In this document: in pieces, positions 1 through 64,000 of the stretch | Numbering within the stretch: the stretch's first letter is position 1 | Layout: each line of letters starts with the position of its first letter | Assembly (NCBI GenBank): GCA_913031595.1 | Contig: CAJWCP010000001.1 | Location: 4,782 to 68,781, forward strand | DNA: 64,000 nucleotides | Direction of reading: 5' to 3' | From: an uncultured Flavobacteriales bacterium | GTDB lineage: Bacteria > Bacteroidota > Bacteroidia > Flavobacteriales > BACL11 | The notes under the pieces: model-generated | Databases searched by the model: none | Seen by the model: only the letters and a program-made list of their open reading frames with translations | Told to the model about the DNA's origin: nothing | Program-made: the position numbers and the translations under genes

Positions 1-80
1 AACAAAATTATAAGATTGTTATTAATTGAAGTGTCTTTTTATAATATTTTCATATTATTGATTTTAAAATATAATAATTT

Positions 81-797
81 GTGATTACAAGAAGTCAAAT
101 TAAGTTTATTAAAAGTCTTTCTTTAAAGAAGAATAGGTATTTACATAAGTGCTTTATTGTTGAAGGGGAGAAGAACATATTAGAACTGATAAATTCTGAG
201 TATGAAATTCTACATTTATATCTAACAGAAGCTATAGATATTAATACAGGTTCATTACAAGTTAATTTTATATCTAAAAATGAACTTGCTAGGATTAGTT
301 GCCTAACTTCTCCTAATAAGGCTTTAGCCGTTGTAAAGATTCCTGCATTGAAAGATTTATCTACAGGTTCTGTATTAGTACTTGATAGTATTAGTGATCC
401 TGGTAATTTAGGGACTATTATAAGATTGTGTGATTGGTTTGGAGTTAAGAAAGTAGTATGCTCTGAAGATACAGTGGATGTGTATAATCCGAAAGTAGTA
501 CAGGCTAGTATGGGATCGATTTTCAGATTAGATGTTTTATATTCTGATTTAGAAAAATATCTAAAAGAAGTTGAAGGTCCTGTTTTTGGTTCTTTTATAA
601 ATGGAGAAGATATAAAAAAGCTTAATATTCCTTCATCTGATTTTCATCTTATTTTAGGTAATGAGTCAAGTGGAATTTCAAAAAAAATAGAAAAACTAAT
701 TACTAATAGAATTAGTATTACAAATAAAGGTTCACGAGCCGAATCATTAAATGTAGCGACAGCAGCAGCAATATTGTTATATGAGTTTTGTAATTAG
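81..797 (+). CDS. TrmH/SpoU-family RNA 2'-O-methyltransferase
   Basis: 238-aa ORF with a GTG start. SpoU methylase C-terminal motifs are present: DSISDPGNLGTIIRLCDWFG, ILGNESSGIS, SLNVATAAAILLYE. Confidence 0.8.
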   Translation: MITRSQIKFIKSLSLKKNRYLHKCFIVEGEKNILELINSEYEILHLYLTEAIDINTGSLQVNFISKNELARISCLTSPNKALAVVKIPALKDLSTGSVLVLDSISDPGNLGTIIRLCDWFGVKKVVCSEDTVDVYNPKVVQASMGSIFRLDVLYSDLEKYLKEVEGPVFGSFINGEDIKKLNIPSSDFHLILGNESSGISKKIEKLITNRISITNKGSRAESLNVATAAAILLYEFCN

Positions 798-799
798 CG

Positions 800-1072
800 C
801 TAAGGGCGATATTTCTCTTCCCATTTTAATCCCTGCCAAGCACATTCAGCACATCTATATCTTTTAAGATTAAATATTCTTAATGTAAGATGGTAAAATA
901 TTTTGTCTTGTTTTTTCCTTTGTATTCTTTTCAATGCAAATGAGCAATCAGGGCAACAATTGTTACAGTTTTCACATACTTGCTTCTTTCCAAAGCCTAA
1001 AAAGCGTAGTATAAATAATACTATAACATATCCTATAATAATTATAAATAATTTTAAAAAAGGGTCTGTCAT
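800..1072 (-). CDS. Hypothetical membrane-anchored Cys-rich mini-protein
   Basis: 90-aa ORF lying 64 nt downstream of porT on the same strand. One N-terminal hydrophobic helix (FIIIIGYVIVLFILRFLGF) is followed by CENCNNCCPDC ... CAEC. No family recognised with certainty. Confidence 0.45.
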   Translation of the reverse strand: MTDPFLKLFIIIIGYVIVLFILRFLGFGKKQVCENCNNCCPDCSFALKRIQRKKQDKIFYHLTLRIFNLKRYRCAECAWQGLKWEEKYRP

Positions 1073-1135
1073 AACTTACTTTTCCGCACTAAATATATAA
1101 AAAATATATTATATGCTTTTAAGCTATTTTTTTGA

Positions 1136-1837
1136 TTACTCAAATGTTAGAGATATCATCCATCCATTTGTTGTTAATCGATTGATAGATTGTGTATATA
1201 CTGTTTTGTCTTTTGAAATTAAATTTAGTATTCCATGTGATAGTTTTATCTGAGGAGAGAATTTAAAGTATTGAAGATAAAAATCAATACCAAAACCAAT
1301 TTCTCCCATTAAATCATTTTCTTTTAATTTGACTATTTCTTGTCCTTCATCATTAATTTTATCTTGAGATGCAATATCTAAACTATACTTAACCCCTGTT
1401 AATATATATGTTCTGAAATTATTATATCGCTCTGATTTGTATTTTATGTATAAAGGAAAGTCAAGTAATGTAGATTCAATTCTTTTAATATTTTTATCTT
1501 CAGAATTGTTAAAACCATACTCTAAATTACGTTCCGCAAATACTAGCATAGGAATAAATCTTAGATCTGTATATTTTCCAAGACGTAGATTTGATACAAT
1601 TCCTAGATTAAATCCTTTTTGGCTTCTTGATTGAAGTGTGGCTAGAGTATCATTATTAATAGTATTGCTATTCTTCTGCATATTAAAGTTTAGTTCATTA
1701 ATACCTAGAGTAAAGCCAAAATGAATTTTCTTAAAATCATAACGAGGAAGGTTTTGAGGCTTCTTGTATCTTTGACCATAAGTTGTTACACTAAACAATA
1801 GTAAAATAAGAATTATATATTTATTTTTCGTTTTCAT
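1136..1837 (-). CDS. porT: PorT/SprT-family outer-membrane beta-barrel protein (T9SS-associated)
   Basis: 233 aa with signal peptide MKTKNKYIILILLLFSVTTYGQ and an alternating beta-strand pattern ending in ISLTFE. It lies immediately downstream of ubiE, which is the conserved position of porT in Bacteroidota as I recall it. Confidence 0.55.
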   Translation of the reverse strand: MKTKNKYIILILLLFSVTTYGQRYKKPQNLPRYDFKKIHFGFTLGINELNFNMQKNSNTINNDTLATLQSRSQKGFNLGIVSNLRLGKYTDLRFIPMLVFAERNLEYGFNNSEDKNIKRIESTLLDFPLYIKYKSERYNNFRTYILTGVKYSLDIASQDKINDEGQEIVKLKENDLMGEIGFGIDFYLQYFKFSPQIKLSHGILNLISKDKTVYTQSINRLTTNGWMISLTFE

Positions 1838-1860
1838 TAATCGTGTAAACGAGTTCTCAT

Positions 1861-2580
1861 TTATTTTATTGCTGTATAAAGAGCGACAGAACCAAATGTT
1901 AAAGAGGTGTATTGACTATTTGTAAATCCTATTTCTGCTAGTTGCATAATGAATTCCTTTGAAGTAGGGAAGGCTTCAACAGATTCAGGTAAATATGAGT
2001 AAGCTCTCTTGTCTTTTGATATTATACCTCCTATAAATGGTGTTATATGATTAAAATATAAATTATACATTTGTTTTAGAGGAAAATACTTAGGAGTAGA
2101 AGGTTCTAAGATTATTAGCATTCCTTCTTTTTTTAATACTCTATAAATTTCTTTTAGTCCTTTTTCTCTATCCTCAAAGTTTCTTACACCAAAACCAGCT
2201 GTTATTGCATCAAATTGATTGTCATCAAATGGCAGGTTTTCAGAATCAGCTAGTGTAAGAGATATGCGTTCTTTTAGATTTTTATTGTGTATTTTGTTTT
2301 CTGCTATCTTGAGCATACCTTTTGAGATATCAATTCCAGTAATCTGTGCATTAGTGTATTTTGCAGCTGTTATTGCGAAATCACCTGTTCCGGTTGCTAT
2401 ATCAAGTATGTCTTTAGTGTTTTTGTTTAATTTTTTTATTGCTTTTTTTCTCCATATATGATGCATTCCAAATGACATTGACTGATTAAGCGTGTCATAG
2501 CTCTTTGCAATGTTATCAAACATTTGCATAATTTGTTTTTTCTTACTTCCAGAAGAGTGATAAGGTTTAATATCTATCAT
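1861..2580 (-). CDS. ubiE: Demethylmenaquinone/ubiquinone methyltransferase UbiE/MenG
   Basis: 239 aa with SAM-binding motif ILDIATGTGD and UbiE-type N-terminal region (VQxMFDxIAxxYDxxN-like: IMQMFDNIAKSYDTLN). Confidence 0.85.
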   Translation of the reverse strand: MIDIKPYHSSGSKKKQIMQMFDNIAKSYDTLNQSMSFGMHHIWRKKAIKKLNKNTKDILDIATGTGDFAITAAKYTNAQITGIDISKGMLKIAENKIHNKNLKERISLTLADSENLPFDDNQFDAITAGFGVRNFEDREKGLKEIYRVLKKEGMLIILEPSTPKYFPLKQMYNLYFNHITPFIGGIISKDKRAYSYLPESVEAFPTSKEFIMQLAEIGFTNSQYTSLTFGSVALYTAIK

Positions 2581-3557
2581 TAATTGATGTGTTTTATAGC
2601 TTCAGATAGTAGTTTTCTTTTGTTAATTGGAACAACACCTACATCTTCACAGACAATACCTCCTGCTAAATTAGCAAGTTTTGCTAATATTGAGTATTCT
2701 ATATTACTTGTTAAACACATTGCAGCTACTGATACAACTGTGTCTCCTGCGCCAGAGACATCTATTATATCTCTTTTAAATGCAGGTGTGTGCTGAAAAT
2801 ATTTTTCTGTGTTAATACATATTCCCTTTGATGATAAAGTTAATAATAGACCCTTAGCATTAAGTTCTTTTCTTGTTATTTCTGTTACTTTCTTTAGGTT
2901 TTCTTCACTATTTTCATCTACATCAATATTCATTCCATTTATTATTTCTTTGAGGTTTGGTTTAAAGATAGTGCAATCTTTATAATGTTTGAAGTTATTA
3001 ATTTTAGGATCAACAATTGTTGGGATATTATTTTTGTTTGCATATTCAATAGCTTTCTTAATTACATTTTCTGTTAGTACTCCTTTATTATAATCTTCTA
3101 GAATTACTACATCAACACCTTGAATTATATTTTTTATTAATTTGATTAAATCTTCTTCAATTTTAATTGAGGATGTTTCTTCTTCATCAATTCTGATTTG
3201 ATGTTTATTATTAGCTATTATACGTGTTTTGACAGTTGTTTTACGCTCTTTTTCAATTAATATTCCCTTCGAGGATATATTTTTTTCTTCTAGAAATTCT
3301 TTAATTAGCTTCCCATCATAATCTTTTCCTATCACAGAACATAATATAGGTTCGCCACCCAATGATTTAATATTAAGAGCTACATTACCTGCGCCACCTA
3401 ATTTTTTTTCATATTTTTCTATTTCTACTATTGGAACAGGAGCTTCAGGGGACATTCTATTTGAAATCCCCCACATATAAGAGTCAATCATTATATCACC
3501 TATAATTAGGACTTTTTTTGATTCAAAAGATTTAAATAGATTGTTAAAATCTATCAT
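2580..3557 (-). CDS. PfkB-family sugar kinase, RfaE domain I / HldA-like (heptose 7-phosphate kinase)
   Basis: 325 aa with N-terminal VLIIGDIMIDSY...SPEAPVP and C-terminal DVSGAGDT anion-hole motif. Its stop overlaps the ubiE start. Confidence 0.7.
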   Translation of the reverse strand: MIDFNNLFKSFESKKVLIIGDIMIDSYMWGISNRMSPEAPVPIVEIEKYEKKLGGAGNVALNIKSLGGEPILCSVIGKDYDGKLIKEFLEEKNISSKGILIEKERKTTVKTRIIANNKHQIRIDEEETSSIKIEEDLIKLIKNIIQGVDVVILEDYNKGVLTENVIKKAIEYANKNNIPTIVDPKINNFKHYKDCTIFKPNLKEIINGMNIDVDENSEENLKKVTEITRKELNAKGLLLTLSSKGICINTEKYFQHTPAFKRDIIDVSGAGDTVVSVAAMCLTSNIEYSILAKLANLAGGIVCEDVGVVPINKRKLLSEAIKHIN

Positions 3558-4750
3558 GACAGCTTCTTTAATTGTTTTTTTATTCTACTCATTGCTTCAA
3601 TGATTCTTTCATCAGAAGCTGCATATGAAATTCTTATGCATTTTTTGTTGCCAAAAGCATCTCCCGCAACACATGCTACATGTGCATTATTTAATAAATA
3701 CATGCAAAAGTCATTTGCATTATTAATTGTTGTATTTCCATCTGATTTTCCAAAGTATGATGATATATCAGGAAACACATAAAAAGCGCCTTGAGGCAGA
3801 TTACATTTAATGCCAGGTATTTCTTTTAATAATTTCACTAGAATATCTCTTCTAGTAAGAAAATGTTCTTTCATTTCTTGAGTTGTTGACTTTGGTTCAG
3901 CAAGCATTGCTCTTTCAGTAGCTTTTTGTGCAATTGCACACGTTGCAGAAGTTACTTGACCCTGTATTTTATTACATGCTTTAGCTATCCAGAGAGGAGC
4001 TCCGATAAATCCTACTCTCCATCCAGTCATGGCAAATCCCTTTGAAACACCATTTACAGTGATAGTACGTTCTTTTAATGAAGGGATAGTGCCAATGCTA
4101 AAGTGTTTTTCAGTAAAATTAATATGTTCGTATATCTCATCAGCAATAATATATATGTTAGGGTGTTTTTCTAGCATTTTTGCTATCGCTTCAAGTTCTG
4201 TTCGTGTATATACTGTGCCACTAGGGTTGCACGGAGAGCTAAACATTAATATTTTAGTTTTTGGTGTAATAGCAGATTCTAATTCATCAGGTGTTACTTT
4301 AAAATCAGAGTCAATGGTTGAGGGTATTTCAATAGGGGTACCTTCTGCTAATTTTACAATCTCAGCATAACTTACCCAATAAGGACAGGGTAGTAGTACT
4401 TCATCATCAGGATTTAATAAACTTAAGCAAACATTTGCTAAAGATTGTTTTGCGCCAGTTGAGGTTACAATTTGATCAGAGGTAAAATCTAAATTATTAT
4501 CTCTTTTAAATTTTTTTGCAATTGCACTTCTAAGTTCTGGCAATCCAGATACAGGTGTATAGTGTGAGAAATTATCATCAATTGCTTTCTTGCCAGCTTC
4601 TTTGATAAATTCAGGTGTATTAAAATCAGGCTCTCCTAAACTTAAAGCAATTACATCAATTCCTTTTGCTTGTAGTTCTCGACTCATTCTTGCCATGGCA
4701 AGAGTTGCTGATTCTGCTAGTAGATTTAACCTGTTTGATACTTTTGTCAT
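3554..4750 (-). CDS. PLP-dependent aspartate/aromatic aminotransferase (class I)
   Basis: 398 aa with PLP-lysine region NGVSKGFAMTGWRVG and PCNPSG motif. Confidence 0.8.
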   Translation of the reverse strand: MTKVSNRLNLLAESATLAMARMSRELQAKGIDVIALSLGEPDFNTPEFIKEAGKKAIDDNFSHYTPVSGLPELRSAIAKKFKRDNNLDFTSDQIVTSTGAKQSLANVCLSLLNPDDEVLLPCPYWVSYAEIVKLAEGTPIEIPSTIDSDFKVTPDELESAITPKTKILMFSSPCNPSGTVYTRTELEAIAKMLEKHPNIYIIADEIYEHINFTEKHFSIGTIPSLKERTITVNGVSKGFAMTGWRVGFIGAPLWIAKACNKIQGQVTSATCAIAQKATERAMLAEPKSTTQEMKEHFLTRRDILVKLLKEIPGIKCNLPQGAFYVFPDISSYFGKSDGNTTINNANDFCMYLLNNAHVACVAGDAFGNKKCIRISYAASDERIIEAMSRIKKQLKKLS

Positions 4751-4769
4751 GGTTGATTATTTGATATTG

Positions 4770-4777
4770 CAAATATA
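4770..4777 (-). promoter_or_regulatory. Bacteroidota -7 promoter element (TATATTTG) for the aminotransferase gene
   Basis: The reverse complement of caaatata matches TAnnTTTG and lies 19 nt upstream of the ATG at 4750. A second copy is at 4829-4836. Confidence 0.4.
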
Positions 4778-4997
4778 TGAAGTACATTTTGAGTAGTTTA
4801 TTAACTAGTGTTTTTTTTTGTAATTTTACAAATATATAAAAGCTGATTTACGCATTATGAGCAGTAATAATTACATTTTCTTTATGTGAAGATGCAGGTA
4901 TATCAATTTCAAATACGAATAATGCTATAGGTCAAAATAATAGATTAACAATGAAAAAACTAATATTACAGTAATAAAAAGGATAATTATAGAAAAG

Positions 4998-5939
4998 TTA
5001 TAAATCTTTTATTATCTCATAAAGTTTTTTTCCACTTTTAAGGTCTTTTTCTAAGAGCTGTATTTTTTTATTAGATATAAGATTATTGTATTCTTTTTTT
5101 CCAAATTCTTCTTTAATTTTCTCATGTAACCAATAGATTTCTTGTTGTTCTCTATTATGTTCTTTCCATCCGTTACTATTCATTTGAGCGTTGTAAGTAT
5201 TTATAGTTTTATATACTTTATCAATTCCTGTATTTTTAATAGCAGAGCAAATGGATACTTGTGGAACCCAACCATTTTCCATAGGAGGGAAGAGGTGTAT
5301 AGATCTTTTGTAAGTAAGTGCAGCATTATTAGCATTTGTGATGTTTTTTCCATCTGCTTTATTAATGATTATATAATCTGCTTGCTCCATTATTCCTCTT
5401 TTAATACCTTGTAATTCATCTCCAGCTCCTGCTAACATTAATAGTAAAAAGAAATCAGTTAAATTACTAACCGTAGTTTCACTTTGCCCAACACCAACAG
5501 TTTCTATTAAGACAATATCATACCCAGCTGCCTCACACAGAATAATACTTTCTTTTGTTTTGTTAGCAACACCTCCAAGTGTTCCGCTACTAGGGCTAGG
5601 TCTAATAAAGGCATTTTTATCTACCGATAATTGATTCATTCTACTTTTATCACCTAAAATACTACCATGAGTTTTGTTAGATGTAGGGTCAATTGCTAAT
5701 ACAGCAACTTTATGGCCTTTTTTAGTAAGTAGTTTGCCAAATACATCAATGAAAGTACTTTTTCCAACTCCTGGCACACCAGTTATACCTATTCTTATTG
5801 AATTTCCACTAAGAGGTAAGCATTTAGAAACGAGATTTTGAGCATCTAAGAGGTCTTTTTCTAGAGAACTTTCTAATAAAGTAATTCCTTTAGCAAGAGC
5901 TGATTGATCACCTTGTGTTATTTTAGAGATAAGTTCCAT
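4998..5939 (-). CDS. meaB: MeaB/ArgK-family G3E GTPase (methylmalonyl-CoA mutase-associated)
   Basis: 313 aa with P-loop GVPGVGKST, ETVGVGQSE and NKAD motifs. Confidence 0.8.
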   Translation of the reverse strand: MELISKITQGDQSALAKGITLLESSLEKDLLDAQNLVSKCLPLSGNSIRIGITGVPGVGKSTFIDVFGKLLTKKGHKVAVLAIDPTSNKTHGSILGDKSRMNQLSVDKNAFIRPSPSSGTLGGVANKTKESIILCEAAGYDIVLIETVGVGQSETTVSNLTDFFLLLMLAGAGDELQGIKRGIMEQADYIIINKADGKNITNANNAALTYKRSIHLFPPMENGWVPQVSICSAIKNTGIDKVYKTINTYNAQMNSNGWKEHNREQQEIYWLHEKIKEEFGKKEYNNLISNKKIQLLEKDLKSGKKLYEIIKDL

Positions 5940-6317
5940 TTATTTAACAGCTATCACTGATATTTCTACATTGACATTTTTTGGTAAAGCAGAAACTTCT
6001 ATTGCCTCCCGCGCTGGAGGTTCTTCGATAAAGTACATGGAATACACTTTATTTATTTCACTATAGTCATTCATGTCTTTCATAAAGATTGAACATTTAA
6101 CTATATTACTAAAATCCATATCTGCAGCTTTTAATACCTCTGAGATGTTTCTCATAACCTGCATAGTTTCATTTCTAATATTATCTATGACTAAACTTCC
6201 TGTTTGAGGGTTTATTGCAATTTGACCTGAACAGTATAAGGTATTATTGCTTAGTATTGCTTGACTGTATGGTCCAATTGCTGCTGGAGCATTTTTTGTT
6301 GTAATTACTTTTTTCAT
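5940..6317 (-). CDS. ridA: RidA/YjgF-family reactive-intermediate deaminase
   Basis: The start is placed at the internal ATG (MKKVITTKNAPAAIGPYSQA...). The 10 extra codons in the ORF track would overlap yggS. Confidence 0.85.
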   Translation of the reverse strand: MKKVITTKNAPAAIGPYSQAILSNNTLYCSGQIAINPQTGSLVIDNIRNETMQVMRNISEVLKAADMDFSNIVKCSIFMKDMNDYSEINKVYSMYFIEEPPAREAIEVSALPKNVNVEISVIAVK

Positions 6318-6321
6318 TTTT

Positions 6322-6963
6322 TTAATTTCTACTTCCAAATATAGCACTTCCTATTCTAACCATTGTAGTTCCTTCTTCAATAGCTAATTTATAATCTCCA
6401 CTCATGCCCATTGATAATGTATTAATAGTATTATTCTTTATGTTATTAAATAGGCTTTTAAGATTTTTAAATTCCTTGCTTATTTGCTGAGTATTATTTG
6501 TAAATGTTGCCATGCCCATTAATCCAATAATATTAATGTTTGTAAACATTGAAGATTTTAATAATATATTATTTATTTCAGATTTATTAAAGCCAAATTT
6601 TGAGCTTTCTTCTGCGATATGCACTTGAAGAAGGCAGTTTATTTTTCTTTCATTTTGTATTGCTCTTTTATTTACTTCTTCAAGTAAAGTTATAGAATCT
6701 ATAGAATGAATTAAATTTACAAAAGGAGCAATGTGTTTCACTTTATTTCTTTGTAAATGTCCAATCATATGCCACTGAATATCTTTAGGCAGTTCTTGAG
6801 CTTTTTTCTTTAATTCTAATGCTTTATTTTCTCCAAATATCTTTTGTCCTGCATTATATGCTTGTAGTATTTCGGAGTTTGTTTTAGTTTTTGAAACAGC
6901 CACTAAGCTAACATGTTGTGGTATTTTTTTATATAATAAGTTTAAATTATCTGAAATACTCAT
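6322..6963 (-). CDS. yggS: YggS-family PLP homeostasis protein
   Basis: 213 aa with PLP-lysine motif LVAVSKTK and HxIGxLQxNK motif (HMIGHLQRNK). Confidence 0.85.
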   Translation of the reverse strand: MSISDNLNLLYKKIPQHVSLVAVSKTKTNSEILQAYNAGQKIFGENKALELKKKAQELPKDIQWHMIGHLQRNKVKHIAPFVNLIHSIDSITLLEEVNKRAIQNERKINCLLQVHIAEESSKFGFNKSEINNILLKSSMFTNINIIGLMGMATFTNNTQQISKEFKNLKSLFNNIKNNTINTLSMGMSGDYKLAIEEGTTMVRIGSAIFGSRN

Positions 6964-8166
6964 TTATTCTAATGGATAAATAGTTAAGCCAGATCTTAAT
7001 TTTGGTTCTATATAGGTACTTTTAGGCGGCATAAATTTATTTTTATCTGCAACTTCTTTAATTGCTTTAATTGGAATTGGCTTTAATATAAAAGCAACTT
7101 GATATTCACGATTGTCAATTAATTCTTTTATTTTTTCAAAATTAACTTTTCCAGACATGAATTTGATATTTTTATCTGTTTTTTCATCAATAATATTAAG
7201 TATTGGTTGTAAAATATTATTTGATAATATTGCAGGGTCAAGTTTATTAACGCAATCATTTTCTTTATTTTCTTTTCTTAGTTTTAACAAATAAGATTTA
7301 CCTTCTAAATACATGCCAATTTCATCTTTTTTAGTAGGTGTACAACTTTTATTTTGGATTATATTAAATCTATCTTTTATTTGTGTTAATAATTGATTTG
7401 TTGTCAGGTTGTTTAATTTTTTAATTAATCTATTAAAGCTAGTTACGTGCAGTTGATTTTCATCAATTAAGAAACTCATAAAGTAATTGTTATTATTTTT
7501 TTTGTTTTTAGAGAGTAGAGCAGAAGATGCACATCTATGATGACCATCAGCAATATAAAGCGTGTTCATTTTTTCAAATATTTTACTTATATTTCTTATG
7601 TCGTTCATGTTATTTACAACCCACAATTTATGTAAGGTTTTATTAGTTGTTGTAAATTCATATTCACTTCTTAGTTCCTCATATTTTTTAATTATTTTTT
7701 TTATTGCAAGGTTTCTTGGATGACAAAGTAAGACAGGATCTGCATTAAATCCTGTTGTTTCTAGGTAGTCTTTGAACATTTTCTCTCTTTTAGTAATTGT
7801 ATGTTCATGTTTTTTTATTTGATTATTTATATAATCTTTAACAGAGGATCCAGCTATTATTCCTATATATCTATATTGAGAGTTTTCTTGTAAATAAATG
7901 TAATAGCATGCTTTTTTATCTTGAAATAAATGTCCTTCTTTAATAAACTCTTTATATTTCTTTTTTACTAGCTTAAATTTTGCAATCCCTTTACTTTTTT
8001 TTTGACTTTTATAATCAGGGTTAATTATGTGTAAGAATGTATAGGGGTTGTTTTCTAACTTTTCTTTTAACGTTTTTTGAGAATAAGAGAGATAAGACCT
8101 GCTTGCAATAAGACCTGCTTTGTCTCTTTTTGGACGTATAGCTTTAAAAGGAACAACCTTAGCCAT
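6964..8166 (-). CDS. DUF1015-family protein
   Basis: 400 aa with the characteristic N-terminus MAKVVPFKAIRP...ASRSYLSY and ADGHHR motif. Confidence 0.7.
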   Translation of the reverse strand: MAKVVPFKAIRPKRDKAGLIASRSYLSYSQKTLKEKLENNPYTFLHIINPDYKSQKKSKGIAKFKLVKKKYKEFIKEGHLFQDKKACYYIYLQENSQYRYIGIIAGSSVKDYINNQIKKHEHTITKREKMFKDYLETTGFNADPVLLCHPRNLAIKKIIKKYEELRSEYEFTTTNKTLHKLWVVNNMNDIRNISKIFEKMNTLYIADGHHRCASSALLSKNKKNNNNYFMSFLIDENQLHVTSFNRLIKKLNNLTTNQLLTQIKDRFNIIQNKSCTPTKKDEIGMYLEGKSYLLKLRKENKENDCVNKLDPAILSNNILQPILNIIDEKTDKNIKFMSGKVNFEKIKELIDNREYQVAFILKPIPIKAIKEVADKNKFMPPKSTYIEPKLRSGLTIYPLE

Positions 8167-8167
8167 T

Positions 8168-9127
8168 TTATTTTTTAAAATATGTGATAATTTGCTCTGC
8201 TAACTCGAGCCCTATTTTATCTTGTGCTTCCACTGTTGCTCCTCCAATATGAGGGGATAATGAAATAGCATTATGCATTAATAAGTGAATACTAGGGCTA
8301 GGTTCATTTTCAAAAACATCTAATGCAGCATAAGATAACTTTTCTTTATCCAATGCAAACATAAGTGCATCTTCATCAATAATACCACCTCTTGCAGTAT
8401 TGATAATGCCAGTACCAGTTTTCATCATGCCAATTTCTTTTGCTCCAATAGTTGGTTTATTGCCACTTTTTGGAATATGTAGTGTAATAAAGTCAGAGTT
8501 GGAAAGGACATGTTCTAAAGATTTAGTTTCAATAGTAAATGATTTTTCCTCATTATTAAAGAAATGTATTGTAATTTCTTGTTTTTTAATAAATTTATCA
8601 TGAGCTAATATATTCATGCCAAGACCTATAGCTCTTTTTGCAACTTCTTGACCAATTCTACCAAAACCTACAATGCCTAAGGTTTTACCATATAGTTCTT
8701 GTCCTTTAGAATATGATTTTTTTAATTTTTTAAAATCCTGATCACCTTCTAGTGGCATTTTTCTATTTGAATCATATAAAAATCGTACTAATCCAAGTAG
8801 ATGTGCAAATACAAGTTCTGCAACTGAAGTAGAAGAAGCAGCTGGTGTATTAATTACATGAATATCTTTTTTCTTTGCATAATCTACATCAATGTTATCC
8901 ATGCCTACACCACCTCTTCCAATAATTTTAAGTTGTGGACATGCATCGATCAAATCTTTACGTACACTAGTTGCACTTCTTACAAGCAGTACTTCATAAT
9001 TCTCCTTATTTATTATGTCAATTAGTTTTTCTTGACTAATATGATCAGTTGAGATATTAAATCCTTTCTCTTCTAGTTCTTTTTTTCCTAGATGTGATAT
9101 GCCGTCATTTGCTAATATATTTATCAT
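8168..9127 (-). CDS. serA: D-3-phosphoglycerate dehydrogenase / D-2-hydroxyacid dehydrogenase
   Basis: 319 aa with NAD-binding GIVGFGRIGQEVA. It is adjacent to serC. Confidence 0.8.
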   Translation of the reverse strand: MINILANDGISHLGKKELEEKGFNISTDHISQEKLIDIINKENYEVLLVRSATSVRKDLIDACPQLKIIGRGGVGMDNIDVDYAKKKDIHVINTPAASSTSVAELVFAHLLGLVRFLYDSNRKMPLEGDQDFKKLKKSYSKGQELYGKTLGIVGFGRIGQEVAKRAIGLGMNILAHDKFIKKQEITIHFFNNEEKSFTIETKSLEHVLSNSDFITLHIPKSGNKPTIGAKEIGMMKTGTGIINTARGGIIDEDALMFALDKEKLSYAALDVFENEPSPSIHLLMHNAISLSPHIGGATVEAQDKIGLELAEQIITYFKK

Positions 9128-9128
9128 T

Positions 9129-10193
9129 TTATAGTTTTTCTATTTTTTTCATTAATTTGATTAATATTTCAATACTTTCAATAGGCATTGCATTGTAAAT
9201 TGATGCTCTATATCCTCCTACTGATCTATGTCCCTTGATTCCTGTAATACCTGTTTGATGACACATTTCATCAAATTTTTCTTGGTATTTATTCTCTGTA
9301 AGAAGAAAACATACATTCATATTTGAGCGGTCTTCTTTTTCTGCAGTTCCTTGGAAAAGAGGGTTTCGATCAATTTCATCATATAATAGTTTTGCTTTTT
9401 TTTGGTTTTCCTTTTCGATTATATCTACACCCCCTAAATCTTTTAACCATTCTAATGTTAACATTGAGACATATATTGGAAATACAGGAGGAGTGTTAAA
9501 CATACTTTGTTTGTTGATATGTGTATTATAATCTAGCATTGTTGGTATATTTCTTCCTGTTTTTCCTAATATATTGTCTTTTACAATTACTAGAGTGGTC
9601 CCTGCTGGTCCCATGTTTTTTTGTGCCCCTGCATAGATAAGATCAAATTTTTTCACATCTATTTTTCTGCTAAATATGTCGGAACTCATATCACATGTCA
9701 ATAAAGTAGGACACTCAGGAAATTTCTTTATTTGAGTTCCATAAATAGTATTGTTAGAAGTGCAATGAAAATAATCAACATCTCTAGGTATTTTATATTC
9801 TTTAGGAATATATGTGTAATTTTTATCAGATGAATCTGCTAAGATTATAGTTTCTCCTATTTTTTCTGCTTCTGTTATAGCTTTTTTAGCCCAAGCTCCT
9901 GTGTTGATATATGTAGCTTTACCATTTAATTTCATCAAGTTAAGAGTAACCATTAAAAATTGCATACTTGCGCCTCCTTGTAAGAATAAGACAGAGTATC
10001 CTTTTGGAATTTCTAACAATTCTTTTACTAATGTTTGAGCTCTTTCCATTACATTAATAAAAGGTTGACTTCTATGAGAAATTTCAATTAATGATAAGTT
10101 ATCATTATTGAAGTTGAGTATTGATTGTGATGCCTTTTCTAGAACATCTTGTGGTAATATGCAGGGGCCAGCACTAAAATTATGTTTTTTCAT
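9129..10193 (-). CDS. serC: Phosphoserine aminotransferase
   Basis: 354 aa with SerC-type N-terminus MKKHNFSAGPCILP and the lysine region YAGAQKNMGPAG. Confidence 0.9.
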   Translation of the reverse strand: MKKHNFSAGPCILPQDVLEKASQSILNFNNDNLSLIEISHRSQPFINVMERAQTLVKELLEIPKGYSVLFLQGGASMQFLMVTLNLMKLNGKATYINTGAWAKKAITEAEKIGETIILADSSDKNYTYIPKEYKIPRDVDYFHCTSNNTIYGTQIKKFPECPTLLTCDMSSDIFSRKIDVKKFDLIYAGAQKNMGPAGTTLVIVKDNILGKTGRNIPTMLDYNTHINKQSMFNTPPVFPIYVSMLTLEWLKDLGGVDIIEKENQKKAKLLYDEIDRNPLFQGTAEKEDRSNMNVCFLLTENKYQEKFDEMCHQTGITGIKGHRSVGGYRASIYNAMPIESIEILIKLMKKIEKL

Positions 10194-10759
10194 TAATCTT
10201 TTACTCTTTCTATGTATACTTTTTTTTCTGTATCAATTTTTATCTTATCTCCTTCATTAATAAATAAAGGTACTTGAATATGGGCTCCTGTTTCAGTAGT
10301 TGCAGGTTTAAACGTATTTGTAGCAGTATTACCCCTAACTCCAGGTTCTGTATGTGTTATCTCTAGTATAATATGAGAGGGGAGGCTCGCAGATAAGGGG
10401 AGTCCTTTATCTGCATGGAACAGGACATCTATGTTTGCTCCTTCTTTTAAGAATTCGACATTATCGATAAAATCTTTTTGTAGCATTATTTGCTCATAAT
10501 CATCAATATTCATAAGATGATAATCTTTTCCTTCAGCATATAGAAATTGATACTTTCTATTCTCTACTCTTATGATATCAATTTTTACTCCTGAGGTAAA
10601 AGTGTTTTCTAATAATCTACCTGAGTTAAGATTCCTAATTTTTGTTCTCACAAAAGCAGGTCCTTTTCCTGGTTTTACATGCTGAAATGATTCTATTTTC
10701 CAAGGTTCTCCATTGTGTTGTATACATAAACCATTTCTAAAATCTGCTGTAGTTGCCAT
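10193..10759 (-). CDS. efp: Translation elongation factor P
   Basis: 188 aa with the EF-P loop HVKPGKGPAFVRTK. Confidence 0.95.
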   Translation of the reverse strand: MATTADFRNGLCIQHNGEPWKIESFQHVKPGKGPAFVRTKIRNLNSGRLLENTFTSGVKIDIIRVENRKYQFLYAEGKDYHLMNIDDYEQIMLQKDFIDNVEFLKEGANIDVLFHADKGLPLSASLPSHIILEITHTEPGVRGNTATNTFKPATTETGAHIQVPLFINEGDKIKIDTEKKVYIERVKD

Positions 10760-10763
10760 ATTT

Positions 10764-11546
10764 TTATTTTTGATTATAACCTCTCATAATACCTCTTTTA
10801 GAATTTGTTACAAATGAAATAATTTCATCTCTTTCATTAGAGATAGTTATTTCTGTTTCTATTTTAAAGATAGCTTGTGTGTTATTATTATTACTTTGAT
10901 ATAAAATTCTAAATATATTTTGAATTTCTTGAATTTTTTCATCTGAGAAACCACGTCTTCTTAAGCCTATTGAGTTTATTCCTACAAAGGATAAAGGTTC
11001 ACGTGCAGCTTTTACATATGGAGGAACGTCTTTTCTTACTAAAGAGCCTCCTGAGACCATTGCATGTTTTCCGATACTAACAAATTGATGAACAGCAGAT
11101 AATCCTCCAACAATTGCATGATCTCCTATTTCTACATGTCCTGCTAATGCTACACTATTTGCTATAATACATTCTTGCCCAATATTACAATCATGTGCAA
11201 TATGTGCATATGCCATAATTAAACAGTTATCTTTAACAATTGTTTTTCCGCTAGCTCTTGTTCCTCTATTTATTGTTGCACATTCACGAATTGTACAGTT
11301 ATTTCCAATAATAGTTAAAGATTTTTCTCCTTGAAATTTTAAATCTTGAGGTATTGCAGAAATTATTGCTCCAGGAAATATTCTGCAATTTTCTCCTATT
11401 CTAGCACCTTCCATGATTGTTACATTTGATCCAATCCATGTGCCTTTTCCAATTTGAACATCTTTTTCAATAGTTGTAAAAGGTTCAATCACTACATTTC
11501 TTGCAATGTCTGCATGAGGATCTATATATGCTAAAGGTTGATGCAT
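10764..11546 (-). CDS. lpxA: Acyl-ACP--UDP-GlcNAc O-acyltransferase
   Basis: 260 aa with hexapeptide-repeat left-handed beta-helix plus an LpxA C-terminal helical domain. It sits in the lpxD-lpxC-fabZ-lpxA cluster. Confidence 0.9.
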   Translation of the reverse strand: MHQPLAYIDPHADIARNVVIEPFTTIEKDVQIGKGTWIGSNVTIMEGARIGENCRIFPGAIISAIPQDLKFQGEKSLTIIGNNCTIRECATINRGTRASGKTIVKDNCLIMAYAHIAHDCNIGQECIIANSVALAGHVEIGDHAIVGGLSAVHQFVSIGKHAMVSGGSLVRKDVPPYVKAAREPLSFVGINSIGLRRRGFSDEKIQEIQNIFRILYQSNNNNTQAIFKIETEITISNERDEIISFVTNSKRGIMRGYNQK

Positions 11547-11552
11547 GATTAC

Positions 11553-12026
11553 TTATTTTTTTGCGATTTGCGCTAAAAAATCAGCTTCTGCTACTATTTG
11601 ATTATTAACAAAACCTTTTCCATGCATATGACATAATCCTCTTCTAATAGGAGATATTAAATCTAAACGAAATACTAAAAGATCACCTGGGATTACTTTT
11701 TTTCGAAATTTTGCATTATCAATTTTCATAAAGAAGGTTAAATAATCTTGAGGGTTTTCCACGCTACTAAGAATTAGAATCCCTCCTGCTTGGGCCATTG
11801 TTTCTAACTGTAATACTCCTGGCATAACAGGTTCTGCCGGAAAATGACCTTTGAAATATTCTTCTTCTTTTTTAACAAATTTTGTTCCTACAATAAAGTC
11901 TTCACCAATTTCTCTTATTTCATCAAGAAATAAAAAAGGATGGCGATGAGGAAGTATAGATTTGATCTTCTCTTTATTATATAAAGGCTCTTCATTTAGA
12001 TTAATTATAGGTGCTTTATAGTCCAT
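11553..12026 (-). CDS. fabZ: 3-hydroxyacyl-ACP dehydratase FabZ (separate ORF, not fused to LpxC)
   Basis: 157 aa hotdog fold with LPHRHPFLFLDEI and FKGHFPAEPVMPGVL motifs. Its ATG overlaps the lpxC stop by 11 nt. Confidence 0.85.
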   Translation of the reverse strand: MDYKAPIINLNEEPLYNKEKIKSILPHRHPFLFLDEIREIGEDFIVGTKFVKKEEEYFKGHFPAEPVMPGVLQLETMAQAGGILILSSVENPQDYLTFFMKIDNAKFRKKVIPGDLLVFRLDLISPIRRGLCHMHGKGFVNNQIVAEADFLAQIAKK

Positions 12027-12936
12027 TTTTCGTCTTAATTATATTTTGTAAATATTTTGCAAATTTAATATTGTTTTTGTGTCCAGGCTTTGTTGCGTGA
12101 ATTTTTCCTTTAATTTGTTTTCCTAATAGGCTCAGATCTCCAATTAGATCAAGTAGTTTATGTCTTGCTGGTTCATTTTCAAACCGTAGTTTTACATTGT
12201 CTAGTATTCCTAAATCTGTCTTTTTTATGTTTTTCTTTTTGAATATTAGTTTTAAATTATCTAATTTCTCTTTTGATATTTCTTTTTCAATAATTACAAT
12301 AGCATTATCTATCTCTCCTCCTTTTATAAGGTTTTTTTTGACTAAGACTTCTAATTCATGAAAAAAACAAAAAGTTCTTGCAGGAGATATTTTGGTTTTA
12401 AAATTATTTATTGATTCTAGAATGGCATGTTGTATTCCTATTACTTTAGAATTATAATCTATTGTAACATTTAGTTCATATTTATTGGAAGGTGTTGCTA
12501 TGAATGTGCTGTCAGACCCTTCTGGAGTAAAAGTCACTTCTTTTTTAATTTCAAAGAATTCTCTTTCTTCATCTAAATTAGTGATTCCTGCATTTTCAAT
12601 TATTTCTGAGAATTTTTTTGCGCTACCGTCTAATATGGGAATCTCAATATTGTCAACTTCTATATTGATATTATCAATATTAGCTCCAATAATTGCAGCT
12701 AATAAATGCTCAACAGTTCTTATTTCAGCATTTTTTGATTTTAAATTTGTGCTTCTTTTTGTTGAATATAGGTTTTCTAGATTAGCTTTAATAATTGGGT
12801 TTTTTGGTAAGTCACAACGAATAAAAGATATTCCTGAGTTAGCTTTTGCAGGTTGTAATGTAATTTTAGTGGACACGCCAGTATGGATTCCCCTACCTGT
12901 AATTGATGTTTTCTTGCTTATAGTTGTCTGTTTCAT
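12016..12936 (-). CDS. lpxC: UDP-3-O-acyl-GlcNAc deacetylase LpxC
   Basis: 306 aa with SITGRGIHTGV N-terminal motif, TVEHLLAA and HKNN near the C-terminus. Confidence 0.85.
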   Translation of the reverse strand: MKQTTISKKTSITGRGIHTGVSTKITLQPAKANSGISFIRCDLPKNPIIKANLENLYSTKRSTNLKSKNAEIRTVEHLLAAIIGANIDNINIEVDNIEIPILDGSAKKFSEIIENAGITNLDEEREFFEIKKEVTFTPEGSDSTFIATPSNKYELNVTIDYNSKVIGIQHAILESINNFKTKISPARTFCFFHELEVLVKKNLIKGGEIDNAIVIIEKEISKEKLDNLKLIFKKKNIKKTDLGILDNVKLRFENEPARHKLLDLIGDLSLLGKQIKGKIHATKPGHKNNIKFAKYLQNIIKTKNGL

Positions 12937-13955
12937 TAATTATTCTTCCTTTTTTCCATGTTAATTAATTTCTGATATATCTCAGGAAGTTTTTTAAATA
13001 AAACATATGATCTTTGATAATCTTTTAAATTAAAAGCAAATGGTCCTTGTACGGTTTGATTATCTTTAATGTTAGAACCAATACCACTTTGTCCAGCAAC
13101 TTTTACATTATCCCCAATATTTAGATGTCCAGCTATTGATGAATTTCCACCAATCATACAATTTTTTCCGATTTTGGTTGATCCTGCAATTGCAACGTGT
13201 GCTGCGATTACAGTGTTTTTACCAATTTCGGCATTATGAGCAATCTGTATTAAGTTATCTAACTTTACGCCTTTTCTTATTATTGTAGAGCCCATAGTTG
13301 CTCTATCAATTGTACAGTTAGCACCAATTTCTACATTATCTTCTGTTATAACATTACCTATTTGTTCAATTTTATTGTATTCTTTGTTATTTGCAATAAA
13401 TCCAAATCCGTCAGCTCCTATTACTGTTCCTGCATGAATAATATTATTCGCGCCTATAATGCAGTCGTGATATATCTTGACTCCAGGAAATATAATTGTA
13501 TTTTTTCCTATTGAAACATTTTCTCCAATAAAACAGTGAGAGTGTATTTTAACATTATCTTTGATAATAGTTTTTTCAGATATTGAAGAGAAAGCATCAA
13601 TAAAAACATCTTTTCCAATTTTTGTGTTTTTACTTATTTGAGTGTTTTCTGATATACCTTTTTTGTTTAAGGATTTTGTCTTTTTGATTTTTAATAATTG
13701 TGCAAAGCTTGAATAAGGATCTTCTACTTTTATTAGAGTTGGATTCATTTCTTTTTTAGAAGTAAATTGTTTATTTACAATTACAATTGAGGCAAGAGTT
13801 TTTCTAATATAATGCATATATTTTGAATGTGCAATGAAACATATGTCTCCATTTTTTGCTTCTTCAATTTTTGCAAAATTAGTTGCTTTTATATTCTCAT
13901 CACCTATAATGTCTCCTTGAATTATTTCTGCTATTTCTTTTGCGGTCATATTCAT
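12936..13955 (-). CDS. lpxD: UDP-3-O-acylglucosamine N-acyltransferase
   Basis: 339 aa with an LpxD N-terminal domain followed by long hexapeptide repeats. Confidence 0.9.
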
Positions 13956-13959
13956 TTTA

Positions 13960-13967
13960 CAAATCTA
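13960..13967 (-). promoter_or_regulatory. -7 promoter element TAGATTTG, 4 nt upstream of the lpxD ATG
   Basis: The minus strand reads TAGATTTG-TAAA-ATG. Confidence 0.45.
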
Positions 13968-14109
13968 CTAAATTAGATTTATTCTTTACTAATAGTGTAG
14001 GATTCTTAGTGATTGATGTTTTTTAATAAATTACAATTAATTTTTATTATTCATTTTAGGAAAGTAACGTTTTTTTTTTTAATTTTTGTAAAAGATAAAT
14101 AGATTAATT

Positions 14110-15654
14110 ATGATTAAGATACTTTGGGCAGATGATGAGATAGACTTGTTAAAGTCTCATATTATTTATTTAGAAGAAAAAGGTTGTGTATTTACTCCTG
14201 CAAAAAGTGGAGATGAGGCTTTAGATTTATTAGAGAGTAATAGTTTTGACTTAATCTTTCTAGATGAGAATATGCCAGGCATTTCCGGATTAGAAACTCT
14301 TTCTATCATAAAAGAAAGGTATTCAAATATTCCTGTTATTATGATTACTAAGAGTGAAGAAGAAAGTATTATGGAAGAGGCAATTGGCTCAAAGATTGCT
14401 GATTATTTAATTAAACCTTTAAATCCTTCACAAATTTTATTAGCTATTAAAAAGAATATTCAGACTAATAGGTTAGTTGAAGAAAGAACAACAAGAAACT
14501 ATCAGCAAGAATTTAGAAATATTAGTATGAGTTTAGCTAACTCTTTAGATTTAGAAGAATGGTATGAGATGTTTAAAAAGCTTACTTATTGGGAACTAGA
14601 GATAGAGCGTTCTGGAGATAATAGTATTCAGGAAATTCTTAATATGCAAAAATCTGAAGCAAACACACAGTTTTTTAGATTTGTAAAAGATAATTATCAA
14701 GAATGGATGAGGGGGGAGAATGCTCCATTAATGTCACATTCTATTATTAAAGACAGAGTACTTCCCTTACTTTCAGAAGATAAGCCTACTTATTTTATTC
14801 TTATTGATAACTTACGTTATGATCAATGGAAAATTATAGAGCCCTCCTTTTTCAAGGCATTTAATTTTATTCAGGAAGAGCTTTATGTTAGCATATTGCC
14901 TACAGCGACTCAATATTCTCGTAATTCGATTTTTGCAGGATTACTTCCTTCTGAAATTCAAAAGAGGTTTCCTGATTTATGGAAGAATGATGAAGATAAG
15001 GGGGGGAAGAATATGTATGAAGACCAATTCTTAGCAGATAATCTACAGAGGCTAGGGAAGGGGTCGTTTAAACAATCATATACAAAGATTACAAATCTTG
15101 ACTATGGTAGAAAAGTGCTTAATACAATTTCTAACATGCAGGGTAATGCTTTGAATGTCATTGTGTATAATTTTGTAGATATGCTTTCTCATTCAAGAAC
15201 AGATATGAAAGTTATAAAAGAATTAGCAGATGACGATTCTGCTTATCGATCATTGACAGCTTCATGGTTTTCTCATTCTCCTTTAAAGGATATTATTTCT
15301 CAAATAGCTAAACAAGATGCTAATCTTATTATTACAACAGATCATGGAACTATTAATGTTGCTAGGCCATCTAAAGTTATAGGAGATAAGAATGTTAATA
15401 CTAATTTAAGATATAAGCAGGGTAAAAATTTAAATTATAATAAACAAGATGTATTTGAGATGATCAATCCATTAGATTACTATTTGCCTATGCAAAATGT
15501 TAGCAGTAAATATATCTTTGCTAAAGAGGATATGTATTTTGTTTATCAGAATAATTATAATCAATTTGTTAAATTTTATAAAAATACTTATCAGCATGGG
15601 GGTATTTCAATGGAAGAAATGTTAATACCAATTATTATCTTAGAATCTAAATAA
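14110..15654 (+). CDS. porX: PorX-type response regulator (CheY receiver fused to PglZ/alkaline-phosphatase-like domain)
   Basis: 514 aa. The N-terminal receiver has ILWADDE, FLDENMPG and IKP. The C-terminal PglZ-like domain has DNLRYDQW and TTDHGT. Architecture and length match the T9SS regulator PorX. Confidence 0.75.
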   Translation: MIKILWADDEIDLLKSHIIYLEEKGCVFTPAKSGDEALDLLESNSFDLIFLDENMPGISGLETLSIIKERYSNIPVIMITKSEEESIMEEAIGSKIADYLIKPLNPSQILLAIKKNIQTNRLVEERTTRNYQQEFRNISMSLANSLDLEEWYEMFKKLTYWELEIERSGDNSIQEILNMQKSEANTQFFRFVKDNYQEWMRGENAPLMSHSIIKDRVLPLLSEDKPTYFILIDNLRYDQWKIIEPSFFKAFNFIQEELYVSILPTATQYSRNSIFAGLLPSEIQKRFPDLWKNDEDKGGKNMYEDQFLADNLQRLGKGSFKQSYTKITNLDYGRKVLNTISNMQGNALNVIVYNFVDMLSHSRTDMKVIKELADDDSAYRSLTASWFSHSPLKDIISQIAKQDANLIITTDHGTINVARPSKVIGDKNVNTNLRYKQGKNLNYNKQDVFEMINPLDYYLPMQNVSSKYIFAKEDMYFVYQNNYNQFVKFYKNTYQHGGISMEEMLIPIIILESK

Positions 15655-16073
15655 TGTTAAATACTTTTCATATCAATCACATTGGAGATTTAGATTCTGT
15701 TGCTAAGGAGCTTCTTAATTTAGTGTCTCCTTATAGAAAGTTTGCGTTTTTTGGAGAAATGGGTGTTGGTAAAACTACCTTTATAAAAGCTTTAACTTCT
15801 GAATTAGGGGCTCAAGATATTGTTAGTAGTCCTACATTTTCAATTGTAAACGAGTATGTTACAAAAGATCAAGAAAAAATTTATCATTTTGATTTTTATA
15901 GAATTAAGGATGAGAGTGAAGCTTATGACATAGGATATGAGGAATATTTTTCTACTTCAGCATACTGTTTTATTGAATGGTCAGAAAAGATACCTAATCT
16001 TATTGATGATACAATGGTAAAAATATTGATGTCTTTTAATGATAAAAAGAGAGTAATTCAAGTAAATATATAA
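15654..16073 (+). CDS. tsaE: tRNA t6A biosynthesis ATPase TsaE
   Basis: 139 aa with P-loop GEMGVGKTTF, SPTF and HFDFYR motifs. There is a TAATG overlap with porX. Confidence 0.85.
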   Translation: MLNTFHINHIGDLDSVAKELLNLVSPYRKFAFFGEMGVGKTTFIKALTSELGAQDIVSSPTFSIVNEYVTKDQEKIYHFDFYRIKDESEAYDIGYEEYFSTSAYCFIEWSEKIPNLIDDTMVKILMSFNDKKRVIQVNI

Positions 16074-16075
16074 TC

Positions 16076-17278
16076 ATGAGTAAAGAGAAAATTTTTAGTT
16101 CATTTGGTATTATGCCAAAAGAAGAGATGTTAGAAGTGAAACCAGATTTTAAACGATTAAACATAGGCATACCTAAAGAGTCTTCATTTCAGGAGAATCG
16201 AGTGAGTTTAACTCCAGATTCAGTTGGTTTATTAGTAGCAAATGGACATAATGTAATTATAGAGAAAGGTGCTGGTATTGCTTCTAATTTTACTGACAAG
16301 GAGTATACAGATAAAGGTGCTCAATTAGTATATAGTAAAGAAGAAATATTCAAATCAGATTTCATATTAAAGATAGAGCCTCCTACAAAGACTGAATTAG
16401 AATTAATGAATAATGGACAGCAGCTTATCTCTGCTGTACAGACTAACACACAGGTTAAAGCTTATTTTAACACCTTAAACAAGAAAAAAATTACAGCTTT
16501 TGGTTTTGAATTTATTCAAGATCAACAGGCAAAATTACCCTTTGTACGAATTATGAGTGAGATAGCAGGTAACACTTCTATGCTTATTGCTGGAGAATAT
16601 TTATCAACAGTAAATAAAGGAAAAGGGCTTATGCTAGGAGGTGTATCGGGATTGGTGCCAACTAATGTTGTTATTATAGGGGCAGGTACTGTTGGTGAAT
16701 ATGCTTGTAGAGCCTCTTTAGGTCTTGGAGCTTCAGTCATTGTGTTTGATGACTCTATTACTAAGCTGAGAAGGCTACAGAATAATATTAATAGTAGAAT
16801 AAGTACTTCTACTATACAACCAAAAGCTTTATTAAAGGCATTGAGAAGAGCAGATGTTGTAATAGCTGCTCTTCAAATAGGAGATGGTAGAGTTCCTTGC
16901 GTAGTTAGTGAAGATATGGTTCAAGACATGAAACAAGGTTCTGTTGTAATAGATGTAAGTATTGATCAAGGAGGTTGTTTCGAAACTTCGGAAGTTACTT
17001 CACATAATAAGCCAGTCTTTACAAAACATGGTGTTGTTCATTATTGTGTTCCAAATATAGCATCAAGAGTAGCCAGGACAGCATCCATGTCTATTAGTAA
17101 CCTTATCACTCCTATTTTACTGCGTATAGCAGAAGAAGGGGGAGTTGAAAGCATAATTAGAAAAGATGAATTTCTTAGATCAGGGGTGTATACTTTTAAT
17201 GGTAACTTAACAAGTGATATTTTGAGCAAGAATTTTAATCTTCCATTTGTTGATTTAGATTTAATAATGGGAACTTAA
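16076..17278 (+). CDS. ald: Alanine dehydrogenase family protein
   Basis: 400 aa with AlaDH/PNT N-terminal and NAD-binding domains (VVIIGAGTVGEYA). Confidence 0.75.
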   Translation: MSKEKIFSSFGIMPKEEMLEVKPDFKRLNIGIPKESSFQENRVSLTPDSVGLLVANGHNVIIEKGAGIASNFTDKEYTDKGAQLVYSKEEIFKSDFILKIEPPTKTELELMNNGQQLISAVQTNTQVKAYFNTLNKKKITAFGFEFIQDQQAKLPFVRIMSEIAGNTSMLIAGEYLSTVNKGKGLMLGGVSGLVPTNVVIIGAGTVGEYACRASLGLGASVIVFDDSITKLRRLQNNINSRISTSTIQPKALLKALRRADVVIAALQIGDGRVPCVVSEDMVQDMKQGSVVIDVSIDQGGCFETSEVTSHNKPVFTKHGVVHYCVPNIASRVARTASMSISNLITPILLRIAEEGGVESIIRKDEFLRSGVYTFNGNLTSDILSKNFNLPFVDLDLIMGT

Positions 17279-17283
17279 TAAAT

Positions 17284-17697
17284 ATGAGAAGGCGAATCTT
17301 TTTCTTTTCTATAGGAGCTATAATTAGTATAGCTTTTCTTTCGATGGGGCCTAATAATAGACTTAAAGAAACATTTTATGCCTATATTGATTATTTTGAT
17401 ATGAATAAACGTGTTATTACTCATCTAAATAATGATAGCACACTTTTTAGTATTAAAAGTCAGTGTCAGATGGTGTATTATGGTATGAGTAAAGAGCAGT
17501 TGTTGTCAGTGTTAGAAGATGGTGTAGTAAATTTTGATAAAAGTCAAAAAGATACTGATCCATGTCAATATTATGTAGTAGAGAATGAAATAAATTCAGA
17601 TTATTTATCTGTTGAGTTTGAATATTGTTATAAAGATAATTCTGTGCAAGTTGTTAGTTTTATCTTAAATGATGAATCAGAAGTGTGTAATCACTAA
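17284..17697 (+). CDS. Hypothetical membrane-anchored protein
   Basis: 137 aa with an N-terminal TM helix (IFFFSIGAIISIAFLS). No family recognised confidently. Confidence 0.4.
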   Translation: MRRRIFFFSIGAIISIAFLSMGPNNRLKETFYAYIDYFDMNKRVITHLNNDSTLFSIKSQCQMVYYGMSKEQLLSVLEDGVVNFDKSQKDTDPCQYYVVENEINSDYLSVEFEYCYKDNSVQVVSFILNDESEVCNH

Positions 17698-18863
17698 TTT
17701 TTTTTCTTTCTTCTTTGTATTTCTTGCTTGATATTTATTAACTCTCTACTTACTTGTCCTGTTATTGAAGTGTTTTCTTTTGCTCTTCTAATAAGATAGG
17801 GTAATAATTCTTTTATAGGTCCATATGGAACATATTTTGCTACATTATATCCATTTATAGATGAATTATATGAGATATGATCACTCATTCCTAGTAATTG
17901 TGAGAAATATACTCTTTTATCATTTTTTCCTATGTTATATTCTTTAAGTAAATTAGAAAGTAGTAGAGAACTTTTTTCATTATGTGTTCCTGCACAAATA
18001 GAAATTCTATTAATATTTCTTATACATATTTCTAAGGCTTTATTATAATCTCGGTCTGTTTCATATTTAAATTCATGTACAGGACACGGGTAGTTTTTTT
18101 CCTGTGCTCGTTTTACTTCTTTCTCGTAATAGGCTCCTCTGACTATTTTCACTCCAAGAATAAAATCTTTTTTATTAGCTTTTTCTAGTAGATTATTAAG
18201 ATAGATAATTCTGTCTTTCCGATATAGTTGTATAGTATTATATATCCAAGCTTCTTTTTTATTGAATTTTTCCATCATGTTCTCAGAGATCTCATCAATT
18301 ATGTTTTGTATCCAACTTTCTTCAGCATCAATAAATAAGGGTACCTTATTTTGATATGCACTCTTACAGATTTTTTCCATTCTTTTTCTAAATATGTCGG
18401 CGTCTAATTTTTCTTGTTTATTCAAGGTTTTTTTGGCACTCATCTTTTCTAGTAATGAAAATTTAGCTAATCCTGTTGGTTTAAAAACACAGAAAGGAAT
18501 ACTTTCTTTATCCTTTGCGTTTTGAATAGATTCTAGTGTTTGCTCTATTGTTCTTTCAAAATCTTTTTCATTTTCTTTTCCTTCTATTGAAAAATCTAAT
18601 ATGGTTCCGATTTTAGCTTTCCAGAGCTGGTTAATTACGTTTTGGGAATCCTGTATTGTTGTGCCTCCACAAAATTGTTTATAGATAGTAGATCTTATTA
18701 TATTCTTAACAGGAAGTTTTATCCAGATAGCTGTTTTTAGTAAAAAAGTAAGGGTTTGTGAAAGTAAAGGGTAGTTTAATGTTTTAAACAATATATATGC
18801 TCTTTTTAGATCCCTGTCTGATTTGTCTGCGAAAGCATTCTTTAAATTATTAAAGTCTAACAT
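17694..18863 (-). CDS. Proline dehydrogenase family protein
   Basis: 389 aa TIM-barrel PutA-like dehydrogenase pattern (FIDAEESW, VRGAY, LLGM). Confidence 0.7.
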   Translation of the reverse strand: MLDFNNLKNAFADKSDRDLKRAYILFKTLNYPLLSQTLTFLLKTAIWIKLPVKNIIRSTIYKQFCGGTTIQDSQNVINQLWKAKIGTILDFSIEGKENEKDFERTIEQTLESIQNAKDKESIPFCVFKPTGLAKFSLLEKMSAKKTLNKQEKLDADIFRKRMEKICKSAYQNKVPLFIDAEESWIQNIIDEISENMMEKFNKKEAWIYNTIQLYRKDRIIYLNNLLEKANKKDFILGVKIVRGAYYEKEVKRAQEKNYPCPVHEFKYETDRDYNKALEICIRNINRISICAGTHNEKSSLLLSNLLKEYNIGKNDKRVYFSQLLGMSDHISYNSSINGYNVAKYVPYGPIKELLPYLIRRAKENTSITGQVSRELINIKQEIQRRKKKN

Positions 18864-18885
18864 GGCTAATTAAGCTTAGATGTTG

Positions 18886-19527
18886 TTAATCACGAATTTT
18901 TTTACTTATCATTAAACCATCTCTAATAGGTAAGAGTAAAGTTTCTATTCTCTCATCTTTTAGAACCTTTTTATTATATTCATTTAATGCTTGAGTTTCT
19001 TTATCTTGAACCTCTTCTAGTACTTTTCCACTCCATAGAACATTATCTGCAATTATATATCCGTTAATTTTTATTTTATCAATAATTAAATCAAAATATT
19101 TACAATAGTTTTCTTTATCAGCGTCAATAAAAGCAAGTTCGAAACACTGGTTAAGTTCACTTATAATATCTAATGCATTTCCAATATATTGAGTAATATT
19201 ATTTTTATACATAGATTTATCAAAATATTTCTTTGCAATTATTGCATATTCCTCATTAATATCTAATGTGTGTAACATACCACCTTTTTTGAGTCCTTCT
19301 GCTAAACATAATGCAGAGTATCCAGTATATGTTCCAATTTCTAGAATATTCTGTGGGGATATCATGTTACTTATCATTGAAAGAAACCTACCTTGGGTAA
19401 ATCCTGATAGCATTCTAGGGTTCATTACATTCGCCCATGTTTCTCTATTTAAATCAGATAATAGCTGGTGCTCTTTATTACTGTGATTGATTGCGTATTG
19501 ACTAATTTTTTCAGGAGTAAAGTCCAT
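18886..19527 (-). CDS. Class I SAM-dependent O-methyltransferase (caffeoyl-CoA OMT-like)
   Basis: 213 aa with ILEIGTYTGYSALCLA and FIDADKENY motifs. Confidence 0.8.
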   Translation of the reverse strand: MDFTPEKISQYAINHSNKEHQLLSDLNRETWANVMNPRMLSGFTQGRFLSMISNMISPQNILEIGTYTGYSALCLAEGLKKGGMLHTLDINEEYAIIAKKYFDKSMYKNNITQYIGNALDIISELNQCFELAFIDADKENYCKYFDLIIDKIKINGYIIADNVLWSGKVLEEVQDKETQALNEYNKKVLKDERIETLLLPIRDGLMISKKIRD

Positions 19528-19540
19528 ATTTTTGATATAA

Positions 19541-19568
19541 AAAAAGCCACACCTAAGTGTGGCTTTTT
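19541..19568 (-). terminator. Rho-independent terminator hairpin (symmetric, A-tract/T-tract flanked)
   Basis: aaaaaGCCACAC-ctaa-GTGTGGCttttt, lying 15 nt downstream of the stop of the 19584-20018 gene. Confidence 0.7.
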
Positions 19569-19583
19569 AAATTTTAAATTTAA

Positions 19584-20018
19584 TTATTCATCTGAAGAAG
19601 TGTTTTCTTCATTTGCTTCTGTAGTAGTGTTTTTAGAGCAAGAAGATTTTTTATTTTTTGATTTACAACATGTTTTTTTCTTACTACTGTAGTTGTTACT
19701 TTTATTGTAATTAAATTCTCCTTTATTTGATTTGCTGCAAGATGATTTCTTTTTTGAACTACAGCATTTCTTTTTTGTTTTAGAGCATTTTGTTGCTGCA
19801 CTTTCCCCATCTGCTTTACAACAGTTTTTTGTGTTTTTATCACATATTTTTCCAGTATTTACGCATACAGTTTTTCCTTCTTCATTTGTTGTAAACGGGC
19901 ACTCCTTCTCTATTTTTTCAACTTTCCCTTTGCTGCATCCACATGTTCCACATGCATTTACATTTGATATGCCTAATACTAAAAATAAACTGAATAGGCT
20001 AATTAATATTTTTTTCAT
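19584..20018 (-). CDS. Secreted (possibly lipidated) Cys/Lys/Ser-rich low-complexity protein
   Basis: 144 aa with signal peptide MKKILISLFSLFLVLGISNVNA followed by CGTCGC. It has 15 Cys including three CC doublets. It carries its own -7 box and its own terminator. Confidence 0.6.
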   Translation of the reverse strand: MKKILISLFSLFLVLGISNVNACGTCGCSKGKVEKIEKECPFTTNEEGKTVCVNTGKICDKNTKNCCKADGESAATKCSKTKKKCCSSKKKSSCSKSNKGEFNYNKSNNYSSKKKTCCKSKNKKSSCSKNTTTEANEENTSSDE

Positions 20019-20044
20019 TTTGTTTTGTTTTTACGATTAGATAG

Positions 20045-20052
20045 CAAATATA
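20045..20052 (-). promoter_or_regulatory. -7 promoter element TATATTTG for the Cys/Lys-rich gene
   Basis: Reverse complement of caaatata, lying 26 nt upstream of the ATG at 20018. Confidence 0.4.
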
Positions 20053-20064
20053 CTAATTATATAT

Positions 20065-20784
20065 TTAATATATACCTATAATAGTTTGACCTCCAGTTAC
20101 TTTTTGATTTAGCTGAATATTGATTTTTGTATTTAGTGGTAGAAAGATATCTACTCGTGAACCAAATTTAATAAATCCTAATTCATTAGAAACTTCTGCT
20201 TCTTTTTGGACATATGAATAATTAATAATTCTTCTTGCTAGAGCTCCAGCAATTTGTTTTACTAGAATACTTATTTTTTTATTTTCAATAACCACCGAGC
20301 AATGTTCATTGTCAGTAGAGGCTTTTGGTTGCCAAGCAAAAAAGAATTTCCCTGGATGATATTTCTTGTAGATAATTTTTCCGCTAATAGGGTATAGGTT
20401 ATTATGAATGTTTAATGGCGACATAAAGATAGAGATCTGCGTTCTTTTTTCATTATAGAACTCCTTTTCTTCTGTTTCTTCAATTACAACCACCTTTCCA
20501 TCACATGGAGCATATATAAAACCTTCTTTTTTTTCAAATTTCCTTTTAGGTACTCTAAAGAATAATACTATCATTATCCATATAGAGAATGTGCTAATTC
20601 TAATAATTTTTTCTACTAGCTCTCCATATGAATCTATACTTAAGAAAAACCATACTATTGCAAATAGTATAAATACGGTGAAGATGGTTTTTCTACCTTC
20701 TTTGTGTATATCTACTTCACTATATTCTTCTATGAATTTATTTAATATTTTATCAAAATCAGAAAGTTTTTGCATTAAATTCAT
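20065..20784 (-). CDS. psd: Phosphatidylserine decarboxylase proenzyme
   Basis: 239 aa with an N-terminal membrane segment and C-terminal FGSRVD (Gly-Ser self-cleavage site). Confidence 0.85.
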   Translation of the reverse strand: MNLMQKLSDFDKILNKFIEEYSEVDIHKEGRKTIFTVFILFAIVWFFLSIDSYGELVEKIIRISTFSIWIMIVLFFRVPKRKFEKKEGFIYAPCDGKVVVIEETEEKEFYNEKRTQISIFMSPLNIHNNLYPISGKIIYKKYHPGKFFFAWQPKASTDNEHCSVVIENKKISILVKQIAGALARRIINYSYVQKEAEVSNELGFIKFGSRVDIFLPLNTKINIQLNQKVTGGQTIIGIY

Positions 20785-21389
20785 TAAATGGTATTTTGTA
20801 GTTTAAGAAAATATATAATGGGTATAGTTATTGTCAAAGCATCTATTCTGTCCAATAATCCTCCATGTCCTGGTATTAAATTTCCAGAGTCTTTTACTTT
20901 TGCTTGTCTTTTATAATAAGATTCTATAAAATCACCTAAAGTTGCTGTGATAGGTATTATAAAAGCAAACCAGAAATTAATAGAGTAAGAAAGATGCGTG
21001 TTTAGGATATATGTTATTAATATGGTACAAACATATCCTCCAAAGAATCCTTCCCATGATTTTTTAGGAGAAATAGATGTTTTTATTTTATTTTTCCCAA
21101 ATTTAATTCCTAATAGATAGGCAAATGTGTCAAACGTCCAAGTAAGGATAAATATTGTCAATACTGTCTCTTGATTTAAAAGATGTACTATAGAGAAAGG
21201 GAGAAGAAGATAAATGAAAGGAAATAATTTATTCTTTTCTTTTCTCAATTTCCACATTTCATATGCTGAAAGGCATAGAATTAGTATAAAAAGACTATGG
21301 AAAGATACTTTTGATAATGATGTGCAAAACCACATAATGATCACATATATAATCCCAGATATTAATCTTTTAGATTTAGTATTCGTCAT
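20784..21389 (-). CDS. cdsA: Phosphatidate cytidylyltransferase
   Basis: 201 aa, multi-TM, with CDS signature SYYKRQAKVKDSGNLIPGHGGLLDRIDAL. Confidence 0.8.
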   Translation of the reverse strand: MTNTKSKRLISGIIYVIIMWFCTSLSKVSFHSLFILILCLSAYEMWKLRKEKNKLFPFIYLLLPFSIVHLLNQETVLTIFILTWTFDTFAYLLGIKFGKNKIKTSISPKKSWEGFFGGYVCTILITYILNTHLSYSINFWFAFIIPITATLGDFIESYYKRQAKVKDSGNLIPGHGGLLDRIDALTITIPIIYFLKLQNTI

Positions 21390-21588
21390 TGATCTTTTCT
21401 ATTGCTTTTAAAGCTTCTTCTTTATCTTTTGAATTAATGTGTAAATTAATTGTTCCAAACATTAAATATGATGAGTCTTGCTGGTTTATAACTACTGACC
21501 TGATTTTTTTTTCAGAAAGAACATGCTGAATTATTTCTATTTTCACAGGGTCAGTTGAACTATAGATGTTAATCCAATCTTTTTCCAT
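21376..21588 (-). CDS. Small conserved protein, DUF2007-like
   Basis: 70 aa lying between ftsH and cdsA. The pattern IYSSTDPVKIEIIQHVLSEKKI resembles DUF2007. Low certainty. Confidence 0.4.
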   Translation of the reverse strand: MEKDWINIYSSTDPVKIEIIQHVLSEKKIRSVVINQQDSSYLMFGTINLHINSKDKEEALKAIEKINDEY

Positions 21589-21599
21589 TTTTATTTATA

Positions 21600-23585
21600 T
21601 TAGGATTCAGAGTGACTAGAATTAGTTTTTTTCTTTTTTTCTTGATCTATACTTAATAGTTTTTCTTCATCATATGATTTCCATTTTCTTTCTCCAAATA
21701 TTTTAATTAAGTCATCTTTAAAAATAACCTCTTTTTCTAATAGTTGTTTGCTTAATTTTTCAACTTTACTTTTGTTTTTCTTTAATATTTCTTTTGCTCT
21801 TTTGTATTGTGTTTCTAATATCTCACTTACTTCCTTGTCAATTAATTCTGCTCTATTTTCAGAATAAGGTTTTGTAAAGCCAGCTTGTTGTCCTGAAGAG
21901 TCATAGTAAGATATGTTTCCAACTTTAGAGCTTAATCCATAAATGCTTACCATGGCATAAGCTTGTTTTGTTACCTTTTCTAGATCGCTTAATGCTCCGG
22001 TTGAAATTTTATTAAAGAAGAGTTCTTCAGCAGCTCTTCCCCCCATTGCAGAGCAAATTTCATCTAACATTTGCTGTGTAGTTGTTAATTGTCTTTCCTC
22101 TGGAAGGTACCATGCAGCGCCTAACGATCTTCCTCTTGGAACTATAGTTACTTTAATTAACGGTGATGCATATTCTAGCATCCAACTTACAGTGGCATGT
22201 CCTGCTTCGTGAAAGGCGATTGTTTTTTTCTCATTAGGAGAAATAATTTTAGATTTTTTCTCTAAACCTCCTACAATTCTATCTACTGCATCTAAGAAGT
22301 CTTGTTTTCCTACTCCTTTTTTTGATTTACGAGCTGCAATTAATGCTGCTTCATTGCAAACATTTGCGATATCAGCACCTGAAAATCCAGGAGTTTGTCT
22401 TGCTAGGAAATTTACATCTACTTCTTTAGTAACTTTTATTGGTTTTAAATGTACATTGAATATCGCCTTTCTTTCAATTAAATCAGGTAGATCTACAAAT
22501 ATTTGCCTATCAAATCTTCCAGCTCTAGTTAAGGCTTTATCTAATATATCTGCTCTATTAGTAGCTGCCATTACTATAACTCCAGAATTAGTGCCAAAAC
22601 CATCCATTTCTGTTAATAATTGGTTTAGCGTATTTTCTCTTTCATCATTACTTCCAGTCATAGCATTTTTTCCTCTTGCTCTTCCTATAGCATCAATTTC
22701 ATCTATAAAAATAATTGCAGGGGATTTTTCTTTAGCTTGTTTAAATAAATCACGTACTCTACTTGCTCCTACACCTACAAACATTTCTACAAAATCTGAG
22801 CCAGATAAAGAAAAGAATGGAACCTTAGCTTCTCCGGCAACCGCTTTTGCAAGTAATGTTTTTCCAGTACCTGGAGGTCCAATTAACATAGCTCCTCTTG
22901 GAATCTTACCTCCTAATTTTGTGTATTTATCAGGGGCTTTTAAGAATTCTACAATTTCTGTTATTTCTTCTTTTGCACCTTCTAGACCTGCAACATCTTT
23001 AAATGTTATTTTTATATCTGATTTATCAACTAATTTACCTTGTGTTTTTCCTATACTGAATATTTGTCCTCCTGCTCCTCCTGCTCCTCCACTCATTCTT
23101 TTCATGATAAATATCCATATTGCCACAAAAAACAGTAAAGGTAATACCCAGCTTAGAATATCGCCAAATACATCTTTTCTGGTATCTGGTATTAGAGTAA
23201 TTCTTTCTTCTTTTTCCCAGTCTTTTTGAGCTTCCTTAAGATCTTTTTTAAAATCCTCAAAAGAACCAACTTCAAAATAATAGTGAGGGCCTTCATTTGG
23301 CAGGTCTCCAATTAATTTTTTGCTTACTTCTCGAAATTCTTCTTCAGACAAGTGTTGTTCTTTTATATATACATATGCTTTCTTGTCATTTACAACAATG
23401 ACTTTATCTACCTTTCTTGTTTGAAGCATTCGTTGTTCAAACTCCTTTTGGTTAGTTTCTTTTGCTGTATCTACTCCTGTAAATTGCACTCCTAGAAATA
23501 CAATAAATATAAATGCGTAAATCCAATAAATCTTAAATTTAAATCCTTTTGGTCCTTTATTCTTTTTATTCATTTCTTTTAACAA
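21600..23585 (-). CDS. ftsH: ATP-dependent zinc metalloprotease FtsH
   Basis: 661 aa with two TM segments, Walker A GPPGTGKT, Walker B IIFIDEID and zinc motif HEAGH. Confidence 0.95.
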   Translation of the reverse strand: MLKEMNKKNKGPKGFKFKIYWIYAFIFIVFLGVQFTGVDTAKETNQKEFEQRMLQTRKVDKVIVVNDKKAYVYIKEQHLSEEEFREVSKKLIGDLPNEGPHYYFEVGSFEDFKKDLKEAQKDWEKEERITLIPDTRKDVFGDILSWVLPLLFFVAIWIFIMKRMSGGAGGAGGQIFSIGKTQGKLVDKSDIKITFKDVAGLEGAKEEITEIVEFLKAPDKYTKLGGKIPRGAMLIGPPGTGKTLLAKAVAGEAKVPFFSLSGSDFVEMFVGVGASRVRDLFKQAKEKSPAIIFIDEIDAIGRARGKNAMTGSNDERENTLNQLLTEMDGFGTNSGVIVMAATNRADILDKALTRAGRFDRQIFVDLPDLIERKAIFNVHLKPIKVTKEVDVNFLARQTPGFSGADIANVCNEAALIAARKSKKGVGKQDFLDAVDRIVGGLEKKSKIISPNEKKTIAFHEAGHATVSWMLEYASPLIKVTIVPRGRSLGAAWYLPEERQLTTTQQMLDEICSAMGGRAAEELFFNKISTGALSDLEKVTKQAYAMVSIYGLSSKVGNISYYDSSGQQAGFTKPYSENRAELIDKEVSEILETQYKRAKEILKKNKSKVEKLSKQLLEKEVIFKDDLIKIFGERKWKSYDEEKLLSIDQEKKKKTNSSHSES

Positions 23586-23947
23586 GCTTTATAATTTCTA
23601 AAATTTGCATCTCCCCATAATTCCTCTATATTGTAGAATTTTCTAATTTCTTCTTGGAATATATGTATTACTATATCTAAATAATCTATTAATATCCATT
23701 CTCCAACTCTATTCCCCTCTATACTAAAAGGTTTCTCTCCTATACTCTTTGAAACATGTTTTGTAATATTATTTTCAATTGCATTTGTATGAGTGTTTGA
23801 TGTACCTGTGCAAACTATAAAGTAGTCACATATTGCAGAATCTATTTTTCGCAAATCTAGTGATATAATCTCTTTTCCCTTCACATCTTGTATTGCAGTT
23901 ATAATATTTTCGAGTAGAATATCAGTATTATTAATTTTTTTCGCCAT
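23579..23947 (-). CDS. rsfS: Ribosome silencing factor RsfS
   Basis: The start is placed at MAKKINNTD. The -7 box at 23970-23977 lies inside the longer ORF-track version, which argues for the shorter start. Confidence 0.85.
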   Translation of the reverse strand: MAKKINNTDILLENIITAIQDVKGKEIISLDLRKIDSAICDYFIVCTGTSNTHTNAIENNITKHVSKSIGEKPFSIEGNRVGEWILIDYLDIVIHIFQEEIRKFYNIEELWGDANFRNYKAC

Positions 23948-23969
23948 ATATGTTTTAGATTTGCGTCTG

Positions 23970-23977
23970 CAAAAATA
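23970..23977 (-). promoter_or_regulatory. -7 promoter element TATTTTTG for the rsfS-ftsH-cdsA-psd operon
   Basis: Reverse complement of caaaaata, lying 22 nt upstream of the ATG at 23947. Confidence 0.4.
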
Positions 23978-24017
23978 CATTTTTATAACAATAAAATCTG
24001 ATTAATAAGAACCTGAT

Positions 24018-24743
24018 TTGTTTAATAAGAATCATATAAAGTTTCAATCTCTTAAGTCAACTAATGAATTTGCACTTTCTTTAAAGGGTATGCCTGTATT
24101 TTCAGAGGGATTATTAGTAACTACAGATCATCAGTCAAAGGGCAAAGGACAGTTAGGGAGCACCTGGGATAGTGCCTCAGGCTTAAACATTTTGCTAAGT
24201 GTAGTTATAGAACCAAAAATTTTATTGAATAGACAGTTTGATATAAATAAGATTGTTACATTGGCTATTTATGATTTTTTAACAAGTTTTTCTTCTAATA
24301 TTAGTGTGAAGTGGCCAAATGATATTTTATTAGATAAAAAAAAGATTGCGGGTGTTTTGATTGAGAATATAGTTGCTAATAATATAATTTCATATTCAGT
24401 TATTGGTATTGGGTTAAATGTTAATCAGCTTCATTTTCAGTCGTTTTCTATTCCTGCTACTTCACTTTCTTTACATTTAGGAGGTCAACAAGATCTTCTT
24501 TCTCTTAGAGAAGTGCTTTTAGATAAGCTTACACAAAGAATCATTTCTTACAGAAAAGGAAAAGATTTAGATTTAGAATATCATAATGCTCTTTTCTTAA
24601 GAGATGAAAAAGCTAGTTTTGTTTTTAAAGATAGAGAGTTTACTGGTATAATAAGAGGAGTAAGTAAAAAAGGACTATTGCAAGTTGAGGTGATGAGAGA
24701 GTTACGAGAGTTTAATATGAAGGAAATACAGTTTATCTTTTAA
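24018..24743 (+). CDS. birA: Biotin--[acetyl-CoA-carboxylase] ligase
   Basis: 241 aa with a TTG start (in-frame stop at 24006-24008, no upstream ATG). It has the biotin loop QSKGKGQLGSTW and KWPNDI motif. Confidence 0.75.
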   Translation: MFNKNHIKFQSLKSTNEFALSLKGMPVFSEGLLVTTDHQSKGKGQLGSTWDSASGLNILLSVVIEPKILLNRQFDINKIVTLAIYDFLTSFSSNISVKWPNDILLDKKKIAGVLIENIVANNIISYSVIGIGLNVNQLHFQSFSIPATSLSLHLGGQQDLLSLREVLLDKLTQRIISYRKGKDLDLEYHNALFLRDEKASFVFKDREFTGIIRGVSKKGLLQVEVMRELREFNMKEIQFIF

Positions 24744-25129
24744 ATACTCTTCATTTGAGAGGCTACTTCTTCTAGAAATTCTGTTAATGGCGTTTCAACC
24801 ATCATTCTCATCATCATATTTAATTCTGCGTTTATTTCTAATTTAGCTTGACATTTGTTGCCTTTTTCTTTTATAAGACAGTCTAAAGAGAAAGGTATTT
24901 GACTTTCTTCTGCTATTAGTGATATTTTTGAGTAAGGAATTTTTTCTTTTAATATAAGTTTAACTCTAGGAAGATCTTCCATTTTAAAAGAGCACGTTGT
25001 TTCTGTGCTTTTAAATCCTTTGATAGAATCAGGCATTAGATCTTTTAAATTATTCAAATCTTGAATTTTATTAAATAATTCTTTTGCTGTCTTGTTGATT
25101 GTTACATTTGGAGATTTAAATTTTGCCAT
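24740..25129 (-). CDS. Hypothetical protein, SRPBCC-like
   Basis: 129 aa lying downstream of pyrE. The fold assignment is only a guess from size and pattern. Confidence 0.35.
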   Translation of the reverse strand: MAKFKSPNVTINKTAKELFNKIQDLNNLKDLMPDSIKGFKSTETTCSFKMEDLPRVKLILKEKIPYSKISLIAEESQIPFSLDCLIKEKGNKCQAKLEINAELNMMMRMMVETPLTEFLEEVASQMKSI

Positions 25130-25132
25130 AGT

Positions 25133-25774
25133 TTATTTTTTCCACTTTGAAGGATTCTCTCTCCATTTTTCTAATATTGGCAGATCTTTTTCTTCAATAT
25201 ATTGTTGCTCAATTGCTTGAGGAAGTAGTGTGTTATAGTCACATAGAGAAAGATATTCAGAGTTAGCTTTTTTGAAATTTTCTTTTGCCTTGTCAAATCC
25301 ATACGTAAAGATAGAAGCTATTCCTTTAACATTCATACCCACATCTTGTAATACTTTCGCTGTTTCAATACTACTCTTTCCACTGCTTATTAGATCTTCA
25401 ATTAACACTACAGATTGCCCTTCTTCAAAATAACCTTCTATTTGATTCTTTTTTCCATGACTCTTTGCTTTTGCACGAACATAAATGAAAGGTAATCCAA
25501 GTTCTTCTGCTACTAGTGCCCCATGAGGGATTCCTGCAGTGGCAACACCTGCAATTACATTTGCACTTTTATAATGATTCTTTACAATAGCTGATAATCC
25601 TTGTCTTATATAATTTCTTATGTCAGGGTAAGAAAGAGTCTTTCTATTATCACAGTAGATTGGAGAGTTCCATCCAGCAGCCCATTTAAAAGGATTATTA
25701 GGTTGTAAAATAATTGCGTTTATTTGCAGTAATGATTTAGCAACTTGTTTGGCAATATCAATATCATAGATCAT
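25133..25774 (-). CDS. pyrE: Orotate phosphoribosyltransferase
   Basis: 213 aa with PRPP-binding loop VVLIEDLISSGKS. Confidence 0.9.
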   Translation of the reverse strand: MIYDIDIAKQVAKSLLQINAIILQPNNPFKWAAGWNSPIYCDNRKTLSYPDIRNYIRQGLSAIVKNHYKSANVIAGVATAGIPHGALVAEELGLPFIYVRAKAKSHGKKNQIEGYFEEGQSVVLIEDLISSGKSSIETAKVLQDVGMNVKGIASIFTYGFDKAKENFKKANSEYLSLCDYNTLLPQAIEQQYIEEKDLPILEKWRENPSKWKK

Positions 25775-26252
25775 GTCACAAAAATATAAAGTTTACATTA
25801 ATAATAAGCCAAAAATCATTATTGATAATTGGGATGTTTTTTGCTCTTCTTATACACTGATAGAAGCTGCTGGTGGAATTGTTTATAATAATGAAGGTAA
25901 GCTTTTAATGATTTTTAGAAATGGCAAATGGGACTTACCAAAAGGTAAGATAGAGAAAGGAGAAGATATTCGTGCATGTGCAATTAGAGAGGTAGAGGAA
26001 GAGTGTGGAATTAGTGGCTTAGAAATAATCAGCTCTTTAGAACAAACTTATCATACATACATGCAGGATGGAAAGGAGATATTAAAACGTACTTATTGGT
26101 TTAAGATGTGTTGTGATTTTAAAGGGAAATTAACTCCTCAAAAAGAAGAAGGTATTATGGAGGCTGTATGGTTTGATAAAGATGATGTAGAAGAAAAAAT
26201 ACAGAATACTTTTGAGAATATTAAACAGTTATTGATCGATGAGTTACATTAG
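25773..26252 (+). CDS. NUDIX hydrolase
   Basis: 159 aa with Nudix box GKIEKGEDIRACAIREVEEECGI. Confidence 0.8.
   Translation: MSQKYKVYINNKPKIIIDNWDVFCSSYTLIEAAGGIVYNNEGKLLMIFRNGKWDLPKGKIEKGEDIRACAIREVEEECGISGLEIISSLEQTYHTYMQDGKEILKRTYWFKMCCDFKGKLTPQKEEGIMEAVWFDKDDVEEKIQNTFENIKQLLIDELH
25779..25786 (-). promoter_or_regulatory. -7 promoter element TATTTTTG, 4 nt upstream of the pyrE ATG, located inside the NUDIX coding sequence
   Basis: The minus strand reads TATTTTTG-TGAC-ATG. Confidence 0.4.
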
Positions 26253-28086
26253 ATATATTATTCACTTTATATTATTTTGGTTAATTTACTTTTTAGTTAA
26301 TCGAATTCTTTTTGTCTTATTTTTTATTCCAGAGGTTTCATCTTCTAATTTCTTTGAGGTTATACGAATAATACCTAATAGTCTTGCTTTAGATATATCT
26401 TTTCTGAGTTATATGTTATCTATTATCTGTATTATATTATGGTTAGGTTTATTTATCAAACCCAAGAGATTTATGCAGAATATTATTTACTTTTTTACTG
26501 TATTCATGTTATTTCTTTCTTCTATTATTGCTGGTGGAGAAGTTGCTCTTTACTCAGAATGGAATACTAAACTTAATTTTAAGGCTCTTTCTCATCTTTC
26601 TGCTCCTTCTGAGGTTTTTCAGACAGCTAGCATGAAACATTTCTTTATTCTTTTTATCTTTTTAGTGGGCACATCATTTTTTATTTTTCTTTATAAGAAA
26701 AAGGTTCATATCCTTCTTAAGGATCAATCCTCTATTAGTGTTATTAAGAGATTTTTTGTACTTCCTTTATTTTTAGGTCTTTTATTTATTGGTGCTAGGG
26801 GAGGTTTACAAGCGATTCCAATTAATCTTAGTGATGCTTATTTTTCTAATAATATTATTTTAAATGATATTGCCGTAAATTCTAATTGGAATATTATACA
26901 GAGTTTTTTAAAAAACAGTAGAAATCTCGAAGGTAATCCTTATCAAAAACACTCAGATCAAGATGCTCTTGATTTTATGAATAACATTAATACTTCTAGT
27001 GGAGACAGTGTAGATTTAGTCCTTACTAATAAAAAACCAAATCTTGTTTTTATTCTTTTAGAAAGTTGGAGTGCAGATAATATTGAAAGTCTAGAGGGCT
27101 TGGAAGGTATTACACCTAACTTTCGTTCTCTTGAAAAAGAAGGCCTTTTATTTACTGATTTTTATTCTAATGGATGGACTTCTGATCAGTCGGTTAGTTC
27201 TATTTTCTCTTCTTTTCCTGTTTTTCCTTATGTAGCTATTATTAATCAGGCAGATAAATCTAGGAGACTACCTTGTTTAAACCGTTCTTTAGATGCTTAT
27301 CATTCTTCTTTCTTTTTTGGTGGTCAACTTACCTATGGTAATATTAAAGGTTATTTACTCTCACAAGGATTTGATCTAGTAAAAGATAAGAATGATTATA
27401 AGGATTTACCATCTGGTAGATTAGGAGTTCATGATCAGTATATGTTTAACCAGTTTAAAAAAGAAATAGGACAACTTCCTGAACCTTTTTTAACTACTCT
27501 CTTTACCTTGAGTTCTCATTCTCCATATGATTTCCCAGCAGAGCATAAGTTAAGCTTTGATAGTAAACATGATCAGTACGTAAATTCGGTTGCTTATACA
27601 GATAAATGTTTAGGTGAATTTATGCAGAGTGTTAAAGAAGAAGATTGGTATGATAATACTCTTTTTATTATTGTCGCTGATCATAGTCATAGTTCTCCAA
27701 TTAAAAGGAGAATAGCACAAAAAGAAAGATATAAAATTCCTATGCTTTGGATAGGAGAGGTGTTAAAGGAAGAGTTTAGAGGTGAACATCATTCTAGAAT
27801 GGGGTCTCAACTTGATTTAACTCCCTCTATACTTTCTCAATTAAATATGAGTCATTCTGATTATATTTTTGGGAATGATTTATTTAATTGTCAAAATGAT
27901 GTTTTCATTCCTTATGCTTTTCATAAAGGGTATGGTCTTATAAGTGAGAATGGTTATTATGCTTTTTCTGAAACATATAATAAGATCATAGAGAGTCATC
28001 CAAAAGACAGGGTTTCTAAATCACATATCCAGAAAGAGGCAGAATTATATTTTCAAATAGCCTTTCAAAAGTATTTAGATTTATAG
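26239..28086 (+). CDS. LTA-synthase/sulfatase-family membrane protein (alkaline phosphatase superfamily)
   Basis: 615 aa with N-terminal multi-TM region and an extracytoplasmic sulfatase-like domain (FILLESWSAD, SSHSPYD, IIVADHSH). Confidence 0.75.
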   Translation: MSYIRYIIHFILFWLIYFLVNRILFVLFFIPEVSSSNFFEVIRIIPNSLALDISFLSYMLSIICIILWLGLFIKPKRFMQNIIYFFTVFMLFLSSIIAGGEVALYSEWNTKLNFKALSHLSAPSEVFQTASMKHFFILFIFLVGTSFFIFLYKKKVHILLKDQSSISVIKRFFVLPLFLGLLFIGARGGLQAIPINLSDAYFSNNIILNDIAVNSNWNIIQSFLKNSRNLEGNPYQKHSDQDALDFMNNINTSSGDSVDLVLTNKKPNLVFILLESWSADNIESLEGLEGITPNFRSLEKEGLLFTDFYSNGWTSDQSVSSIFSSFPVFPYVAIINQADKSRRLPCLNRSLDAYHSSFFFGGQLTYGNIKGYLLSQGFDLVKDKNDYKDLPSGRLGVHDQYMFNQFKKEIGQLPEPFLTTLFTLSSHSPYDFPAEHKLSFDSKHDQYVNSVAYTDKCLGEFMQSVKEEDWYDNTLFIIVADHSHSSPIKRRIAQKERYKIPMLWIGEVLKEEFRGEHHSRMGSQLDLTPSILSQLNMSHSDYIFGNDLFNCQNDVFIPYAFHKGYGLISENGYYAFSETYNKIIESHPKDRVSKSHIQKEAELYFQIAFQKYLDL

Positions 28087-28093
28087 TTTTTTT

Positions 28094-29101
28094 TTAATCT
28101 AACCTAAAATTAATAGGAACAGTATAGCCCACTCTAACTGGTTTTCCGAGTTGTGTCCCTGGAGTAAAATTAGGCATTGAGCTAACTACTCTTAAGGCTT
28201 CCTCATCTAAACTTTTATCGATACCTCTTAGCAGTTTTACGTCTCCTACGCTTCCATCTTTTTCTATAACACACTGAACAAATACTCTGCCTGTTATATT
28301 GTATTCTTTTGCAAGTGGAGGATATTTTACATTTCTCATAATAAATTTCATTATTTCTAAAGTTGTACATTCACTATCAGAACATCCTTGAAATAAAGGC
28401 ATATTTTCAACCATCATGAAGATCTCTTCATCGTCCTCTTCTTCTATATAAATCATTTCCTCTTCATCTGTTTCCACATCTTCTATTTCTATTTCATCCT
28501 CAATTTCTACATCATCTTCGACAATTTCAATTAATTCTGGTGGGGGTGGAGGTGGAGGTGGAGGTTTTATTTCCATTTCTTCTTTCCATCTTTGTAATAC
28601 TTCATCTCGCATTAAACAGATAAATCGATCATTTTCGCTATGACCTGCTAATTCAGATCTTCCACGTCTTTTAGTTATATATGCAAGTATTTTTTGATCA
28701 GTTTCTCTAGATCCTTCTGAATGAATTAGAAAAACTGGAGCTCCAACAGTCCGAAGAGCAATGTCTACTGCTTCATAAACAGATTCTTCACCAAAATCAC
28801 CATTACACATTATTTGATCGGCCGCATTAATTGTTATGTGCACGAATTTATTATCTTCTGGTTCTCCGGATGATAATATATCTTCAATAGCCTCAGGATC
28901 ATTAAAGAAAAGATCACAAACATCTTCATATTGATAATTTTCATTTTCTTTCTCATTAGTAATGGGCTCTTCTTTTATTTCTGTTTCTCCTTTTGTATCT
29001 TGACTAGGTATTAGATTTTTGAAATTAGAGAGTATATCATCTACATTGTTGCATCCTGCAAATAAGAAAATAGTTAAAATAAGTATTGATATTTTTTTCA
29101 T
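28094..29101 (-). CDS. Lipoprotein with TonB C-terminal domain (Pro9 + acidic linker)
   Basis: 335 aa with lipobox LFAGC. It has nine consecutive Pro codons (28538-28564) and an acidic EIED-type stretch. The C-terminus is TonB-like (YPPLAKEYNITGRVFVQCVIEKDGSV...VPINF). Confidence 0.7.
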   Translation of the reverse strand: MKKISILILTIFLFAGCNNVDDILSNFKNLIPSQDTKGETEIKEEPITNEKENENYQYEDVCDLFFNDPEAIEDILSSGEPEDNKFVHITINAADQIMCNGDFGEESVYEAVDIALRTVGAPVFLIHSEGSRETDQKILAYITKRRGRSELAGHSENDRFICLMRDEVLQRWKEEMEIKPPPPPPPPPELIEIVEDDVEIEDEIEIEDVETDEEEMIYIEEEDDEEIFMMVENMPLFQGCSDSECTTLEIMKFIMRNVKYPPLAKEYNITGRVFVQCVIEKDGSVGDVKLLRGIDKSLDEEALRVVSSMPNFTPGTQLGKPVRVGYTVPINFRLD

Positions 29102-29190
29102 AATTAAAAGTTTGATAAATCTGAGGCCAATTTATAAAATTTAGCTTAATAAATTATAATAATAGTATTTTTACAAAAACTTTGTGTAGT

Positions 29191-29427
29191 ATGCTTAGAC
29201 TTTATATTATAGGCGTTTGTATTTTAATTATTGCAATTATAGCTAATATGATTGTGGGTTATCTAGGGGTTTCTACATGGTATAATTTTGGACCTCAATT
29301 TTTTGCAAAAGGATTTTCTGCAGTCAAAGAAGCTGGCTTTATAAATTGCCTTTGGCTTTTTATTTTATATCCTCTTACTTTATCTCTTGGTTATATATTA
29401 GGAGATAAATTACATAGTTTATTATAA
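29191..29427 (+). CDS. Small hypothetical membrane protein
   Basis: 78 aa counted from the first ATG (MLRLYIIGVCILIIAIIANM...), with two or three hydrophobic helices. Confidence 0.35.
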   Translation: MLRLYIIGVCILIIAIIANMIVGYLGVSTWYNFGPQFFAKGFSAVKEAGFINCLWLFILYPLTLSLGYILGDKLHSLL

Positions 29428-29428
29428 G

Positions 29429-29875
29429 TTAGATAATACGGCAAGATTCTTTATTGTAAAGAATAGGCAATAGGTCTTTGTAATAACGAAGACATAAAAT
29501 CATATTCAATCCTAATAAGATACCTGTTTCTATATTTTCATCTATTCTATTATCAAAGAATACATGCATAAAGAAGATATTAAATATCATGGGTAATAAT
29601 AAAAGTAGTCCTACCATTCTGGTTTGTGGTATAATCATAAGTATACCTGCTAATATTTGAAAAATAGCAATCATTCTTAAAAAGCCTGATTGACGCATTG
29701 TATTCATTGTTATTTTATAACCTACAGGAGCTTCATAAGAATTCTTTTCTACAATTGTAGATATAATTTCTTCTTTACTTACATCTTTTAGCTTTATAGG
29801 TAATTTATCAACTCCTTTGTAAATAAAAAAGAGTCCCAGTAATATAGTTAGTATTGAGTGAATAATTGTTTTCAT
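29429..29875 (-). CDS. Hypothetical membrane protein, DoxX-like
   Basis: 148 aa with four hydrophobic segments. The N-terminal LLGLFFIYKGVDKL resembles DoxX-type proteins. Confidence 0.4.
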   Translation of the reverse strand: MKTIIHSILTILLGLFFIYKGVDKLPIKLKDVSKEEIISTIVEKNSYEAPVGYKITMNTMRQSGFLRMIAIFQILAGILMIIPQTRMVGLLLLLPMIFNIFFMHVFFDNRIDENIETGILLGLNMILCLRYYKDLLPILYNKESCRII

Positions 29876-29897
29876 ATTTTATATAATTTAATGTTAT

Positions 29898-30860
29898 TTA
29901 TGTTCTTTGTTTATTTCTAGTAATAATTTGAAGTATATTTTTAAATGGATTCCATAAGTTGCTTAATAGAGAATTATATTTTCTTGTTTCTTTTCCTATA
30001 CCAAATTTTATTTTAGAAGCTGATTTTGATAGTACTAATGTGCCAAACATCCAATCCCATATGGCTAATTTAGATCCCATATTTTTATTGAAGTGTTTTG
30101 GGTTGTCACTGTGATGTATTTGGTGCTGATATGGGCTAATTAATAGATATTCAATTATCTTAGGATATCGTAACTTTACATGTGAATGTCTTAGGTTGGC
30201 CCCAAAAAGAAGAAAGATAAAACTAAACACATTGACCCCTAGAAATACTAGCTTGTTAATCTGATGAGCAGATAGGTAATCAAATAGTCCTGTTATTAGT
30301 CCAAATACTACAATACTTCGAATATTATTAATAATAAGTTCAATAGGGTGTATACGATATTGTGTGAAAGGGTTTAGGGTAGTGGCAGAATGATGTATTT
30401 TATGAAATTCCCATAATATAGGTACTTTATGCAATAAGTAATGTACTATAAAAACAGAGAAGTCATTTATTATAGTAAGAGTAATAGTATACAATATTAT
30501 AGTTAGTGTTACATTGAGTGAAGACTGTGGAAAGCCAAATCCTTGCAATAACATTTCATTGGTATAAAATGCGATGTAAAGACTAAAGACTACGTAGGGG
30601 GCAAGTAATAATATTTTTAAGAAACTATTAAATATAAAAAGGCCGTAGTCAATTAAAGCAGATTTACTTAGCCAAATCCTTTTATTAAATACGTATTTCC
30701 AGAAAGAGCCTTTAATTTTTGTTTTCTTGTATATGAAAAAAGCTAATAATAAAGAAGAAAATAGGTATAGTATATGTATCCTTTTTTCTGTATCAATAAA
30801 GTACGAAAGAGCTAAACTAACACCCTCATTTATTATTTCAAACACTTCATTAAAATACAT
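29898..30860 (-). CDS. Fatty acid hydroxylase / sterol desaturase family membrane protein
   Basis: 320 aa with His boxes HYLLHK, HKIHHS and HQIHHS. Confidence 0.8.
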   Translation of the reverse strand: MYFNEVFEIINEGVSLALSYFIDTEKRIHILYLFSSLLLAFFIYKKTKIKGSFWKYVFNKRIWLSKSALIDYGLFIFNSFLKILLLAPYVVFSLYIAFYTNEMLLQGFGFPQSSLNVTLTIILYTITLTIINDFSVFIVHYLLHKVPILWEFHKIHHSATTLNPFTQYRIHPIELIINNIRSIVVFGLITGLFDYLSAHQINKLVFLGVNVFSFIFLLFGANLRHSHVKLRYPKIIEYLLISPYQHQIHHSDNPKHFNKNMGSKLAIWDWMFGTLVLSKSASKIKFGIGKETRKYNSLLSNLWNPFKNILQIITRNKQRT

Positions 30861-30864
30861 TGTG

Positions 30865-30872
30865 CAAATTTA
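30865..30872 (-). promoter_or_regulatory. -7 promoter element TAAATTTG, 4 nt upstream of the ATG at 30860
   Basis: The minus strand reads TAAATTTG-CACA-ATG. Confidence 0.45.
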
Positions 30873-30906
30873 CTAATTAAGAATTAATCTAAATAAAAAT
30901 AAGTAT

Positions 30907-30914
30907 TATATTTG
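30907..30914 (+). promoter_or_regulatory. -7 promoter element TATATTTG for the DUF4856-like/imelysin/TBDR cluster
   Basis: The plus strand carries tatatttg 45 nt upstream of the ATG at 30960. Confidence 0.4.
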
Positions 30915-30959
30915 CAGCGAAAATAATAAATTATTAATAACTAAAAAATATAGAAAAAA

Positions 30960-32132
30960 ATGAAAAAAAATAATTTACTTAAGGTTTTTTCTGTTGGGCT
31001 CGCTCTTTTTATGGCGTCATGTTCTTCAGATACTGATCCTACACCTACACCTGTGGGATGTACAGTTTCTCAAACATTAACCTCTTATGCTTTCACTAAT
31101 GATTCTCTTGAATCTACTGTGGCTTATGGCGGTCAAACACTTAGAATGCAGCAGGCTAACGCTATTTACGATGTGTTAAATTTTAATTTAGCTGCAAATA
31201 ATGTTGACTTACTTACTATGTGGCAGAATGGTCAAGGATTTACAAATACTGATTTAAATTCAACAACAAAAAACATTGAAGGGAAATTAGCTTATGGTTC
31301 TTTCACTAATGGTATGATTAACGCTGCTGAAAGAGATGCTGTGCAAAATGATTTTGTAGCATGGATATTAGATTTCGAAACTTCTGATATTGCTAATGCA
31401 TCAGATCCGGCTGATACAAATCAGGCGGGTATGCTCGGAGGTTATGAGTTAAACGCTAAAGGGATGGAAATTGATCAGATTATTGCCAAATCATTAAGTG
31501 GTGCTTTAATATATGATAATATAGCTAATCATTATTCCTTACCTGTACAGTTAAATGCTCAAAATAATACAGATAGATACGTTGGCACTTCTCCTAAACC
31601 TTATACTTCTAGAGAACATTATTGGGATGAGGCTGTAGGTTATATTTATGGATTAGATAATGTTGAGAGCCCTGCATATGGTGCGGATTTATTTCTAAAT
31701 AAGTATTTAGGAGGTAATTCTGTGGCTACTTGGCAAATAACAAGTAGAGATAAAATATACAATGCATGTATTCATGGAAGAGAAGCTGTTGTAGCTAATT
31801 GCCCAGCTGAAACAGAAAGACAAGCTGTTATTATTAGAAATGAATTGAAAAAGTTAATTGCTCAAAAAGCATTTCATTATTTTGATCAGTGTGGTTATAA
31901 TCCAGATGGTGTTCCTGAGTTAGATCAAGGGAACCCTAAATGGTTCCATTATCTAGCTGAAGGGTATGGTTTTCTTTATTCATTACAATTTACTGATTAC
32001 ATGAATAGAGATCAAGTAATGGGTCACTTAAATAGTTTAACTGATGGTAATGGTTTTTGGGATGTAACAGCTGCAGATTGTCAAGCAATAGCTGATGAGA
32101 TTAGTGCTATAACTGGTGAGGTAAGACAATAA
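30960..32132 (+). CDS. DUF4856-like lipoprotein (iron-uptake-cluster associated)
   Basis: 390 aa with lipobox FMASC. It lies immediately upstream of an imelysin-like gene and a TBDR, a gene order I recall for DUF4856 proteins. The family call is from memory only. Confidence 0.5.
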   Translation: MKKNNLLKVFSVGLALFMASCSSDTDPTPTPVGCTVSQTLTSYAFTNDSLESTVAYGGQTLRMQQANAIYDVLNFNLAANNVDLLTMWQNGQGFTNTDLNSTTKNIEGKLAYGSFTNGMINAAERDAVQNDFVAWILDFETSDIANASDPADTNQAGMLGGYELNAKGMEIDQIIAKSLSGALIYDNIANHYSLPVQLNAQNNTDRYVGTSPKPYTSREHYWDEAVGYIYGLDNVESPAYGADLFLNKYLGGNSVATWQITSRDKIYNACIHGREAVVANCPAETERQAVIIRNELKKLIAQKAFHYFDQCGYNPDGVPELDQGNPKWFHYLAEGYGFLYSLQFTDYMNRDQVMGHLNSLTDGNGFWDVTAADCQAIADEISAITGEVRQ

Positions 32133-32148
32133 TTTAAATTTTAAATCT

Positions 32149-32178
32149 AAGGGCATGAGAAAATCTCATGCCCTTTTT
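32149..32178 (+). terminator. Rho-independent terminator/attenuator hairpin
   Basis: AAGGGCATGAG-aaaat-CTCATGCCCTT followed by a T-run. It lies between the DUF4856-like and imelysin-like genes. Confidence 0.65.
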
Positions 32179-32188
32179 AATATTATAT

Positions 32189-33283
32189 ATGAAAAAGTTC
32201 ATTTACCCTTTACTTTTTGTTTTACTTTATTCTTGCTCTACTCCACAAGATAATCTAAACAATACAGATAATTTTGATCGTAAACCACTCTTAGAAAATG
32301 TAGTTGATAATATTATTATTCCTTCATATGATAATTTATTAATTAAGCTTAATGAATTGAAAGTAGAAGCTGATACTTTTTCTAATCATCCATCTGCAAA
32401 TCATTTATCTATATTGAGAGAAAAGTGGGTAGATGCATATATTGCTTGGCAATATGTAGAGATTTTTGAGATTGGTAAGGCAGAAGAGATAAGGTATGCA
32501 AGGAGAATGAATACTTATCCCACTAATACTGTAGACATTGATGATAATATTTCTAATGGAGTTTCAGATTTAAGTACGCCTACTATAATGAATTATGCTA
32601 GACAAGGTTTTCCAGCTCTTGACTATATGCTTTATGGCCTAGGAGGAGATAGTAATTTAGTTTTCAACTATTATATTAATCAAGATGGTTCTTTATATCT
32701 TTCTTATTTAAATGTGCTTATAGATGAGATGGTTAACAATACAAGTGAGGTGATTGCATACTGGCAGAATAATAGAAATATTTTTATTAATTCCACTAAT
32801 AATACTGCAACTTCAAGTTTAAATAAGTTAGTCAATGATTACATTTATTATTATGAGAAAGGTTTTAGAGCTAATAAGATTGGAATTCCTGCAGGAATAT
32901 GGTCTAATGATTTGCCAGAAAATGTTGAAGCATATTATAAAAGAGATCTTTCTAAAACGCTTTGTCTTGTTGCATTGGATGTTTGTCATAATTTTTTCAT
33001 TGGAAAGCATTTTGATAATCAAATTCAGGGGGCTAGTTTAAAAGATTATGTAGATTATATCACTACAAACCCTAATTTAAGTGCAGAAATTATTAGTAAC
33101 CTTGATAGTGCTCGTACTCAAATTAATTTATTAAATGATGATTTTGCTTTTCAAGTACAAACTAATAATATATTAATGCTTGAAGCATATGATGCTGTAC
33201 AAGTTGTAACTAGACTTTTAAAGACAGATATGCTTACATTTTTAAATATTCAAACAGATTATGTTGACTCTGATGGAGACTAG
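32189..33283 (+). CDS. Imelysin-like (peptidase M75 family-like) lipoprotein
   Basis: The start is placed at MKKFIYPLLFVLLYSC (lipobox), because the earlier ATG lies inside the terminator hairpin. The GFPALDYMLYG region resembles the imelysin GxHxxE-position motif in its non-catalytic variant. Confidence 0.55.
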   Translation: MKKFIYPLLFVLLYSCSTPQDNLNNTDNFDRKPLLENVVDNIIIPSYDNLLIKLNELKVEADTFSNHPSANHLSILREKWVDAYIAWQYVEIFEIGKAEEIRYARRMNTYPTNTVDIDDNISNGVSDLSTPTIMNYARQGFPALDYMLYGLGGDSNLVFNYYINQDGSLYLSYLNVLIDEMVNNTSEVIAYWQNNRNIFINSTNNTATSSLNKLVNDYIYYYEKGFRANKIGIPAGIWSNDLPENVEAYYKRDLSKTLCLVALDVCHNFFIGKHFDNQIQGASLKDYVDYITTNPNLSAEIISNLDSARTQINLLNDDFAFQVQTNNILMLEAYDAVQVVTRLLKTDMLTFLNIQTDYVDSDGD

Positions 33284-33314
33284 AGTTTTATTGTTGTAAG
33301 ACATTTCACTATTT

Positions 33315-35783
33315 ATGTTTAATATATATTTTTATAAAAATAATCTAAATAAAAAAGCATCTAATAATATTAGATGTTTTTTCTTTATTGCTCTTTCTTT
33401 TCTTTATTTTGAAGGTTTTTCTCAAACATCTAATGTTTATGGATATGTCTTTAGTGAAAATAATAAGCCTATAGAAGATGTTGAGATATATGATAAAGAA
33501 GAAGGTTTTTTATTATCTAAAACGAACGAGAAAGGATTTTATAAGTTTACTACCATACATAACAATTTAGAAGTGACTTTCTTTTCGGCTAACTATAATG
33601 TATTTTCTAAGAAGATTAATATTGTAGATTCCTTAAGATTAGACGTTAATCTTAAAGAAATATCTATTGCTCTAGATGAAGTAGAAATTCAAAATAAGAG
33701 AATAGAATTTTTCAGTACTAGAAAAATTGATGATGTTGTAGAAACATCTATATATGCTGCAAAAAAAACAGAAGCTATTTTAATTGATGATAAGACTACT
33801 AGTTTAGCTTTAAATAATGCTAGAAAGATATATAGTAAGGTGGCTGGTTTAAATGTATATGAGAATGATGATGCAGGACTACAATTAAATATTGGAGGAA
33901 GAGGGCTTGATCCAAATAGAACTTCAAATTTTAATACTCGACAAAATGGGTATGATATTAGTGCAGATGTTTTAGGATATCCTGAGAGTTATTATACCCC
34001 AGCAGGAGAGGCGTTAGAGAGAATAGAAGTTGTTAGAGGGGCTGCCTCTTTGCAATATGGGACACAGTTTGGAGGGTTAATTAATTTTAAGCTAAAAGAT
34101 GCCCCTAAAGATAGAGTACTTGAATTTGTCTCTAGAAATACTATTGGCAGTAATAGTTTACTTACAAATTTTATTAGTCTTGCAGGCACTAATAATGATG
34201 TTAGTTATTATACTTTTTTTAATCGCAAAGAAGGGATGGGCTTTAGAGAGAATTCTTCTTTTTATTCTAGTAATATATATGGAAAAGTAACTAAGAGTTT
34301 TAAATTTAATTTAACTCTTTCATTAGAGCTGACTTACTTAGATTACTTAGCTCAACAGGCCGGTGGGTTAACTGATTATATGTTTGAAGAAGATCCTTAT
34401 CAGAGTAATAGAGCAAGGAATTGGTTCGCTGTCAACTGGCTTTTATATAATCTTAAAATTGAGCATATTATTTCTGATCAAACAATACAGAAAATAAGTT
34501 TTTTTGGACTGGAAGCTTCTAGGGATGCCTTAGGATTTAGAACTAATAGAGTTGATCAGGTTGATATTGGAAGTGAGCGAGATTTAATTAGTGGTCAGTT
34601 TAAGAATTTTGGACTTGAATATCGCCTTTTACATGAAGATAAGATTTTACAATATAATACAGTTTCTTTACTAGGAGTAAAATTATATAAAGCCAATAAC
34701 AGTAGTAGGCAAGGGCCTGGGTCTGCAGATGATTCTGCTGATTTTGATTTCCAGAATGATAATTACCCTTATTATACTAACCAATCAGAATATAAATATC
34801 CTAATTTTAATATATCTGTGTTTGGAGAAAACATTTTTTATTTAAATGATAAGTTTTCTATAACACCAGGTTTTAGATTTGAGCATATTGATACTCGTAG
34901 TGATGGGTATTATAGACAGATCAATCTTGATGGTGCATCTAACCCTATTTGGGATACAATTATCTTTGATAATCGAGATAATAAAAGAGATTTTTTCTTG
35001 TTTGGATTAGGTCTTTCTTACAAACATAATACAAGTTGTGAGTTTTATGCAAATGCATCTCAAAATTATCGTTCTGTTACATTTGCAGATATTAGTATTA
35101 TAAATCCTGCATTTGTTATTAATCCTGACATTCAAGATGAAGATGGATATACTATAGATTTAGGCTTAAGAGGTAATATCAATAATATACTGTATTACGA
35201 TCTAACTACTTTTCAACTAATGTATAATAATAGAATTGGATTCGTTCAGAAAGTTCAAGATGATGGTAATGTAAAGAGTGAAAGAGGGAATGTGGGAGAT
35301 GCAAGAATTTTAGGAATAGAGTCTCTCATAAATTTTAATTTTAAAAACATACTGCCTGATAATTATATTTTTAGTTGTTTTTTAAATACTTCATTTATAG
35401 AATCTCAGTATGTAAAATCAGAAGTGCCAGGAATAGAAGGGAAGAAAGTAGAATTTATCCCAAGATTAAATACGAAAACAGGAATGGTGCTAGGGTATAA
35501 GAATATTGAGTATTCTATTCAGTATGCTTACCTTAGTGAACAATACACTGACGCATCAAATGCTGTAGAAAGTAATATTAGTGGTGTAATTGGGCAAATA
35601 CCAGCTTATCAAATTATTGATATAACACTTTTGTCTAAGTTTAAAAGATACACATTCGAAGCGGGTATAAATAATCTTTTAAATACGGCTTACTTTACAA
35701 GAAGAGCAACTGGATATCCAGGGCCAGGTATTATCCCTTCGCCACCTAGAAATTATTATCTAACATTAGAAATTAGACTTTAA
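33315..35783 (+). CDS. TonB-dependent receptor
   Basis: 822 aa with a carboxypeptidase-regulatory-like N-domain (NVYGYVFSENNKPIEDVEIYD), plug motif RIEVVRGAASLQYGTQFGGLINF and a long beta-barrel. Confidence 0.85.
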   Translation: MFNIYFYKNNLNKKASNNIRCFFFIALSFLYFEGFSQTSNVYGYVFSENNKPIEDVEIYDKEEGFLLSKTNEKGFYKFTTIHNNLEVTFFSANYNVFSKKINIVDSLRLDVNLKEISIALDEVEIQNKRIEFFSTRKIDDVVETSIYAAKKTEAILIDDKTTSLALNNARKIYSKVAGLNVYENDDAGLQLNIGGRGLDPNRTSNFNTRQNGYDISADVLGYPESYYTPAGEALERIEVVRGAASLQYGTQFGGLINFKLKDAPKDRVLEFVSRNTIGSNSLLTNFISLAGTNNDVSYYTFFNRKEGMGFRENSSFYSSNIYGKVTKSFKFNLTLSLELTYLDYLAQQAGGLTDYMFEEDPYQSNRARNWFAVNWLLYNLKIEHIISDQTIQKISFFGLEASRDALGFRTNRVDQVDIGSERDLISGQFKNFGLEYRLLHEDKILQYNTVSLLGVKLYKANNSSRQGPGSADDSADFDFQNDNYPYYTNQSEYKYPNFNISVFGENIFYLNDKFSITPGFRFEHIDTRSDGYYRQINLDGASNPIWDTIIFDNRDNKRDFFLFGLGLSYKHNTSCEFYANASQNYRSVTFADISIINPAFVINPDIQDEDGYTIDLGLRGNINNILYYDLTTFQLMYNNRIGFVQKVQDDGNVKSERGNVGDARILGIESLINFNFKNILPDNYIFSCFLNTSFIESQYVKSEVPGIEGKKVEFIPRLNTKTGMVLGYKNIEYSIQYAYLSEQYTDASNAVESNISGVIGQIPAYQIIDITLLSKFKRYTFEAGINNLLNTAYFTRRATGYPGPGIIPSPPRNYYLTLEIRL

Positions 35784-35785
35784 TT

Positions 35786-36877
35786 TTATTCTACCCAATC
35801 AGCAATAAAAACATTTGTATTTCTCGTTCCTCCATTATTTCTGTTAGATGAGAAAACAATTTTTTTCCCATCATTTGAAAAAACAGGGAAAGAAGCAAAT
35901 TTCTCATCATAAGTGATTTGCTTTAAATTGCTACCATCTATATCTATCATGTATAGATTGAAGGGGAAACCCATAATGCTTTCATGATTTGAGCAGAATA
36001 TGATTTTTTTGTTACTAGGATGGAAAAATGGGGACCAATTTGCATTTCCAAGGTTTGTGATTTGTTTTAAATCAGAACCATCTACGTTACAAGTAAAAAT
36101 TTCCATTTTAGTAGGTTGGACTAATCCGTTTGATAAAAGATCTTTATACTCCTTAATCTCTTTTTTAGTTTTTGGTCTAGATGCCCTAAAGACTAACTTT
36201 TTACCATCAGGAGAAAAAAATGCACCTCCATCATAGCCTAATTCATTTGTTACTTGCTTAACATTAGATCCGTCAATGTCACATGTATAAAGTTCAAGGT
36301 CACCGGTTCTTATTGAAGTAAATACTATTTTGTCCCCCATTGGTGAAACTGTTGCCTCAGCATCGTAACCTTCATTATCGGTAAGTTGTTTAACCACATT
36401 TCCTTCTAAATCAGCAATAAAAATATCATATGAATCATAGATTGGCCAAACATATTTTCCGTCAACTCTTCTTTCTGGAACATGTGGGCATTTTGCATCT
36501 TCTAAATGAGTTGAGGCATATATTATAGTTGAATCTCCAGGCATGAAATATGAGCAAGTGGTTCTTCCTAATCCTAGACTAACCATTTTAGGAGTCTCAC
36601 TATGAAGGTTATAATTATTTGTGTCTATAATATATATTTGGTCACAGCTTTGTCCCCATTTTTCGTTAGTAGCTTGAAATATTAATTTAGAATCATCAAA
36701 ACTCCAATAAGCTTCGGCGTTTTCACCTCCAAAAGTTAATTGCTTCATGTTTTTGAAATGAACTTCTTCAGGATATATCAAAGATGTTTTTTTTCCTTCT
36801 TCTTCTTTTTTATTGTCTTTATTAGTACAGGAGAATAATAGTAGTAAAATTATTATATAGTAGATAGATTCTTTCAT
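35786..36877 (-). CDS. TolB-like PD40 beta-propeller lipoprotein
   Basis: The start is placed at the ATG giving MKESIYYIIILLLLFSC (lipobox); the ORF track used an upstream TTG. It has repeated PD40 motifs (SPDGKKLVF, SNDGKKIVFSS, SPMGDKIVFTS). Confidence 0.75.
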   Translation of the reverse strand: MKESIYYIIILLLLFSCTNKDNKKEEEGKKTSLIYPEEVHFKNMKQLTFGGENAEAYWSFDDSKLIFQATNEKWGQSCDQIYIIDTNNYNLHSETPKMVSLGLGRTTCSYFMPGDSTIIYASTHLEDAKCPHVPERRVDGKYVWPIYDSYDIFIADLEGNVVKQLTDNEGYDAEATVSPMGDKIVFTSIRTGDLELYTCDIDGSNVKQVTNELGYDGGAFFSPDGKKLVFRASRPKTKKEIKEYKDLLSNGLVQPTKMEIFTCNVDGSDLKQITNLGNANWSPFFHPSNKKIIFCSNHESIMGFPFNLYMIDIDGSNLKQITYDEKFASFPVFSNDGKKIVFSSNRNNGGTRNTNVFIADWVE

Positions 36878-36898
36878 ATTTTTGTCAAAAATTTTTTG

Positions 36899-36906
36899 CA
36901 AAAATA
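36899..36906 (-). promoter_or_regulatory. -7 promoter element TATTTTTG for the TolB-like gene
   Basis: Reverse complement of caaaaata, lying 21 nt upstream of the ATG at 36877, inside the 40-nt divergent intergenic region. Confidence 0.4.
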
Positions 36907-36917
36907 ATACTTAACTT

Positions 36918-38138
36918 ATGAAAGGAAAAACAATTATTAGCTTATTATTAATTTTTTCAAGTTGTATAAGCAACACTGATAATCAAGAAGAAATAATAAG
37001 TAAAATGAGAGCAGAAGTAACTTATTTATCTTCTGATAAGCTTGAAGGTAGAGAAACAGGTACAGAAGGAGAAAGGTTGGCAGCAGAATTTATTGCATCT
37101 AAGTTTACTGAGTATAATCTTATTCCAAAAGGAACAGAGGATTATTATCAATATTTTGATGCCACAATTAAAGAAAATCCTCACTCGAATACAGTAAAAA
37201 GAGAAATAAGAGGTATAAATGTTGTTGGTTATATTGATAATAAGGCAGAGCAAAGTATTATTATAGGAGCGCATTATGATCATTTAGGATTCGGTGAGTT
37301 TGGGTCTTTGTATGATGGGGAAAAAGAGATACATAATGGGGCAGATGATAATGCAAGTGGAGTTAGTATTTTGATTAATCTAGCTAATGAGCTGTCTAGT
37401 ATTAAAGAGTATAATTATTTATTTATCGCTTTTTCAGGTGAAGAACATGGACTTTTTGGATCTTCATATTATGCTAAAAACCCTACTATTGATTTAGCTA
37501 GTGTACGTTTTATGATTAATTTTGATATGGTGGGACGTTTAAATGATGAAAAAACATTAGCAATTAATGGAGTGGGAACAAGTCAAGACTGGACGGAGTT
37601 AATCACTCAGGCTAATACATATGAATTAAATCTTAAAACTTCTGAGTCAGGAATAGGACCTTCTGATCAAACTTCATTTTATTTGCAAGATATACCGGTG
37701 CTTCATTTTTTTACAGGTCAACATGCTGATTATCATAAACCATCAGATGATGTAGAAAAAATAAATTTTTCAGGCATGTATACATTACTTAATTATGTAA
37801 AAGATATTATAGATGCATCTACTTCAATAACTGAATTTAACTTTCAGGAGACAGCTTCTGATTCTACAACTGCTCCTAGATTTACAGTTACATTAGGAGT
37901 TATGCCTGACTATTTATTTGATGGAAAAGGAATGAGGATTGATGGTGTTTCAAAGAATAAAACAGCAGATAAATATGGGGTGTTAAAAGGGGATATTGTT
38001 ATTAAATTAGGAGATGTACAAGTGAATGACATGATGGCATATATGAAGGCTCTTGGTCAATTTAATAAAGGTGATGCAACTGTAGTTAGAGTTTTAAGAG
38101 AAGACACTGAGGTAGATATAGATATTGTATTTCAATAA
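36918..38138 (+). CDS. M28-family metallopeptidase lipoprotein with C-terminal PDZ domain
   Basis: 406 aa with lipobox FSSC. M28 metal-ligand motifs are HYDHLG, GADDNASG, SGEEHGLFGS, NFDMVG and YHKPSDD. The C-terminus is PDZ-like (GVLKGDIVIKLGDVQV). Confidence 0.85.
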   Translation: MKGKTIISLLLIFSSCISNTDNQEEIISKMRAEVTYLSSDKLEGRETGTEGERLAAEFIASKFTEYNLIPKGTEDYYQYFDATIKENPHSNTVKREIRGINVVGYIDNKAEQSIIIGAHYDHLGFGEFGSLYDGEKEIHNGADDNASGVSILINLANELSSIKEYNYLFIAFSGEEHGLFGSSYYAKNPTIDLASVRFMINFDMVGRLNDEKTLAINGVGTSQDWTELITQANTYELNLKTSESGIGPSDQTSFYLQDIPVLHFFTGQHADYHKPSDDVEKINFSGMYTLLNYVKDIIDASTSITEFNFQETASDSTTAPRFTVTLGVMPDYLFDGKGMRIDGVSKNKTADKYGVLKGDIVIKLGDVQVNDMMAYMKALGQFNKGDATVVRVLREDTEVDIDIVFQ

Positions 38139-38281
38139 TGAGTAGGATTTGTATTTTATTGTTATTTATTTTTAGTTTAACTGCTTGTATTAAGCCAAGT
38201 TTAGAAAAAGTAGATGGTAGCAGTGAGAAGGTTATAAAAGATTCTGTTTATTTTGAATCTGTTAAGATAGAAACTCATTAG
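38138..38281 (+). CDS. Putative 47-aa lipoprotein (below the ORF-track size cutoff)
   Basis: MSRICILLLFIFSLTAC... with lipobox LTAC. Its ATG overlaps the peptidase stop (TAATG). Confidence 0.3.
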   Translation: MSRICILLLFIFSLTACIKPSLEKVDGSSEKVIKDSVYFESVKIETH

Positions 38282-38285
38282 AAAA

Positions 38286-39248
38286 TTATAATTGTTGAAT
38301 TTCAAAAGTAGGATATCCTTTTTCTCCTAGATCATTATAAAAATCTATAAATCGTAATTTATAATAATGTCCTTCACCATCTTGAAGAATATAGTTTCTG
38401 TTTTCAACGATTGAATAGCTGCTTGATTCTAAATCAAATATTTTCCAATTATAACCAATGAAATCTCTTTCTTGATTAAAATCATATTGATTAACCTCAG
38501 TATAATTAATATTCTCAAAAGAATTTATTGTGTCTAAAGCAACACTAAGGGTACTGTTGTTAATTAATATTCCAGTAACTAGGTAAGGTGTTGGAGGGTT
38601 AGGAAAAATATGTAAATATTGAGAAAATAACAGGTCCCAATCAGATATATTAGGTTCAATATTCATTACTTTGTTTTCAGAGAATGAGAAGCAAGTTTTT
38701 TGTTTGTTTACTTGTTTATCAATCCATACAGTAGTATCAAGAGAATTATCTAATGAAGCATATCTAACCATATATCCTGTCTCATTTATAGAATCAATTC
38801 TGAATTTTATATATCCTATTGGATTTCCTGAGATATTATAACCTCTATCTATTATAAAGAAGATATTTTGATTTTGATAATCCCCAATAGCAGTACTATC
38901 TATACTGCCTGAAGGGTTATCCCAATTCCATTGAGGGTTATTTATAGAGAACACTGATTCAAAAGATGAATCTGTAATTCTCCATGCGGCTCCACCTAGA
39001 GATGAGTTAAGAAAAATTCTCCATCCATCTATATTGGATTCAAATCCAATATCCCAACTTGTTTTTAGGTTCTGAGAAACAACCGTATTATCTTTTAGTT
39101 TATAAAATATTTGGTAACGATAATCTTGCTGCATTTCAATCGTAGTGGTAATTAGATCTCCTGTTTGATGTGGTGGTATAGGGATTTCTCCTTTATCACA
39201 AGATGTTATCATAAATATTAATAAAGTATATGTTAGGATTTTCTGCAT
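38286..39248 (-). CDS. HmuY-like lipoprotein (paralog of 41528-42763)
   Basis: 320 aa with lipobox ITSC and two W-D-[IL]-x-F motifs (SWDIGFES, DWDLLFSQY). It aligns along its length with the 411-aa neighbour. Its start overlaps the TBDR stop. The HmuY assignment is from memory of the WD[IL]AF motif. Confidence 0.5.
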   Translation of the reverse strand: MQKILTYTLLIFMITSCDKGEIPIPPHQTGDLITTTIEMQQDYRYQIFYKLKDNTVVSQNLKTSWDIGFESNIDGWRIFLNSSLGGAAWRITDSSFESVFSINNPQWNWDNPSGSIDSTAIGDYQNQNIFFIIDRGYNISGNPIGYIKFRIDSINETGYMVRYASLDNSLDTTVWIDKQVNKQKTCFSFSENKVMNIEPNISDWDLLFSQYLHIFPNPPTPYLVTGILINNSTLSVALDTINSFENINYTEVNQYDFNQERDFIGYNWKIFDLESSSYSIVENRNYILQDGEGHYYKLRFIDFYNDLGEKGYPTFEIQQL

Positions 39249-41440
39249 TATAATATGTATTTAATAGCTGTAAATATACTTCTTCCATATCCAATAGATG
39301 TCCTGTTAGAGGATCCTTGATGTATGCCAGAAGAGACTCCTATTACATTTATATTCTGTACATCTAGTATATTTTTACAGCCCAAAGACAGTTCTATTTT
39401 GTTTTTATATAATTTTTTAGATAATGTCATGTCTAACATGTGATAATCTCCTATTATTATATCTTCTATATTTCCAGATTCATTCATGCTAAATGAAGAT
39501 AATTCGCCAGTGTATTTATAGAACATAGCTAGCTTCATTTTAAAGCGATTTATATTGAGTAAGAGACTAGATTGATATTCTTTTGAGAAATTATATGGTT
39601 TAACATTTTCATCAGTTGATAGCTGATTAAAACGTCCTATGTATGACATTCCTATATTAAATTTAATAATATCTTTTATAAGTTCTAAGTTTCCTCGGCC
39701 TCCTACAGTACGATATTCACCAATATTTATATAGGTATATTCATCTCCATTTTCTGCTAATGTTATAAGGTTATTTATATCATTATAGAAAGTGTATGTA
39801 GAATATTTAAGGATGTAATCTTCTGCTTTTTTCTTCCAAGAGAAAGAGGATTGATAATTATTAGATTTTTCTGCAATTAGATTTTTATTCCCAAGAATAT
39901 TGTGGTTGATATCTACAAATTCAAAATATAATTCTTTTAATGAAGGAGCTCTGAATCCTTTAGAAAATGAGGTTCTAAAATGCCAGTTATTTATCATGTA
40001 TTTTAAATGAAAAGATGGAATTAGAGGTGCTGTGTATTCTGTATTGTATGTCCATCTTACTCCTGCTCTTAATATTAAGTTTTTTATATCCCATTCATTA
40101 TTAGTATATAAGGCATAATCTCCTTGATTCTTCTTTCTATTTTCAATTCTTTTGCCTGAGGCTTCTTCATAATTTATATCATATCCTATTTCTGTATTGA
40201 TATTTTCTATAATTGGGAAAGAGAAACTCGAACGACTCATCCAATTATTAAATAATATTGTGTCTTGGTCAGACGCGTTTACTGTTAGTTGTTCTTCTAA
40301 TGTAGTTAAATCTTTTAGGTATGTATTTTTGATGCGTTTATAATTATTATGCGAAAGCAGGAAATTTAATTTACTTTTCTCAGAAATAATTAAAGACATA
40401 TCGCTTCCTATATTTTTCCTCCAAGTATAATAGTAGTCATCAAATGCAGATTCAAAATAGGGTGTTCTAGGCATTCCTCTATTAGTTATCTTTTCATAAA
40501 ATCCATCTATAAAAGAACGTGTTTTTATTTTCTTACTATTATATCGATATTCTCCTTTTATAAATAGTTGTTCTTTTGGGTTCCACTGTTTAAATCGATT
40601 AGTGTCTGCAATGGTTTGTTGTGGAATAAATTGAAAATCTTCATTTGGAGACCAGCCATCAAAATAATTTCTACCACCAGTAAGTGAGAATTGGTTTTTC
40701 TTAGAGCCTATATTAATTAGTCCATCTATATTATAATGGCCAACGCTCTCATAATAAGTATTGACCTTATATGTATTATTTGTATATTCTTTACTAATTA
40801 AATTAATAGTTCCTGCTAGAGCATCAGTCCCATAGTTTACTGACAAAGGACCTTCAATAATTTCAATTCGCTCAATATTATTTAAATTAATTTGACTAAT
40901 ATCAATATTACCATCTAGACGACCAATGACAGGTGTTCCATCGATCATTATTTTTATATTTTGACCATCCAAACCTTGTATGCTTAGACTACTTCCTAAT
41001 ATATTATCTTGTGATAAGCGAATATTTATTTCTTGTTCTAGAACATCTTGCAGGGATATTGCACTAAGCATGTCTAAATCTTCTCTATTTATAACACGTA
41101 TGTTATGTATAGCATCTTCCATATTTCTGTTAGATATTTGTGCGGTAACAACTACTTGATCTAAGACACGGTTTTTGTCTGTAAGGTAAATGTTGGTGTC
41201 AGTTTGGATTAAGATAGAATCTGTAAAATCGTTATAATTAATATGCTTAATAATTAATCTAAATTTTTTGCTAGATAATTGTTTTGGAATATTAAAAAGG
41301 CCTTTGTTATTTGTTATGAGTGTAAATTCATTGATTTGAATAGTTGCTTCTCTAATAGGTTCTTTTTTTCGATCAATTATAGTGATTTTTTGGCCATGAA
41401 CGACACTTGTGATAAGTAAGAAAAGAATAATAATTCTCAT
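39248..41440 (-). CDS. TonB-dependent receptor
   Basis: 730 aa with signal peptide, a carboxypeptidase-regulatory-like N-domain, plug motif IERIEIIEGPLSVNYGTDALAGTINLISK and a beta-barrel. Confidence 0.85.
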   Translation of the reverse strand: MRIIILFLLITSVVHGQKITIIDRKKEPIREATIQINEFTLITNNKGLFNIPKQLSSKKFRLIIKHINYNDFTDSILIQTDTNIYLTDKNRVLDQVVVTAQISNRNMEDAIHNIRVINREDLDMLSAISLQDVLEQEINIRLSQDNILGSSLSIQGLDGQNIKIMIDGTPVIGRLDGNIDISQINLNNIERIEIIEGPLSVNYGTDALAGTINLISKEYTNNTYKVNTYYESVGHYNIDGLINIGSKKNQFSLTGGRNYFDGWSPNEDFQFIPQQTIADTNRFKQWNPKEQLFIKGEYRYNSKKIKTRSFIDGFYEKITNRGMPRTPYFESAFDDYYYTWRKNIGSDMSLIISEKSKLNFLLSHNNYKRIKNTYLKDLTTLEEQLTVNASDQDTILFNNWMSRSSFSFPIIENINTEIGYDINYEEASGKRIENRKKNQGDYALYTNNEWDIKNLILRAGVRWTYNTEYTAPLIPSFHLKYMINNWHFRTSFSKGFRAPSLKELYFEFVDINHNILGNKNLIAEKSNNYQSSFSWKKKAEDYILKYSTYTFYNDINNLITLAENGDEYTYINIGEYRTVGGRGNLELIKDIIKFNIGMSYIGRFNQLSTDENVKPYNFSKEYQSSLLLNINRFKMKLAMFYKYTGELSSFSMNESGNIEDIIIGDYHMLDMTLSKKLYKNKIELSLGCKNILDVQNINVIGVSSGIHQGSSNRTSIGYGRSIFTAIKYIL

Positions 41441-41468
41441 TTTCTTTATTACAGAATTTATTTTACTG

Positions 41469-41476
41469 CAAAATTA
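41469..41476 (-). promoter_or_regulatory. -7 promoter element TAATTTTG (possible internal promoter for the TBDR)
   Basis: Reverse complement of caaaatta, lying 28 nt upstream of the ATG at 41440. Confidence 0.35.
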
Positions 41477-41527
41477 AAAACTAAGAACGAAATAACACCT
41501 TTTGTAAGGTTAATTTATATGTGTGTA

Positions 41528-42763
41528 TTATTGTATAATTAATTTTTCCTTTTTGCTTCCTCCATCTATTGTTACAGAAACAATATATACGCCTTTATTA
41601 AAAGAATTTAGGTTAATATCGTATGTTTTTAATCCTCTGTCTATTATAGATTTTGATATTTCTCTACCTCTAACATCAAAGATTTTTAATTCTCCTATAT
41701 TTTTTGCATCAACTATAACTTTAGTTTGATTAATAGCTGGGTTAGGATATATGGAGAAAGAGTTTACTTTATTATTATTGTCAATAATTGAAGTAGAATT
41801 AATAAGTTCTGTATTAAAAGAAATATTTCCTGAGCTTGTCCCTTCAAATTCTGTAAAAACTATTCTATAGATATCATTATTCATATCTTTAATAAAATAA
41901 CATAAGTCATTACTAAGCACGTATCCTTGTGAAAAATCATAATATTTCCAGTCATAACCAATGGTGTTAATTTCAGAGCTGAATGGGTGAGCTGAGTAGT
42001 TTGTATATGTTGACGGATTTGCTATTTGTACTGCCTCAGCAACTTCTATATCACTGTTAGAAAGTACGCCTGTAACACTATAAGGTTGTCCTTGTACAGG
42101 TGTAATGTACTTAGTAAAGGTAATATCCCATGCTGTATTTATAGGCTCTCTATCTTCCACGCTATTATTATCTATTGAATAATAAATAAAATTCTTGTCA
42201 GAGTAATTGTTCTTATTAATAGTCTGAGTAATTAAGTTAGATCCATCTAGATTGGCATGTATAAATGTGTAAATCCCATTGGCAGCTAATTCTTTAATCC
42301 ATATTTTTTTCCAATTACCATTTACTGTTTTAATAATAAAAATAGAATCTCCTGTTACATAATGATTAATCATGTTATAGACGCCCCATCCATAATCTGG
42401 ATGTCCTAATTGGTTGGCATCAAAGGCTCCAATTGTCCAGCTTGTGTCACTATTGTATAATGGTTGACTTAAATTACCTATACTACTATTATTAATGTTT
42501 ACCCAAGCAGAAGTGTCTCCTAATTGGTAGGTATAAAGCTCTACGCCTTGCCCACCGTTCACTCTAATAGAGGCATTAAATGCTTCAGCAGTAAAAGCAA
42601 TATCCCAGTTTATGTTACTTGTATTTACTATTTCCCCATTTGAGAGGCTGTAAAAACTTTGGTTAACATATCCAGAGCTTAAAGATACAGAGTTAGGTGT
42701 CTGAGAATTACTTGATAAGTGAAAAAAAAGAGTAATTATTAATGTTAAAGTATTCCTTTTCAT
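41528..42763 (-). CDS. HmuY-like secreted protein with canonical T9SS type-A C-terminal domain
   Basis: 411 aa with a signal peptide and motifs NWDIAFTAE and AWDITFTKY. The C-terminal ~75 aa (SIYPNPA...KIFDVRGREI...GVYIVSVTIDGGSKKEKLIIQ) match the Por secretion tail pattern. Confidence 0.55.
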   Translation of the reverse strand: MKRNTLTLIITLFFHLSSNSQTPNSVSLSSGYVNQSFYSLSNGEIVNTSNINWDIAFTAEAFNASIRVNGGQGVELYTYQLGDTSAWVNINNSSIGNLSQPLYNSDTSWTIGAFDANQLGHPDYGWGVYNMINHYVTGDSIFIIKTVNGNWKKIWIKELAANGIYTFIHANLDGSNLITQTINKNNYSDKNFIYYSIDNNSVEDREPINTAWDITFTKYITPVQGQPYSVTGVLSNSDIEVAEAVQIANPSTYTNYSAHPFSSEINTIGYDWKYYDFSQGYVLSNDLCYFIKDMNNDIYRIVFTEFEGTSSGNISFNTELINSTSIIDNNNKVNSFSIYPNPAINQTKVIVDAKNIGELKIFDVRGREISKSIIDRGLKTYDINLNSFNKGVYIVSVTIDGGSKKEKLIIQ

Positions 42764-42766
42764 TGA

Positions 42767-43813
42767 TTATTTCGATTTTAATATAATTTTCTTTTCTATT
42801 TTACCATTACTATAAATATAAAACAAAGGAGTGTTGTAAAGCTTTTCTTTACATTCTCTACCAAGAACATCTATTATTTTCACTACTTCTGTATTTTCTA
42901 TTATGTTCTCTATTGTCAAAGCATTATCAAGAGTAAAGTTAATGTTTGCAATACTATCACAACCACTTACAGTAATTAACGAACTATCTACATAGTCTCC
43001 AGATGCAGTTAAAGAAATATTATTCCATGTAATAGTAGGGTCTGATGATACAAGAGTGTCATAACTTATTGTATTAATTGTCGCCATATTCCAATAAGGA
43101 TTCATTGGATCATTCGCCATTACTAGTGTTTCAGTAGTTCCTAGCGTTATTCCGAATGTATCATCTAGTAGTGTTACCGTATGAGTTATAAAGTCATAGA
43201 TATATGATTGTTGACATACACCACAGCTATCCATTATTGAGCTTCCATCTACTATACCGTTACAATCTATTGTACAGTTTGCATTCCAGTAAGGATTCAT
43301 TGGATGATCTGGCATTACTAACATTTCAGTAGCTCCCAGTGTTATACCTGCTGTATCATTTAGTAATGTTACAGCGTGCGTTACAAAGTCATAGATATAT
43401 GCTTGTTGGCAATCTCCACAGTCATCAGTTAATGATGTTCCATTTGCGATACCGTTACAATCTAGATTTCCTGTTTGAATAGATGCAATAATTACTCCTT
43501 TCATTCCCATTCCAACGTGAGGTTGACAAACATAATGATATGTTTGATTATTAGTAGTTATCAAATAGTCTGTTGCTCCAAATCCAAAATTAAATCCTCC
43601 GTTTGAAGTGCTACCATTACTTACATAAGTTGACTGATCTACTTCAACAGCATTATGAGTTGCTCCTAATACAAAATGTATTGTGTCTCCTACATAACAG
43701 TTTACTGTGTCTGGAGAAAAAGTCATGCCTACTGTATTTACAGTATAAGAGTTTTGAGAATATGTTATATTGAATAACAATATGCTTAATAATAGTAGTA
43801 TATGTTTCTTCAT
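42767..43813 (-). CDS. Secreted cupredoxin (plastocyanin/azurin-like type-1 copper) protein with two Cys-rich repeats and a short C-terminal tag
   Basis: 348 aa with a signal peptide. The type-1 Cu ligand pattern is H53 (GATHNAVEV) and C96-x2-H99-x4-M104 (YHYVCQPHVGMGMKG). Two ~65-aa repeats follow, then the C-terminus ...IIDVLGRE...PLFYIYSNGKIEKKIILKSK. Confidence 0.7.
   Translation of the reverse strand: MKKHILLLLSILLFNITYSQNSYTVNTVGMTFSPDTVNCYVGDTIHFVLGATHNAVEVDQSTYVSNGSTSNGGFNFGFGATDYLITTNNQTYHYVCQPHVGMGMKGVIIASIQTGNLDCNGIANGTSLTDDCGDCQQAYIYDFVTHAVTLLNDTAGITLGATEMLVMPDHPMNPYWNANCTIDCNGIVDGSSIMDSCGVCQQSYIYDFITHTVTLLDDTFGITLGTTETLVMANDPMNPYWNMATINTISYDTLVSSDPTITWNNISLTASGDYVDSSLITVSGCDSIANINFTLDNALTIENIIENTEVVKIIDVLGRECKEKLYNTPLFYIYSNGKIEKKIILKSK
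43079..43465 (-). repeat. Tandem in-frame duplication (2 x ~195 nt) encoding a ~65-aa Cys-containing module
   Basis: Amino acids 117-181 are LDCNGIANGTSLTDDCGDCQQAYIYDFVTHAVTLLNDTAGITLGATEMLVMPDHPMNPYWNANCT. Amino acids 182-245 are IDCNGIVDGSSIMDSCGVCQQSYIYDFITHTVTLLDDTFGITLGTTETLVMANDPMNPYWNMAT. Confidence 0.85.
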
Positions 43814-43847
43814 TTTTTTCTTTTTATTAATGTTTTAAAATTGATTG

Positions 43848-43855
43848 CAAAAATA
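43848..43855 (-). promoter_or_regulatory. -7 promoter element TATTTTTG for the cupredoxin operon
   Basis: Reverse complement of caaaaata, lying 34 nt upstream of the ATG at 43813. Confidence 0.4.
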
Positions 43856-43967
43856 TATTTTAAAATTAAAAAGACATACTAAAATTAGTATTATTTAGAA
43901 TTAATCTTAATAAGCAATTGTTGATAAAAGAATATCTTTATATTAGGATATATATTTTTCTGTTAGA

Positions 43968-45707
43968 TTATTCGATAATGATCTTTTTTTCTACTGTTCC
44001 ATCATCATAGATATGAAAGAAGGGCTCATTATTTCTCTCATTGATTTCTTTTCCTAATATATTAATCGTTCTTATAATTTTTTTCTTTGTATTATTAATA
44101 TTATTATAATTAGTATTTACTTCTAAACACACAGCTTCTACTTCAATGTTGTAATAAAAGTAATAATAGCCAGCTTGAGAAGCGCTAGATCCAGTAATGT
44201 TTATTATTTCTCCAATATTATAAGGATAAATAGCTCCTGTGCTATTACGGTAAAGGCCAGAATTATTTGTAGACAACCCTAATTGCATGTCTGTTCCTAT
44301 AGGTACTGTGAAATTTAGTATGACATTTTGTTTTCCTGAAAACACTGTGTGTGTTGTGTCATCTATTACATTGCCATTATTATCTCGAAGTTCAAATGTT
44401 ATAGAGTTTGTATTTTCAGCATATATATCAGCTGATTTAATAATACATGTGTCATTACTATTAAATATTAGATGTTGATCATTATAAAAATATCCACCAG
44501 AGCCTATATTAATATCAGTTGCACCTCCATTAAACAGATTAACATTGGCTAGTGAATTATAATTACTTGCAGATTGGTTTAAACATCCAATAACTGCAGC
44601 TATGCAACTTCCATTATCATGACAAGCTAAACTATCATAATTAATTGCTAAAGGATCAGTACATCCACTAATATAACAGCAGCTTCCATCATCAATAGTT
44701 GCAAGACTAGAGAAATTATAAGCACTAGGATCAGTGCATCCGCAATCGTCACTTAATTTATATTTATATATAGCAATAGGAGAAGTAGGGAAAAAGGAAT
44801 TATTATTTTGCCCTAAAAGAAAATAAGCATCACAACCAATTACAAAACTTCCAGGAGCCCAGATGGCATCTCCAGGGTGAGAAGGTAGTTGATTCCAGGA
44901 ATCATTTGTTGGGTTATATTCCCAGAACTCTCCTTCATCTAGGGGTCCATGATCATCGCCATCTCCACTTAATACATATCCTTTATTATTGTATGAAAAT
45001 TGAGTGCCAGCTACTCTCGCTTCTCCAGGGAAATTAGACATTTGTGTCCAGGAATCATTGTTTGGATTATAGCGATAGAAGTCATTATAAATATATGAAT
45101 TAGCAGAGGGGTTACTTCCAGGTCCAAATACACTTCCATGACCAAATCCTACATATGCATAGTCACCAATTCCAAAATAGAATGGATGGTGTCTATTATT
45201 GCCAATTAGATCAGTTTTTTGTGTCCATGTGTTATTTGTTACATTATACTCCCACCAGTCACCTAAGTTTCCATTGTCATTACTTCCACATCCCATATAG
45301 ATATTATCGTTTACTACAATCATTGCAGGATGATTTCTTCCATCTCCAGGGAAATTTGCTTTTTGTGTCCAGCTGTCATTTATCATGTCATATTCCCACC
45401 AATCTGTTGGATATATTCCATTTGAAGTTGATCCAAATCCTAAATACGCTTTATCTCCTATCGATACTCCATAGGCATAGCCTCTTCCCGTAGAAGGGAA
45501 ATCTTGTAATTGTGTCCAAGTATCGTTTATTTTATCGTATTTATATGCATCAGTAAGATAACTTCCAGATATTACAAATCCATGCTCATTATTTGAAAAT
45601 GTGATTGGATGATGTCTTCCATCAGCAGGAAAATTTGATAATTGTTGCCAGTTCTGGCTAATACCTATTAAAGGTAAAAAAAACAATATAAGCAGTATTT
45701 TTTTCAT
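43968..45707 (-). CDS. Secreted six-bladed Kelch-type beta-propeller protein with Cys-knot repeats, unknown beta-rich domain and short C-terminal tag
   Basis: 579 aa with a signal peptide. Six repeats of the form W[TN]Q...FP..R....... (e.g. DTWTQLQDFPSTGRGYAYG, DSWTQKANFPGDGRNHPAM). It also has three GCxDxxAxNY...DDGSC motifs and the C-terminus INILGKE...PFFHIYDDGTVEKKIIIE. Confidence 0.75.
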   Translation of the reverse strand: MKKILLILFFLPLIGISQNWQQLSNFPADGRHHPITFSNNEHGFVISGSYLTDAYKYDKINDTWTQLQDFPSTGRGYAYGVSIGDKAYLGFGSTSNGIYPTDWWEYDMINDSWTQKANFPGDGRNHPAMIVVNDNIYMGCGSNDNGNLGDWWEYNVTNNTWTQKTDLIGNNRHHPFYFGIGDYAYVGFGHGSVFGPGSNPSANSYIYNDFYRYNPNNDSWTQMSNFPGEARVAGTQFSYNNKGYVLSGDGDDHGPLDEGEFWEYNPTNDSWNQLPSHPGDAIWAPGSFVIGCDAYFLLGQNNNSFFPTSPIAIYKYKLSDDCGCTDPSAYNFSSLATIDDGSCCYISGCTDPLAINYDSLACHDNGSCIAAVIGCLNQSASNYNSLANVNLFNGGATDINIGSGGYFYNDQHLIFNSNDTCIIKSADIYAENTNSITFELRDNNGNVIDDTTHTVFSGKQNVILNFTVPIGTDMQLGLSTNNSGLYRNSTGAIYPYNIGEIINITGSSASQAGYYYFYYNIEVEAVCLEVNTNYNNINNTKKKIIRTINILGKEINERNNEPFFHIYDDGTVEKKIIIE

Positions 45708-45738
45708 GGATTAATGTGTTTTTTGAATATAAATTTTG

Positions 45739-45746
45739 CAAATATA
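45739..45746 (-). promoter_or_regulatory. -7 promoter element TATATTTG for the Kelch gene
   Basis: Reverse complement of caaatata, lying 31 nt upstream of the ATG at 45707. Confidence 0.4.
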
Positions 45747-45797
45747 TTACTTAAAGGATTATGAGTAAAATATATTTATTATATAATTGTTAAATTT

Positions 45798-47156
45798 TTA
45801 TTTTCCGATACAAAATTTACTAAATATGTTACCTAATAGATCATCTGTTGTAATACTGCCTGTTATGCTTCCTAGATGAAATAGAGCTTGACGAATATTT
45901 ATCGTTAATAAATCAGTGCTTATATTTTCATCTAGTCCATTAATAATAGCTTTGATTTCATGTAAAGTTAATTGTAGTTCTTCGTAATGTCTTAGGTTTG
46001 TTATAATTATATCATTATTTGAAATATCTTGAATACTAACAATATTTAGTATTTTTTCTTTTAATTCTTTAATTCCAGTTTTGTTTTTAGCAGATATATA
46101 AGTAGGGTTTTCAATATCACTTTTGAAATTAGAGTTTAAATCAATTTTATTAATTACAACTAGAATGTTGTTTTCTGATATGTTTTTAATCTTTTTAAGT
46201 TGATTTATTTGTTCTTTTGTTTTATTGTTAGCATCAATTAGAAATAATATAATTTCTGCTTTTTTTGCTTTTTCAATAGATTTTTGAATCCCCATTATTT
46301 CAATCGTATCATTAGTATCTCTTATGCCTGCAGTATCAATAAATCGGAATCTAATACCATCAATAATTAGTTCATCTTCAATAGCATCTCGTGTTGTACC
46401 TGCAATTTCAGAGACAATAGCTTTTTCTTCATTAACTAAGGTGTTTAATAGTGTAGATTTCCCTGCATTTGGCGCTCCTATAATTGCAACAGGGATTCCA
46501 TTTTTTATGGCATTACCTAATTTAAAAGAAGTAATAAGTTTTTTTAGTTCTGTTTGAATTATTATTAATAATTGATTGAGTTCTTTTCTATTTGCAAACT
46601 CTACATCCTCTTCAGAGAAGTCAAGTTCTAATTCAATTAATGAAGCAAAATCTATTAGTCTTTTACGTAGCTCTTCTAATGTATTTGAGAATCCTCCTCT
46701 TAGTTGTTTAAGAGCTGTTTTATGCTCTATTTTACTTTTGGATGAAATAAGATCAGCAATTGATTCAGCTTGTGAAAGATCCAATTTTCCATTTTTAAAA
46801 GCACGCATACTAAATTCTCCAGGATTTGCCATACGGCATCCTTTATTAATTAATATTTCTAAAATCTTTTTTTGTATAAATAAAGAGCCATGACATGAGA
46901 TTTCTATTGTTTCTTCTCCTGTAAATGATTTGTTTTTATGAAATACACTTATAATTACCTCATCAATGATTTCATTGTTATCTAAAATTGTTCCAAAGTG
47001 TATTGTGTGTGATTTTACATTTTCAAGATTCTTGCTAAAAATAGTATTTGTAATTTTTATTGAATCTTTTCCTGAAATTCGTATGAGCGCAATAGCACTT
47101 GTGCCTCCTCCTGTTGCTAATGCACAAATAGTATCTTCTTGTATAAAATTATTCAT
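45798..47156 (-). CDS. mnmE: tRNA modification GTPase MnmE
   Basis: The start is placed at MNNFIQEDTICALATGGG, supported by a -7 box 4 nt upstream. It has G-domain GAPNAGKSTLLN and DTAG, and the C-terminal FCIGK motif. Confidence 0.9.
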   Translation of the reverse strand: MNNFIQEDTICALATGGGTSAIALIRISGKDSIKITNTIFSKNLENVKSHTIHFGTILDNNEIIDEVIISVFHKNKSFTGEETIEISCHGSLFIQKKILEILINKGCRMANPGEFSMRAFKNGKLDLSQAESIADLISSKSKIEHKTALKQLRGGFSNTLEELRKRLIDFASLIELELDFSEEDVEFANRKELNQLLIIIQTELKKLITSFKLGNAIKNGIPVAIIGAPNAGKSTLLNTLVNEEKAIVSEIAGTTRDAIEDELIIDGIRFRFIDTAGIRDTNDTIEIMGIQKSIEKAKKAEIILFLIDANNKTKEQINQLKKIKNISENNILVVINKIDLNSNFKSDIENPTYISAKNKTGIKELKEKILNIVSIQDISNNDIIITNLRHYEELQLTLHEIKAIINGLDENISTDLLTINIRQALFHLGSITGSITTDDLLGNIFSKFCIGK

Positions 47157-47160
47157 TGTG

Positions 47161-47168
47161 CAAAAATA
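47161..47168 (-). promoter_or_regulatory. -7 promoter element TATTTTTG, 4 nt upstream of the mnmE ATG
   Basis: The minus strand reads TATTTTTG-CACA-ATG. It lies inside the longer ORF-track version of mnmE. Confidence 0.45.
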
Positions 47169-47228
47169 TTCAAAATCCTTTGTTTGTAAGCATATTGTCG
47201 TAATTTTACACATCAAAATTTTAAATAT

Positions 47229-48107
47229 ATGAGTGTATTAGTTGATAAAAATTCAAAAGTTATTATTCAAGGATTTACCGGAAGTGAAGGTACATTTCAT
47301 GCTCAACAGATGATAGAATATGGGACTAATGTAGTAGGGGGTGTGACTCCAGGAAAAGGAGGTCAAATACATCTAGATAAACCTGTATTTAATACTGTTA
47401 ATGATGCAATAGAAAAAGTTGGGGCAAACACATCTTTGATTTTTGTTCCTCCGGCATTTGCAAGTGATGCAATAATGGAAGCAGCTGAAGCTGGAATTAA
47501 GGTAATTATTTGTATTACTGAAGGTATACCTACTAAAGATATGATTATCGTAAAAGAGTATTTGTCATCTAGAGATTGTACTTTAGTTGGTCCTAATTGT
47601 CCTGGTGTTATTACACCTGGAGAAGCAAAGTGTGGTATTATGCCTGGTTTTGTTTTTAAGAAAGGTAGAATAGGTTTAGTTTCAAAATCTGGCACATTAA
47701 CTTATGAAGCAGCTGATCAAGTAGTGAAAGCAGGTATGGGTATTTCTACTGCTATAGGTATAGGAGGAGATCCTATTATTGGAACAACTACAAAAGAAGC
47801 TGTTCAGCTTTTTATGTCTGATCCAGATACAGATGGTATAATTATGATTGGTGAGATTGGAGGTCAGTTAGAAGCTGATGCAGCTAAATGGATTAAAGAA
47901 AATGGAACTAAGCCTGTAGTTGGTTTTATTGCGGGACAAACTGCTCCTGCTGGTAGAACGATGGGTCATGCTGGCGCTATTGTAGGAGGGAAGGATGACA
48001 CAGCTGCTGCTAAGATGGCTATTTTACGTGAGTGTGGTATTAAGGTTGCTGATTCTCCAGCTGATATAGGTATTCTTATGGCAGAGTTAATGCAAGTTAA
48101 CGTATAA
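47229..48107 (+). CDS. sucD: Succinate--CoA ligase subunit alpha
   Basis: 292 aa, with [19 protein letters not shown] and MGHAGAI (catalytic His) motifs. Confidence 0.95.
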
Positions 48108-48130
48108 ATTAACCATTTTTTTTCTTCTGA

Positions 48131-50179
48131 TTAATATAATAAAATCTCTTCTATTTTTTTACTAACTTTTTCTGCATTTGGCAGCATAGTTTTTTCTAAT
48201 ACAGAGTTTAAAGGAATTGCAGGTAAGTTTTCAGATCCTATTACAAAAACTGGACTATCTAATTGCTCAAAACAGTTTTCTTGAATATCTCCAGCTAGTG
48301 CTTGAGCGAAGGAACTGTGATAAGATTCTTCTGTTATAATTAAACATTTTCCATGTTTATTAACTGTCTTGTATATTAACTCTTTGTCTAATGGGTATAG
48401 AGTTCTTAGATCAATGATCTCTACTTTTCCTTGATGATCCTTTGCAGCATTAATAGCCCAATGTACTCCCATACCGTATGTAATAATACATATAGTATTT
48501 TCATAACCTTCACTTTGTATTATGCTTTTTCCTTTTCCAAAAGGAATAATATAATCTTCTGAAGGTTCTATTGTTTTTGCATTTTCAGTTCCTTTTATTT
48601 TACTCCAATATAATCCTTTATGCTCTAGCATAACAACAGGGTTTGGATCATAATATGCAGATTTCATTAATCCTTTTAGATCAGCTCCATTTGACGGATA
48701 TGCTATTTTAATACCTTTAATTTGTGCTAAAACTGATTCTATAGATGATGAATGATAAGGACCTCCACTACCATATGCTCCAATAGGAACTCTTATGATA
48801 CAACTTACAGGCCACTTTCCATTTGATAAATAATTTGAACGACTTACTTCTGTAAAAAGTTGATTAAGTCCTGGCCATATATAATCTGCAAATTGTACTT
48901 CTACAATTGGTTTTAGACCTACTGCTGACATACCTACTGTACTCCCAATAATAAATGCTTCTTGTATAGGAGTATTAAAAACTCTATTATCTCCAAAAGT
49001 TTGTGCTAATGTTGCGGTTTCACGAAATACACCTCCTAAACGTTTTCCAACATCTTGACCATATAATAAACATTCAGGGTGTTTTTTCATTAATTCTTTG
49101 ATTGCAAACAGTGCTGAATCTACCATGACAGTAGCTTCTTTATTTTTTGGAGATCTCTCTCCTTTTTCTTCTGTGATATCAGTAGGAGAGAAGTCATGTA
49201 AGAATAAATCTTCAGGAGATGGCTCTTCTGCTTTACAAGCTTTTGTGTAATGTGAAATGACGTTCTCTTTAGCTTCTTTTTCTATATCTAATAATTCTTT
49301 TTTTGTAAAATTATTTTTTAATAATTCTTTTTTTAGTTTCGGGAAAGGATCTTTTCTTTTAGCTTCTTTTAAGTCATCTCGATACCACTCCATCCTTACT
49401 CCAGAGGTATGATGGTTTAATAAGGGAACTTTCGCATGTATTAAAATTGGAATTCTTTTTGCTCTAATTTCTTTGAATGCTTTACTAATAGTATTATATG
49501 ATGTAGTAAAATCTGTTCCATCAATAGAGTATGTTTTTAATCCGAATCCTTTTGCGTAATGATTTGCATCTACAGCTCTTGTTTCAGATGCATGTGCTGA
49601 TATGTCCCATTCATTATCTTGTACTAAATATAGGATAGGTAGTTGTTTTAAAGCAGCCATTTGAAAAGCTTCGGCAACCTCTCCTTCAGTAATTGCTGCA
49701 TCTCCAAAAGAACAAACCACTACAGGTTCTTCTCCTTTTTTAGGTGTTGTTATTTTTTCACTTTCTTTATATTTGATTCCCATTGCAACTCCTGTTGTAG
49801 GTATTGCTTGCATTCCTGTTGCAGATGATTGATGTGGTATTTTTGGGAATCCTTTTCTTTTTAAAGAAGGGTGTGAGTAGTAAGTTCTACCTCCAGAAAA
49901 TGGATCATCTTTTTTACACATGAGTTGCAGCATTAATTCATAGGGAGTCATTCCAATTCCAAGTAAAAGAGAGTCGTCTCTATAATAAGGAGCAACCCAG
50001 TCATTTTCAGTTAATTGAAGGCCTAAAGCTAATTGGATTGCTTCGTGTCCTTTTGATGTTGCATGTACATATTTTGAAGTTACGGCTGCATTTTCTTCAT
50101 ATATATCACTCATTTCCCGTGCAGTACACATTAATGAATAAGCTTTTTTTAAGATCTTTTTTGACAGTTTACTACTCAT
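48131..50179 (-). CDS. Fused alpha/beta E1 component of a 2-oxoacid dehydrogenase (ThDP-dependent)
   Basis: 682 aa. The N-terminal half is E1-alpha-like (ThDP motif GDAAITEGE...N) and the C-terminal half is transketolase-like E1-beta. There is a TAATG overlap with the upstream enoyl-CoA hydratase gene. Confidence 0.8.
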   Translation of the reverse strand: MSSKLSKKILKKAYSLMCTAREMSDIYEENAAVTSKYVHATSKGHEAIQLALGLQLTENDWVAPYYRDDSLLLGIGMTPYELMLQLMCKKDDPFSGGRTYYSHPSLKRKGFPKIPHQSSATGMQAIPTTGVAMGIKYKESEKITTPKKGEEPVVVCSFGDAAITEGEVAEAFQMAALKQLPILYLVQDNEWDISAHASETRAVDANHYAKGFGLKTYSIDGTDFTTSYNTISKAFKEIRAKRIPILIHAKVPLLNHHTSGVRMEWYRDDLKEAKRKDPFPKLKKELLKNNFTKKELLDIEKEAKENVISHYTKACKAEEPSPEDLFLHDFSPTDITEEKGERSPKNKEATVMVDSALFAIKELMKKHPECLLYGQDVGKRLGGVFRETATLAQTFGDNRVFNTPIQEAFIIGSTVGMSAVGLKPIVEVQFADYIWPGLNQLFTEVSRSNYLSNGKWPVSCIIRVPIGAYGSGGPYHSSSIESVLAQIKGIKIAYPSNGADLKGLMKSAYYDPNPVVMLEHKGLYWSKIKGTENAKTIEPSEDYIIPFGKGKSIIQSEGYENTICIITYGMGVHWAINAAKDHQGKVEIIDLRTLYPLDKELIYKTVNKHGKCLIITEESYHSSFAQALAGDIQENCFEQLDSPVFVIGSENLPAIPLNSVLEKTMLPNAEKVSKKIEEILLY

Positions 50180-50934
50180 TATTTGTTTTTAAACTTTGCA
50201 ATAGCATTTTTTGTAAATTCCGAGAGTACTAATTGCCCACTGTTTTTAGCTCTTTCCATTAAGAGTTGATCCCAGTTCTCAGTTCCTTTCCAAAGGATTT
50301 TCTTTAATTCTTGCATTGCTTCAGGATTTGAATTAGAAAGAGTGATAGCTAGTTTATTAACTTCTTGATCCATTTCTTCACTAGATTCAAATATTTCTAT
50401 ATATAGTCCTTTTTCTTTAGCCCAGTTTGCGTCAAACCATTTTGTAGCATTTATGGTCATAGCAGAAAAGGAAGAAACTCCTACTTTTCTCCTTACTGCT
50501 GGACCAACTACAAACGGTCCAATACCGATTGCTAATTCAGATAACTTGACTGAAGAAAATTTCGTAGCAAAGCAATAATCAGTAGCAGAAAGCATACCTA
50601 CACCACCTCCAACTGCTTTACCTTGTACACGTCCAATAATAAATTTAGGACATTTACGAGCTGCATTAATTACATTAGCAAAACCTAAAAAGAAATTTTT
50701 ACCATTTTCTGCGTCTTTAATAGAGGTTAATTCTTCGAAGGAGGCTCCTGCACAAAATGCTCTTTCTCCACCACTTTTTAATATAATTACTTTAATGTTT
50801 TCATCTTCTCCTGCTTTTGTAATTGTATTAGCTAATTGTGCTAAGATATTTGCTGGTAGAGAGTTAGATTGTGGATGAAAGAACTCAATTGTTCCAATAC
50901 CATTTTGTATATCTAATTTTACATATTCTTCCAT
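50179..50934 (-). CDS. Enoyl-CoA hydratase/isomerase (crotonase) family protein; PaaF candidate
   Basis: 251 aa with crotonase oxyanion region FCAGASFEE and GKAVGGGVGM. Confidence 0.75.
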   Translation of the reverse strand: MEEYVKLDIQNGIGTIEFFHPQSNSLPANILAQLANTITKAGEDENIKVIILKSGGERAFCAGASFEELTSIKDAENGKNFFLGFANVINAARKCPKFIIGRVQGKAVGGGVGMLSATDYCFATKFSSVKLSELAIGIGPFVVGPAVRRKVGVSSFSAMTINATKWFDANWAKEKGLYIEIFESSEEMDQEVNKLAITLSNSNPEAMQELKKILWKGTENWDQLLMERAKNSGQLVLSEFTKNAIAKFKNK

Positions 50935-50935
50935 A

Positions 50936-52564
50936 TTATTCTAGTATTATTTTTTTCTCTACTCTTCCATCTGTATAGATATAGAATAGAGGTGTATTTT
51001 TTTTAGGAGAGGTTTCTTTTCCAAGTACATTGGTAATTCTATACTCTTTACTATTAGAGTTGATTTCGTTTATATTTGTTGAGTTAATCATGGTTAAATC
51101 TAAGGTAATTATACTATCACAACCTTCTGAATTTGTTGTTGTAAAAGTATAAATCCCACTTTGTGTATATTCTATTCCATTCCAAGTATAATTATTGTAT
51201 CCAGTATCTGTAACAAGTGATGAACTTGAGTGTTTAATCCATAAGTCTAATATTATTGTGCTGTCACAACCACATTGATTAGGAAATGTATTTATATAAG
51301 TTCCAGATGTTGTGTAATTAGTTCCATTCCAAGAGTAAGAATCACATGTGTCTAATGTTATTGCTATAGTTGGTGTTGGATAACAGCAACTTCCATCATC
51401 AACATTAGCTGTAGAATCATAATTACATGCTAATAAGTCCATGCAACCTACGTTTTGAGATGCAAAGAACCAGTCAAATTTTTGTGCTCTATATAAGTTT
51501 CCTCCATCATCATATTCTAATTGAAAAACAATCTGGCCATTTGTATCTACTTCTGTTACAATGGATCCTATGTTTAACCATTGTAGATTGCCAAAGTCAA
51601 TTAGTGTATTACCATTTGGTAATCTCTGTACTCCGCTAATTGATGGAGTATATAAGGAATCAGGATGAACAAATTCCCATACTTTTTCTGCAGTCATTAA
51701 ATTAGTGTCAAGTTCATATTCTACAGCTCTTGAAAGTTTTACTCCAATATATGTATCACTATGATTACCATTATCATATAATAAATATCTATTATCACCT
51801 AAGCTTCTAATAGAGTGTTGATGTGTGAAAGGGTAGTCATTTATAAAGGTAAATTCATTTTGAGAACCTCCCCATCTCCAGATAACTTCTCCTGTTGTTC
51901 TATGTATTTTTGTGATTTCATCTAAACCTCTTGAAGAAATAATAAAGTGTCCATCAAAATCAATGTCTATTGCATTTGCATGAATAAAATTTAATTGCGA
52001 TCCTGTCCAAGGAGACAGATAAGTATTGTCTGTTACATGAAAATGATCCCAACTTTTCCATTCAAAGAGCAGGTTATGATTAGAATCTAATTCTTGAATA
52101 ATTAACCCTTCAACTATAGCATTGGGGTCTCCACCAGCAACTACTGTATCCATAGCATAAGGTTGTTCATCATATGCGATAAGCACATAATTTCCATTTG
52201 GTAATGCTAAAAAATCATGATTATCTGCAATATATCCATTTTGGCAGTAAACAGAATCAATTTCATTTTGTAAAGAATCCATAATAAACCATCCTTTACT
52301 AGATCTGTCAAAATAGGATAATTTATTATTATAATTAACCTTAAAGTCCCATCCTTTCATTCCCCAATTTTGAGAAAATATTTCTGTTCCTGTTGAGTCT
52401 ATTATTTTAACAGGTCTTGGAGCAGTTCCTCCTCTTTGAAAGAAAAGATTTGCATCCCAAGCTTGATTTGTATTAACCGTTATTGTATAGTTAGGTTGTT
52501 GAGGTTGTGTAAAAGAAAGTGTTGGGATAATTATAAGAAATAGTAATATTTTTTTTATCATCAT
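50936..52564 (-). CDS. Secreted arylsulfotransferase (ASST)-like beta-propeller protein with Cys modules and short C-terminal tag
   Basis: 542 aa with a signal peptide. ASST-family-like motifs are NHDFLALPNGN, FIHANAIDIDFDGHFIISSRGLDEITKI...GEVIWRWGG and HQHSIRSLGDNRYLLYDNGN. It then has GCMDLLACNYDSTANVDDGSCCY, two WNG...SG.Y...GCDS modules and the C-terminus TNVLGKE...PLFYIYTDGRVEKKIILE. Confidence 0.6.
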   Translation of the reverse strand: MMIKKILLFLIIIPTLSFTQPQQPNYTITVNTNQAWDANLFFQRGGTAPRPVKIIDSTGTEIFSQNWGMKGWDFKVNYNNKLSYFDRSSKGWFIMDSLQNEIDSVYCQNGYIADNHDFLALPNGNYVLIAYDEQPYAMDTVVAGGDPNAIVEGLIIQELDSNHNLLFEWKSWDHFHVTDNTYLSPWTGSQLNFIHANAIDIDFDGHFIISSRGLDEITKIHRTTGEVIWRWGGSQNEFTFINDYPFTHQHSIRSLGDNRYLLYDNGNHSDTYIGVKLSRAVEYELDTNLMTAEKVWEFVHPDSLYTPSISGVQRLPNGNTLIDFGNLQWLNIGSIVTEVDTNGQIVFQLEYDDGGNLYRAQKFDWFFASQNVGCMDLLACNYDSTANVDDGSCCYPTPTIAITLDTCDSYSWNGTNYTTSGTYINTFPNQCGCDSTIILDLWIKHSSSSLVTDTGYNNYTWNGIEYTQSGIYTFTTTNSEGCDSIITLDLTMINSTNINEINSNSKEYRITNVLGKETSPKKNTPLFYIYTDGRVEKKIILE

Positions 52565-52572
52565 TTTAAAAT

Positions 52573-54621
52573 TTAAGATTGGTCTTTTTTTCTTACCATA
52601 GTTAATATAGTTGCTAACATCACTGTTTCATTCTCGTCGTCATATACATCTACTAAGAATTTTACAATACCTTTTGCTATATCTTCTTCATCTTTTTTTT
52701 CTTGAGTGATTTTTTCTTTTGCTGTAAACCGTACACCAATTGTCATTCCAGGATAAACAGGTTTTGTAAATCTACACTCATCAATACCATAATTTAAAAG
52801 TACAGGTCCTTTTTCAGGATCTACAAAAAGACCTGCAGCTTTACTCATTATAAAATAACCATGCGCTACTCTTTCTGTAAAGATTGTTCCATCTAACGAA
52901 TTTTCATCCATATGGGCATAGAATTTGTCTCCGCTTAGATCTGCAAAGTTTTCAATATCATCTAGTGTAACAGTATGTTTTTTTGTGATAACTGTATCAC
53001 CAATCTGTATTTCTTCAAAGTGTTTGCGGAAAACATGAGGTCCTTCTGTATTTTGCTCTCCACCTACTTGGTATTGTTTGGTGAGCGCTGTAATTGTTGT
53101 TGGGTGTCCTTGTATGGCTGTTCTTTGTAGATAATGTTTAATGCCTCTTATTCCTCCCATCTCTTCTCCACCACCTGCTCTTCCAGGACCTCCATGTGTT
53201 AGTAGAGGCATAGGAGAGCCATGACCAGTACTTTCTTTAGCACATGCCTCATTAAGAACTAATATTCTACCATGCATAGAAGCAGCTCCTATTACAAATT
53301 CTTCTGCAATTTTCATATCATTTGTTATAATAGAGCATACTAATGACCCTTTTCCCATTTTCGCAAGTTTGATAGCCTCATTAATATCTTTATAAGGTAA
53401 TATAGTAGATATAGGTCCAAAAGCTTCTATGTTATGACAATCTGTATTTTTAAAAGGATAATTGTTTAGAAATAGAATTGGTGAGATAAAGGCTCCTTTA
53501 TCTTTATCAGCTCCTAATACTTCAAAATTATCTAGATCTCCAAACACTATATCTTGAGATTTTGCTAACTGGTGAACTTTTTCTGTTACCTCTTTCTTTT
53601 GTTCTTTTCCTGCAAGGCTTCCCATTCTTACTCCTTCAATAGTAGGATCTCCAATAACAGTTTTTGAGAGTCTTTTTCCAAGTGCTATTTGCACATCTTC
53701 TACAAGTTTCTCAGGTACAATAATTCTTCTAACAGCAGTACATTTTTGACCCGCTTTTACTGTCATCTCTTTTTGCACTTCTTTTATAAATAATTCAAAT
53801 TCTGGTGTTCCTGGAACAGCATCTTCCCCAAGAACAGAGCAGTTTAGTGAATCTGCCTCCATATTAAATGGAACAGCCTCTTCTATTAATCTAGGGTGTG
53901 CTTTTAACATTTTTCCAGTATCTGCACTTCCTGTAAAAGTGACTACATCTTCAGATGTTACACTATCTAATATACCTCTTGCACTTCCGCATATAAGTTG
54001 TAAACTGCCTTCCGGTATAATTTTAGATTCTATTATTTCACGAACCATGTATTCTGTAAGATATGATGTTAGTGTTGCTGGTTTTACAATTGCTGGCATT
54101 CCTGCCATTAAGTTTACTGCTATTTTTTCTAGCATACCCCATATTGGGAAATTGAATGCATTAATATGAATAGCCACTCCTTCTTTTGGAACCATTATAT
54201 GGTGTCCAATAAATGTTCCGTTTTTAGAAAGAGGAACAGCATTTTCTTCTACGTGGTATGGTAGGTCTGGGAATTGTCTTCTAAGAGATGCATTTGTAAA
54301 TAAATTGCCTATTCCTCCTTCAATATCTATCCAGCTATCAATCTTTGTTGCTCCTGTTTGAAAACTTATAGGATAAAATTTATTTTTTATTGAGTGTAAA
54401 TGAAGAGCAAGTTTCTTTAACATTAATCCTCTTTCTTGGAACGTCATTTTTCTAAGTGCGGGACCACCTACTTTCCTTGCATAATTCATCATTTCTGAGA
54501 AATCTAAACCTTTTGATGTGGCTGTTCCTATTTGCTCTCCTGTTATAGCATTGAAAAGGGGAGTCCCTTCTCCATCTCCTTTAATCCAATTTCCTAAAGC
54601 GTAGTTTTCGTAATTTCTCAT
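52573..54621 (-). CDS. paaZ: Bifunctional PaaZ (oxepin-CoA hydrolase / 3-oxo-5,6-dehydrosuberyl-CoA semialdehyde dehydrogenase)
   Basis: 682 aa with an N-terminal aldehyde dehydrogenase domain (catalytic Cys region GQKCTAV) and a C-terminal MaoC-like hydratase domain. The length matches E. coli PaaZ. Confidence 0.85.
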   Translation of the reverse strand: MRNYENYALGNWIKGDGEGTPLFNAITGEQIGTATSKGLDFSEMMNYARKVGGPALRKMTFQERGLMLKKLALHLHSIKNKFYPISFQTGATKIDSWIDIEGGIGNLFTNASLRRQFPDLPYHVEENAVPLSKNGTFIGHHIMVPKEGVAIHINAFNFPIWGMLEKIAVNLMAGMPAIVKPATLTSYLTEYMVREIIESKIIPEGSLQLICGSARGILDSVTSEDVVTFTGSADTGKMLKAHPRLIEEAVPFNMEADSLNCSVLGEDAVPGTPEFELFIKEVQKEMTVKAGQKCTAVRRIIVPEKLVEDVQIALGKRLSKTVIGDPTIEGVRMGSLAGKEQKKEVTEKVHQLAKSQDIVFGDLDNFEVLGADKDKGAFISPILFLNNYPFKNTDCHNIEAFGPISTILPYKDINEAIKLAKMGKGSLVCSIITNDMKIAEEFVIGAASMHGRILVLNEACAKESTGHGSPMPLLTHGGPGRAGGGEEMGGIRGIKHYLQRTAIQGHPTTITALTKQYQVGGEQNTEGPHVFRKHFEEIQIGDTVITKKHTVTLDDIENFADLSGDKFYAHMDENSLDGTIFTERVAHGYFIMSKAAGLFVDPEKGPVLLNYGIDECRFTKPVYPGMTIGVRFTAKEKITQEKKDEEDIAKGIVKFLVDVYDDENETVMLATILTMVRKKDQS

Positions 54622-54644
54622 TTGTATAACTCTTCTTTGTTAAT

Positions 54645-55205
54645 TTATTGACAAGTTAAATTGTTTTGGTTTGATTTAATATACACAGGGTTTTTCCATC
54701 CAAAAACATTATACATAATTGAATCATTAAAATAAACATCCGTAACAAAAGATATTTGATTATCTGATATAATTGTGAATTTATTTAACACTTTATTCCA
54801 TAGAACTGGTTCTTGCAAAGATATGTATTCAATCCATAGGTCATTTTCCGTGTTTTTTACAATTTCATAATGCATTCCATCTATATCAGTAGTCCCTCCT
54901 TCATTAAACCATAAGCAGAACCAGTCGTTAGAATTGTTAGACATATTTGTTCTTCCTAACATGAAATTATTACCTGAGTAGAATCCTATTTGTTCCCAAT
55001 TTAAATATCCATAACCATCATCATTACATTGTGCTACTTCAGAATCCCAATTATCTTGATATAACCAAACCGAACCATCTTGTTGTTCTAAGAAGGTTGT
55101 TGCTCCATTATTATTTGTCGGTGTATTTTCTTCTTTTTCACAAGAGATAAACAATAAAGGTAAATAAACTATAGCTAGTAGCTTCGTTATTGTGTTTTTT
55201 TCCAT
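54645..55205 (-). CDS. Hypothetical lipoprotein embedded in the paa operon
   Basis: 186 aa with lipobox LFISC. Its start overlaps the paaY 3' end by 19 nt. No family recognised. Confidence 0.5.
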   Translation of the reverse strand: MEKNTITKLLAIVYLPLLFISCEKEENTPTNNNGATTFLEQQDGSVWLYQDNWDSEVAQCNDDGYGYLNWEQIGFYSGNNFMLGRTNMSNNSNDWFCLWFNEGGTTDIDGMHYEIVKNTENDLWIEYISLQEPVLWNKVLNKFTIISDNQISFVTDVYFNDSIMYNVFGWKNPVYIKSNQNNLTCQ

Positions 55206-55780
55206 GTGTCAAAAGTTATTTTTTGTTTTGCCTTTCTATTTTTTTCAATTTCAGATAAAGGAGAACATTCTCTCATTAATTCTTTGCATTCTTTTGGAAG
55301 CTGTTGATACAATTCTGTTCCTTTAGTTTTCCATTTAATCATCTCATCTGACACATCTCCTTTTATTTGTGCAGGATTTCCTACAACAATTTTCCTATTA
55401 GGTATTTGCATTTCACCCTTTACAAAACATAGAGCCCCAATAATACATTCACTACCAACATTTACATCATCCATAATTACAGCATTCATGCCTATCATAC
55501 TATTTTTTCCAATATTAGCTCCATGGATAATTGCACCATGGCCAATATGAGCATTCTCTTCTAGTATAACATCTTTACCTGGAAAGATATGAATAATACA
55601 ATTATCTTGAACATTACACCCGTCTTTAATTATAATTTGTCCCCAATCTCCTCTAAGTGATGCTCCAGGTCCAATATATACATTCTTACCAATAATTACA
55701 TTACCAATGATAGTAGCTTCTTTATGTACAAAAGAACTAGAATCTATTACAGGCTTATATCCATTAAATTCGTAAATCAT
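55187..55780 (-). CDS. paaY: PaaY-like hexapeptide-repeat protein (gamma-carbonic-anhydrase family)
   Basis: 197 aa with a left-handed beta-helix and His ligands (HIGHGAIIHG). Located in the paa operon. Confidence 0.75.
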   Translation of the reverse strand: MIYEFNGYKPVIDSSSFVHKEATIIGNVIIGKNVYIGPGASLRGDWGQIIIKDGCNVQDNCIIHIFPGKDVILEENAHIGHGAIIHGANIGKNSMIGMNAVIMDDVNVGSECIIGALCFVKGEMQIPNRKIVVGNPAQIKGDVSDEMIKWKTKGTELYQQLPKECKELMRECSPLSEIEKNRKAKQKITFDTWKKTQ

Positions 55781-56979
55781 ATTTTTTCAATTATTGTAGC
55801 ATATCCTTGTCCTACACCAATACACATGGTAACTAAGGCATATTTTTTATTTTGTTTTTTTAGTTCTATAGCAGCAGTTTGTAAGATTCTTGTTCCGCTT
55901 ACTCCAAGAGGATGCCCTAATGCTATAGAACCTCCGTTTGGATTAATTCTTGGATCATCATCTTTTAATCCCCATTCTCTAATACAGGCTAAGGCTTGTG
56001 CAGAGAAAGCTTCATTTAATTCAATGATATCCATCTCCTCCATATTTAAACCTGCCTTTTCAAGAGCTTTATTAGAAGCCATAACAGGTCCAATACCCAT
56101 TATTCTCGGTTCAACACCTATAACAGCTGAACTTACAATTCTTGCAATAGGAGAGAGGTTGTTTTCTTTGACTCCTTTGTCAGAAGCTAAAAGCATTGCA
56201 GCTGCTCCATCATTTAATCCTGATGAGTTACCTGCAGTTACTGACCCTCCTTCTTTTTTAAATGCTGTTCTTAATTTACCTAATACCTCTAGTGATGTGT
56301 TAGGCTTTATAAATTCATCTTTATCAAATATGATAGGTTCTTTTTTTCTTTGAGATATTTCTACTGGAATGATTTCTTCAGCTAATCTTCCTGAATTTTG
56401 AGCGTTTGTTGCTTTCATCTGAGAGTTGTAAGCAAATAAATCTTGATCTTCACGAGAGATATTATATTTCTCTACTAGATTTTCTGCTGTATTTCCCATA
56501 GGATCTACTCCATATAATTCTTTAAGTCTAGGATTTATAAAACGCCAGCCGAAAGAGGAGTCATACATTTTTGCATTTCTTCCAAATGGTCGTAAAACTT
56601 TTGATATAACCCAAGGTCCTCTAGTCATACTTTCTACACCTCCAGCTATGAATAGATTTCCGTCTTCTGCACAGATAGCTCTGTGAGCATGTATAACTGA
56701 AGACATTCCTGATGAACATAGACGATTTATTGTTTCTCCAGGCACAGTAAATGGTAATCCTGCTAGTAATAGAGACATACGTGCTATATTACGATTATCT
56801 TCTCCAGCTTGATTTGCACAACCTAATATAACATCATCTATTTTGTTTGGATCAATTCCTGTTCTTTTTATTAATTCTTTGATTGGAATAGCACCAAGAT
56901 CGTCTGTGCGAACATCTTTTAGAGTTCCTCCAAAATTCCCTATAGGGGTTCTTATCGCATCTATTATATATGTACTCAT
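55777..56979 (-). CDS. paaJ: 3-oxoadipyl-CoA / 3-oxo-5,6-dehydrosuberyl-CoA thiolase
   Basis: 400 aa thiolase with active-site Cys region NRLCSSGMSS and C-terminal motifs NPNGGSIALGHPLG and CIGVGQG. Confidence 0.85.
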   Translation of the reverse strand: MSTYIIDAIRTPIGNFGGTLKDVRTDDLGAIPIKELIKRTGIDPNKIDDVILGCANQAGEDNRNIARMSLLLAGLPFTVPGETINRLCSSGMSSVIHAHRAICAEDGNLFIAGGVESMTRGPWVISKVLRPFGRNAKMYDSSFGWRFINPRLKELYGVDPMGNTAENLVEKYNISREDQDLFAYNSQMKATNAQNSGRLAEEIIPVEISQRKKEPIIFDKDEFIKPNTSLEVLGKLRTAFKKEGGSVTAGNSSGLNDGAAAMLLASDKGVKENNLSPIARIVSSAVIGVEPRIMGIGPVMASNKALEKAGLNMEEMDIIELNEAFSAQALACIREWGLKDDDPRINPNGGSIALGHPLGVSGTRILQTAAIELKKQNKKYALVTMCIGVGQGYATIIEKI

Positions 56980-56983
56980 TTTC

Positions 56984-57091
56984 TTACCACATTTCGGTTT
57001 TTATCTTCTTATTATTATTGCATTTTTTACTAGTAGTGCAAGCACCTAATAAGAATACTAAACATACTAATAGTATCATTGTTTTTTTCAT
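56984..57091 (-). CDS. Putative 35-aa mini-lipoprotein (below the ORF-track cutoff)
   Basis: MKKTMILLVCLVFLLGACTTSKKCNNNKKIKTEMW with lipobox LLGAC. It fills the paaI-paaJ gap, leaving 5-nt and 4-nt spacers. Confidence 0.3.
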   Translation of the reverse strand: MKKTMILLVCLVFLLGACTTSKKCNNNKKIKTEMW

Positions 57092-57096
57092 TTTTT

Positions 57097-57507
57097 TTAA
57101 AACCATTTTTTTTTAGTTCGATATACTTCACCTTTAAAGTGAGCAATCTCTATTTTATTTTGATTCGTTATCTTAATTTGATAGGTCGCATTTTTATCAT
57201 CTTTTCTTATTTCTTGTGTTTCAGCAGTTAAAGTGTCTCCTATCATTACTTTTTTTGTGTGAGAAATAGAAGTGTTAATAGATAAAGATTGTCTTCCGTC
57301 TGAATTTGCAGCAAATGCTAATGCACTATCTGCTAATGAGTATGCAATTCCTCCATGTGCAATTCTAAATCCATTTGTCATATCTTCTCTTATAGTCATT
57401 GTTAGTTTACAATATCCCTTAGAAACATTCACAACTTTAATACCTAACCAATTACTAAATGCATCACCATTTATCATTTTATTTACAACTTTCTCAGCTA
57501 GTTCCAT
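57097..57507 (-). CDS. paaI: Hydroxyphenylacetyl-CoA thioesterase PaaI
   Basis: 136 aa hotdog thioesterase with HGGIAYSLADSA motif. Confidence 0.8.
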   Translation of the reverse strand: MELAEKVVNKMINGDAFSNWLGIKVVNVSKGYCKLTMTIREDMTNGFRIAHGGIAYSLADSALAFAANSDGRQSLSINTSISHTKKVMIGDTLTAETQEIRKDDKNATYQIKITNQNKIEIAHFKGEVYRTKKKWF

Positions 57508-58661
57508 TAATAGAATGTTTTGTTTTCTTTTATCATTCTTCTTAAGATAGGGGAAGGTCTATATCTTTCTTCTCCATATTCTGCTTGTAACTCTTCTAAT
57601 TGCGTTAATACATTTTTAATTCCTATTTCATCAGCCCAAACCAATAACCCTTTTGGATAGTTTACTCCTTTAGTCATAGCAAGGTCAATGTCTTCTTTTG
57701 TTGCAATCTTTAAGAAAAATGCATCAGCAGCTTCGTTAATTAGCATGCATAATATTCTCCATAATATTATTTTTCCTAAATCTCTATCTTCATTTGCTAA
57801 TGGACGTTCTTCTGTTGTGTAATCATAATATCCTTTTCCAGATTTTCTTCCAAGATATCCTGCTTCCATCATTCTTTTTTGAGTAAATGAAGGTTTATAT
57901 CTGGAGTCAAAATAGAAAGTTGTAAACACTGTTTCGGTCACCATATAATTCACATCATTTCCTATATAATCCATTAGTTCGAAAGGTCCCATACGAAACC
58001 CTCCAATTTCACGCATGGCCCAGTCAATAGTCGCAAAATCAGCAATTCCCTCTTCATAGATTCTTAGAGCTTCTCCATAGAATGGTCTTGCTACACGATT
58101 TACAATAAAGCCTGGAGTATCTTTAGCAATGACTGTGATTTTATTCCATGAGTCAATTATTGATCTAGCAGTATTTAATGTTTCTGTAGTTGTTTGTACA
58201 GCAGGAATGATTTCTACTAAAGGCATTAATGGTGCTGGATTAAAGAAATGAATTCCAATAACTCTTCCTGATTTTTTGCAAGCAGCTGCAATAGACGCGA
58301 TTGATAGAGAGGAAGTGTTAGATGCAATAATACAATCCTTGTCAATAATTCTTTCGATTTTAGAAAATAAATCTTGTTTTATATTTAGATCTTCAATAAT
58401 TGCTTCAATAACTAATACGCTTTCTTGTATATCCTCTAGATCTGTTGTAAAATTAATCCTTGAATTAATATTTTCTTTCTCTTGTTGAGAGATTCTTTCT
58501 TTTTCTACTAGTCTATTTAAGATTTTTTCAATCTTATGCTTAGAATTTTTAATAGCTTCATTAGAGGAATCGTAAAGACATACTTCATGTCCATATGTGG
58601 CAGCAATTTGTGCGATTCCTGTTCCCATTGTCCCTGAACCAACAATACTTATTTTTTTCAT
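57507..58661 (-). CDS. paaH: 3-hydroxyadipyl-CoA (3-hydroxyacyl-CoA) dehydrogenase
   Basis: 384 aa with NAD-binding IVGSGTMGTGIA and a 3HCDH C-terminal domain. Confidence 0.8.
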   Translation of the reverse strand: MKKISIVGSGTMGTGIAQIAATYGHEVCLYDSSNEAIKNSKHKIEKILNRLVEKERISQQEKENINSRINFTTDLEDIQESVLVIEAIIEDLNIKQDLFSKIERIIDKDCIIASNTSSLSIASIAAACKKSGRVIGIHFFNPAPLMPLVEIIPAVQTTTETLNTARSIIDSWNKITVIAKDTPGFIVNRVARPFYGEALRIYEEGIADFATIDWAMREIGGFRMGPFELMDYIGNDVNYMVTETVFTTFYFDSRYKPSFTQKRMMEAGYLGRKSGKGYYDYTTEERPLANEDRDLGKIILWRILCMLINEAADAFFLKIATKEDIDLAMTKGVNYPKGLLVWADEIGIKNVLTQLEELQAEYGEERYRPSPILRRMIKENKTFY

Positions 58662-59431
58662 TATTTTCCTTTAAATTCTGGCTTTCTTTTTTCTAAAAAA
58701 GCTTCTACACCTTCTTGATAATCAACAGTATTTCCTGCTATAGTCTGATAATCTCTTTCCATATTTAACTGTTCTCCTAGATTATTGCTATAAGAGGAAT
58801 TTAATAATCTTTTAGTAAGACCTAAACCTTTGGTTGCCATCTCAGCTAATTTTTTAGCTAGTTTTAAACTCTCTTGTTCAAATGATTCGTTTGAGAACAC
58901 TTTATAAATCATGCCTATTTTTTCAGCCTCCATTGCAGATATTGGTTCACCTGTCATCATGAGTCCTGTTGCTTTTTGCATGCCAATTAATCTTGGTAAG
59001 AAGAACGTTGCTCCACTATCTGGGATTAATCCAATTTTACTAAATGCTTGTATAAATGATGCATTTTCACATGCTATTACAATATCACAGCATAGAGCAA
59101 GGCTTGCACCAGCTCCTGCAGCAACTCCATTTACAGCTGCTATTACTGGTTTTTCTATACTTCTTATTTGTTTAATAATAGGATTGTAATGTTCTTCCAC
59201 AATTTCTGTTAAGGAAGGTCCTTCTTTTTGTGTGGCTTCTATTAAATCTTGACCTGCACAGAATGCTTTTCCAGTTGCTGTTATTAGTATAGATCTAATC
59301 TCTTCATCATTTTTACATTGACTTAAAACCTTTTGAAGATTTAATGCCATTTCTCTTACAAAAGAGTGATATTTTTCCGGACGATTTAAGTGTATTATAC
59401 CTACTCCTTCTGATATTTTAAATTGTATCAT
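58661..59431 (-). CDS. paaG: Crotonase-family 1,2-epoxyphenylacetyl-CoA isomerase
   Basis: 256 aa with FCAGQDL and NGVAAGAGASLAL crotonase motifs. It is positioned after paaABCD. Confidence 0.75.
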   Translation of the reverse strand: MIQFKISEGVGIIHLNRPEKYHSFVREMALNLQKVLSQCKNDEEIRSILITATGKAFCAGQDLIEATQKEGPSLTEIVEEHYNPIIKQIRSIEKPVIAAVNGVAAGAGASLALCCDIVIACENASFIQAFSKIGLIPDSGATFFLPRLIGMQKATGLMMTGEPISAMEAEKIGMIYKVFSNESFEQESLKLAKKLAEMATKGLGLTKRLLNSSYSNNLGEQLNMERDYQTIAGNTVDYQEGVEAFLEKRKPEFKGK

Positions 59432-59473
59432 TTTTTTCAGATTATTAGAGTGCTAAAATACGAAAAATAAATC

Positions 59474-59926
59474 TTAGATACATTTAAAAGCCTCGAAGGG
59501 CTCTAAACAATCTGAGCACTTGTAAAAGGCTTTACAAGCGGTTGCTCCAAACTCACTTATTAGTGTAGTGTTTTTAGAATTACATTGTGGACATATTACT
59601 ATTTTAGAAGGAGGTGCTATTCCGTAATTGTTAAGTTTTTCTTTTGTTTCTTTACTCATCCAATCTGTAGTCCAGGCAGGAGCGTAAACTAGCTTAATTT
59701 TAAAGTTTCTGAATCCATTTTCTTTAAGACATTTTTTGATATCATTAGTAAATGCTGTTACCGCAGGGCATCCAGAGTACGTGGGAGTTATTGATATAGT
59801 ATATAAATTGTCTTTCAGATTCACATCTCTTACTACACCTAATTCAACTATTGATATTACTGGAATTTCTGGATCAGGTATTGTATTAAGTAATTGCCAG
59901 ATATGTTTTATATTACCATTTTGCAT
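59474..59926 (-). CDS. paaD: 1,2-phenylacetyl-CoA epoxidase subunit PaaD
   Basis: The start is placed at MQNGNIKHIWQLLNTIPDPEIPVISI. It has a SUF/MIP18-like domain and a C-terminal Cys cluster (CPQC...CKAFYKCSDC). Confidence 0.8.
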   Translation of the reverse strand: MQNGNIKHIWQLLNTIPDPEIPVISIVELGVVRDVNLKDNLYTISITPTYSGCPAVTAFTNDIKKCLKENGFRNFKIKLVYAPAWTTDWMSKETKEKLNNYGIAPPSKIVICPQCNSKNTTLISEFGATACKAFYKCSDCLEPFEAFKCI

Positions 59927-60659
59927 TTGGGTATGCTCTTTGTAGAAATTGCATTTCAGCAAGTAGAAAGCCAAGACATTCCGTATGGATTCCTTTTTTT
60001 CCGCCACTTGCCATATATCCATCTTCTGGTCTATTTAATTTGGCAGTTTTTAAAGTACTATCTATCATTTCATTCCATTTAGGTCTGAGTTTACTTACAT
60101 CGATTGCAATATTTTTTTTCATTAGTTCAGTGTCAATTGTATCCATTTCAAATAGCTCACCAGTATATTGCCATAACTCTTCTAATGCATCTTGTACCTT
60201 TTTATTGCTTTCATCCGTACCGTCTCCAAGACGGATTAACCAGTTTTTAGAATGCCTTAAATGATATTTCACTTCTTTTATAGATTTAGCAGCTAATGCT
60301 GATATTCTTTCATCACTACTATTAGCAAGCTCAGTATAAAATAAGAAAATAAAAGAGTCATATAGAAAGTTTCTTACTATAGTCTTGCCAAAATTGCCAT
60401 TTGTTTGTTCTACTAGTTGGTAGTTGAAGAACTCTCGTTCATTTCTAGTAAAGGCTAGTTCATCAGCTGATTTCTCTCCATTTATTTGGGCCGCATATTC
60501 ATAAAACCCATTTGCCTGGCCAAATAAGTCTAGAGATATATTAGAAAGAGCAATATCTTCTTCTAATGTAGGTCCGTTAGAACACCATTCAGCCATTCTT
60601 TGACCTAATATTAGTGCACTATCAGCTATTCTTATGGTATAGGTAAATAAATTCGACAT
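59913..60659 (-). CDS. paaC: 1,2-phenylacetyl-CoA epoxidase subunit PaaC
   Basis: 248 aa ferritin-like helical protein lying between paaB and paaD. Confidence 0.8.
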   Translation of the reverse strand: MSNLFTYTIRIADSALILGQRMAEWCSNGPTLEEDIALSNISLDLFGQANGFYEYAAQINGEKSADELAFTRNEREFFNYQLVEQTNGNFGKTIVRNFLYDSFIFLFYTELANSSDERISALAAKSIKEVKYHLRHSKNWLIRLGDGTDESNKKVQDALEELWQYTGELFEMDTIDTELMKKNIAIDVSKLRPKWNEMIDSTLKTAKLNRPEDGYMASGGKKGIHTECLGFLLAEMQFLQRAYPNAKW

Positions 60660-60943
60660 TAGATATGTTTTGCACCATCTGGCATGTTATAAAAGGTAGG
60701 GTGTCTATATATTTTATCATTTGAGGGGTCAAAGAAAGCCTCACTATCTTCACTTTCAGAAGAGACAATATCTTTTGCTTTAACAACCCATATGCATGAG
60801 CCTTCATTTCTTCTAGTGTATAGATCTCTGGCATTTTCTAAGGCCATTACTTTGTCAGTTGCATGTACATTTCCTACATGTTTATGTGCTAATCCATTTT
60901 TACTTTGAATAAACACTTCCCAGACTATTGTGTTTTCTCCCAT
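60659..60943 (-). CDS. paaB: 1,2-phenylacetyl-CoA epoxidase subunit PaaB
   Basis: 94 aa with WEVF...HVGNVHA...ALENARDLYTRR, typical of PaaB. Confidence 0.9.
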   Translation of the reverse strand: MGENTIVWEVFIQSKNGLAHKHVGNVHATDKVMALENARDLYTRRNEGSCIWVVKAKDIVSSESEDSEAFFDPSNDKIYRHPTFYNMPDGAKHI

Positions 60944-60947
60944 AATA

Positions 60948-61874
60948 TTATGATTTTAATATTTTTTCTTGTTTTTGAGCGTATGCTTGTGATGCATTAC
61001 GAACCCATTTTCCATTATCATGAGCTCTTTTATGATGCGCTAATCTTTGTTTATTGCATGGGCCATGACCATTTACAACATTCCAAAATTCTTCCCAATC
61101 CATTTCCCCAAAATCATAATGTCCTCTTTTTTCATTCCATTTAAGTTCAGGGTCAGGAATTGTTAGCCCTATTACTTCAGCTTGTGGTACTGTTTTATCA
61201 ATAAAACTTTGTCGTAACTCATCATTGGTTTGTCTTTTTATTTTCCATTTCATTGCATTCCCAGTTCTTGGAGAATCTGAGTCTTGAGGTCCAAACATCA
61301 TAATAGAAGGCCACCAGAATCTATTTAATGCATCTTGAGCCATTTCTTTTTGTTCAGGAGTTCCTTTAGCCATTTCTGCCATGATTTCATATCCTTGCCT
61401 TTGATGAAAGCTTTCTTCTTTACATATTTTTATCATACCTCTAGAGTATGGCCCGTAAGATGTTCTTTGTAAGGATACTTGATTTACAATAGCTGCCCCA
61501 TCAACAAGCCATCCTATTGCTCCCATATCAGCCCAGCTTAGTGCAGGGTAATTAAAGATAGATGAGTATTTAGCATTCCCATCATGTAATTGTTGAATCA
61601 ATTCATCTCTAGTTACTCCAAGTGTTTCACAAGCAGAGTATAAGTATAAACCATGTCCTGCTTCATCTTGCACTTTAGCTAGTAGTATCATTTTTGCTCT
61701 TAAAGAGGGAGCTCTTGTTATCCAGTTTCCTTCTGGCTGCATCCCTATAATTTCAGAATGTGCATGTTGAGAGATTTGTCTGACAAGGTGTCTTCTATAA
61801 CCTTCAGGCATCCAATCTTTTGGTTCAATTTTTTTTTCTGCGTCTATCTTTTCTTGGAATATTTTATCTGACAT
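60948..61874 (-). CDS. paaA: 1,2-phenylacetyl-CoA epoxidase catalytic subunit PaaA
   Basis: 308 aa di-iron ferritin-like oxygenase with EExGH-type motifs ([17 protein letters not shown]). Confidence 0.9.
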
Positions 61875-61891
61875 GTTATATTTTATACTTG

Positions 61892-61971
61892 CAAATTTAT
61901 GAATTTATGTCATCTAAATAATGATCTTTAGTGTAATATAATGACCTTTATTTGTTAAAATGGTATTTTTG
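61892..61971. promoter_or_regulatory. Divergent paaA / paaE promoter region with two direct 13-nt repeats
   Basis: The paaA -7 box TAAATTTG (reverse complement of 61892-61899) and the paaE -7 box TATTTTTG (61964-61971) each lie 17 nt from their ATG. Repeats ATAATGATCTTTA (61918-61930) and ATAATGACCTTTA (61938-61950) lie between them. Confidence 0.45.
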
Positions 61972-61988
61972 CAAAAAAAATATTATAA

Positions 61989-63044
61989 ATGAGTAAATTT
62001 TATTCCTTAAAGGTGCAGGGCATCAAATCTTTGACCTCAGATTCAGTTCAAATAACTTTTAATAATGAATATCCTGATTTATTTAATTTTAAAGCTGGTC
62101 AGTATATTACCTTACGGAAAGATATTAATGGTCAAGATGTAAGAAGATCATATTCGCTTTCTTCCTCTCCAAATGAAGGTCTTCAAATTGGAGTAAAGCG
62201 TATAGAGAATGGTTTGATGTCTACTTTTCTTACCAAAGATTTAAAGGTAGGTGATGTTCTAGATGTTATGCTACCAATGGGTAATTTCTTTTTAGATGAG
62301 AATAATGAGGGTAAACATTATGTAGCTATTTGTGCTGGTAGTGGAATCACTCCTATCTTATCGATGATTAAATACATTGTTGAACAAGATTCCGAAAGTT
62401 ATTTTACGCTTATATATGGTAATCGTTCTAGGAATAGTATTATGTTTGCTCAAGAACTGCAAGATCTAGAAAAAAACTATCAAAGTCAGCTATTTGTTCA
62501 TTATGTATTCTCTAGAGAAGAAGTAGAGAATTTTCTTTATGGTAGGGTCGATGAAAATATCTTAAAAGATTTATTTCAAACTAATAAAGAGTTAGGAAAT
62601 GCTAATTCTTATTTTTTATGTGGTCCAGGGCAAATGATTGATAATGTTAATGATTTCTTACTTAATTTAGGAATTGAAAAGGATAATGTATTCTTTGAAA
62701 GGTTTACATCTAATAATATTGAAAAGAGTGAAGTAAGTGATATAAAAGATAATAATGATGTAAATTCTAATGTTTTGGTATTTGTTGATGGAGATGAATT
62801 TGAATTCCAATTATCATCTAAAGGCAAATCAATATTAGATGCTGCGATGGATGAAGGAGCTGATGTTCCTTTTTCATGTAAAGGAGGCGTTTGTTGTGTA
62901 TGTAAAGCTAAAGTGATTAAAGGAGAAGTGAAAATGGATCAGAATTTCTCACTTTCTGAGGATGAACTTAAAGATGGTTATATACTGTCTTGTCAGTCTC
63001 ATCCAGTTTCAGAAGATGTAGAGATTGATTTTGATGTTATTTAG
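61989..63044 (+). CDS. paaE: 1,2-phenylacetyl-CoA epoxidase reductase subunit PaaE (FNR-like + plant-type 2Fe-2S)
   Basis: 351 aa with FAD-binding RRSYSLSS, NAD-binding CAGSGITP and a C-terminal ferredoxin Cys pattern (CKGGVCCVC...C). Confidence 0.85.
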   Translation: MSKFYSLKVQGIKSLTSDSVQITFNNEYPDLFNFKAGQYITLRKDINGQDVRRSYSLSSSPNEGLQIGVKRIENGLMSTFLTKDLKVGDVLDVMLPMGNFFLDENNEGKHYVAICAGSGITPILSMIKYIVEQDSESYFTLIYGNRSRNSIMFAQELQDLEKNYQSQLFVHYVFSREEVENFLYGRVDENILKDLFQTNKELGNANSYFLCGPGQMIDNVNDFLLNLGIEKDNVFFERFTSNNIEKSEVSDIKDNNDVNSNVLVFVDGDEFEFQLSSKGKSILDAAMDEGADVPFSCKGGVCCVCKAKVIKGEVKMDQNFSLSEDELKDGYILSCQSHPVSEDVEIDFDVI

Positions 63045-63642
63045 TTTCTTTCTCGAATGCTTTAATTAATAGTAGTACAATAATTATTTCAATAAAACAT
63101 AAGAGAAAGTGTATGTAAAATACCTTTGGCGCATTTTCTGTAATTTCAAATAGATTCTCTAATATATTATAAAACAATATTGAAATTATCATGCCGGATA
63201 TTATTCCAACTTGTTTTATCATATCTATTTTTGAAAGTGTTTCAGTTTTTTTGATAAATATTGTTTCTGCTCTACCTAGAAAATCTCCAAATAAGAACGT
63301 GATATGCCTAGCAATATAGATTATTAATGCAATTTGGTATGAATTTTGAAATTTATTTCCTGAAGACCATGGATCTATTAAAAATAGAGTTATCCATATC
63401 AACATTATTAACTCTACTAACAGAGAGAATCTGTAGAAGTAATCGATCTTCATAATCTTTTTATATAACATTGCAATAGGAATCGCTAGCAGACTAAATA
63501 TTATGCCTATTACAGGAAAATCTTCTATTTTTAAAGGTTCATATTGTGTTACATATGATCCAACTGCTATGCCAAAAAAAATAGAGTTAAAAAATTTATA
63601 ACAAATAAATGTTTTATGATTTATTCTTAATGTGTTTTGCAT
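63037..63642 (-). CDS. Hypothetical integral membrane protein
   Basis: 201 aa with ~6 hydrophobic helices. It is convergent with paaE and overlaps it by 8 nt. No family recognised. Confidence 0.4.
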   Translation of the reverse strand: MQNTLRINHKTFICYKFFNSIFFGIAVGSYVTQYEPLKIEDFPVIGIIFSLLAIPIAMLYKKIMKIDYFYRFSLLVELIMLIWITLFLIDPWSSGNKFQNSYQIALIIYIARHITFLFGDFLGRAETIFIKKTETLSKIDMIKQVGIISGMIISILFYNILENLFEITENAPKVFYIHFLLCFIEIIIVLLLIKAFEKETK

Positions 63643-63654
63643 TTAATGGATAGA

Positions 63655-64000
63655 TTAATAATAAGTTAATCTACGCACTTTAGCAATTTGTTTTGCTAAT
63701 CGAATTACTTGTTTAGTATACCCAAACTCATTATCGTACCAAACATAAATTACGATATTTTCTCCATTATCTGATGAAATTGTAGCTTGGCTATCAAAAA
63801 CAGAGCAGCAGCTATTGCCTATAATATCAGAAGAAACTAATTCTGGATCTACTTGATAATTAATTTGATTGACTAATCTACCCTTCAAAGCACCTTCTTT
63901 TATTGCTTTATTTAAATTTTCTTTTGTCGCTTTTTTATTAATTTTCAGTTTAAGAATTGCAAGAGATACGTTTGGAGTTGGTACTCTGACCGCATTTGCG
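63655..64000 (-). CDS. gap: Glyceraldehyde-3-phosphate dehydrogenase, C-terminal part (gene runs off the window)
   Basis: The reading frame is open to the window edge: ANAVRVPTPNVSLAILKL...VWYDNEFGYTKQVIRL. The ORF-track TTG start at 63888 is internal. Confidence 0.85.
   Translation of the reverse strand, partial: ANAVRVPTPNVSLAILKLKINKKATKENLNKAIKEGALKGRLVNQINYQVDPELVSSDIIGNSCCSVFDSQATISSDNGENIVIYVWYDNEFGYTKQVIRLAKQIAKVRRLTYY

Follow-up and report, generated by a model that had tools for sequence, protein, structure and literature searches.

The metallothioneins, among them the vertebrate MT1/2 type and the bacterial SmtA/BmtA and MymT, are small cytosolic proteins dominated by Cys, Lys and Ser, in which Lys and Ser sit next to Cys. 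They contain virtually no His, Met or Trp, carry CC, CxC and CxxC motifs, conserve their Cys residues while the rest of the sequence drifts, and are unstructured without metal. An exported precedent is Csp1 of methanotrophs, a Cys-rich (13-18 Cys) thiolate metal store in the Gram-negative envelope. Basic runs punctuated by Cys or CC, combined with a flexible Cys number, are found in protamine P1, in keratin-associated proteins and in OmcA, a small Cys-rich envelope lipoprotein of chlamydiae, and these proteins offer a model for disulfide-locked polyanion binding or for an envelope network. A fourth point of comparison is Asr of E. coli, a disordered, Lys-rich periplasmic protein of some 100 aa that is exported by Sec and has a monocistronic gene.

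The protein described here shares with the metallothioneins all of the features listed above except one, as it carries a Sec-type signal rather than being cytosolic. It further differs from them in Cys content (10-12%, compared with 15-33%) and in a typical Cys spacing of 7-8 residues, in being about twice as long and a strong polycation (Lys 21-23%), in having a conserved aromatic/Asn motif and an acidic tail, and in matching none of their HMMs. Csp1 is a folded, Cys-lined four-helix bundle exported by the Tat pathway, whereas the present protein has a Sec-type signal and disorder is predicted for it; Pfam, PDB and Foldseek searches revealed no resemblance to Csp1 in sequence or fold. The likeness to protamine P1, keratin-associated proteins and OmcA is compositional only, with no homology: here the basic residue is Lys and not Arg, the protein is bacterial and predicted to be periplasmic, and most family members lack a lipobox. 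Asr, also not homologous, has no Cys, is rich in His, Ala and Gln, and is induced by acid.

A polycation studded with cysteine

The window, by which we mean the whole 64,000-nucleotide stretch of DNA that was analysed, comes from an uncultured Flavobacteriales bacterium. The gene of interest runs from an ATG start to a TAA stop on the minus strand:

19584..20018, minus strand: CDS for an exported Cys/Lys/Ser-rich low-complexity protein of 144 aa (coordinates take in the stop codon)

Removal of the signal peptide would leave a mature protein of 122 aa (about 13 kDa) with the composition K28, S18, C15, T13, N13 and E11 and with no His, Met or Trp. Cys makes up 12.3% of mature residues and Lys about 21-23%; the calculated pI is 9.2 and the net charge about +13. 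The 15 Cys lie at positions 23, 26, 28, 40, 52, 59, 66, 67, 78, 85, 86, 94, 117, 118 and 127, and form three CC doublets. As a share of the full-length protein Cys reaches 10.4%, compared with a mean of 1.35% and a maximum of 7.8% among the 64 other ORFs of the window. The description of this protein as a Cys- and Ser-rich polycation with an acidic tail at its end (Lys about 21-23%, Cys about 10-12%) is strongly supported. A first-pass annotation, made from the DNA letters, had reported a secreted 15-Cys, Lys/Ser-rich low-complexity protein at 19584-20018 with two copies of a module and the acidic tail EANEENTSSDE. All of its sequence statements were reproduced, including the tail and both module copies, which lie at residues 82-99 and 113-131.

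Promoter box, leader and terminator

The gene is flanked by the following elements and by a downstream gene on the same strand:

20045..20052, minus strand: sigma-A type -7 box TATATTTG (consensus TAnnTTTG), 26 nt before the ATG
20019..20044, minus strand: short A-rich leader with no Shine-Dalgarno sequence and with A at -1 to -3
19539..19568, minus strand: intrinsic terminator consisting of A5, a 7-bp GC-rich stem GCCACAC/GTGTGGC (19546-19563) with a 4-nt loop, and U7
18886..19527, minus strand: class I O-methyltransferase (OMT) gene (Methyltransf_3), located downstream, with its ATG 11 nt after the U-tract

The -7 box had been placed 26 nt upstream at first pass, and this proved exact. TATATTTG is found 21-29 nt before the start in 9/13 related loci. 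A TAnnTTTG box occurs at this distance in 10/13 and in an eleventh locus at 42 nt, the variant boxes being those of L022 (TATCTTTG, 26 nt) and L024 (TAAGTTTG, 42 nt). It is this conserved position that gives the box its significance, because TAnnTTTG itself is not enriched in the window (90 found, 105 expected). No clear TTG-type -33 element was apparent by eye in the upstream sequences of the window and related loci. An inferred transcription start site would leave a 5′UTR of about 21 nt. In Flavobacterium the -7 box lies at -12 to -5 and the median 5′UTR is 24 nt, which the position of the box here fits (PMC9723704). The last 20 nt of the leader are 70% A and AAA precedes the ATG in 9/13 loci; in Flavobacterium, an A at -3 favours initiation (PMC6847099).

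On the minus strand the hairpin reads GCCACAC-TTAG-GTGTGGC (19546-19563); the loop given earlier as "ctaa" is the plus-strand reading. The terminator A-tract begins 15 nt past the stop codon, and the stem measures 7 GC-rich bp, or 12 bp counting the A/U tracts. Its predicted folding energy is -18 kcal/mol (z = -5.1), with 0/200 shuffled sequences as stable, and a custom scan found only two perfect GC-rich hairpins followed by a T-run in the 64 kb. The hairpin escaped a simple terminator scanner, presumably on account of the longer stem that the A/U tracts allow. A hairpin with a T-run lies past the stop codon in 13/13 loci, with a changed stem sequence in L007, L021, L022, L023 and L024. By these features, the hairpin qualifies as a predicted Rho-independent terminator, in line with the strong hairpin terminator of the first-pass annotation.

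The same annotation had considered the gene a self-contained transcription unit. The conserved box and the terminator bear out one half of this claim; the other half is undercut by the OMT gene, for which no consensus -7 box was found within 500 nt. Because its ATG lies only 11 nt after the U-tract and it has no consensus box of its own within that distance, OMT is probably expressed by read-through, and the terminator would probably act as a leaky attenuator inside a longer unit. The gap between terminator and OMT start codon is tight in related loci too (11-24 nt). An Rfam scan of the whole window found no RNA family, riboswitch or sRNA near the gene.

Homologues, gene order and selection

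A single-sequence search returned 40 homologues, and profile searches returned 71 clusters at 50% identity and 382 at 90%. Without exception these come from marine metagenomes, surface-ocean metagenomes among them, or from Flavobacteriales MAGs; a scan of a genome collection yielded only 3 loci, all in Flavobacteriales MAGs. In nearly all members examined the gene lies between psd and the OMT gene, and the order RsfS-FtsH-DUF2007-CdsA-Psd-[this gene]-OMT-ProDH was strict in the 7 longer loci examined. Even the remote member P0098 has psd directly upstream. The neighbours in 8 loci encode FtsH, DUF2007, CdsA, Psd, OMT, ProDH, AlaDH, TsaE and a PglZ response regulator. Common descent probably accounts for this synteny more than function does. 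Since the genes upstream of distant OMT homologues (identity at most 52%) are unrelated (M16 peptidase-like and MFS-like by eye), these comparisons strongly support confinement of the family to one clade of AT-rich marine Flavobacteriales.

The comparative data also bear on whether there is a gene here at all. Further reading frames of the A-rich stretch are open and the product matches no known family, as would be expected of a chance ORF in A-rich low-complexity DNA or in a psd-methyltransferase spacer. This explanation is refuted by the comparisons, and we consider it practically untenable. Hundreds of homologues have in common a signal peptide, a framework of Cys residues and the core motif, and the promoter box and terminator bracket exactly the ORF at 19584-20018. 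The indels between strains (57, 21, 3 and 3 nt) keep the frame, each being a multiple of 3, and psd, cdsA and OMT have none. dN/dS is 0.14-0.24 for the gene and 0.03-0.14 for its flanking genes. Conservation of the frame, on which the first-pass annotation had staked its claim, was seen in close and distant relatives alike, with the same flanking genes. Sequence evolution at the locus therefore strongly supports a real gene under purifying selection, and the retention of a single-copy positional orthologue in streamlined genomes implies a real contribution to fitness.

An undescribed protein family

No family had been recognised at first reading, and the profile searches agree. With the window protein and five relatives (P0188, P0158, P0178, P0122 and P0003) Pfam returned 0 families at E ≤ 10, and with the remote member P0106 only insignificant, unrelated matches; NCBIfam gave noise only (E ≥ 0.9), and a PDB sequence profile search gave 0 matches at E ≤ 1. 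A search of the full-text literature found nothing on the family or on an exported bacterial metallothionein-like protein of such a type. Taken together, the searches strongly support the protein as representing an undescribed family, which currently has no Pfam or NCBIfam model.

Several assignments were considered and rejected. Metallothionein membership fails on HMMs, as no metallothionein or Csp model matched even at E ≤ 10. A classical metallothionein is also at odds with a Cys content of about 10-12% (about 15-33% in that class), with export and with a conserved aromatic motif; the paucity of His (0.1%) and Trp (0%) is metallothionein-like, yet the F..[FY]....Y motif is retained at 0.72-0.78. 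For a Csp copper storage protein there is neither a Pfam (DUF326-type) match nor a predicted four-helix bundle. Five members are named Skp family chaperone by JGI, wrongly, and the others are annotated "hypothetical"; an Skp/OmpH chaperone was rejected on 0 Pfam families at E ≤ 10 for P0188, P0158 and P0178 and on the lack of predicted helices.

The cationic, Cys-rich and Ser/Thr-rich composition, the small size and the fast evolution of sequence and indels would suit a secreted cationic antimicrobial peptide, a bacteriocin or a RiPP precursor of the lanthipeptide or ranthipeptide type. The N-terminus is a classical Sec signal and not a leader peptide, however, and no maturase (LanB/C/M or radical SAM/SPASM) or other modification enzyme, immunity gene or dedicated exporter was found within about 6 kb on either side in 8 loci. 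Bacteriocins are typically patchy in distribution, whereas this gene is a single-copy positional orthologue amid housekeeping genes throughout the clade, and the protein has no T9SS C-terminal domain that would offer a route across the outer membrane. We rejected a RiPP precursor, the SCIFF type included, and regard this whole disfavoured group of explanations as very improbable.

Export signal and mature N-terminus

Two features mark the N-terminus of the protein:

19953..20018, minus strand: signal peptide, residues 1-22 (MKK, a 15-residue hydrophobic core, then VNA)
19935..19952, minus strand: CGTCGC motif, residues 23-28 (family form C-x-T-C-G-C-Q)

The signal peptide, MKKILISLFSLFLVLGISNVNA, followed directly by CGTCGC, is the best conserved block of the family, and AlphaFold2 predicts a helix at residues 3-16. 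It is a conserved, predicted Sec signal; a signal peptide had already been proposed from the window copy. In relatives the signal ends in A|Q in 46/72 and in A|C in 26/72. A|Q is the "Q-rule" signature of signal peptidase I substrates in Bacteroidetes (PMC5837995). Because most members carry this signature, the periplasm is strongly supported as the predicted default location.

The window copy ends its signal in V-N-A and has Cys at +1, in contrast to the Gln of the majority. Among the 26 members with Cys at this position, 24 have C.(T/S)CGC followed by Q, 23 of them in the form C.TCGCQ; the window protein departs from the latter by having S after CGC. Its N-V-N-A|C sequence fails a PROSITE PS51257-like lipobox pattern, with Asn at -2 and -4. 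The doubt already expressed about VNAC as a lipobox is thus fair. Of the Cys-type relatives 20/26 also fail the rule (6/26 pass), a rule against which Bacteroidota lipoboxes are looser. Lipid anchoring of the A|C subtype, the window copy included, would be possible but is unsupported. A comparison of Cys parity showed no pattern (odd Cys numbers in 11/26 Cys-type and 23/46 Gln-type members) and supports neither lipidation nor an all-disulfide fold.

Cys framework, modules and predicted disorder

Downstream of the CGTCGC motif the protein contains five recognisable segments:

19818..19901, minus strand: the only partly ordered module, residues 40-67 (ECPFT..GK.VC..TGKIC....CC)
19722..19775, minus strand: K/S/C repeat module 1, residues 82-99 (KKKCCSSKKKSSCSKSNK)
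19689..19721, minus strand: conserved non-Cys core motif, residues 100-110 (GEFNYNKSNNY; family form G-x-F-N-[FY]-N-K-S-N-N-Y)
19626..19682, minus strand: K/S/C repeat module 2, residues 113-131 (KKKTCCKSKNKKSSCSKNT), with conserved SSC.K and CC columns
19587..19619, minus strand: acidic C-terminal tail, residues 134-144 (EANEENTSSDE)

Between relatives 35-80% identical, Cys is retained at 0.82, Lys at 0.59 and Ser at 0.42; all remaining residues are below 0.47 except the Phe and Tyr of the core motif (0.72-0.78). Retention is thus highest for Cys, which points to the thiols as what selection acts upon in this protein. Across the family K, S and C dominate, Cys averaging 10.2% (range 3.4-15.4%), with 0.1% His, 0.3% Met and 0% Trp. 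The neighbours of Cys are mostly S, C and K, and CC, CxC, CxxC and Cx3C motifs occur. Spacing between Cys residues peaks at 1, 4 and 7-8 residues, the last being commonest beyond CC. The mature Cys count ranges from 8 to 17 and is odd in 34/72 members, within both N-terminal subtypes. A fixed disulfide fold is argued against, since the number and parity of Cys appear to vary freely and repeat modules come and go.

The K/S/C modules are present in four copies in P0016, three in P0023 and two in P0039, and form long arrays in P0074 and P0101. In the window copy, TRF detected only trivial A/T-rich 7-mers at the DNA level; the modules are protein-level repeats and not recent DNA tandem duplications in this copy. 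The core motif is found in 59/72 members, with F102, K106, N108 and Y110 at least 90% conserved; it also occurs in two proteins that are not Cys-rich, P0075 and P0081. An acidic tail, rich in E, T, P and A, is common to most relatives.

AlphaFold2 gave a mean pLDDT of 52.5 with 40 sequences and 50.8 with 139, so that the deeper alignment brought no rise in confidence. Beyond the signal peptide the deeper run yielded no helices, and the first run only two turns of 4 residues. Only residues 40-67 reached a pLDDT of about 80 in the first run (65-68 in the second), with three short strands; Cys52, Cys59 and the CC doublet of this module are columns at least 90% conserved. An in-frame deletion removes residues about 36-58 (19 aa net, 57 nt) in the near-identical strain L011 (96% identity in OMT), and the module is therefore dispensable. 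The best Foldseek match of the model in PDB was a zinc-finger micro-protein at E = 3.6, meaningless at such model confidence. These models strongly support a protein predicted to be almost entirely disordered. Together with the lack of Foldseek and PDB matches, the variable number of modules and the deletion of the semi-ordered module in a strain, the disorder suggests a function driven by composition; the evidence would fit composition-driven thiol chemistry without choosing among metal, redox and polyanion roles, the three conjectures of the first-pass annotation. Whatever the function, the family is a clean example of selection for composition and not for fold, as Cys positions are retained, module number is free and in-frame indels turn over at strain level.

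The arrangement of the Cys residues brings in the main rival to a metal-binding role. The protein might be a disulfide-crosslinked polycationic envelope protein or polyanion binder, whose Lys runs would attach to an anionic polymer of the envelope, such as peptidoglycan, LPS core, capsule, periplasmic glucans or an acidic or sulfated polysaccharide taken up from outside. Disulfides within and between molecules, made by the regularly spaced Cys and CC doublets, would lock a network, and the N/aromatic motif and acidic tail would mediate docking or head-to-tail self-association. Here Cys or CC punctuate the Lys runs every 7-8 residues, and Cys/CC-punctuated basic runs are the pattern of mammalian protamine P1. 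Intermolecular crosslinking would tolerate free variation in the number and parity of Cys, expandable modules would suit a spacer or bulk material, and a consensus promoter box, A-rich leader and strong terminator would suit an abundant structural protein. The compartment is an oxidising one. The basic body, acidic tail and GxFNFNKSNNY motif are also better explained in this way than by a metal sponge. Against these points, the partner polymer is hypothetical, most members have no membrane anchor or peptidoglycan-linking feature, and with no T9SS C-terminal domain surface exposure is unlikely. AlphaFold2 gave no hint of self-assembly, though none would be expected, and we know of no precedent for a crosslinked polycationic envelope protein in Bacteroidota. 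We consider this explanation, which takes protamine, keratin-associated proteins and OmcA as its analogues, conceivable but doubtful.

A candidate thiolate metal buffer

Our leading proposal, still a tentative one, is that the protein may act as a periplasmic thiolate-based buffer for soft metals, metallothionein-like in its working but outside any metallothionein family. It would act through bulk thiol chemistry with no fixed fold, about 10 conserved Cys serving as a backbone and variable extra Cys being supplied by expandable K/S/C modules. The thiols would have to be at least partly reduced, and would wrap Cu(I), Zn, Cd and possibly Co or Hg in thiolate coordination, while neighbouring Lys residues would lower the pKa of the thiols and balance the charge of the cluster, as they do in metallothioneins. 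The outcome would be a constitutive periplasmic metal buffer or sink, providing scavenging or protection in trace-metal-poor, sunlit seawater.

In favour of this proposal we count the predicted export and disorder, the high retention of Cys despite its variable number, and the K/S/C-dominated, His/Met/Trp-poor composition, which resembles that of metallothioneins. Against it we count a Cys density about one third of that of classical metallothioneins, with Cys residues typically 7-8 apart and so thinly placed for metal-thiolate clusters. Aerobes normally keep their periplasm oxidising, and the Cu and Zn binders known from that compartment rely mostly on Met or His, neither of which the mature protein contains. 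Cations would be repelled by the net charge of about +13, and a pure metal-sponge model gives the conserved GxFN[FY]NKSNNY motif no role. In 8 loci the neighbours out to about 6 kb are housekeeping genes, with no metal transporter, metal-sensing regulator or thiol-redox gene among them. The nearest metal-related gene in the window, encoding a secreted cupredoxin-family protein, lies 23 kb off, too far to link.

The same thiols could instead serve a periplasmic redox buffer or sacrificial antioxidant, scavenging H2O2, HOCl and photochemical oxidants in sunlit surface water; alternatively, a disordered polycationic holdase comparable to E. coli Asr could shield envelope proteins under stress. 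Disorder and polycationic character, the conservation of Cys above all other residues with a flexible Cys number, and the occurrence of the family in surface-ocean metagenomes are consistent with such roles. So is the setting of the remote member P0106, which adjoins an OsmC-family gene and an RprXY-like two-component system, although this is one weakly related case (E = 3e-4). No DsbD/CcdA-type or thioredoxin-like reductase partner was found in any neighbourhood, a stoichiometric scavenger that is not recycled would be costly for a streamlined genome, and Asr itself is without Cys. We judge these roles unlikely. A reading of the P0106 two-component system as a heavy-metal CusRS/CopRS system was rejected, since those matches lie far below cutoff, and it offers no metal link.

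To return to metal buffering, if the thiolate-metal reading is true, no earlier Cys-based metal buffer of this kind would combine export with disorder, and this one would occur in one of the most abundant heterotrophic bacterial groups of the surface ocean. The gene would then be a concrete candidate source for some of the strong organic ligands of Cu, Zn and Cd, an ill-defined pool on which the availability of trace metals in seawater depends. A more far-reaching form of this idea, which we hold to be rather improbable, is that the family constitutes a new class of metal-handling proteins in bacteria, "periplasmic thioneins" that would be Sec-exported, disordered and polycationic. Through their expandable K/S/C modules, abundant streamlined marine Flavobacteriales would take up or buffer Cu, Zn, Cd or Co at picomolar levels within the periplasm. 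Cell lysis or release of such proteins would add to seawater's pool of strong thiol-type metal-binding ligands. With Lys at about every fourth residue, they would have escaped trypsin-based metaproteomics.

The Cys-rich gene and its product

An exported protein rich in Cys, Lys and Ser is encoded on the minus strand, with the following features:

19584-20018, minus strand: ORF of the Cys-rich gene, 144 aa
20045-20052, minus strand: -7 box TATATTTG, 26 nt before the ATG of the Cys-rich gene
19546-19563, minus strand: terminator stem-loop GCCACAC-TTAG-GTGTGGC, 3′ of the Cys-rich gene

The ORF described in the first-pass annotation, its signal peptide with the adjoining CGTCGC, and its 15 Cys with three CC doublets were all found in the sequence, and the two modules and the acidic tail assigned to the product were both located. 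The signal peptide, MKKILISLFSLFLVLGISNVNA, is of textbook type and is followed by CGTCGC. The mature protein of 122 residues contains 15 Cys (three CC doublets), 28 Lys, 18 Ser, 13 Thr, 13 Asn and 11 Glu, and the window copy has no His, Met or Trp; the calculated pI is 9.2 and the net charge about +13. Cys makes up 10.4% of the protein, versus a mean of 1.35% and a maximum of 7.8% in the window's other 64 ORFs. Lys occurs at roughly every fourth residue, so trypsin would cut the protein mostly into peptides of fewer than 7 aa, and standard metaproteomics based on trypsin probably misses the family.

Conservation and selective constraint

A single-sequence search returned 40 homologues (E = 2e-30 to 1e-3); every one came from a marine metagenome or a MAG, and no Pfam domain was present in any. 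When 1.84 billion cluster representatives were searched exhaustively with a profile, 71 clusters at 50% identity were found, and a profile search of a 90%-identity collection gave 382; a species-representative genome collection yielded three matches, all Flavobacteriales MAGs. Tara Oceans contigs carry the identical protein. Members are named "hypothetical protein [Flavobacteriales bacterium]" or, on five JGI entries, "Skp family chaperone". The order RsfS-FtsH-DUF2007-CdsA-Psd-[Cys-rich gene]-O-methyltransferase-ProDH was present in every longer locus examined, and P0098, a remote, GC-richer member, also lies directly behind psd. The gene for another remote member, P0106 (L024:4001-4375; signature CAKTCD..CC..SCDKSK..SCDKSK; E = 3e-4), is found away from psd, with an RprXY-like two-component system on one side and an OsmC-family gene on the other; it too has its own box-like promoter and a strong terminator.

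Comparison with the near-identical strain L011, whose O-methyltransferase (OMT) shares 96% protein identity, revealed four indels in the Cys-rich gene (57, 21, 3 and 3 nt), all in frame, and none in psd, cdsA or OMT. In the 118-aa version of that strain (L011:2088-2444), the CPFT..GK..C module is shorter by 19 aa and a 7-aa KCSKTKK unit is missing. dN/dS was 0.20 for this pair and 0.14-0.24 in four others, with 0.03-0.14 for flanking genes. Loss of the reading frame in relatives, which the first-pass annotation had named as evidence against the gene, was therefore not what we found: indels are in frame and dN/dS is 0.14-0.24. A spurious ORF is excluded and, judged by sequence comparison, the ORF is a real, conserved gene.

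Transcription signals and downstream genes

The -7 box reported 26 nt upstream of the gene is present and is kept at a similar position in related loci. By itself the TAnnTTTG 8-mer is not enriched in the window (90 found, 105 expected), so the weight of the box comes from the comparative data. In 10 of 13 loci the start codon is preceded by a TAnnTTTG box at a distance of 21-29 nt, as TATATTTG in nine and as TATCTTTG in locus L022. Locus L024 has one at 42 nt; L005 has none within 80 nt of the start first chosen, and TATATTTG occurs there 28 nt before an in-frame upstream ATG. This position fits the mapping in Flavobacterium psychrophilum, where the sigma-A box lies at -12 to -5 and the median 5′UTR is 24 nt (PMC9723704). 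The leader is rich in A and has A at -3, which in Flavobacterium favours initiation (PMC6847099).

The strong hairpin terminator annotated 15 nt past the stop also held up on folding (dG -18 kcal/mol, z = -5.1; 0 of 200 shuffles folded equally well). The stop codon is followed by 15 nt, an A-tract, the stem-loop and U7, and the 64 kb contain only two perfect GC-rich hairpins that run into a T-run. All 13 loci have a hairpin and T-run 3′ of the stop; the stem sequence differs in five, so that structure, and not sequence alone, is kept.

The proposal of a self-contained unit stands as regards its own box and terminator, but not as regards what follows. Within 19527-19545 (minus strand), the OMT ATG (19527) is 11 nt past the terminator U-tract, a gap kept at 11-24 nt in related loci (L004-L009, L011, L020, L021), and within 500 nt no consensus -7 box for OMT was found except that of the Cys-rich gene. 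OMT and ProDH thus probably depend on transcripts that run through a leaky terminator, and the Cys-rich unit would not be fully self-contained. Most likely, a strong promoter drives high expression of the small gene, and the leaky terminator lets through a lower level of OMT/ProDH.

Family anatomy and candidate functions

In 46 of 72 members the signal peptide ends A↓Q, which by the Q-rule of Bacteroidota marks substrates of signal peptidase I (PMC5837995). In the other 26 it ends A↓C, and the mature part of these begins with an almost invariant C-x-T-C-G-C-Q. Only 6 of these 26 meet a PROSITE-style lipobox. The window copy (VNA↓C) fails that rule, in keeping with the earlier caveat of a poor lipobox, and lipoprotein identity is not demonstrable.

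An optional module, ECPFT..GK.VC.KTGK.CD..C......CC, is the sole part given any confidence by AlphaFold2 (pLDDT about 80 with 40 sequences, 65-68 with 139), and its residues about 36-58 (19 aa net) are absent from L011. CC-K-x-K-x-K-SS-C-S-K-S-K units vary in number, and the modules are expandable. A non-Cys motif, G-x-F-N-[FY]-N-K-S-N-N-Y, is conserved in 59 of 72 members and is followed by a second block, SSC-SKK...CC-KKK; CG..CTKPCC is optional, and the proteins end in an acidic tail of E/T/P/A. P0075 and P0081, secreted proteins from the 50%-identity profile search that are not Cys-rich, also carry the motif, as GFNFNK(T)NNYG, duplicated in P0081 together with a His-rich domain. Its presence there suggests an independent, portable element, which may serve for docking or self-association.

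In comparisons between relatives of 35-80% identity, the residue retained most is Cys (0.82), followed by the motif Phe (0.78) and Tyr (0.72), with Lys at 0.59, Ser at 0.42 and all others below 0.47. Cys is thus constrained, in about ten conserved columns. The mature Cys total ranges from 8 to 17, with odd parity in 34 of 72 members and no difference between N-terminal subtypes; a fixed, fully paired disulfide fold is consequently unlikely. AlphaFold2 mean pLDDT was 52.5 and 50.8 in two runs, and neither a PDB sequence search nor Foldseek gave a match. The exported product is predicted to be disordered, and looks like a chain whose function depends on many thiols within a Lys/Ser matrix.

Pooled mature composition is K 22.6%, S 12.6%, C 10.3%, E 9.5%, T 9.2% and N 7.1%, with H 0.1%, M 0.3% and W 0%. 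Several features favour thiolate coordination of soft metals, by which the protein would serve as a periplasmic metallothionein-like buffer or sink: Cys is flanked by Lys and Ser, His, Met and Trp are lacking, the metal-free chain is predicted to be unstructured, and the Cys number is flexible. We rank this first, tentatively: Cys density is low and spacing long, the compartment is oxidising, the charge is strongly positive, metal genes are absent nearby, and the aromatic motif is left unexplained. A disulfide-crosslinked polycation binding an anionic envelope polymer, like protamine or OmcA, would account for the regular Lys-run/Cys pattern, the acidic tail, the conserved docking-like motif, and the signals suggestive of abundant expression. 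This reading, which has no known precedent or partner, is ranked second and is doubtful. A redox-buffer or holdase role is unlikely. A bacteriocin or RiPP-precursor role is disfavoured as very improbable, given that the signal is of Sec type, that the gene is single-copy among housekeeping genes, and that maturase, immunity and exporter genes are missing. There is an appreciable, if minor, chance that the function lies beyond those listed.

Comparison with known families

The protein is akin to known "Cys-rich thiol/metal proteins" and is metallothionein-like in its working at best, not a family member: no HMM matches, its Cys content falls short of the classical metallothionein range, and the protein is exported and has a conserved aromatic motif. 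Csp identity was rejected for want of a helical bundle; RiPP precursor and Skp/OmpH identity were rejected too. JGI/IMG gives P0158, P0178, P0186, P0188 and P0194 the name "Skp family chaperone for outer membrane proteins". Of these, P0158, P0178 and P0188 were scanned with Pfam and had no OmpH/Skp match at E <= 10; the name is probably a composition-driven mis-annotation. A literature search found no paper on the family, which is genuine, undescribed and clade-restricted, has an unusual composition and is clearly under selective constraint. The family would be of considerably greater interest if it proved to bind metal or to be strongly expressed in situ.

Other loci in the window

The second most Cys-rich ORF (800-1072, minus strand; 90 aa, 7 Cys, 7.8%) has one N-terminal transmembrane helix, then CENCNNCCPDC and later CAEC, with no Pfam match. 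A secreted 348-aa protein with 11 Cys (42767-43813, minus strand), 23 kb away from the Cys-rich gene, has a copper-binding domain of the plastocyanin/azurin family at its N-terminus (E = 8e-10), from which an envelope copper requirement is predicted in this organism. An arylsulfotransferase (ASST)-family secreted protein is encoded at 50936-52564 (minus strand), and by eye, from N-terminal sequences alone, an ORF run at about 54600-63000 resembles a phenylacetate or fatty-acid-type degradation cluster.

What the first reader, a model, noticed from the sequence alone, without database searches (positions are those of the whole stretch)
42770..42883. Compact C-terminal tag of about 36 aa shared by three modular secreted proteins, a possible minimal T9SS sorting signal
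Three proteins with signal peptides and unrelated N-terminal domains end in the same short module.
- Cupredoxin, 42770-42883: VKIIDVLGRECKEKLYNTPLFYIYSNGKIEKKIILKSK.
- Kelch propeller, 43971-44081: KIIRTINILGKEINERNNEPFFHIYDDGTVEKKIIIE.
- ASST-like propeller, 50939-51046: EYRITNVLGKETSPKKNTPLFYIYTDGRVEKKIILE.

Each module is preceded by an Asn-rich linker. The consensus is roughly [IV]x[IV]LG[KR]E-x5,6-N-x-P-[LF]-F-x-IY-x2-G-x-[IV]-EKKII.

The neighbouring gene 41528-42763 carries a full-length canonical type-A domain of about 75 aa (YPNP...KIFDVRGREI...GVYIVSVTIDGGSKKEKLIIQ). The short tag looks like that domain with its N-terminal strands and the middle LxxGxY segment removed.

The three DNA sequences are clearly diverged. 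That argues for selection on the peptide rather than a recent copy event. porT and porX orthologues elsewhere in the window show that the organism has a T9SS.
Basis: partly seen in the sequence, partly recalled or inferred. Interest (0 to 1): 0.6.

Follow-up and report, generated by a model that had tools for sequence, protein, structure and literature searches.

The report
Forty-residue type IX secretion tag
Three secreted proteins in this marine Flavobacteriales genome end in a conserved tail of about 40 residues that is very probably a cut-down type IX secretion signal; thousands of ocean bacterial protein families carry it, yet the standard annotation models miss it completely.

Summary
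Three minus-strand genes (cupredoxin, Kelch, ASST-like) have Sec signal peptides and end in the same ~40-aa module. No Pfam or NCBIfam model detects it, even at E<=10.

A tail profile finds 3,401 protein clusters (50% identity). In the listed matches it ends at or within a few residues of the C-terminus. Carriers are uncultured marine Flavobacteriales.

The module behaves as an alternative to the canonical type-A CTD:
- Both occur in the same genomes.
- No protein has both.
- In one orthologous family (64-100% identical passengers), 55 members carry the tag and 51 a type-A CTD, with at least 5 switches.

Profile-profile and junction alignments make the tag collinear with a type-A CTD lacking strands 1-2 and the middle strands. 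AlphaFold2 predicts a disordered linker followed by three beta-strands. An invariant Lys lies six residues from the C-terminus. PorX and PorT are in the window.

The concept has precedent: 40-55 aa three-stranded "short CTDs" were described in Prevotella intermedia (2025), reported as the only such species. This is a second, much larger, unannotated case. T9SS dependence is inferred, not shown.

The parts
42770..42895 (-). Short C-terminal tag of the cupredoxin protein (NTEVVKIIDVLGRECKEKLYNTPLFYIYSNGKIEKKIILKSK, 42 aa)
   Evidence: Tag profile score 66.7 bits. Extent of the core from the conservation profile.
43971..44087 (-). Short C-terminal tag of the Kelch-propeller protein (KKKIIRTINILGKEINERNNEPFFHIYDDGTVEKKIIIE, 39 aa)
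   Evidence: Tag profile score 64.4 bits.
50939..51055 (-). Short C-terminal tag of the ASST-like protein (NSKEYRITNVLGKETSPKKNTPLFYIYTDGRVEKKIILE, 39 aa)
   Evidence: Tag profile score 71.7 bits. AlphaFold2 predicts three strands at residues 507-511, 526-530 and 535-538, after a disordered linker at 495-504.
42767..43813 (-). Host gene 1: secreted cupredoxin (348 aa) with signal peptide MKKHILLLLSILLFNITYSQ
   Evidence: PF00127, E 7.8e-10.
43968..45707 (-). Host gene 2: secreted Kelch/NanM-like beta-propeller (579 aa) with signal peptide MKKILLILFFLPLIGISQ
   Evidence: PF24996 and Kelch families.
50936..52564 (-). Host gene 3: secreted ASST-like beta-propeller (542 aa) with signal peptide MMIKKILLFLIIIPTLSFTQ
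   Evidence: PF05935, E 1.9e-29. 119 of its 120 closest homologues also end in the tag.
41531..41752 (-). Comparator: canonical full-length type-A CTD (residues 338-411) of the adjacent 411-aa protein (gene 41528-42763)
   Evidence: TIGR04183 1-72/72, E 6.7e-13; PF18962 1-75/75.
14110..15654 (+). PorX, the T9SS response regulator; shows the organism has a T9SS
   Evidence: NF052313, 798 bits, full length.
1136..1837 (-). PorT/SprT, a T9SS outer-membrane component
   Evidence: NF052311, 229 bits, full length.

Best explanation
The module is a shortened, three-stranded derivative of the T9SS type-A C-terminal sorting domain. It serves uncultured marine Flavobacteriales as an alternative to the 75-aa domain.

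Proposed mechanism:
1. The N-terminal Sec signal peptide takes the protein to the periplasm. The signal peptides are shown; the transport is inferred.
2. After a disordered Asn/Ser/Thr-rich linker, the last ~40 residues fold into a mini-sheet. Strand 1 is (K)LIKIVD, followed by the L-G-R-E loop, which is equivalent to type-A motif B. An N-x-P turn follows. Strand 2 is LFYIY, equivalent to motif D. After a DDG turn, strand 3 is VEKKIIIE, equivalent to motif E, with an invariant Lys six residues from the C-terminus. The fold is predicted; the collinearity is shown by alignment.
3. This surface is presented to the PorV loops inside the SprA translocon, as for type-A CTDs, and the protein is exported (inferred by analogy).
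4. A PorU-type sortase cuts in the linker, possibly at T|S-I-x-E, and the tag is discarded (inferred).

The tag has repeatedly replaced, or been replaced by, full-length type-A CTDs on orthologous passengers. The two are therefore functionally interchangeable.
For: Position and distribution:
- 144 of 151 copies in 80 genome loci plus the window lie within 5 aa of the stop codon.
- Nearly every one of the top 150 of 3,401 cluster representatives ends at, or within a residue of, the protein's last residue.
- Carriers have Sec signal peptides: 95 of 134 by a crude test, and 52 of 80 in a second set.
- Passenger domains are extracytoplasmic or surface types: LRR, SprB repeats, PKD, cupredoxin, reprolysin, a glycoside hydrolase, propellers and adhesin modules.

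Relation to type-A CTDs:
- Type-A CTD genes occur in 24 of the 81 tag-bearing sources (80 loci plus the window). No ORF has both signals, even at E<=10 with filters off.
- Signal swapping: L053 (tag) and L031 (type A) are 72% identical over passenger residues 5-372. L047 and L030 are 70% identical.
- In the redoxin-domain family, 55 members have the tag, 51 have type A and none has both. Median lengths are 424 and 456 aa. At least 5 switches are needed on the passenger tree. Most distant homologues carry type A.
- hhalign of tag against type A scores 21.5 (P 2.7e-4), against a maximum of 15.5 in 40 column shuffles. The global alignment deletes about 16 residues between the LG strand and the FYIY strand.
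- Junction alignments show the same collinearity.

Structure and context:
- AlphaFold2 on the isolated tail gives pLDDT 81-90.
- In the full-length ASST protein the linker 495-504 is disordered, followed by three strands with pLDDT 81-88.
- G45 and K49 of the tail are invariant in 123 tails. Lauber 2024 reports a near-invariant, functionally important Lys near the CTD C-terminus that contacts PorV.
- The same [ST][IV]x[EDQN] motif precedes tags (37%) and type-A CTDs (56%), against 0-7% in control windows.
- There is no recurrent neighbour and no PorP/SprF-like partner. That is the type-A pattern, not the type-B pattern.
- PorX and PorT are in the window.
- Precedent: P. intermedia short CTDs of 40-55 aa have three strands equivalent to strands 3, 6 and 7, with cleavage and glycosylation shown by mass spectrometry.
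Against: - No experimental evidence exists for this lineage. All carriers are MAGs or SAGs.
- The curated type-A models do not recognise the tag. An iterated type-A profile built from the same genomes never recruits it.
- The profile-profile probability is only 41% (15% in global mode). Homology to type A is therefore plausible, not proven.
- The G of the type-A GxY motif is absent from the tag.
- Foldseek against the PDB found nothing significant, best E 1.9.
- PorV, PorU and SprA were not seen in the window, and the whole genomes could not be inspected.
- The switch count rests on a quick neighbour-joining tree.
- The linker motif is partly a compositional effect.
Confidence: 0.8

Rival explanations
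1. The tag is a T9SS signal but a functionally distinct class. It would be read by a specialised carrier (a PorV paralogue or PorP-like protein) or would set a different fate after export, for example release into seawater instead of covalent attachment to the cell surface.
For: The tag and type-A families are sharply separated, with no intermediates. The tag sequence is unusually uniform across unrelated passengers, as if it were tuned to one receptor. CTD identity can dictate final destination in F. johnsoniae. Both signals are kept side by side in the same genomes and even in the same operon.
Against: No recurrent neighbouring gene was found. The most frequent neighbours are housekeeping enzymes. 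Orthologous passengers switch freely between the two signals, at least 5 times in one family, which argues that the fate is equivalent. The same linker motif precedes both signals. In P. intermedia, short and long CTDs were both cleaved and glycosylated, and both were modelled on PorV in the same way.
Confidence: 0.13
2. The tail is a surface-retention or ligand-binding module, for example one that binds LPS, a polysaccharide or an outer-membrane partner, and export happens by some other route.
For: It is a small, independently folded beta unit after a flexible linker. Many carriers are adhesin-like, with LRR, SprB or PKD domains.
Against: Binding modules are not confined to the last residues of a protein. 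Here nearly all listed top matches end at the C-terminus, and 144 of 151 locus copies end within 5 aa of the stop codon. It occurs once per protein. It replaces a known secretion signal in orthologues, and the tagged versions would then have no outer-membrane export signal at all.
Confidence: 0.04
3. It is a sorting signal for a different, non-T9SS pathway, such as an unknown sortase-like or strand-insertion system.
For: No curated T9SS model recognises it. The carriers belong to a restricted, uncultured lineage.
Against: It is collinear with type-A motifs B, D and E and keeps the near-C-terminal Lys. It swaps with type-A CTDs. No conserved partner gene was found nearby. It has no transmembrane helix or basic tail of the kind seen in PEP-CTERM or LPXTG-type signals (sequence). 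It ends in an acidic residue, not the aromatic residue typical of BAM substrates.
Confidence: 0.03

Closest known systems
Short type-A CTDs of Prevotella intermedia (Open Biol 2025, PMC11969387; first noted by Veith et al. 2013, as cited there)
   Same: Both measure about 40-55 aa from the predicted cleavage site. Both are predicted to form a single three-stranded sheet equivalent to strands 3, 6 and 7 of the long CTD, keeping motifs B, D and E. Both favour a basic residue after the motif-B Gly and an extra basic residue in motif E. Both co-exist with long CTDs in the same genome. In both, the cleavage region lies in a coiled linker with a conserved Ile.
   Different: The order and habitat differ: marine Flavobacteriales against an oral Bacteroidales species. 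Most P. intermedia short CTDs were found by HMMs built from ordinary CTDs, whereas the marine tag is invisible to TIGR04183 and PF18962 and to a type-A profile built from the same genomes. The marine tag lacks the Gly of GxY and is far more uniform in sequence (PLFYIYDDGTVEKKIIIE). It is spread over 3,401 protein clusters. There is no experimental evidence for it.
Canonical T9SS type-A CTD (TIGR04183 / PF18962)
   Same: Both sit at the extreme C-terminus of Sec-exported proteins in T9SS-bearing Bacteroidota. Both have the I-x-D-x-L-G-[RK] strand, a hydrophobic-aromatic strand and a K-rich last strand with a conserved Lys. Both follow a similar linker. Neither has a cognate neighbouring gene. 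The two are interchangeable on orthologous passengers.
   Different: The tag is about 40 aa, not about 75 aa. It lacks strands 1-2 (the YPNP region) and the middle strands, so it cannot form the seven-stranded beta-sandwich. It fails the family HMMs.
T9SS type-B CTD (TIGR04131) with PorP/SprF-like shuttles
   Same: It is also a C-terminal T9SS signal found in Flavobacteriia.
   Different: Type B is 150-235 aa, is unrelated in sequence, and is usually encoded next to a cognate PorP/SprF gene. The tag gives no TIGR04131 hit and has no such neighbour.
Minimal C-terminal 22 residues of P. gingivalis Hbp35, sufficient for secretion of GFP (as cited in PMC11969387)
   Same: It shows that the last two strands (motifs D and E) carry the essential information. 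Those strands correspond to the best-conserved part of the marine tag, PLFYIYDDGTVEKKIIIE.
   Different: That is an engineered truncation of a longer natural CTD, not a natural, conserved, stand-alone module.

Membership tests
T9SS type-A CTD (TIGR04183 / PF18962) | Match to the family HMM above the curated cut-off (23 bits for TIGR04183, 27 bits for PF18962) | tested here: not met
   No hit at E<=1 on the full proteins or at E<=10 on the isolated tails. Only 2 of 80 carriers hit, with best E 0.0046. An in-house type-A profile gives only domain E 14-17 on the first strand.
T9SS type-A CTD (TIGR04183 / PF18962) | Seven-stranded beta-sandwich of about 70-100 aa | tested here: not met
   The conserved module is 39-42 aa. 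AlphaFold2 predicts three strands after a disordered linker.
T9SS type-A CTD (TIGR04183 / PF18962) | Extreme C-terminal position on proteins with an N-terminal Sec signal peptide | tested here: met
   144 of 151 copies lie within 5 aa of the stop codon. Nearly all of the top 150 representatives end at the C-terminus. Signal peptides are present.
T9SS type-A CTD (TIGR04183 / PF18962) | Collinear motifs B, D and E with the conserved Lys near the C-terminus | tested here: inconclusive
   hhalign gives P 2.7e-4, probability 41%, and beats all 40 shuffles. Junction alignments are collinear. The Lys is invariant in 123 tails. However, the Gly of GxY is missing.
T9SS type-A CTD (TIGR04183 / PF18962) | The organism encodes a T9SS | tested here: met
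   PorX scores 798 bits and PorT/SprT 229 bits in the window. Type-A cargo is present in the window and in 24 of the 81 tag-bearing sources (80 loci plus the window). Core genes SprA, PorV and PorU were not seen in the 64 kb.
T9SS type-A CTD (TIGR04183 / PF18962) | PorV/SprA-dependent export and removal of the CTD by PorU | not testable with these tools
   This needs genetics or proteomics. No cultured carrier was found among the listed loci.
Short type-A CTD (as defined in P. intermedia, PMC11969387) | 40-55 aa from cleavage site to C-terminus | tested here: inconclusive
   The core is 39-42 aa, and the linker motif lies about 6-8 aa upstream, giving about 45 aa. The cleavage site itself is only inferred.
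Short type-A CTD (as defined in P. intermedia, PMC11969387) | Single three-stranded sheet equivalent to strands 3, 6 and 7 of the long CTD | tested here: met
   AlphaFold2 predicts three strands. The hhalign global alignment and the junction alignments map them to the LG strand and the last two strands of type A. These are predictions, not solved structures.
Short type-A CTD (as defined in P. intermedia, PMC11969387) | Co-existence with long CTDs in one genome | tested here: met
   The window holds 1 type-A protein and 3 tagged proteins. 24 of the 81 tag-bearing sources (80 loci plus the window) carry both.
Short type-A CTD (as defined in P. intermedia, PMC11969387) | Sequence relatedness to the P. 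intermedia short CTDs | not tested
   The sequences are not held: the figures are absent and no supplement is available.
T9SS type-B CTD (TIGR04131) | HMM match and a cognate PorP/SprF-like gene adjacent | tested here: not met
   No NCBIfam hit. The ten most frequent neighbour families are housekeeping genes or lack any Pfam hit, and none is PorP/SprF-like.

The most novel reading that the evidence does not exclude
The tag would be a mobile signal class of its own, not merely a short CTD. It would have repeatedly displaced the 75-aa domain in low-GC ocean Flavobacteriales. It would either be matched to a co-adapted carrier or destination (for example release into seawater rather than cell-surface attachment), or it would exist because a discarded signal half as long saves resources in nutrient-poor water. 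In either case it would be the smallest natural T9SS signal, usable as a portable secretion tag of about 45 residues.
Probability: 0.25. Interest if true: 0.7.

Novelty: new variant of a known kind. Interest (0 to 1): 0.55.

Why it matters
Secreted enzymes and adhesins of marine Flavobacteriales drive much of the breakdown of algal organic matter. T9SS cargo in genomes and metagenomes is normally counted with TIGR04183, TIGR04131 or PF18962.

This tag marks at least 3,401 protein clusters that those models miss. The few carriers that have names are called 'hypothetical protein', or are named only after their passenger domain. T9SS secretomes of these abundant, uncultured bacteria are therefore substantially under-counted. 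In this window three of the four T9SS-type cargo proteins would be missed.

Mechanistically, a natural family in which three strands are enough, and which swaps freely with the full domain, narrows down what the PorV/SprA receptor must recognise. It extends a phenomenon reported for a single oral species to a large environmental lineage. A conserved natural signal of about 40-45 aa is also an attractive minimal secretion tag for engineering Bacteroidota.

Tried and rejected
- Plus-strand translations of the stated coordinates are meaningless; the genes are on the minus strand.
- The exact look-up of the cupredoxin protein found nothing on record.
- I looked for intermediates between the tag and type A, with both profiles at E<=10 and filters off. 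There were none.
- I looked for a dedicated partner gene. No untagged family adjoins more than 5 tagged families, and the top ten are housekeeping genes or have no Pfam hit.
- I looked for PorV or PorU in the window and found only metabolic genes.
- I tried to obtain the P. intermedia short-CTD sequences, but no supplement is held.
- Among the 120 closest homologues of the window's ASST protein, 119 carry the tag and none carries type A. That family shows stability rather than swapping at this depth.
- One coordinate slip was made and corrected.
- Rejected explanations: chance or low complexity (E-values down to 1e-20, 3,401 clusters); recent duplication (synonymous sites are near saturation); a BAM or OMP signature (the tag ends in Glu, not an aromatic residue); a PEP-CTERM or LPXTG-type signal (no transmembrane helix).
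Full report
OBSERVATION. They are the last 38, 37 and 36 residues of three minus-strand ORFs: 42767-43813 (348 aa), 43968-45707 (579 aa) and 50936-52564 (542 aa). Plus-strand translation of the given coordinates is meaningless.

The passengers are unrelated: a plastocyanin-type cupredoxin (PF00127), a Kelch/NanM-like propeller and an ASST-like propeller (PF05935). Each starts with a Sec-type signal peptide followed by Gln. A six-frame pattern scan finds exactly three copies in the 64 kb, each running into a stop codon.

The adjacent 411-aa protein (41528-42763) has a full-length canonical type-A CTD: TIGR04183 1-72/72 at E 6.7e-13, and PF18962 1-75/75. PorX (14110-15654, 798 bits) and PorT/SprT (1136-1837, 229 bits) are present. 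The window is 30% G+C.

The three copies are old and under purifying selection. In each pair, 7-14 of the 16-21 identical residues use different codons. pS is 0.56-0.93 and pN/pS is 0.31-0.51.

NOT AN ORDINARY CTD. Neither the full proteins at E<=1 nor the isolated tails at E<=10 match TIGR04183, PF18962, TIGR04131 or any other Pfam or NCBIfam model in the tail region. I built a type-A profile iteratively from the neighbour's CTD on 80 related genome loci. It collects 36 type-A proteins and none of 145 tag-bearing ORFs. With all HMMER filters off and E<=10, no ORF is hit at its C-terminus by both profiles. In the window the type-A profile gives only faint partial matches (domain E 14-17, model positions about 10-40) to the first strand of two tags.

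A LARGE FAMILY WITH THE DISTRIBUTION OF A SORTING SIGNAL. A profile of the three tails retrieved 214 short metagenomic proteins, best E 2e-20. None has a Pfam domain, and the few that carry names are called 'hypothetical protein', mostly from Flavobacteriales MAGs.

A 35-sequence profile was then searched without a word index against 1.84 billion cluster representatives. It finds 3,401 proteins at E<=1e-3 and 1,407 at E<=1e-10. In nearly every one of the 150 listed, the match ends at, or within a residue of, the last residue, on proteins of 42-703 aa.

A scan of one genome per species (GTDB) gives 380 confirmed copies. The 80 best loci come from 43 assemblies, almost all uncultured marine Flavobacteriales MAGs or SAGs. 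A few contigs sit in bins labelled Thalassomonas, Pelagibacterales, Neomarinimicrobiota or Saprospiraceae. They have the same 27-34% G+C and are probably mis-binned.

In those loci plus the window, 144 of 151 copies lie within 5 residues of the stop codon. The 134 complete hosts are 109-931 aa long (median 367). Most start with an obvious signal peptide, often the stereotyped MKKLLLILLCLPMIGFGQ.

Passenger domains in 80 full-length representatives are those of secreted or surface proteins. They include LRR (12), SprB repeats (12), PKD (4) and cupredoxin (3), plus reprolysin-type peptidases, a glycoside hydrolase, propellers, and YadA-head and Lcl adhesin modules. TIGR04183 touches only 2 of the 80, below threshold.

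EXTENT OF THE MODULE. Position-specific information rises abruptly about 10 residues before the LG motif. The consensus is N-K-K-L-I-K-I-V-D-V-L-G-R-E-x4-K-N-T-P-L-F-Y-I-Y-D-D-G-T-V-E-K-K-I-I-I-E-COOH. Upstream there is only a weak T-S-I-E-E signal, and beyond about 25 residues nothing. The conserved unit is therefore 39-42 aa, and no hidden N-terminal half of a CTD exists.

RELATIONSHIP TO TYPE A. hhalign of 143 tails against 36 type-A CTDs from the same genomes gives a weak but non-random match: score 21.5, P 2.7e-4, probability 41%. The maximum over 40 column-shuffled controls is 15.5.

The local match pairs LiKIvDiLGRet with the i-I-n-lG--V strand of type A. In global mode a gap of about 16 residues removes the next strand, and pLFYIYdDGtVEKKII falls on GiYfv-i------i-kk-I.

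The same picture appears residue by residue in near-orthologous pairs. One type-A CTD reads VLVYPNPSDGNLYVESDFIENSMVQITDLLGNNIKTIAVNKGENKIQIKNLPPNFYFIQINKRVCEKIVVR. The corresponding tag reads ERKLKMIVDVLGRDSK---HLPNVPQ--FYIYDDGTVEKRIVIE.

The tag is therefore collinear with a type-A CTD that has lost strands 1-2 and the middle strands. It keeps motif B, the N-x-P turn, motif D and motif E. In 123 aligned tails only a turn Gly and the first Lys of EKK are invariant. Lauber et al. 2024 single out a near-invariant, functionally important Lys near the CTD C-terminus that contacts PorV.

FUNCTIONAL INTERCHANGEABILITY. This is the strongest evidence. I clustered all genes of the 80 loci plus the window with the tags masked. 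The 137 tagged genes fall into 62 passenger families. Six families mix tagged members with members that carry a type-A CTD.

In these families, homology runs through the passenger and stops at the signal. L053 (tag) and L031 (type A) are 72% identical over residues 5-372. L047 and L030 are 70% identical. L079 and L077 are 45% identical.

I searched the large protein database with the L053 passenger. Among the 120 best homologues, 55 end in the tag and 51 in a type-A CTD (PF18962), and none has both. Full-length medians are 424 and 456 aa. At least five switches are needed on a neighbour-joining passenger tree. The distant homologues (41-45% identity) mostly carry type A, so type A is probably ancestral in this family.

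NCBI names the type-A versions 'T9SS type A sorting domain-containing protein'. It names the tagged versions 'hypothetical protein' or 'redoxin domain-containing protein'.

By contrast, 119 of the 120 closest homologues of the window's ASST protein carry the tag, so the tag is stably inherited within close families.

NO DEDICATED PARTNER. Type-B CTDs need cognate PorP/SprF-like shuttles that are usually encoded next door, whereas all type-A CTDs share PorV (PMC12618676). No untagged family adjoins more than five different tagged families. Of the ten most frequent neighbour families, seven are housekeeping genes (SDR, aldehyde dehydrogenase, MsrB, GNAT, MeaB, alanine dehydrogenase/transhydrogenase-like, MFS). 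The other three have no Pfam hit.

Tagged genes often cluster with each other (37 of 137) and sometimes with type-A genes (13 of 137). A short [ST][IV]x[EDQN] motif lies within 16 residues upstream of 37% of tags and 56% of type-A CTDs, against 0-7% in control windows. Linker composition is the same for both. This fits a shared processing site, but it is partly a compositional effect.

WHAT IS KNOWN. Short CTDs are not a new idea. In Prevotella intermedia, 48 of 80 predicted cargo proteins have 'short' CTDs of 40-55 aa. They are predicted to form one three-stranded sheet equivalent to strands 3, 6 and 7 of the long CTD, with motifs B, D and E retained. Cleavage and C-terminal glycosylation were shown by mass spectrometry, and docking to PorV was modelled to be the same as for long CTDs.

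[quoted passage not shown] In the searchable literature 'short CTD' together with T9SS occurs only in two P. intermedia papers, and I found nothing on marine Flavobacteriia.

The marine tag shares that architecture, including a basic residue after the motif-B Gly and a doubled basic residue in motif E. It differs in four ways. It lies in another order. It is undetectable by standard CTD models. It lacks the Gly of GxY. It is far more uniform and much more widespread.

MECHANISM. Shown here: the extreme C-terminal position, the signal peptides, the extracytoplasmic passengers, co-existence and exchange with type-A CTDs, collinearity with motifs B, D and E, the invariant Lys, the lack of a cognate neighbour, and T9SS genes in the window. 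Predicted: the three-strand fold after a disordered linker. Inferred by analogy: binding to the PorV loops inside SprA, export, and cleavage by PorU in the linker near T|S-I-x-E.

I put 0.8 on 'shortened type-A-derived T9SS signal'. I put about 0.13 on a distinct class with its own carrier or fate, and a few per cent on non-secretion or non-T9SS roles.

VERDICT. It is a new variant of a known kind: a second, far larger and currently unannotated instance of the short-CTD phenomenon. Its practical consequence is for reading marine Bacteroidota secretomes. Its mechanistic interest lies in defining the minimal T9SS signal. Experimental proof is lacking.

Noticed in passing
window 38286-43813 (-): This looks like an uptake operon: an HmuY-like lipoprotein (PF14064), a TonB-dependent receptor, a 411-aa protein with HmuY-like sequence features and a type-A CTD, then the tagged cupredoxin. 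Both signal types are used side by side in one gene cluster.
   Followed up: partly
window 44600-44740 (Kelch protein, around aa 324) and 51320-51390 (ASST protein, around aa 394); also P0198, P0208, P0216: A Cys-rich module, C-x-D-x2-A-x-NY-x2-4-A-x1-3-DDGSC-x-Y, is shared by unrelated secreted proteins and has no Pfam hit. It occurs in 5 of 129 tagged ORFs and 6 of 927 other ORFs in the loci.
   Followed up: partly
window 50936-51400 (ASST C-terminal region) and 42900-43100 (cupredoxin); P0082, P0100, P0198, P0208: Repeats of the form Y-x-WNG-x2-Y-x2-SG-x-Y...GCDS-x3-L-x-L-T sit immediately upstream of the linker in several tagged proteins. AlphaFold2 predicts beta-rich units here (ASST residues 400-492). 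No Pfam family matches.
   Followed up: no
P0121-P0258 and the loci: Many tagged proteins share a nearly identical signal peptide, MKKLLLILLCLPMIGFGQ, with Gln after the likely cleavage site. This is consistent with the Bacteroidota 'Q-rule' of N-terminal pyroglutamate (from my own knowledge, not tested here).
   Followed up: no
P0205 (281 aa, metagenomic): This protein has a hydroxymethylbilane synthase (HemC) N-terminus joined to the C-terminal part of an esterase-like tagged family plus the tag. It is almost certainly a chimeric assembly or gene call, not a secreted HemC.
   Followed up: partly
L011, L035, L043, L059: Tag-bearing contigs sit in bins labelled Thalassomonas, Pelagibacterales, Saprospiraceae and Neomarinimicrobiota. 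Their G+C of 27-34% matches the Flavobacteriales loci, which suggests mis-binning or mislabelling.
   Followed up: partly
window 50179-60659: The ASST-like tagged gene lies within a phenylacetyl-CoA and fatty-acid catabolic gene neighbourhood. It includes a likely enoyl-CoA hydratase and a likely PaaZ-like fusion (both judged from sequence only, not scanned), a 3-oxoadipyl-CoA thiolase, a 3-hydroxyacyl-CoA dehydrogenase and PaaC. It is unclear whether this is functional linkage or coincidence.
   Followed up: no
L045 (166-aa ORF), L049, L061, L066; P0455: Divergent tag variants exist, such as ...LYGQEISKTPHGFVLFRYNDGSLEKKYILK and ...IIIYEDGTIRKELILDNN. The family is therefore broader than the PLFYIYDDGTVEKK consensus, and the count of 3,401 clusters is probably an underestimate.
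   Followed up: partly

Follow-up and report, generated by a model that had tools for sequence, protein, structure and literature searches.

Why does a gene for an exported protein lie inside an operon for the degradation of phenylacetate? In the window (the whole stretch of 64,000 nucleotides that was analysed), the arylsulfotransferase (ASST)-like gene occupies 50936..52564 on the minus strand and encodes 542 aa plus a stop from an ATG start. Its upstream border is paaZ, an aldehyde dehydrogenase–MaoC hydratase fusion (52573..54621, minus strand; Pfam Aldedh and MaoC; TIGR02278 878.6 bits, cutoff 562.8). Its downstream border is a paaF-like crotonase / enoyl-CoA hydratase gene of 251 aa (50179..50934, minus strand; ECH_1, PF00378, 6.8e-33). 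The spacers on the minus strand measure 8 nt on the paaZ side (52565..52572) and 1 nt on the crotonase side (50935..50935), exactly as in the original prediction, and all three genes are read from the minus strand. The last gene of the array encodes a fused E1 alpha/beta 2-oxoacid dehydrogenase (48131..50179, minus strand; Pfam E1_dh, Transket_pyr and Transketolase_C). Orthologues of paaA-E, G, H, I, J, Y and Z are all clear in the window, and a paaK-like ORF was not found within these 64 kb. The G+C content of the ASST-like gene is 30.9% versus 30.3% for the window, so the gene shows no compositional anomaly.

Using HMM searches, we confirmed that the protein belongs to the ASST family. It matches PF05935 (E=1.9e-29, 103.2 bits, cutoff 24.2, residues 59-353) and PF14269 (E=5.1e-20, 72.5 bits, cutoff 27), in both cases above the curated Pfam threshold. 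Precomputed Pfam annotation assigns the ASST family to all 120 homologues listed as well. The protein P0001 is 99% identical to the ASST-like protein, and its gene likewise lies between paaZ and the crotonase gene. The family is already known, and this member of it is new.

In the explanation that we favour overall, the protein probably starts with a Sec signal peptide; a six-bladed propeller and a stalk of Cys-rich modules follow, and the C-terminus carries a sorting tag specific to the lineage. The signal peptide, the Cys modules and the short tag had all been proposed for this protein before and were found again, the signal peptide by sequence inspection. Residues 1-20 (MMIKKILLFLIIIPTLSFTQ; 52505..52564, minus strand) are basic at first and then form a hydrophobic core; the signal peptide of the homologues is stereotyped (MKKLLLILLCYPLIGFSQ), and the AF2 model has a helix at the N-terminal residues 3-17. 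The catalytic domain, a six-bladed beta-propeller, spans residues 23-367 (51464..52498, minus strand) according to a PDB profile search, AF2 and Foldseek; the AF2 model is a prediction from 62 database homologues with a mean pLDDT of 77.9, and the single-sequence version reached 32.5. The Cys-rich linker modules follow at residues 368-504 (51053..51463, minus strand), with Cys at residues 374, 380, 393, 394, 407, 431, 433 and 482. This linker consists of one CxDxxACNYDxxAxxDDGSC motif and two beta-rich repeats of about 45 aa. The orthologues are 542-668 aa long and differ in the number of Cys modules, and the longer homologues match PF13573 (SprB repeat). The omega values of the propeller are 0.09-0.13, resembling those of the crotonase gene, and those of the linker are 0.25-0.57. 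Purifying selection acts strongly on the propeller domain.

The C-terminal tag of about 35 aa (residues 505-542 plus the stop; 50936..51052, minus strand) was delimited by tail comparison. It ends in VLGKETSPKKNTPLFYIYTDGRVEKKIILE and is common to the window ORFs 42767-43813 and 43968-45707 and to nearly all close homologues; it is also carried by cargo genes of related loci. The layout of signal peptide, functional domain, spacer modules and C-terminal tag is that of T9SS type A cargo (TIGR04183 / PF18962). However, the tag of the ASST-like protein lacks the YPNP-type N-terminal strand of type A CTDs. TIGR04183 matched 3 of 20 tags, weakly (best E 0.0015), and PF18962 matched one of the 20 (E 0.024); the tag of the window's own protein matched neither model. 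Using hhalign, we found no profile–profile similarity between the tag and canonical CTDs (probability 0.2%). This comparison gave no support to reading the short tag as simply a type A T9SS CTD cut short. Within the 64-kb window, no core T9SS genes were found; it does encode a PorX-like regulator (Response_reg and PglZ, 14110-15654), as well as a protein whose tail is a canonical CTD (41528-42763; PF18962, 2e-11). The secretion route of the ASST-like protein is inferred. Our literature search found no paper that joins arylsulfotransferase with Flavobacteria and T9SS.

The comparison took in about 150 related sequences. It turned out that paaZ directly adjoins the crotonase gene in 22 of 44 related clusters and that the junction is occupied in the other 22, counts in which some metagenomic contigs are near-duplicates of each other (L076/L077 and L004/L081, for example). 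The ASST-like gene itself sits at this junction in 10 loci, and a paaJ-ASST-crotonase arrangement was found in one more. In the rearranged cluster L018 it is still directly upstream of the crotonase gene. The insert does recur in related clusters, and half of the junctions are empty. Among the clusters with an empty junction are some nested within the ASST-bearing clade and those whose paaZ is closest in sequence (88-89% identity). In about 13 loci, other genes take the place of the ASST-like gene. Four of the occupying families have their own signal peptide and tag: a PKD family of 247-255 aa, an LRR-like family of 308 aa, an RHS/DUF3836-like family of 499 aa and a family of 170 aa. Further occupants are membrane proteins of 66-69 aa and GRAM, ABM and VOC (glyoxalase) genes. 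Wherever a tagged gene fills the slot in a related locus, it ends 0-1 nt ahead of the crotonase ATG. In one cluster, L073, the spacer of 111 nt aligns colinearly with a tag-coding 3' end and is a remnant of one (score 31.5 vs 16.4 +/- 2.0 for shuffles); this scar is equally similar to several tails, so that its source may be the ASST-like or another tagged gene.

The neighbouring junctions vary in the same way. They are occupied at paaI/paaJ in 7 of 20 loci, at paaJ/paaY in 14 of 25 and at paaY/paaZ in 14 of 36. In the window, the paaY/paaZ slot holds a 186-aa lipoprotein-like gene (54645..55205, minus strand; N-terminus ending in LLFISC), whose product matched no Pfam family. Identical cargo families recur in different slots. 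The junctions from paaA through paaI and the junction between the crotonase and E1 genes are hardly ever interrupted; the E1 and crotonase genes are direct neighbours in 21 of 22 loci. In the neighbour-joining (NJ) tree of paaZ, the slot states are interleaved, and the NJ trees leave the number of gain and loss events unsettled.

The ASST-like gene is also mobile among genomic contexts. Close homologues, with propellers 82-87% identical, occur in at least four other contexts, and 28 of 39 homologue loci have no paa gene within 10 kb. The commonest alternative position is between aroC (chorismate synthase) and a dicarboxylate symporter, and in the other contexts unrelated housekeeping genes flank it. 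Co-occurrence of the ASST-like gene with paa genes is therefore not conserved across the related clusters. In the propeller tree, the ASST-like clade has 100% bootstrap, and genes of the paa slot are mixed in it with genes that lie beside aroC or elsewhere. Internal bootstraps of 5-35 do not settle whether the gene of the window and the L002-L005 group descend from a single insertion into the slot.

Interchangeable genes for secreted proteins in a variable slot suggest that the ASST-like gene is probably a passenger. We consider it probable that the gene is functional, that it encodes a secreted enzyme of the Cpz4/AssT type and that it is carried as cargo in a variable slot, without being a step in the breakdown of phenylacetate. 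In this group of marine Flavobacteriales of low G+C, variable slots lie at the gene junctions of the paa array in its 3' half, and these slots gain, swap and lose signal-peptide/tag cargo genes and other small accessory genes. The position in the paa array would then tell where the ASST-like gene landed and not what it does.

Three observations run counter to the passenger view. The slot position and its tight junctions are kept across lineages with saturated synonymous sites (dS >1 between the window and L005). L018, though rearranged, keeps the ASST-like gene beside the crotonase gene. The commonest other context, that of chorismate synthase, also belongs to aromatic metabolism. Together these features could mean that selection links the gene to some extent with aromatic metabolism or with the way in which these operons are expressed.

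A more specific mechanism, which we regard as possible and rather doubtful, is that the 3' half of the paa array in this clade consists of cassette-exchange slots, whose cargo is swapped in situ by recombination between conserved signal-peptide and tag ends, and that the short tag is a new class of sorting signal beside the canonical T9SS CTDs. If true, this would account for unrelated cargo genes with identical junctions. It would also account for three further features: in L079 a 499-aa non-ASST cargo gene bears the ASST-like signal peptide, the tail variants are mosaic relative to cargo type, and dS is lower in the ASST-like gene than in the flanking genes.

We also assessed how the ASST-like gene may be transcribed. 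A scan with a sigma-70 promoter model found fewer sites than in shuffled sequence; this model is not applicable to Bacteroidota, and the TAnnTTTG motif was used instead. From 47000 to 63200, the minus strand has TAnnTTTG at four places only: 61899, 54823, 53530 and 47168. The sole well-placed Bacteroidetes -7 box (TAAATTTG; 61892..61899, minus strand) lies 25 nt upstream of paaA and is likely the promoter of the whole array. The minus-strand scan found no TAnnTTTG near the start of the ASST-like gene or of the crotonase gene, and no terminator-like hairpins were found on this strand. Thus, the absence of a -7 box or terminator on either side of the gene, which had been noted originally, held up. 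The ASST-like gene is packed in the paa array with no such motifs around it, so co-transcription with the paa genes, also proposed originally, is still the simplest reading. Judging from the packing and the motif scans, read-through from the paaA promoter is plausible and would be the most likely mode.

The gene could instead be expressed independently of paa from its own unrecognised promoter within the 3' end of paaZ, the tight packing being a matter of genome streamlining. In other contexts too, the gene is wedged tightly against unrelated upstream genes, such as aroC, or overlaps them by 4-8 nt. Since the packing is tight in every context, tight spacing appears to be the norm in these genomes whatever the function of the genes. 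Moreover, promoter rules for such uncultured Flavobacteriales are not established. Nevertheless, we consider a separate promoter unlikely: TAnnTTTG is missing from the 960 nt that precede the start codon on the minus strand, and the 8-nt spacer is too short for an intergenic promoter.

The original prediction went further and suggested an extracellular role of the exported enzyme in feeding the Paa pathway, for example by acting on aryl sulfates or phenolic conjugates; co-regulation with paa would follow from that role. We now regard such a role as very unlikely. The same strand, the short spacers, the missing promoter and terminator motifs, the recurrence of the arrangement in 10 related loci and in the paaJ-ASST-crotonase variant, the purifying selection on the propeller and the second common context beside aroC all favour it. 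Against it, paaZ abuts the crotonase gene in half of the clusters, other clusters have unrelated cargo at this place, one locus bears a deletion scar, the neighbouring slots are as promiscuous, and most homologue loci are outside paa arrays. The chemistry also does not fit: an aryl-sulfate sulfotransferase shifts sulfate between hydroxyl groups, and sulfuryl transfer of the AssT/Cpz4 kind gives neither phenylacetate nor a CoA thioester (PMC13426309). A Paa enzyme in the usual sense is cytoplasmic and acts on CoA thioesters; this protein has a predicted signal peptide and tag, and its fold family acts on sulfate esters. The pathway encoded by canonical paa clusters (E. coli paaZ and paaABCDEFGHIJK; Flavobacteriia) is described with no exported protein (PMC13186573). 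The array of the window differs from these clusters in the variable accessory genes of its 3' half, in its fused E1 gene and in having no paaK-like ORF in the 64-kb window. Inserts of this type go unmentioned in the 2026 survey of the paa pathway (PMC13186573).

What chemistry would a passenger of this kind bring? The protein is a member of the AssT/Cpz4 family, whose sulfotransferases are PAPS-independent. The best match in both sequence and fold is Cpz4 of caprazamycin biosynthesis in Streptomyces sp. MK730-62F2 (PDB 9kf4 and 9kf6, identified as Cpz4 from the Foldseek table): phmmer 4e-31, PDB profile search 1.5e-59 (9kf4), Foldseek 2e-23 with a TM of 0.63 on the target. Both proteins have the propeller, and the His/Asn/Arg motifs of the active site are conserved between them. 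The gene for Cpz4 belongs to a biosynthetic cluster for an antibiotic, which includes a system dedicated to making the donor, and the enzyme sulfates the hydroxyl of a sugar (PMC13426309); the ASST-like gene lies among catabolic and housekeeping genes with no donor-synthesis genes nearby. Its product differs from Cpz4 in its signal peptide, its Cys-rich modules and the sorting tag at its C-terminus. AssT of E. coli CFT073 (3elq) was found by the PDB profile search at 2.4e-17, and AssT entries by Foldseek at 1e-16. AssT is an extracytoplasmic six-bladed propeller, as the ASST-like protein is predicted to be, and five active-site residues align between the two. AssT is periplasmic and linked to dsbL/dsbI, whereas the ASST-like protein has a tag of the outer-surface or secretion type. 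The N-terminal beta-sandwich (dimerisation) domain of AssT is missing: the propeller begins about 25-60 residues past the signal peptide, and the AssT alignment spans the propeller alone. This beta-sandwich is a trait of the AssT subgroup and not of the Pfam family.

The active site is largely retained. His250 (codon 51815..51817, minus strand) corresponds to the sulfo-histidine His436 of E. coli AssT by alignment to H436 of 3elq and to the H436N position of 4p04, and it is invariant in both homologue alignments (A1, A4). By profile alignment, H116 (52217-52219), H195 (51980-51982), N197 (51974-51976) and R212 (51929-51931), all with codons on the minus strand, correspond to AssT H252, H356, N358 and R374. 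Together with H250, these residues are invariant or at least 90% conserved in 26 diverse and 62 close homologues; the roles of the AssT residues, H436 included, are described in PMC13426309. Five of the six AssT active-site residues are thus retained, and the counterpart of Thr501 is Ile309. By analogy with AssT and Cpz4, the protein is presumably catalytic. In a ping-pong mechanism, His250 would take up the sulfuryl group of an aryl sulfate and then hand it to the hydroxyl of an extracytoplasmic acceptor, phenolic or glycosidic. That the propeller is instead a surface binding protein or performs other chemistry on the ASST fold is highly improbable given the near-invariance of the five residues, sulfo-histidine included, and the strong selection on the domain, even though most ASTs have no known natural substrates (PMC13426309), identity is only ~25-30% to Cpz4 and ~16% to AssT, the counterpart of Thr501 is not conserved and the beta-sandwich is missing.

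An extracellular step linked to the Paa pathway, if true, would have widened the textbook cytoplasmic pathway; given the comparative data, it is unlikely that such a step is wired into it. In the compact genomes of these marine Flavobacteriales, adjacency of genes, even with likely co-transcription, does not amount to shared function. The operon junctions in these bacteria appear to be landing sites for secreted-protein genes, which calls for caution in guilt-by-association annotation of metagenome-assembled genomes. The exported Cpz4-like sulfotransferase homologues, of which more than 2,000 database proteins match at E <= 1e-20, form a large, unstudied group with an intact AssT active site. 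They could act in the marine turnover of sulfated phenolics or glycans or could serve as cofactor-free biocatalysts.

In the window, the 542-aa ORF 50936-52564 (minus strand) carries a typical N-terminal signal peptide and has eight cysteines in its C-terminal third. It had been proposed to be of the ASST family, and HMM searches confirmed this assignment (PF05935, 1.9e-29; PF14269, 5.1e-20). The closest solved relative by sequence is Cpz4 (9kf4/9kf6), the AST-type sulfotransferase that acts in the biosynthesis of caprazamycin (4e-31 in a single-sequence search, 1.5e-59 when a profile of 26 sequences was used). The next solved structure is E. coli AssT (2.4e-17). The active site of AssT includes His436, which is transiently sulfated, His252, His356, Asn358, Arg374 and Thr501 (PMC13426309). 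In a profile alignment, the first five of these residues correspond, in the same order, to His250, His116, His195, Asn197 and Arg212 of the window protein. Each of these is either invariant or conserved to at least 90%, in a diverse alignment as well as in a close one, whereas the position of Thr501 is occupied by Ile. For the AlphaFold2 model constructed from 62 homologues (pLDDT 77.9), too, Cpz4 (2e-23) and AssT (1e-16) are the top PDB matches, and generic NHL/WD propellers rank below them. Pairwise dN/dS of the propeller (0.09-0.13) is comparable to that of the adjacent crotonase gene (0.06-0.14), and the Cys-rich modules are more relaxed than the propeller (0.25-0.57). Taken together, the Pfam and structure matches, the conserved active site and the low dN/dS of the propeller indicate that this is, judged from sequence, a functional ASST-family gene. 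More than 2,000 database proteins match its product at E ≤ 1e-20, and such MAG proteins already bear the NCBI name 'aryl-sulfate sulfotransferase'. The enzyme family is known, and the window protein joins it as a new, uncharacterised member. Distant homologues (35-43% identity) form tandem arrays of 2-4 genes in KSB1, Ignavibacteria, Melioribacteraceae and Cytophagia MAGs (L037-L039, L042, L048, L051, L055, L062; L numbers denote the related loci compared with the window).

The C-terminal tag of about 35 aa (encoded by 50936-51052) is common to three exported proteins of the window, the other two being a cupredoxin (42767-43813) and a Kelch protein (43968-45707). It follows the pattern ..LG[KRQ]E..N..LFYIYxDGxVEKKIIIE. 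No curated model for this tag was found, TIGR04183 matched it weakly in 3 of 20 examples, and profile-profile comparison with canonical CTDs from related genomes gave no similarity. The protein encoded next to the tag genes (41528-42763) has a canonical PF18962 T9SS tail (2e-11); therefore, two tag classes coexist in the window. A PorX-like T9SS regulator, in which a response regulator is joined to PglZ, is encoded at 14110-15654 within a four-gene block syntenic with L009. Export of the ASST-like protein is well supported by its predicted signal peptide, and its final destination is an inference only.

The paa array on the minus strand has the order paaA (60948-61874), B, C, D, G, H, I, J, Y, a lipoprotein-like gene of 186 aa filling the paaY>Z junction (54645-55205), paaZ (52573-54621), the ASST-like gene, the crotonase gene (50179-50934, 251 aa) and a gene of a fused E1 alpha/beta 2-oxoacid dehydrogenase (48131-50179). 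The paaE gene is divergent, on the plus strand. In 21 of 22 related loci, the E1 gene lies directly 3' of the crotonase gene. None of the ORFs of the 64-kb window matches a paaK-type AMP-binding ligase, and entry into the Paa pathway might proceed via phenylpyruvate to phenylacetyl-CoA and not via PaaK. The original prediction described the ORF and its surroundings correctly in every checkable detail: the gaps on its two sides are exactly 8 nt and 1 nt, and the signal peptide, cysteines and tag are present. It had also proposed co-transcription with the paa genes, with neither a -7 box nor a terminator nearby. A scan of the minus strand from 47000 to 63200 found four copies of the Bacteroidetes -7 motif TAnnTTTG, none of them near the ASST-like ORF, and no terminator-like hairpins. 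The only well-placed copy is 25 nt upstream of paaA, and transcripts that read through from the paaA promoter probably provide for expression of the ASST-like gene. In mnmE (45798-47216), where TTG begins the longest ORF, a TAnnTTTG box at 47168 lies inside the TTG-started extension; therefore, translation probably starts at the downstream ATG (MNNFIQ..).

We compared the junction between paaZ and the crotonase gene across related clusters, to which a metagenome scan with PaaZ added 80 loci. Counted as loci, some of which are near-duplicates, and taking all those with both borders present, the two genes directly adjoin each other (4-55 nt) in 22, and another 22 have an insert between them. The order paaZ-ASST-crotonase occurs also in L002-L005, L078, L080, L081, L148 and L149, and the ASST-like proteins of the last two are 99% and 74% identical to that of the window. 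Other inserts encode a PKD protein of 247-255 aa (L075, L092, L093), an LRR-like protein of 308 aa, whose gene follows that of a 66-aa membrane protein (L076/77), a 499-aa RHS/DUF3836-like protein (L079), a 170-aa protein (L113), membrane proteins of 66-69 aa (L068, L089), a GRAM-domain protein (L071), an ABM monooxygenase-like protein (L084) and glyoxalase/VOC proteins (L094, L095, L100, L101, L103). Members of the ASST-like, PKD, LRR-like, RHS/DUF3836-like and 170-aa groups all begin with a signal peptide and finish with the same C-terminal tag, and their genes end 0-1 nt before the crotonase ATG. In the PaaZ tree, the window belongs to a different subclade from the L002-L005/L078-L081 group, which itself includes empty slots (L083, L085), the ABM gene and the 499-aa cargo gene. 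The most similar PaaZ clusters, L068-L071 (88-89%), are without an ASST-like gene. The 111-nt spacer that separates paaZ from the crotonase gene in L073 (3100-3210) is colinear with the last ~85 nt of a tag-coding sequence up to the stop codon (alignment score 31.5 versus 16.4 ± 2.0 for shuffles), and the remnant ends ..GAGAAAAAAACAATACTAGAATAA. On this alignment, the spacer is the deletion scar of a former occupant.

Neighbouring junctions behave in the same way. Insertions are present at 7 of 20 paaI>J junctions, at 14 of 25 paaJ>Y junctions and at 14 of 36 paaY>Z junctions; with paaZ>crotonase, these junctions are filled in 35-56% of related loci (L002-L147), mostly by variable signal-peptide/tag genes, whereas hardly any locus has an insertion within paaA>B>C>D>G>H>I or at crotonase>E1. 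A given cargo family is not tied to one slot: members of the 170-aa family lie at paaY>Z in L068 and L080, and a member of the LRR family does so in L085. Conserved signal-peptide and tag ends are common to the slot occupants. In L079, the signal peptide of the 499-aa cargo gene, MKKILVILLCIPMIGFSQ, is ASST-like, and tail variants do not follow cargo type, the tail of L113 being nearer to the ASST-like tails of L003-L005 than those of L002 or L080 are. In several within-clade pairs (L002-L005, L078, L080), the ASST-like gene has about half the dS of the genes that flank it (0.205 versus 0.466 for flanking paa genes in L078-L080), which hints at recent recombination of the cassette. The common ends, the L079 signal peptide, the tails and the halved dS would fit an exchange of cassettes in situ, through recombination between these ends, although they do no more than suggest it.

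Homologues were collected from a scan of species-representative genomes (67 loci) and exact-protein look-ups (8 loci). Apart from the loci with the gene in a paa cluster, 28 loci carry close homologues (propeller identity 55-87%) without any paa gene within 10 kb. At least 12 loci (L008, L009, L012-L016, L026, L150, L153-L155) share the commonest alternative context, amidohydrolase(-), chorismate synthase, ASST, Na+/dicarboxylate symporter, OmpA/PD40, rplS(-), trmD(-). Here the ASST-like gene is tightly wedged with overlaps of 4-8 nt; it overlaps the aroC 3' end by ~4 nt and is followed by the symporter gene. This site may be variable too, since in L150 the downstream gene encodes a 654-aa CARDB-like protein instead. 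In other contexts, its neighbours are genes for a porin and GH109, or for a PEMT-like methyltransferase, truA, a DHH phosphoesterase, a peroxiredoxin, a metallophosphoesterase, a YdjM protein, or CotH and arginase. In an NJ tree, one propeller clade with 100% bootstrap and an unresolved interior mixes paa-slot, aroC-context and other-context genes. This mixture shows that the gene has changed address repeatedly within a tight group of close homologues.

An extracellular step feeding the Paa pathway, as originally predicted, is not supported, since the slot is empty in 22 loci and holds other inserts elsewhere, and 28 homologue loci lack paa genes. The comparison of related paa clusters bore out one part of the prediction, the insert recurring in some loci; in others, the slot is empty or otherwise filled. 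A functional tie of the gene to Paa appears very unlikely. It would fit with the retention of the gene in the slot across lineages saturated at synonymous sites, with the ASST-crotonase adjacency kept in the rearranged cluster of L018 (paaJ-ASST-crotonase), and with aroC adjoining the gene in the other common context. AST chemistry moves a sulfuryl group between hydroxyls and yields neither phenylacetate nor a CoA ester, and a phenol is freed from an aryl sulfate only by sulfating another acceptor. It is simplest to regard the ASST-like gene as one of the occupants of a variable slot for accessory genes. The arrangement is best understood as the placement of a passenger in this slot, and a location between paaZ and the crotonase gene reveals little about the substrate of the enzyme.
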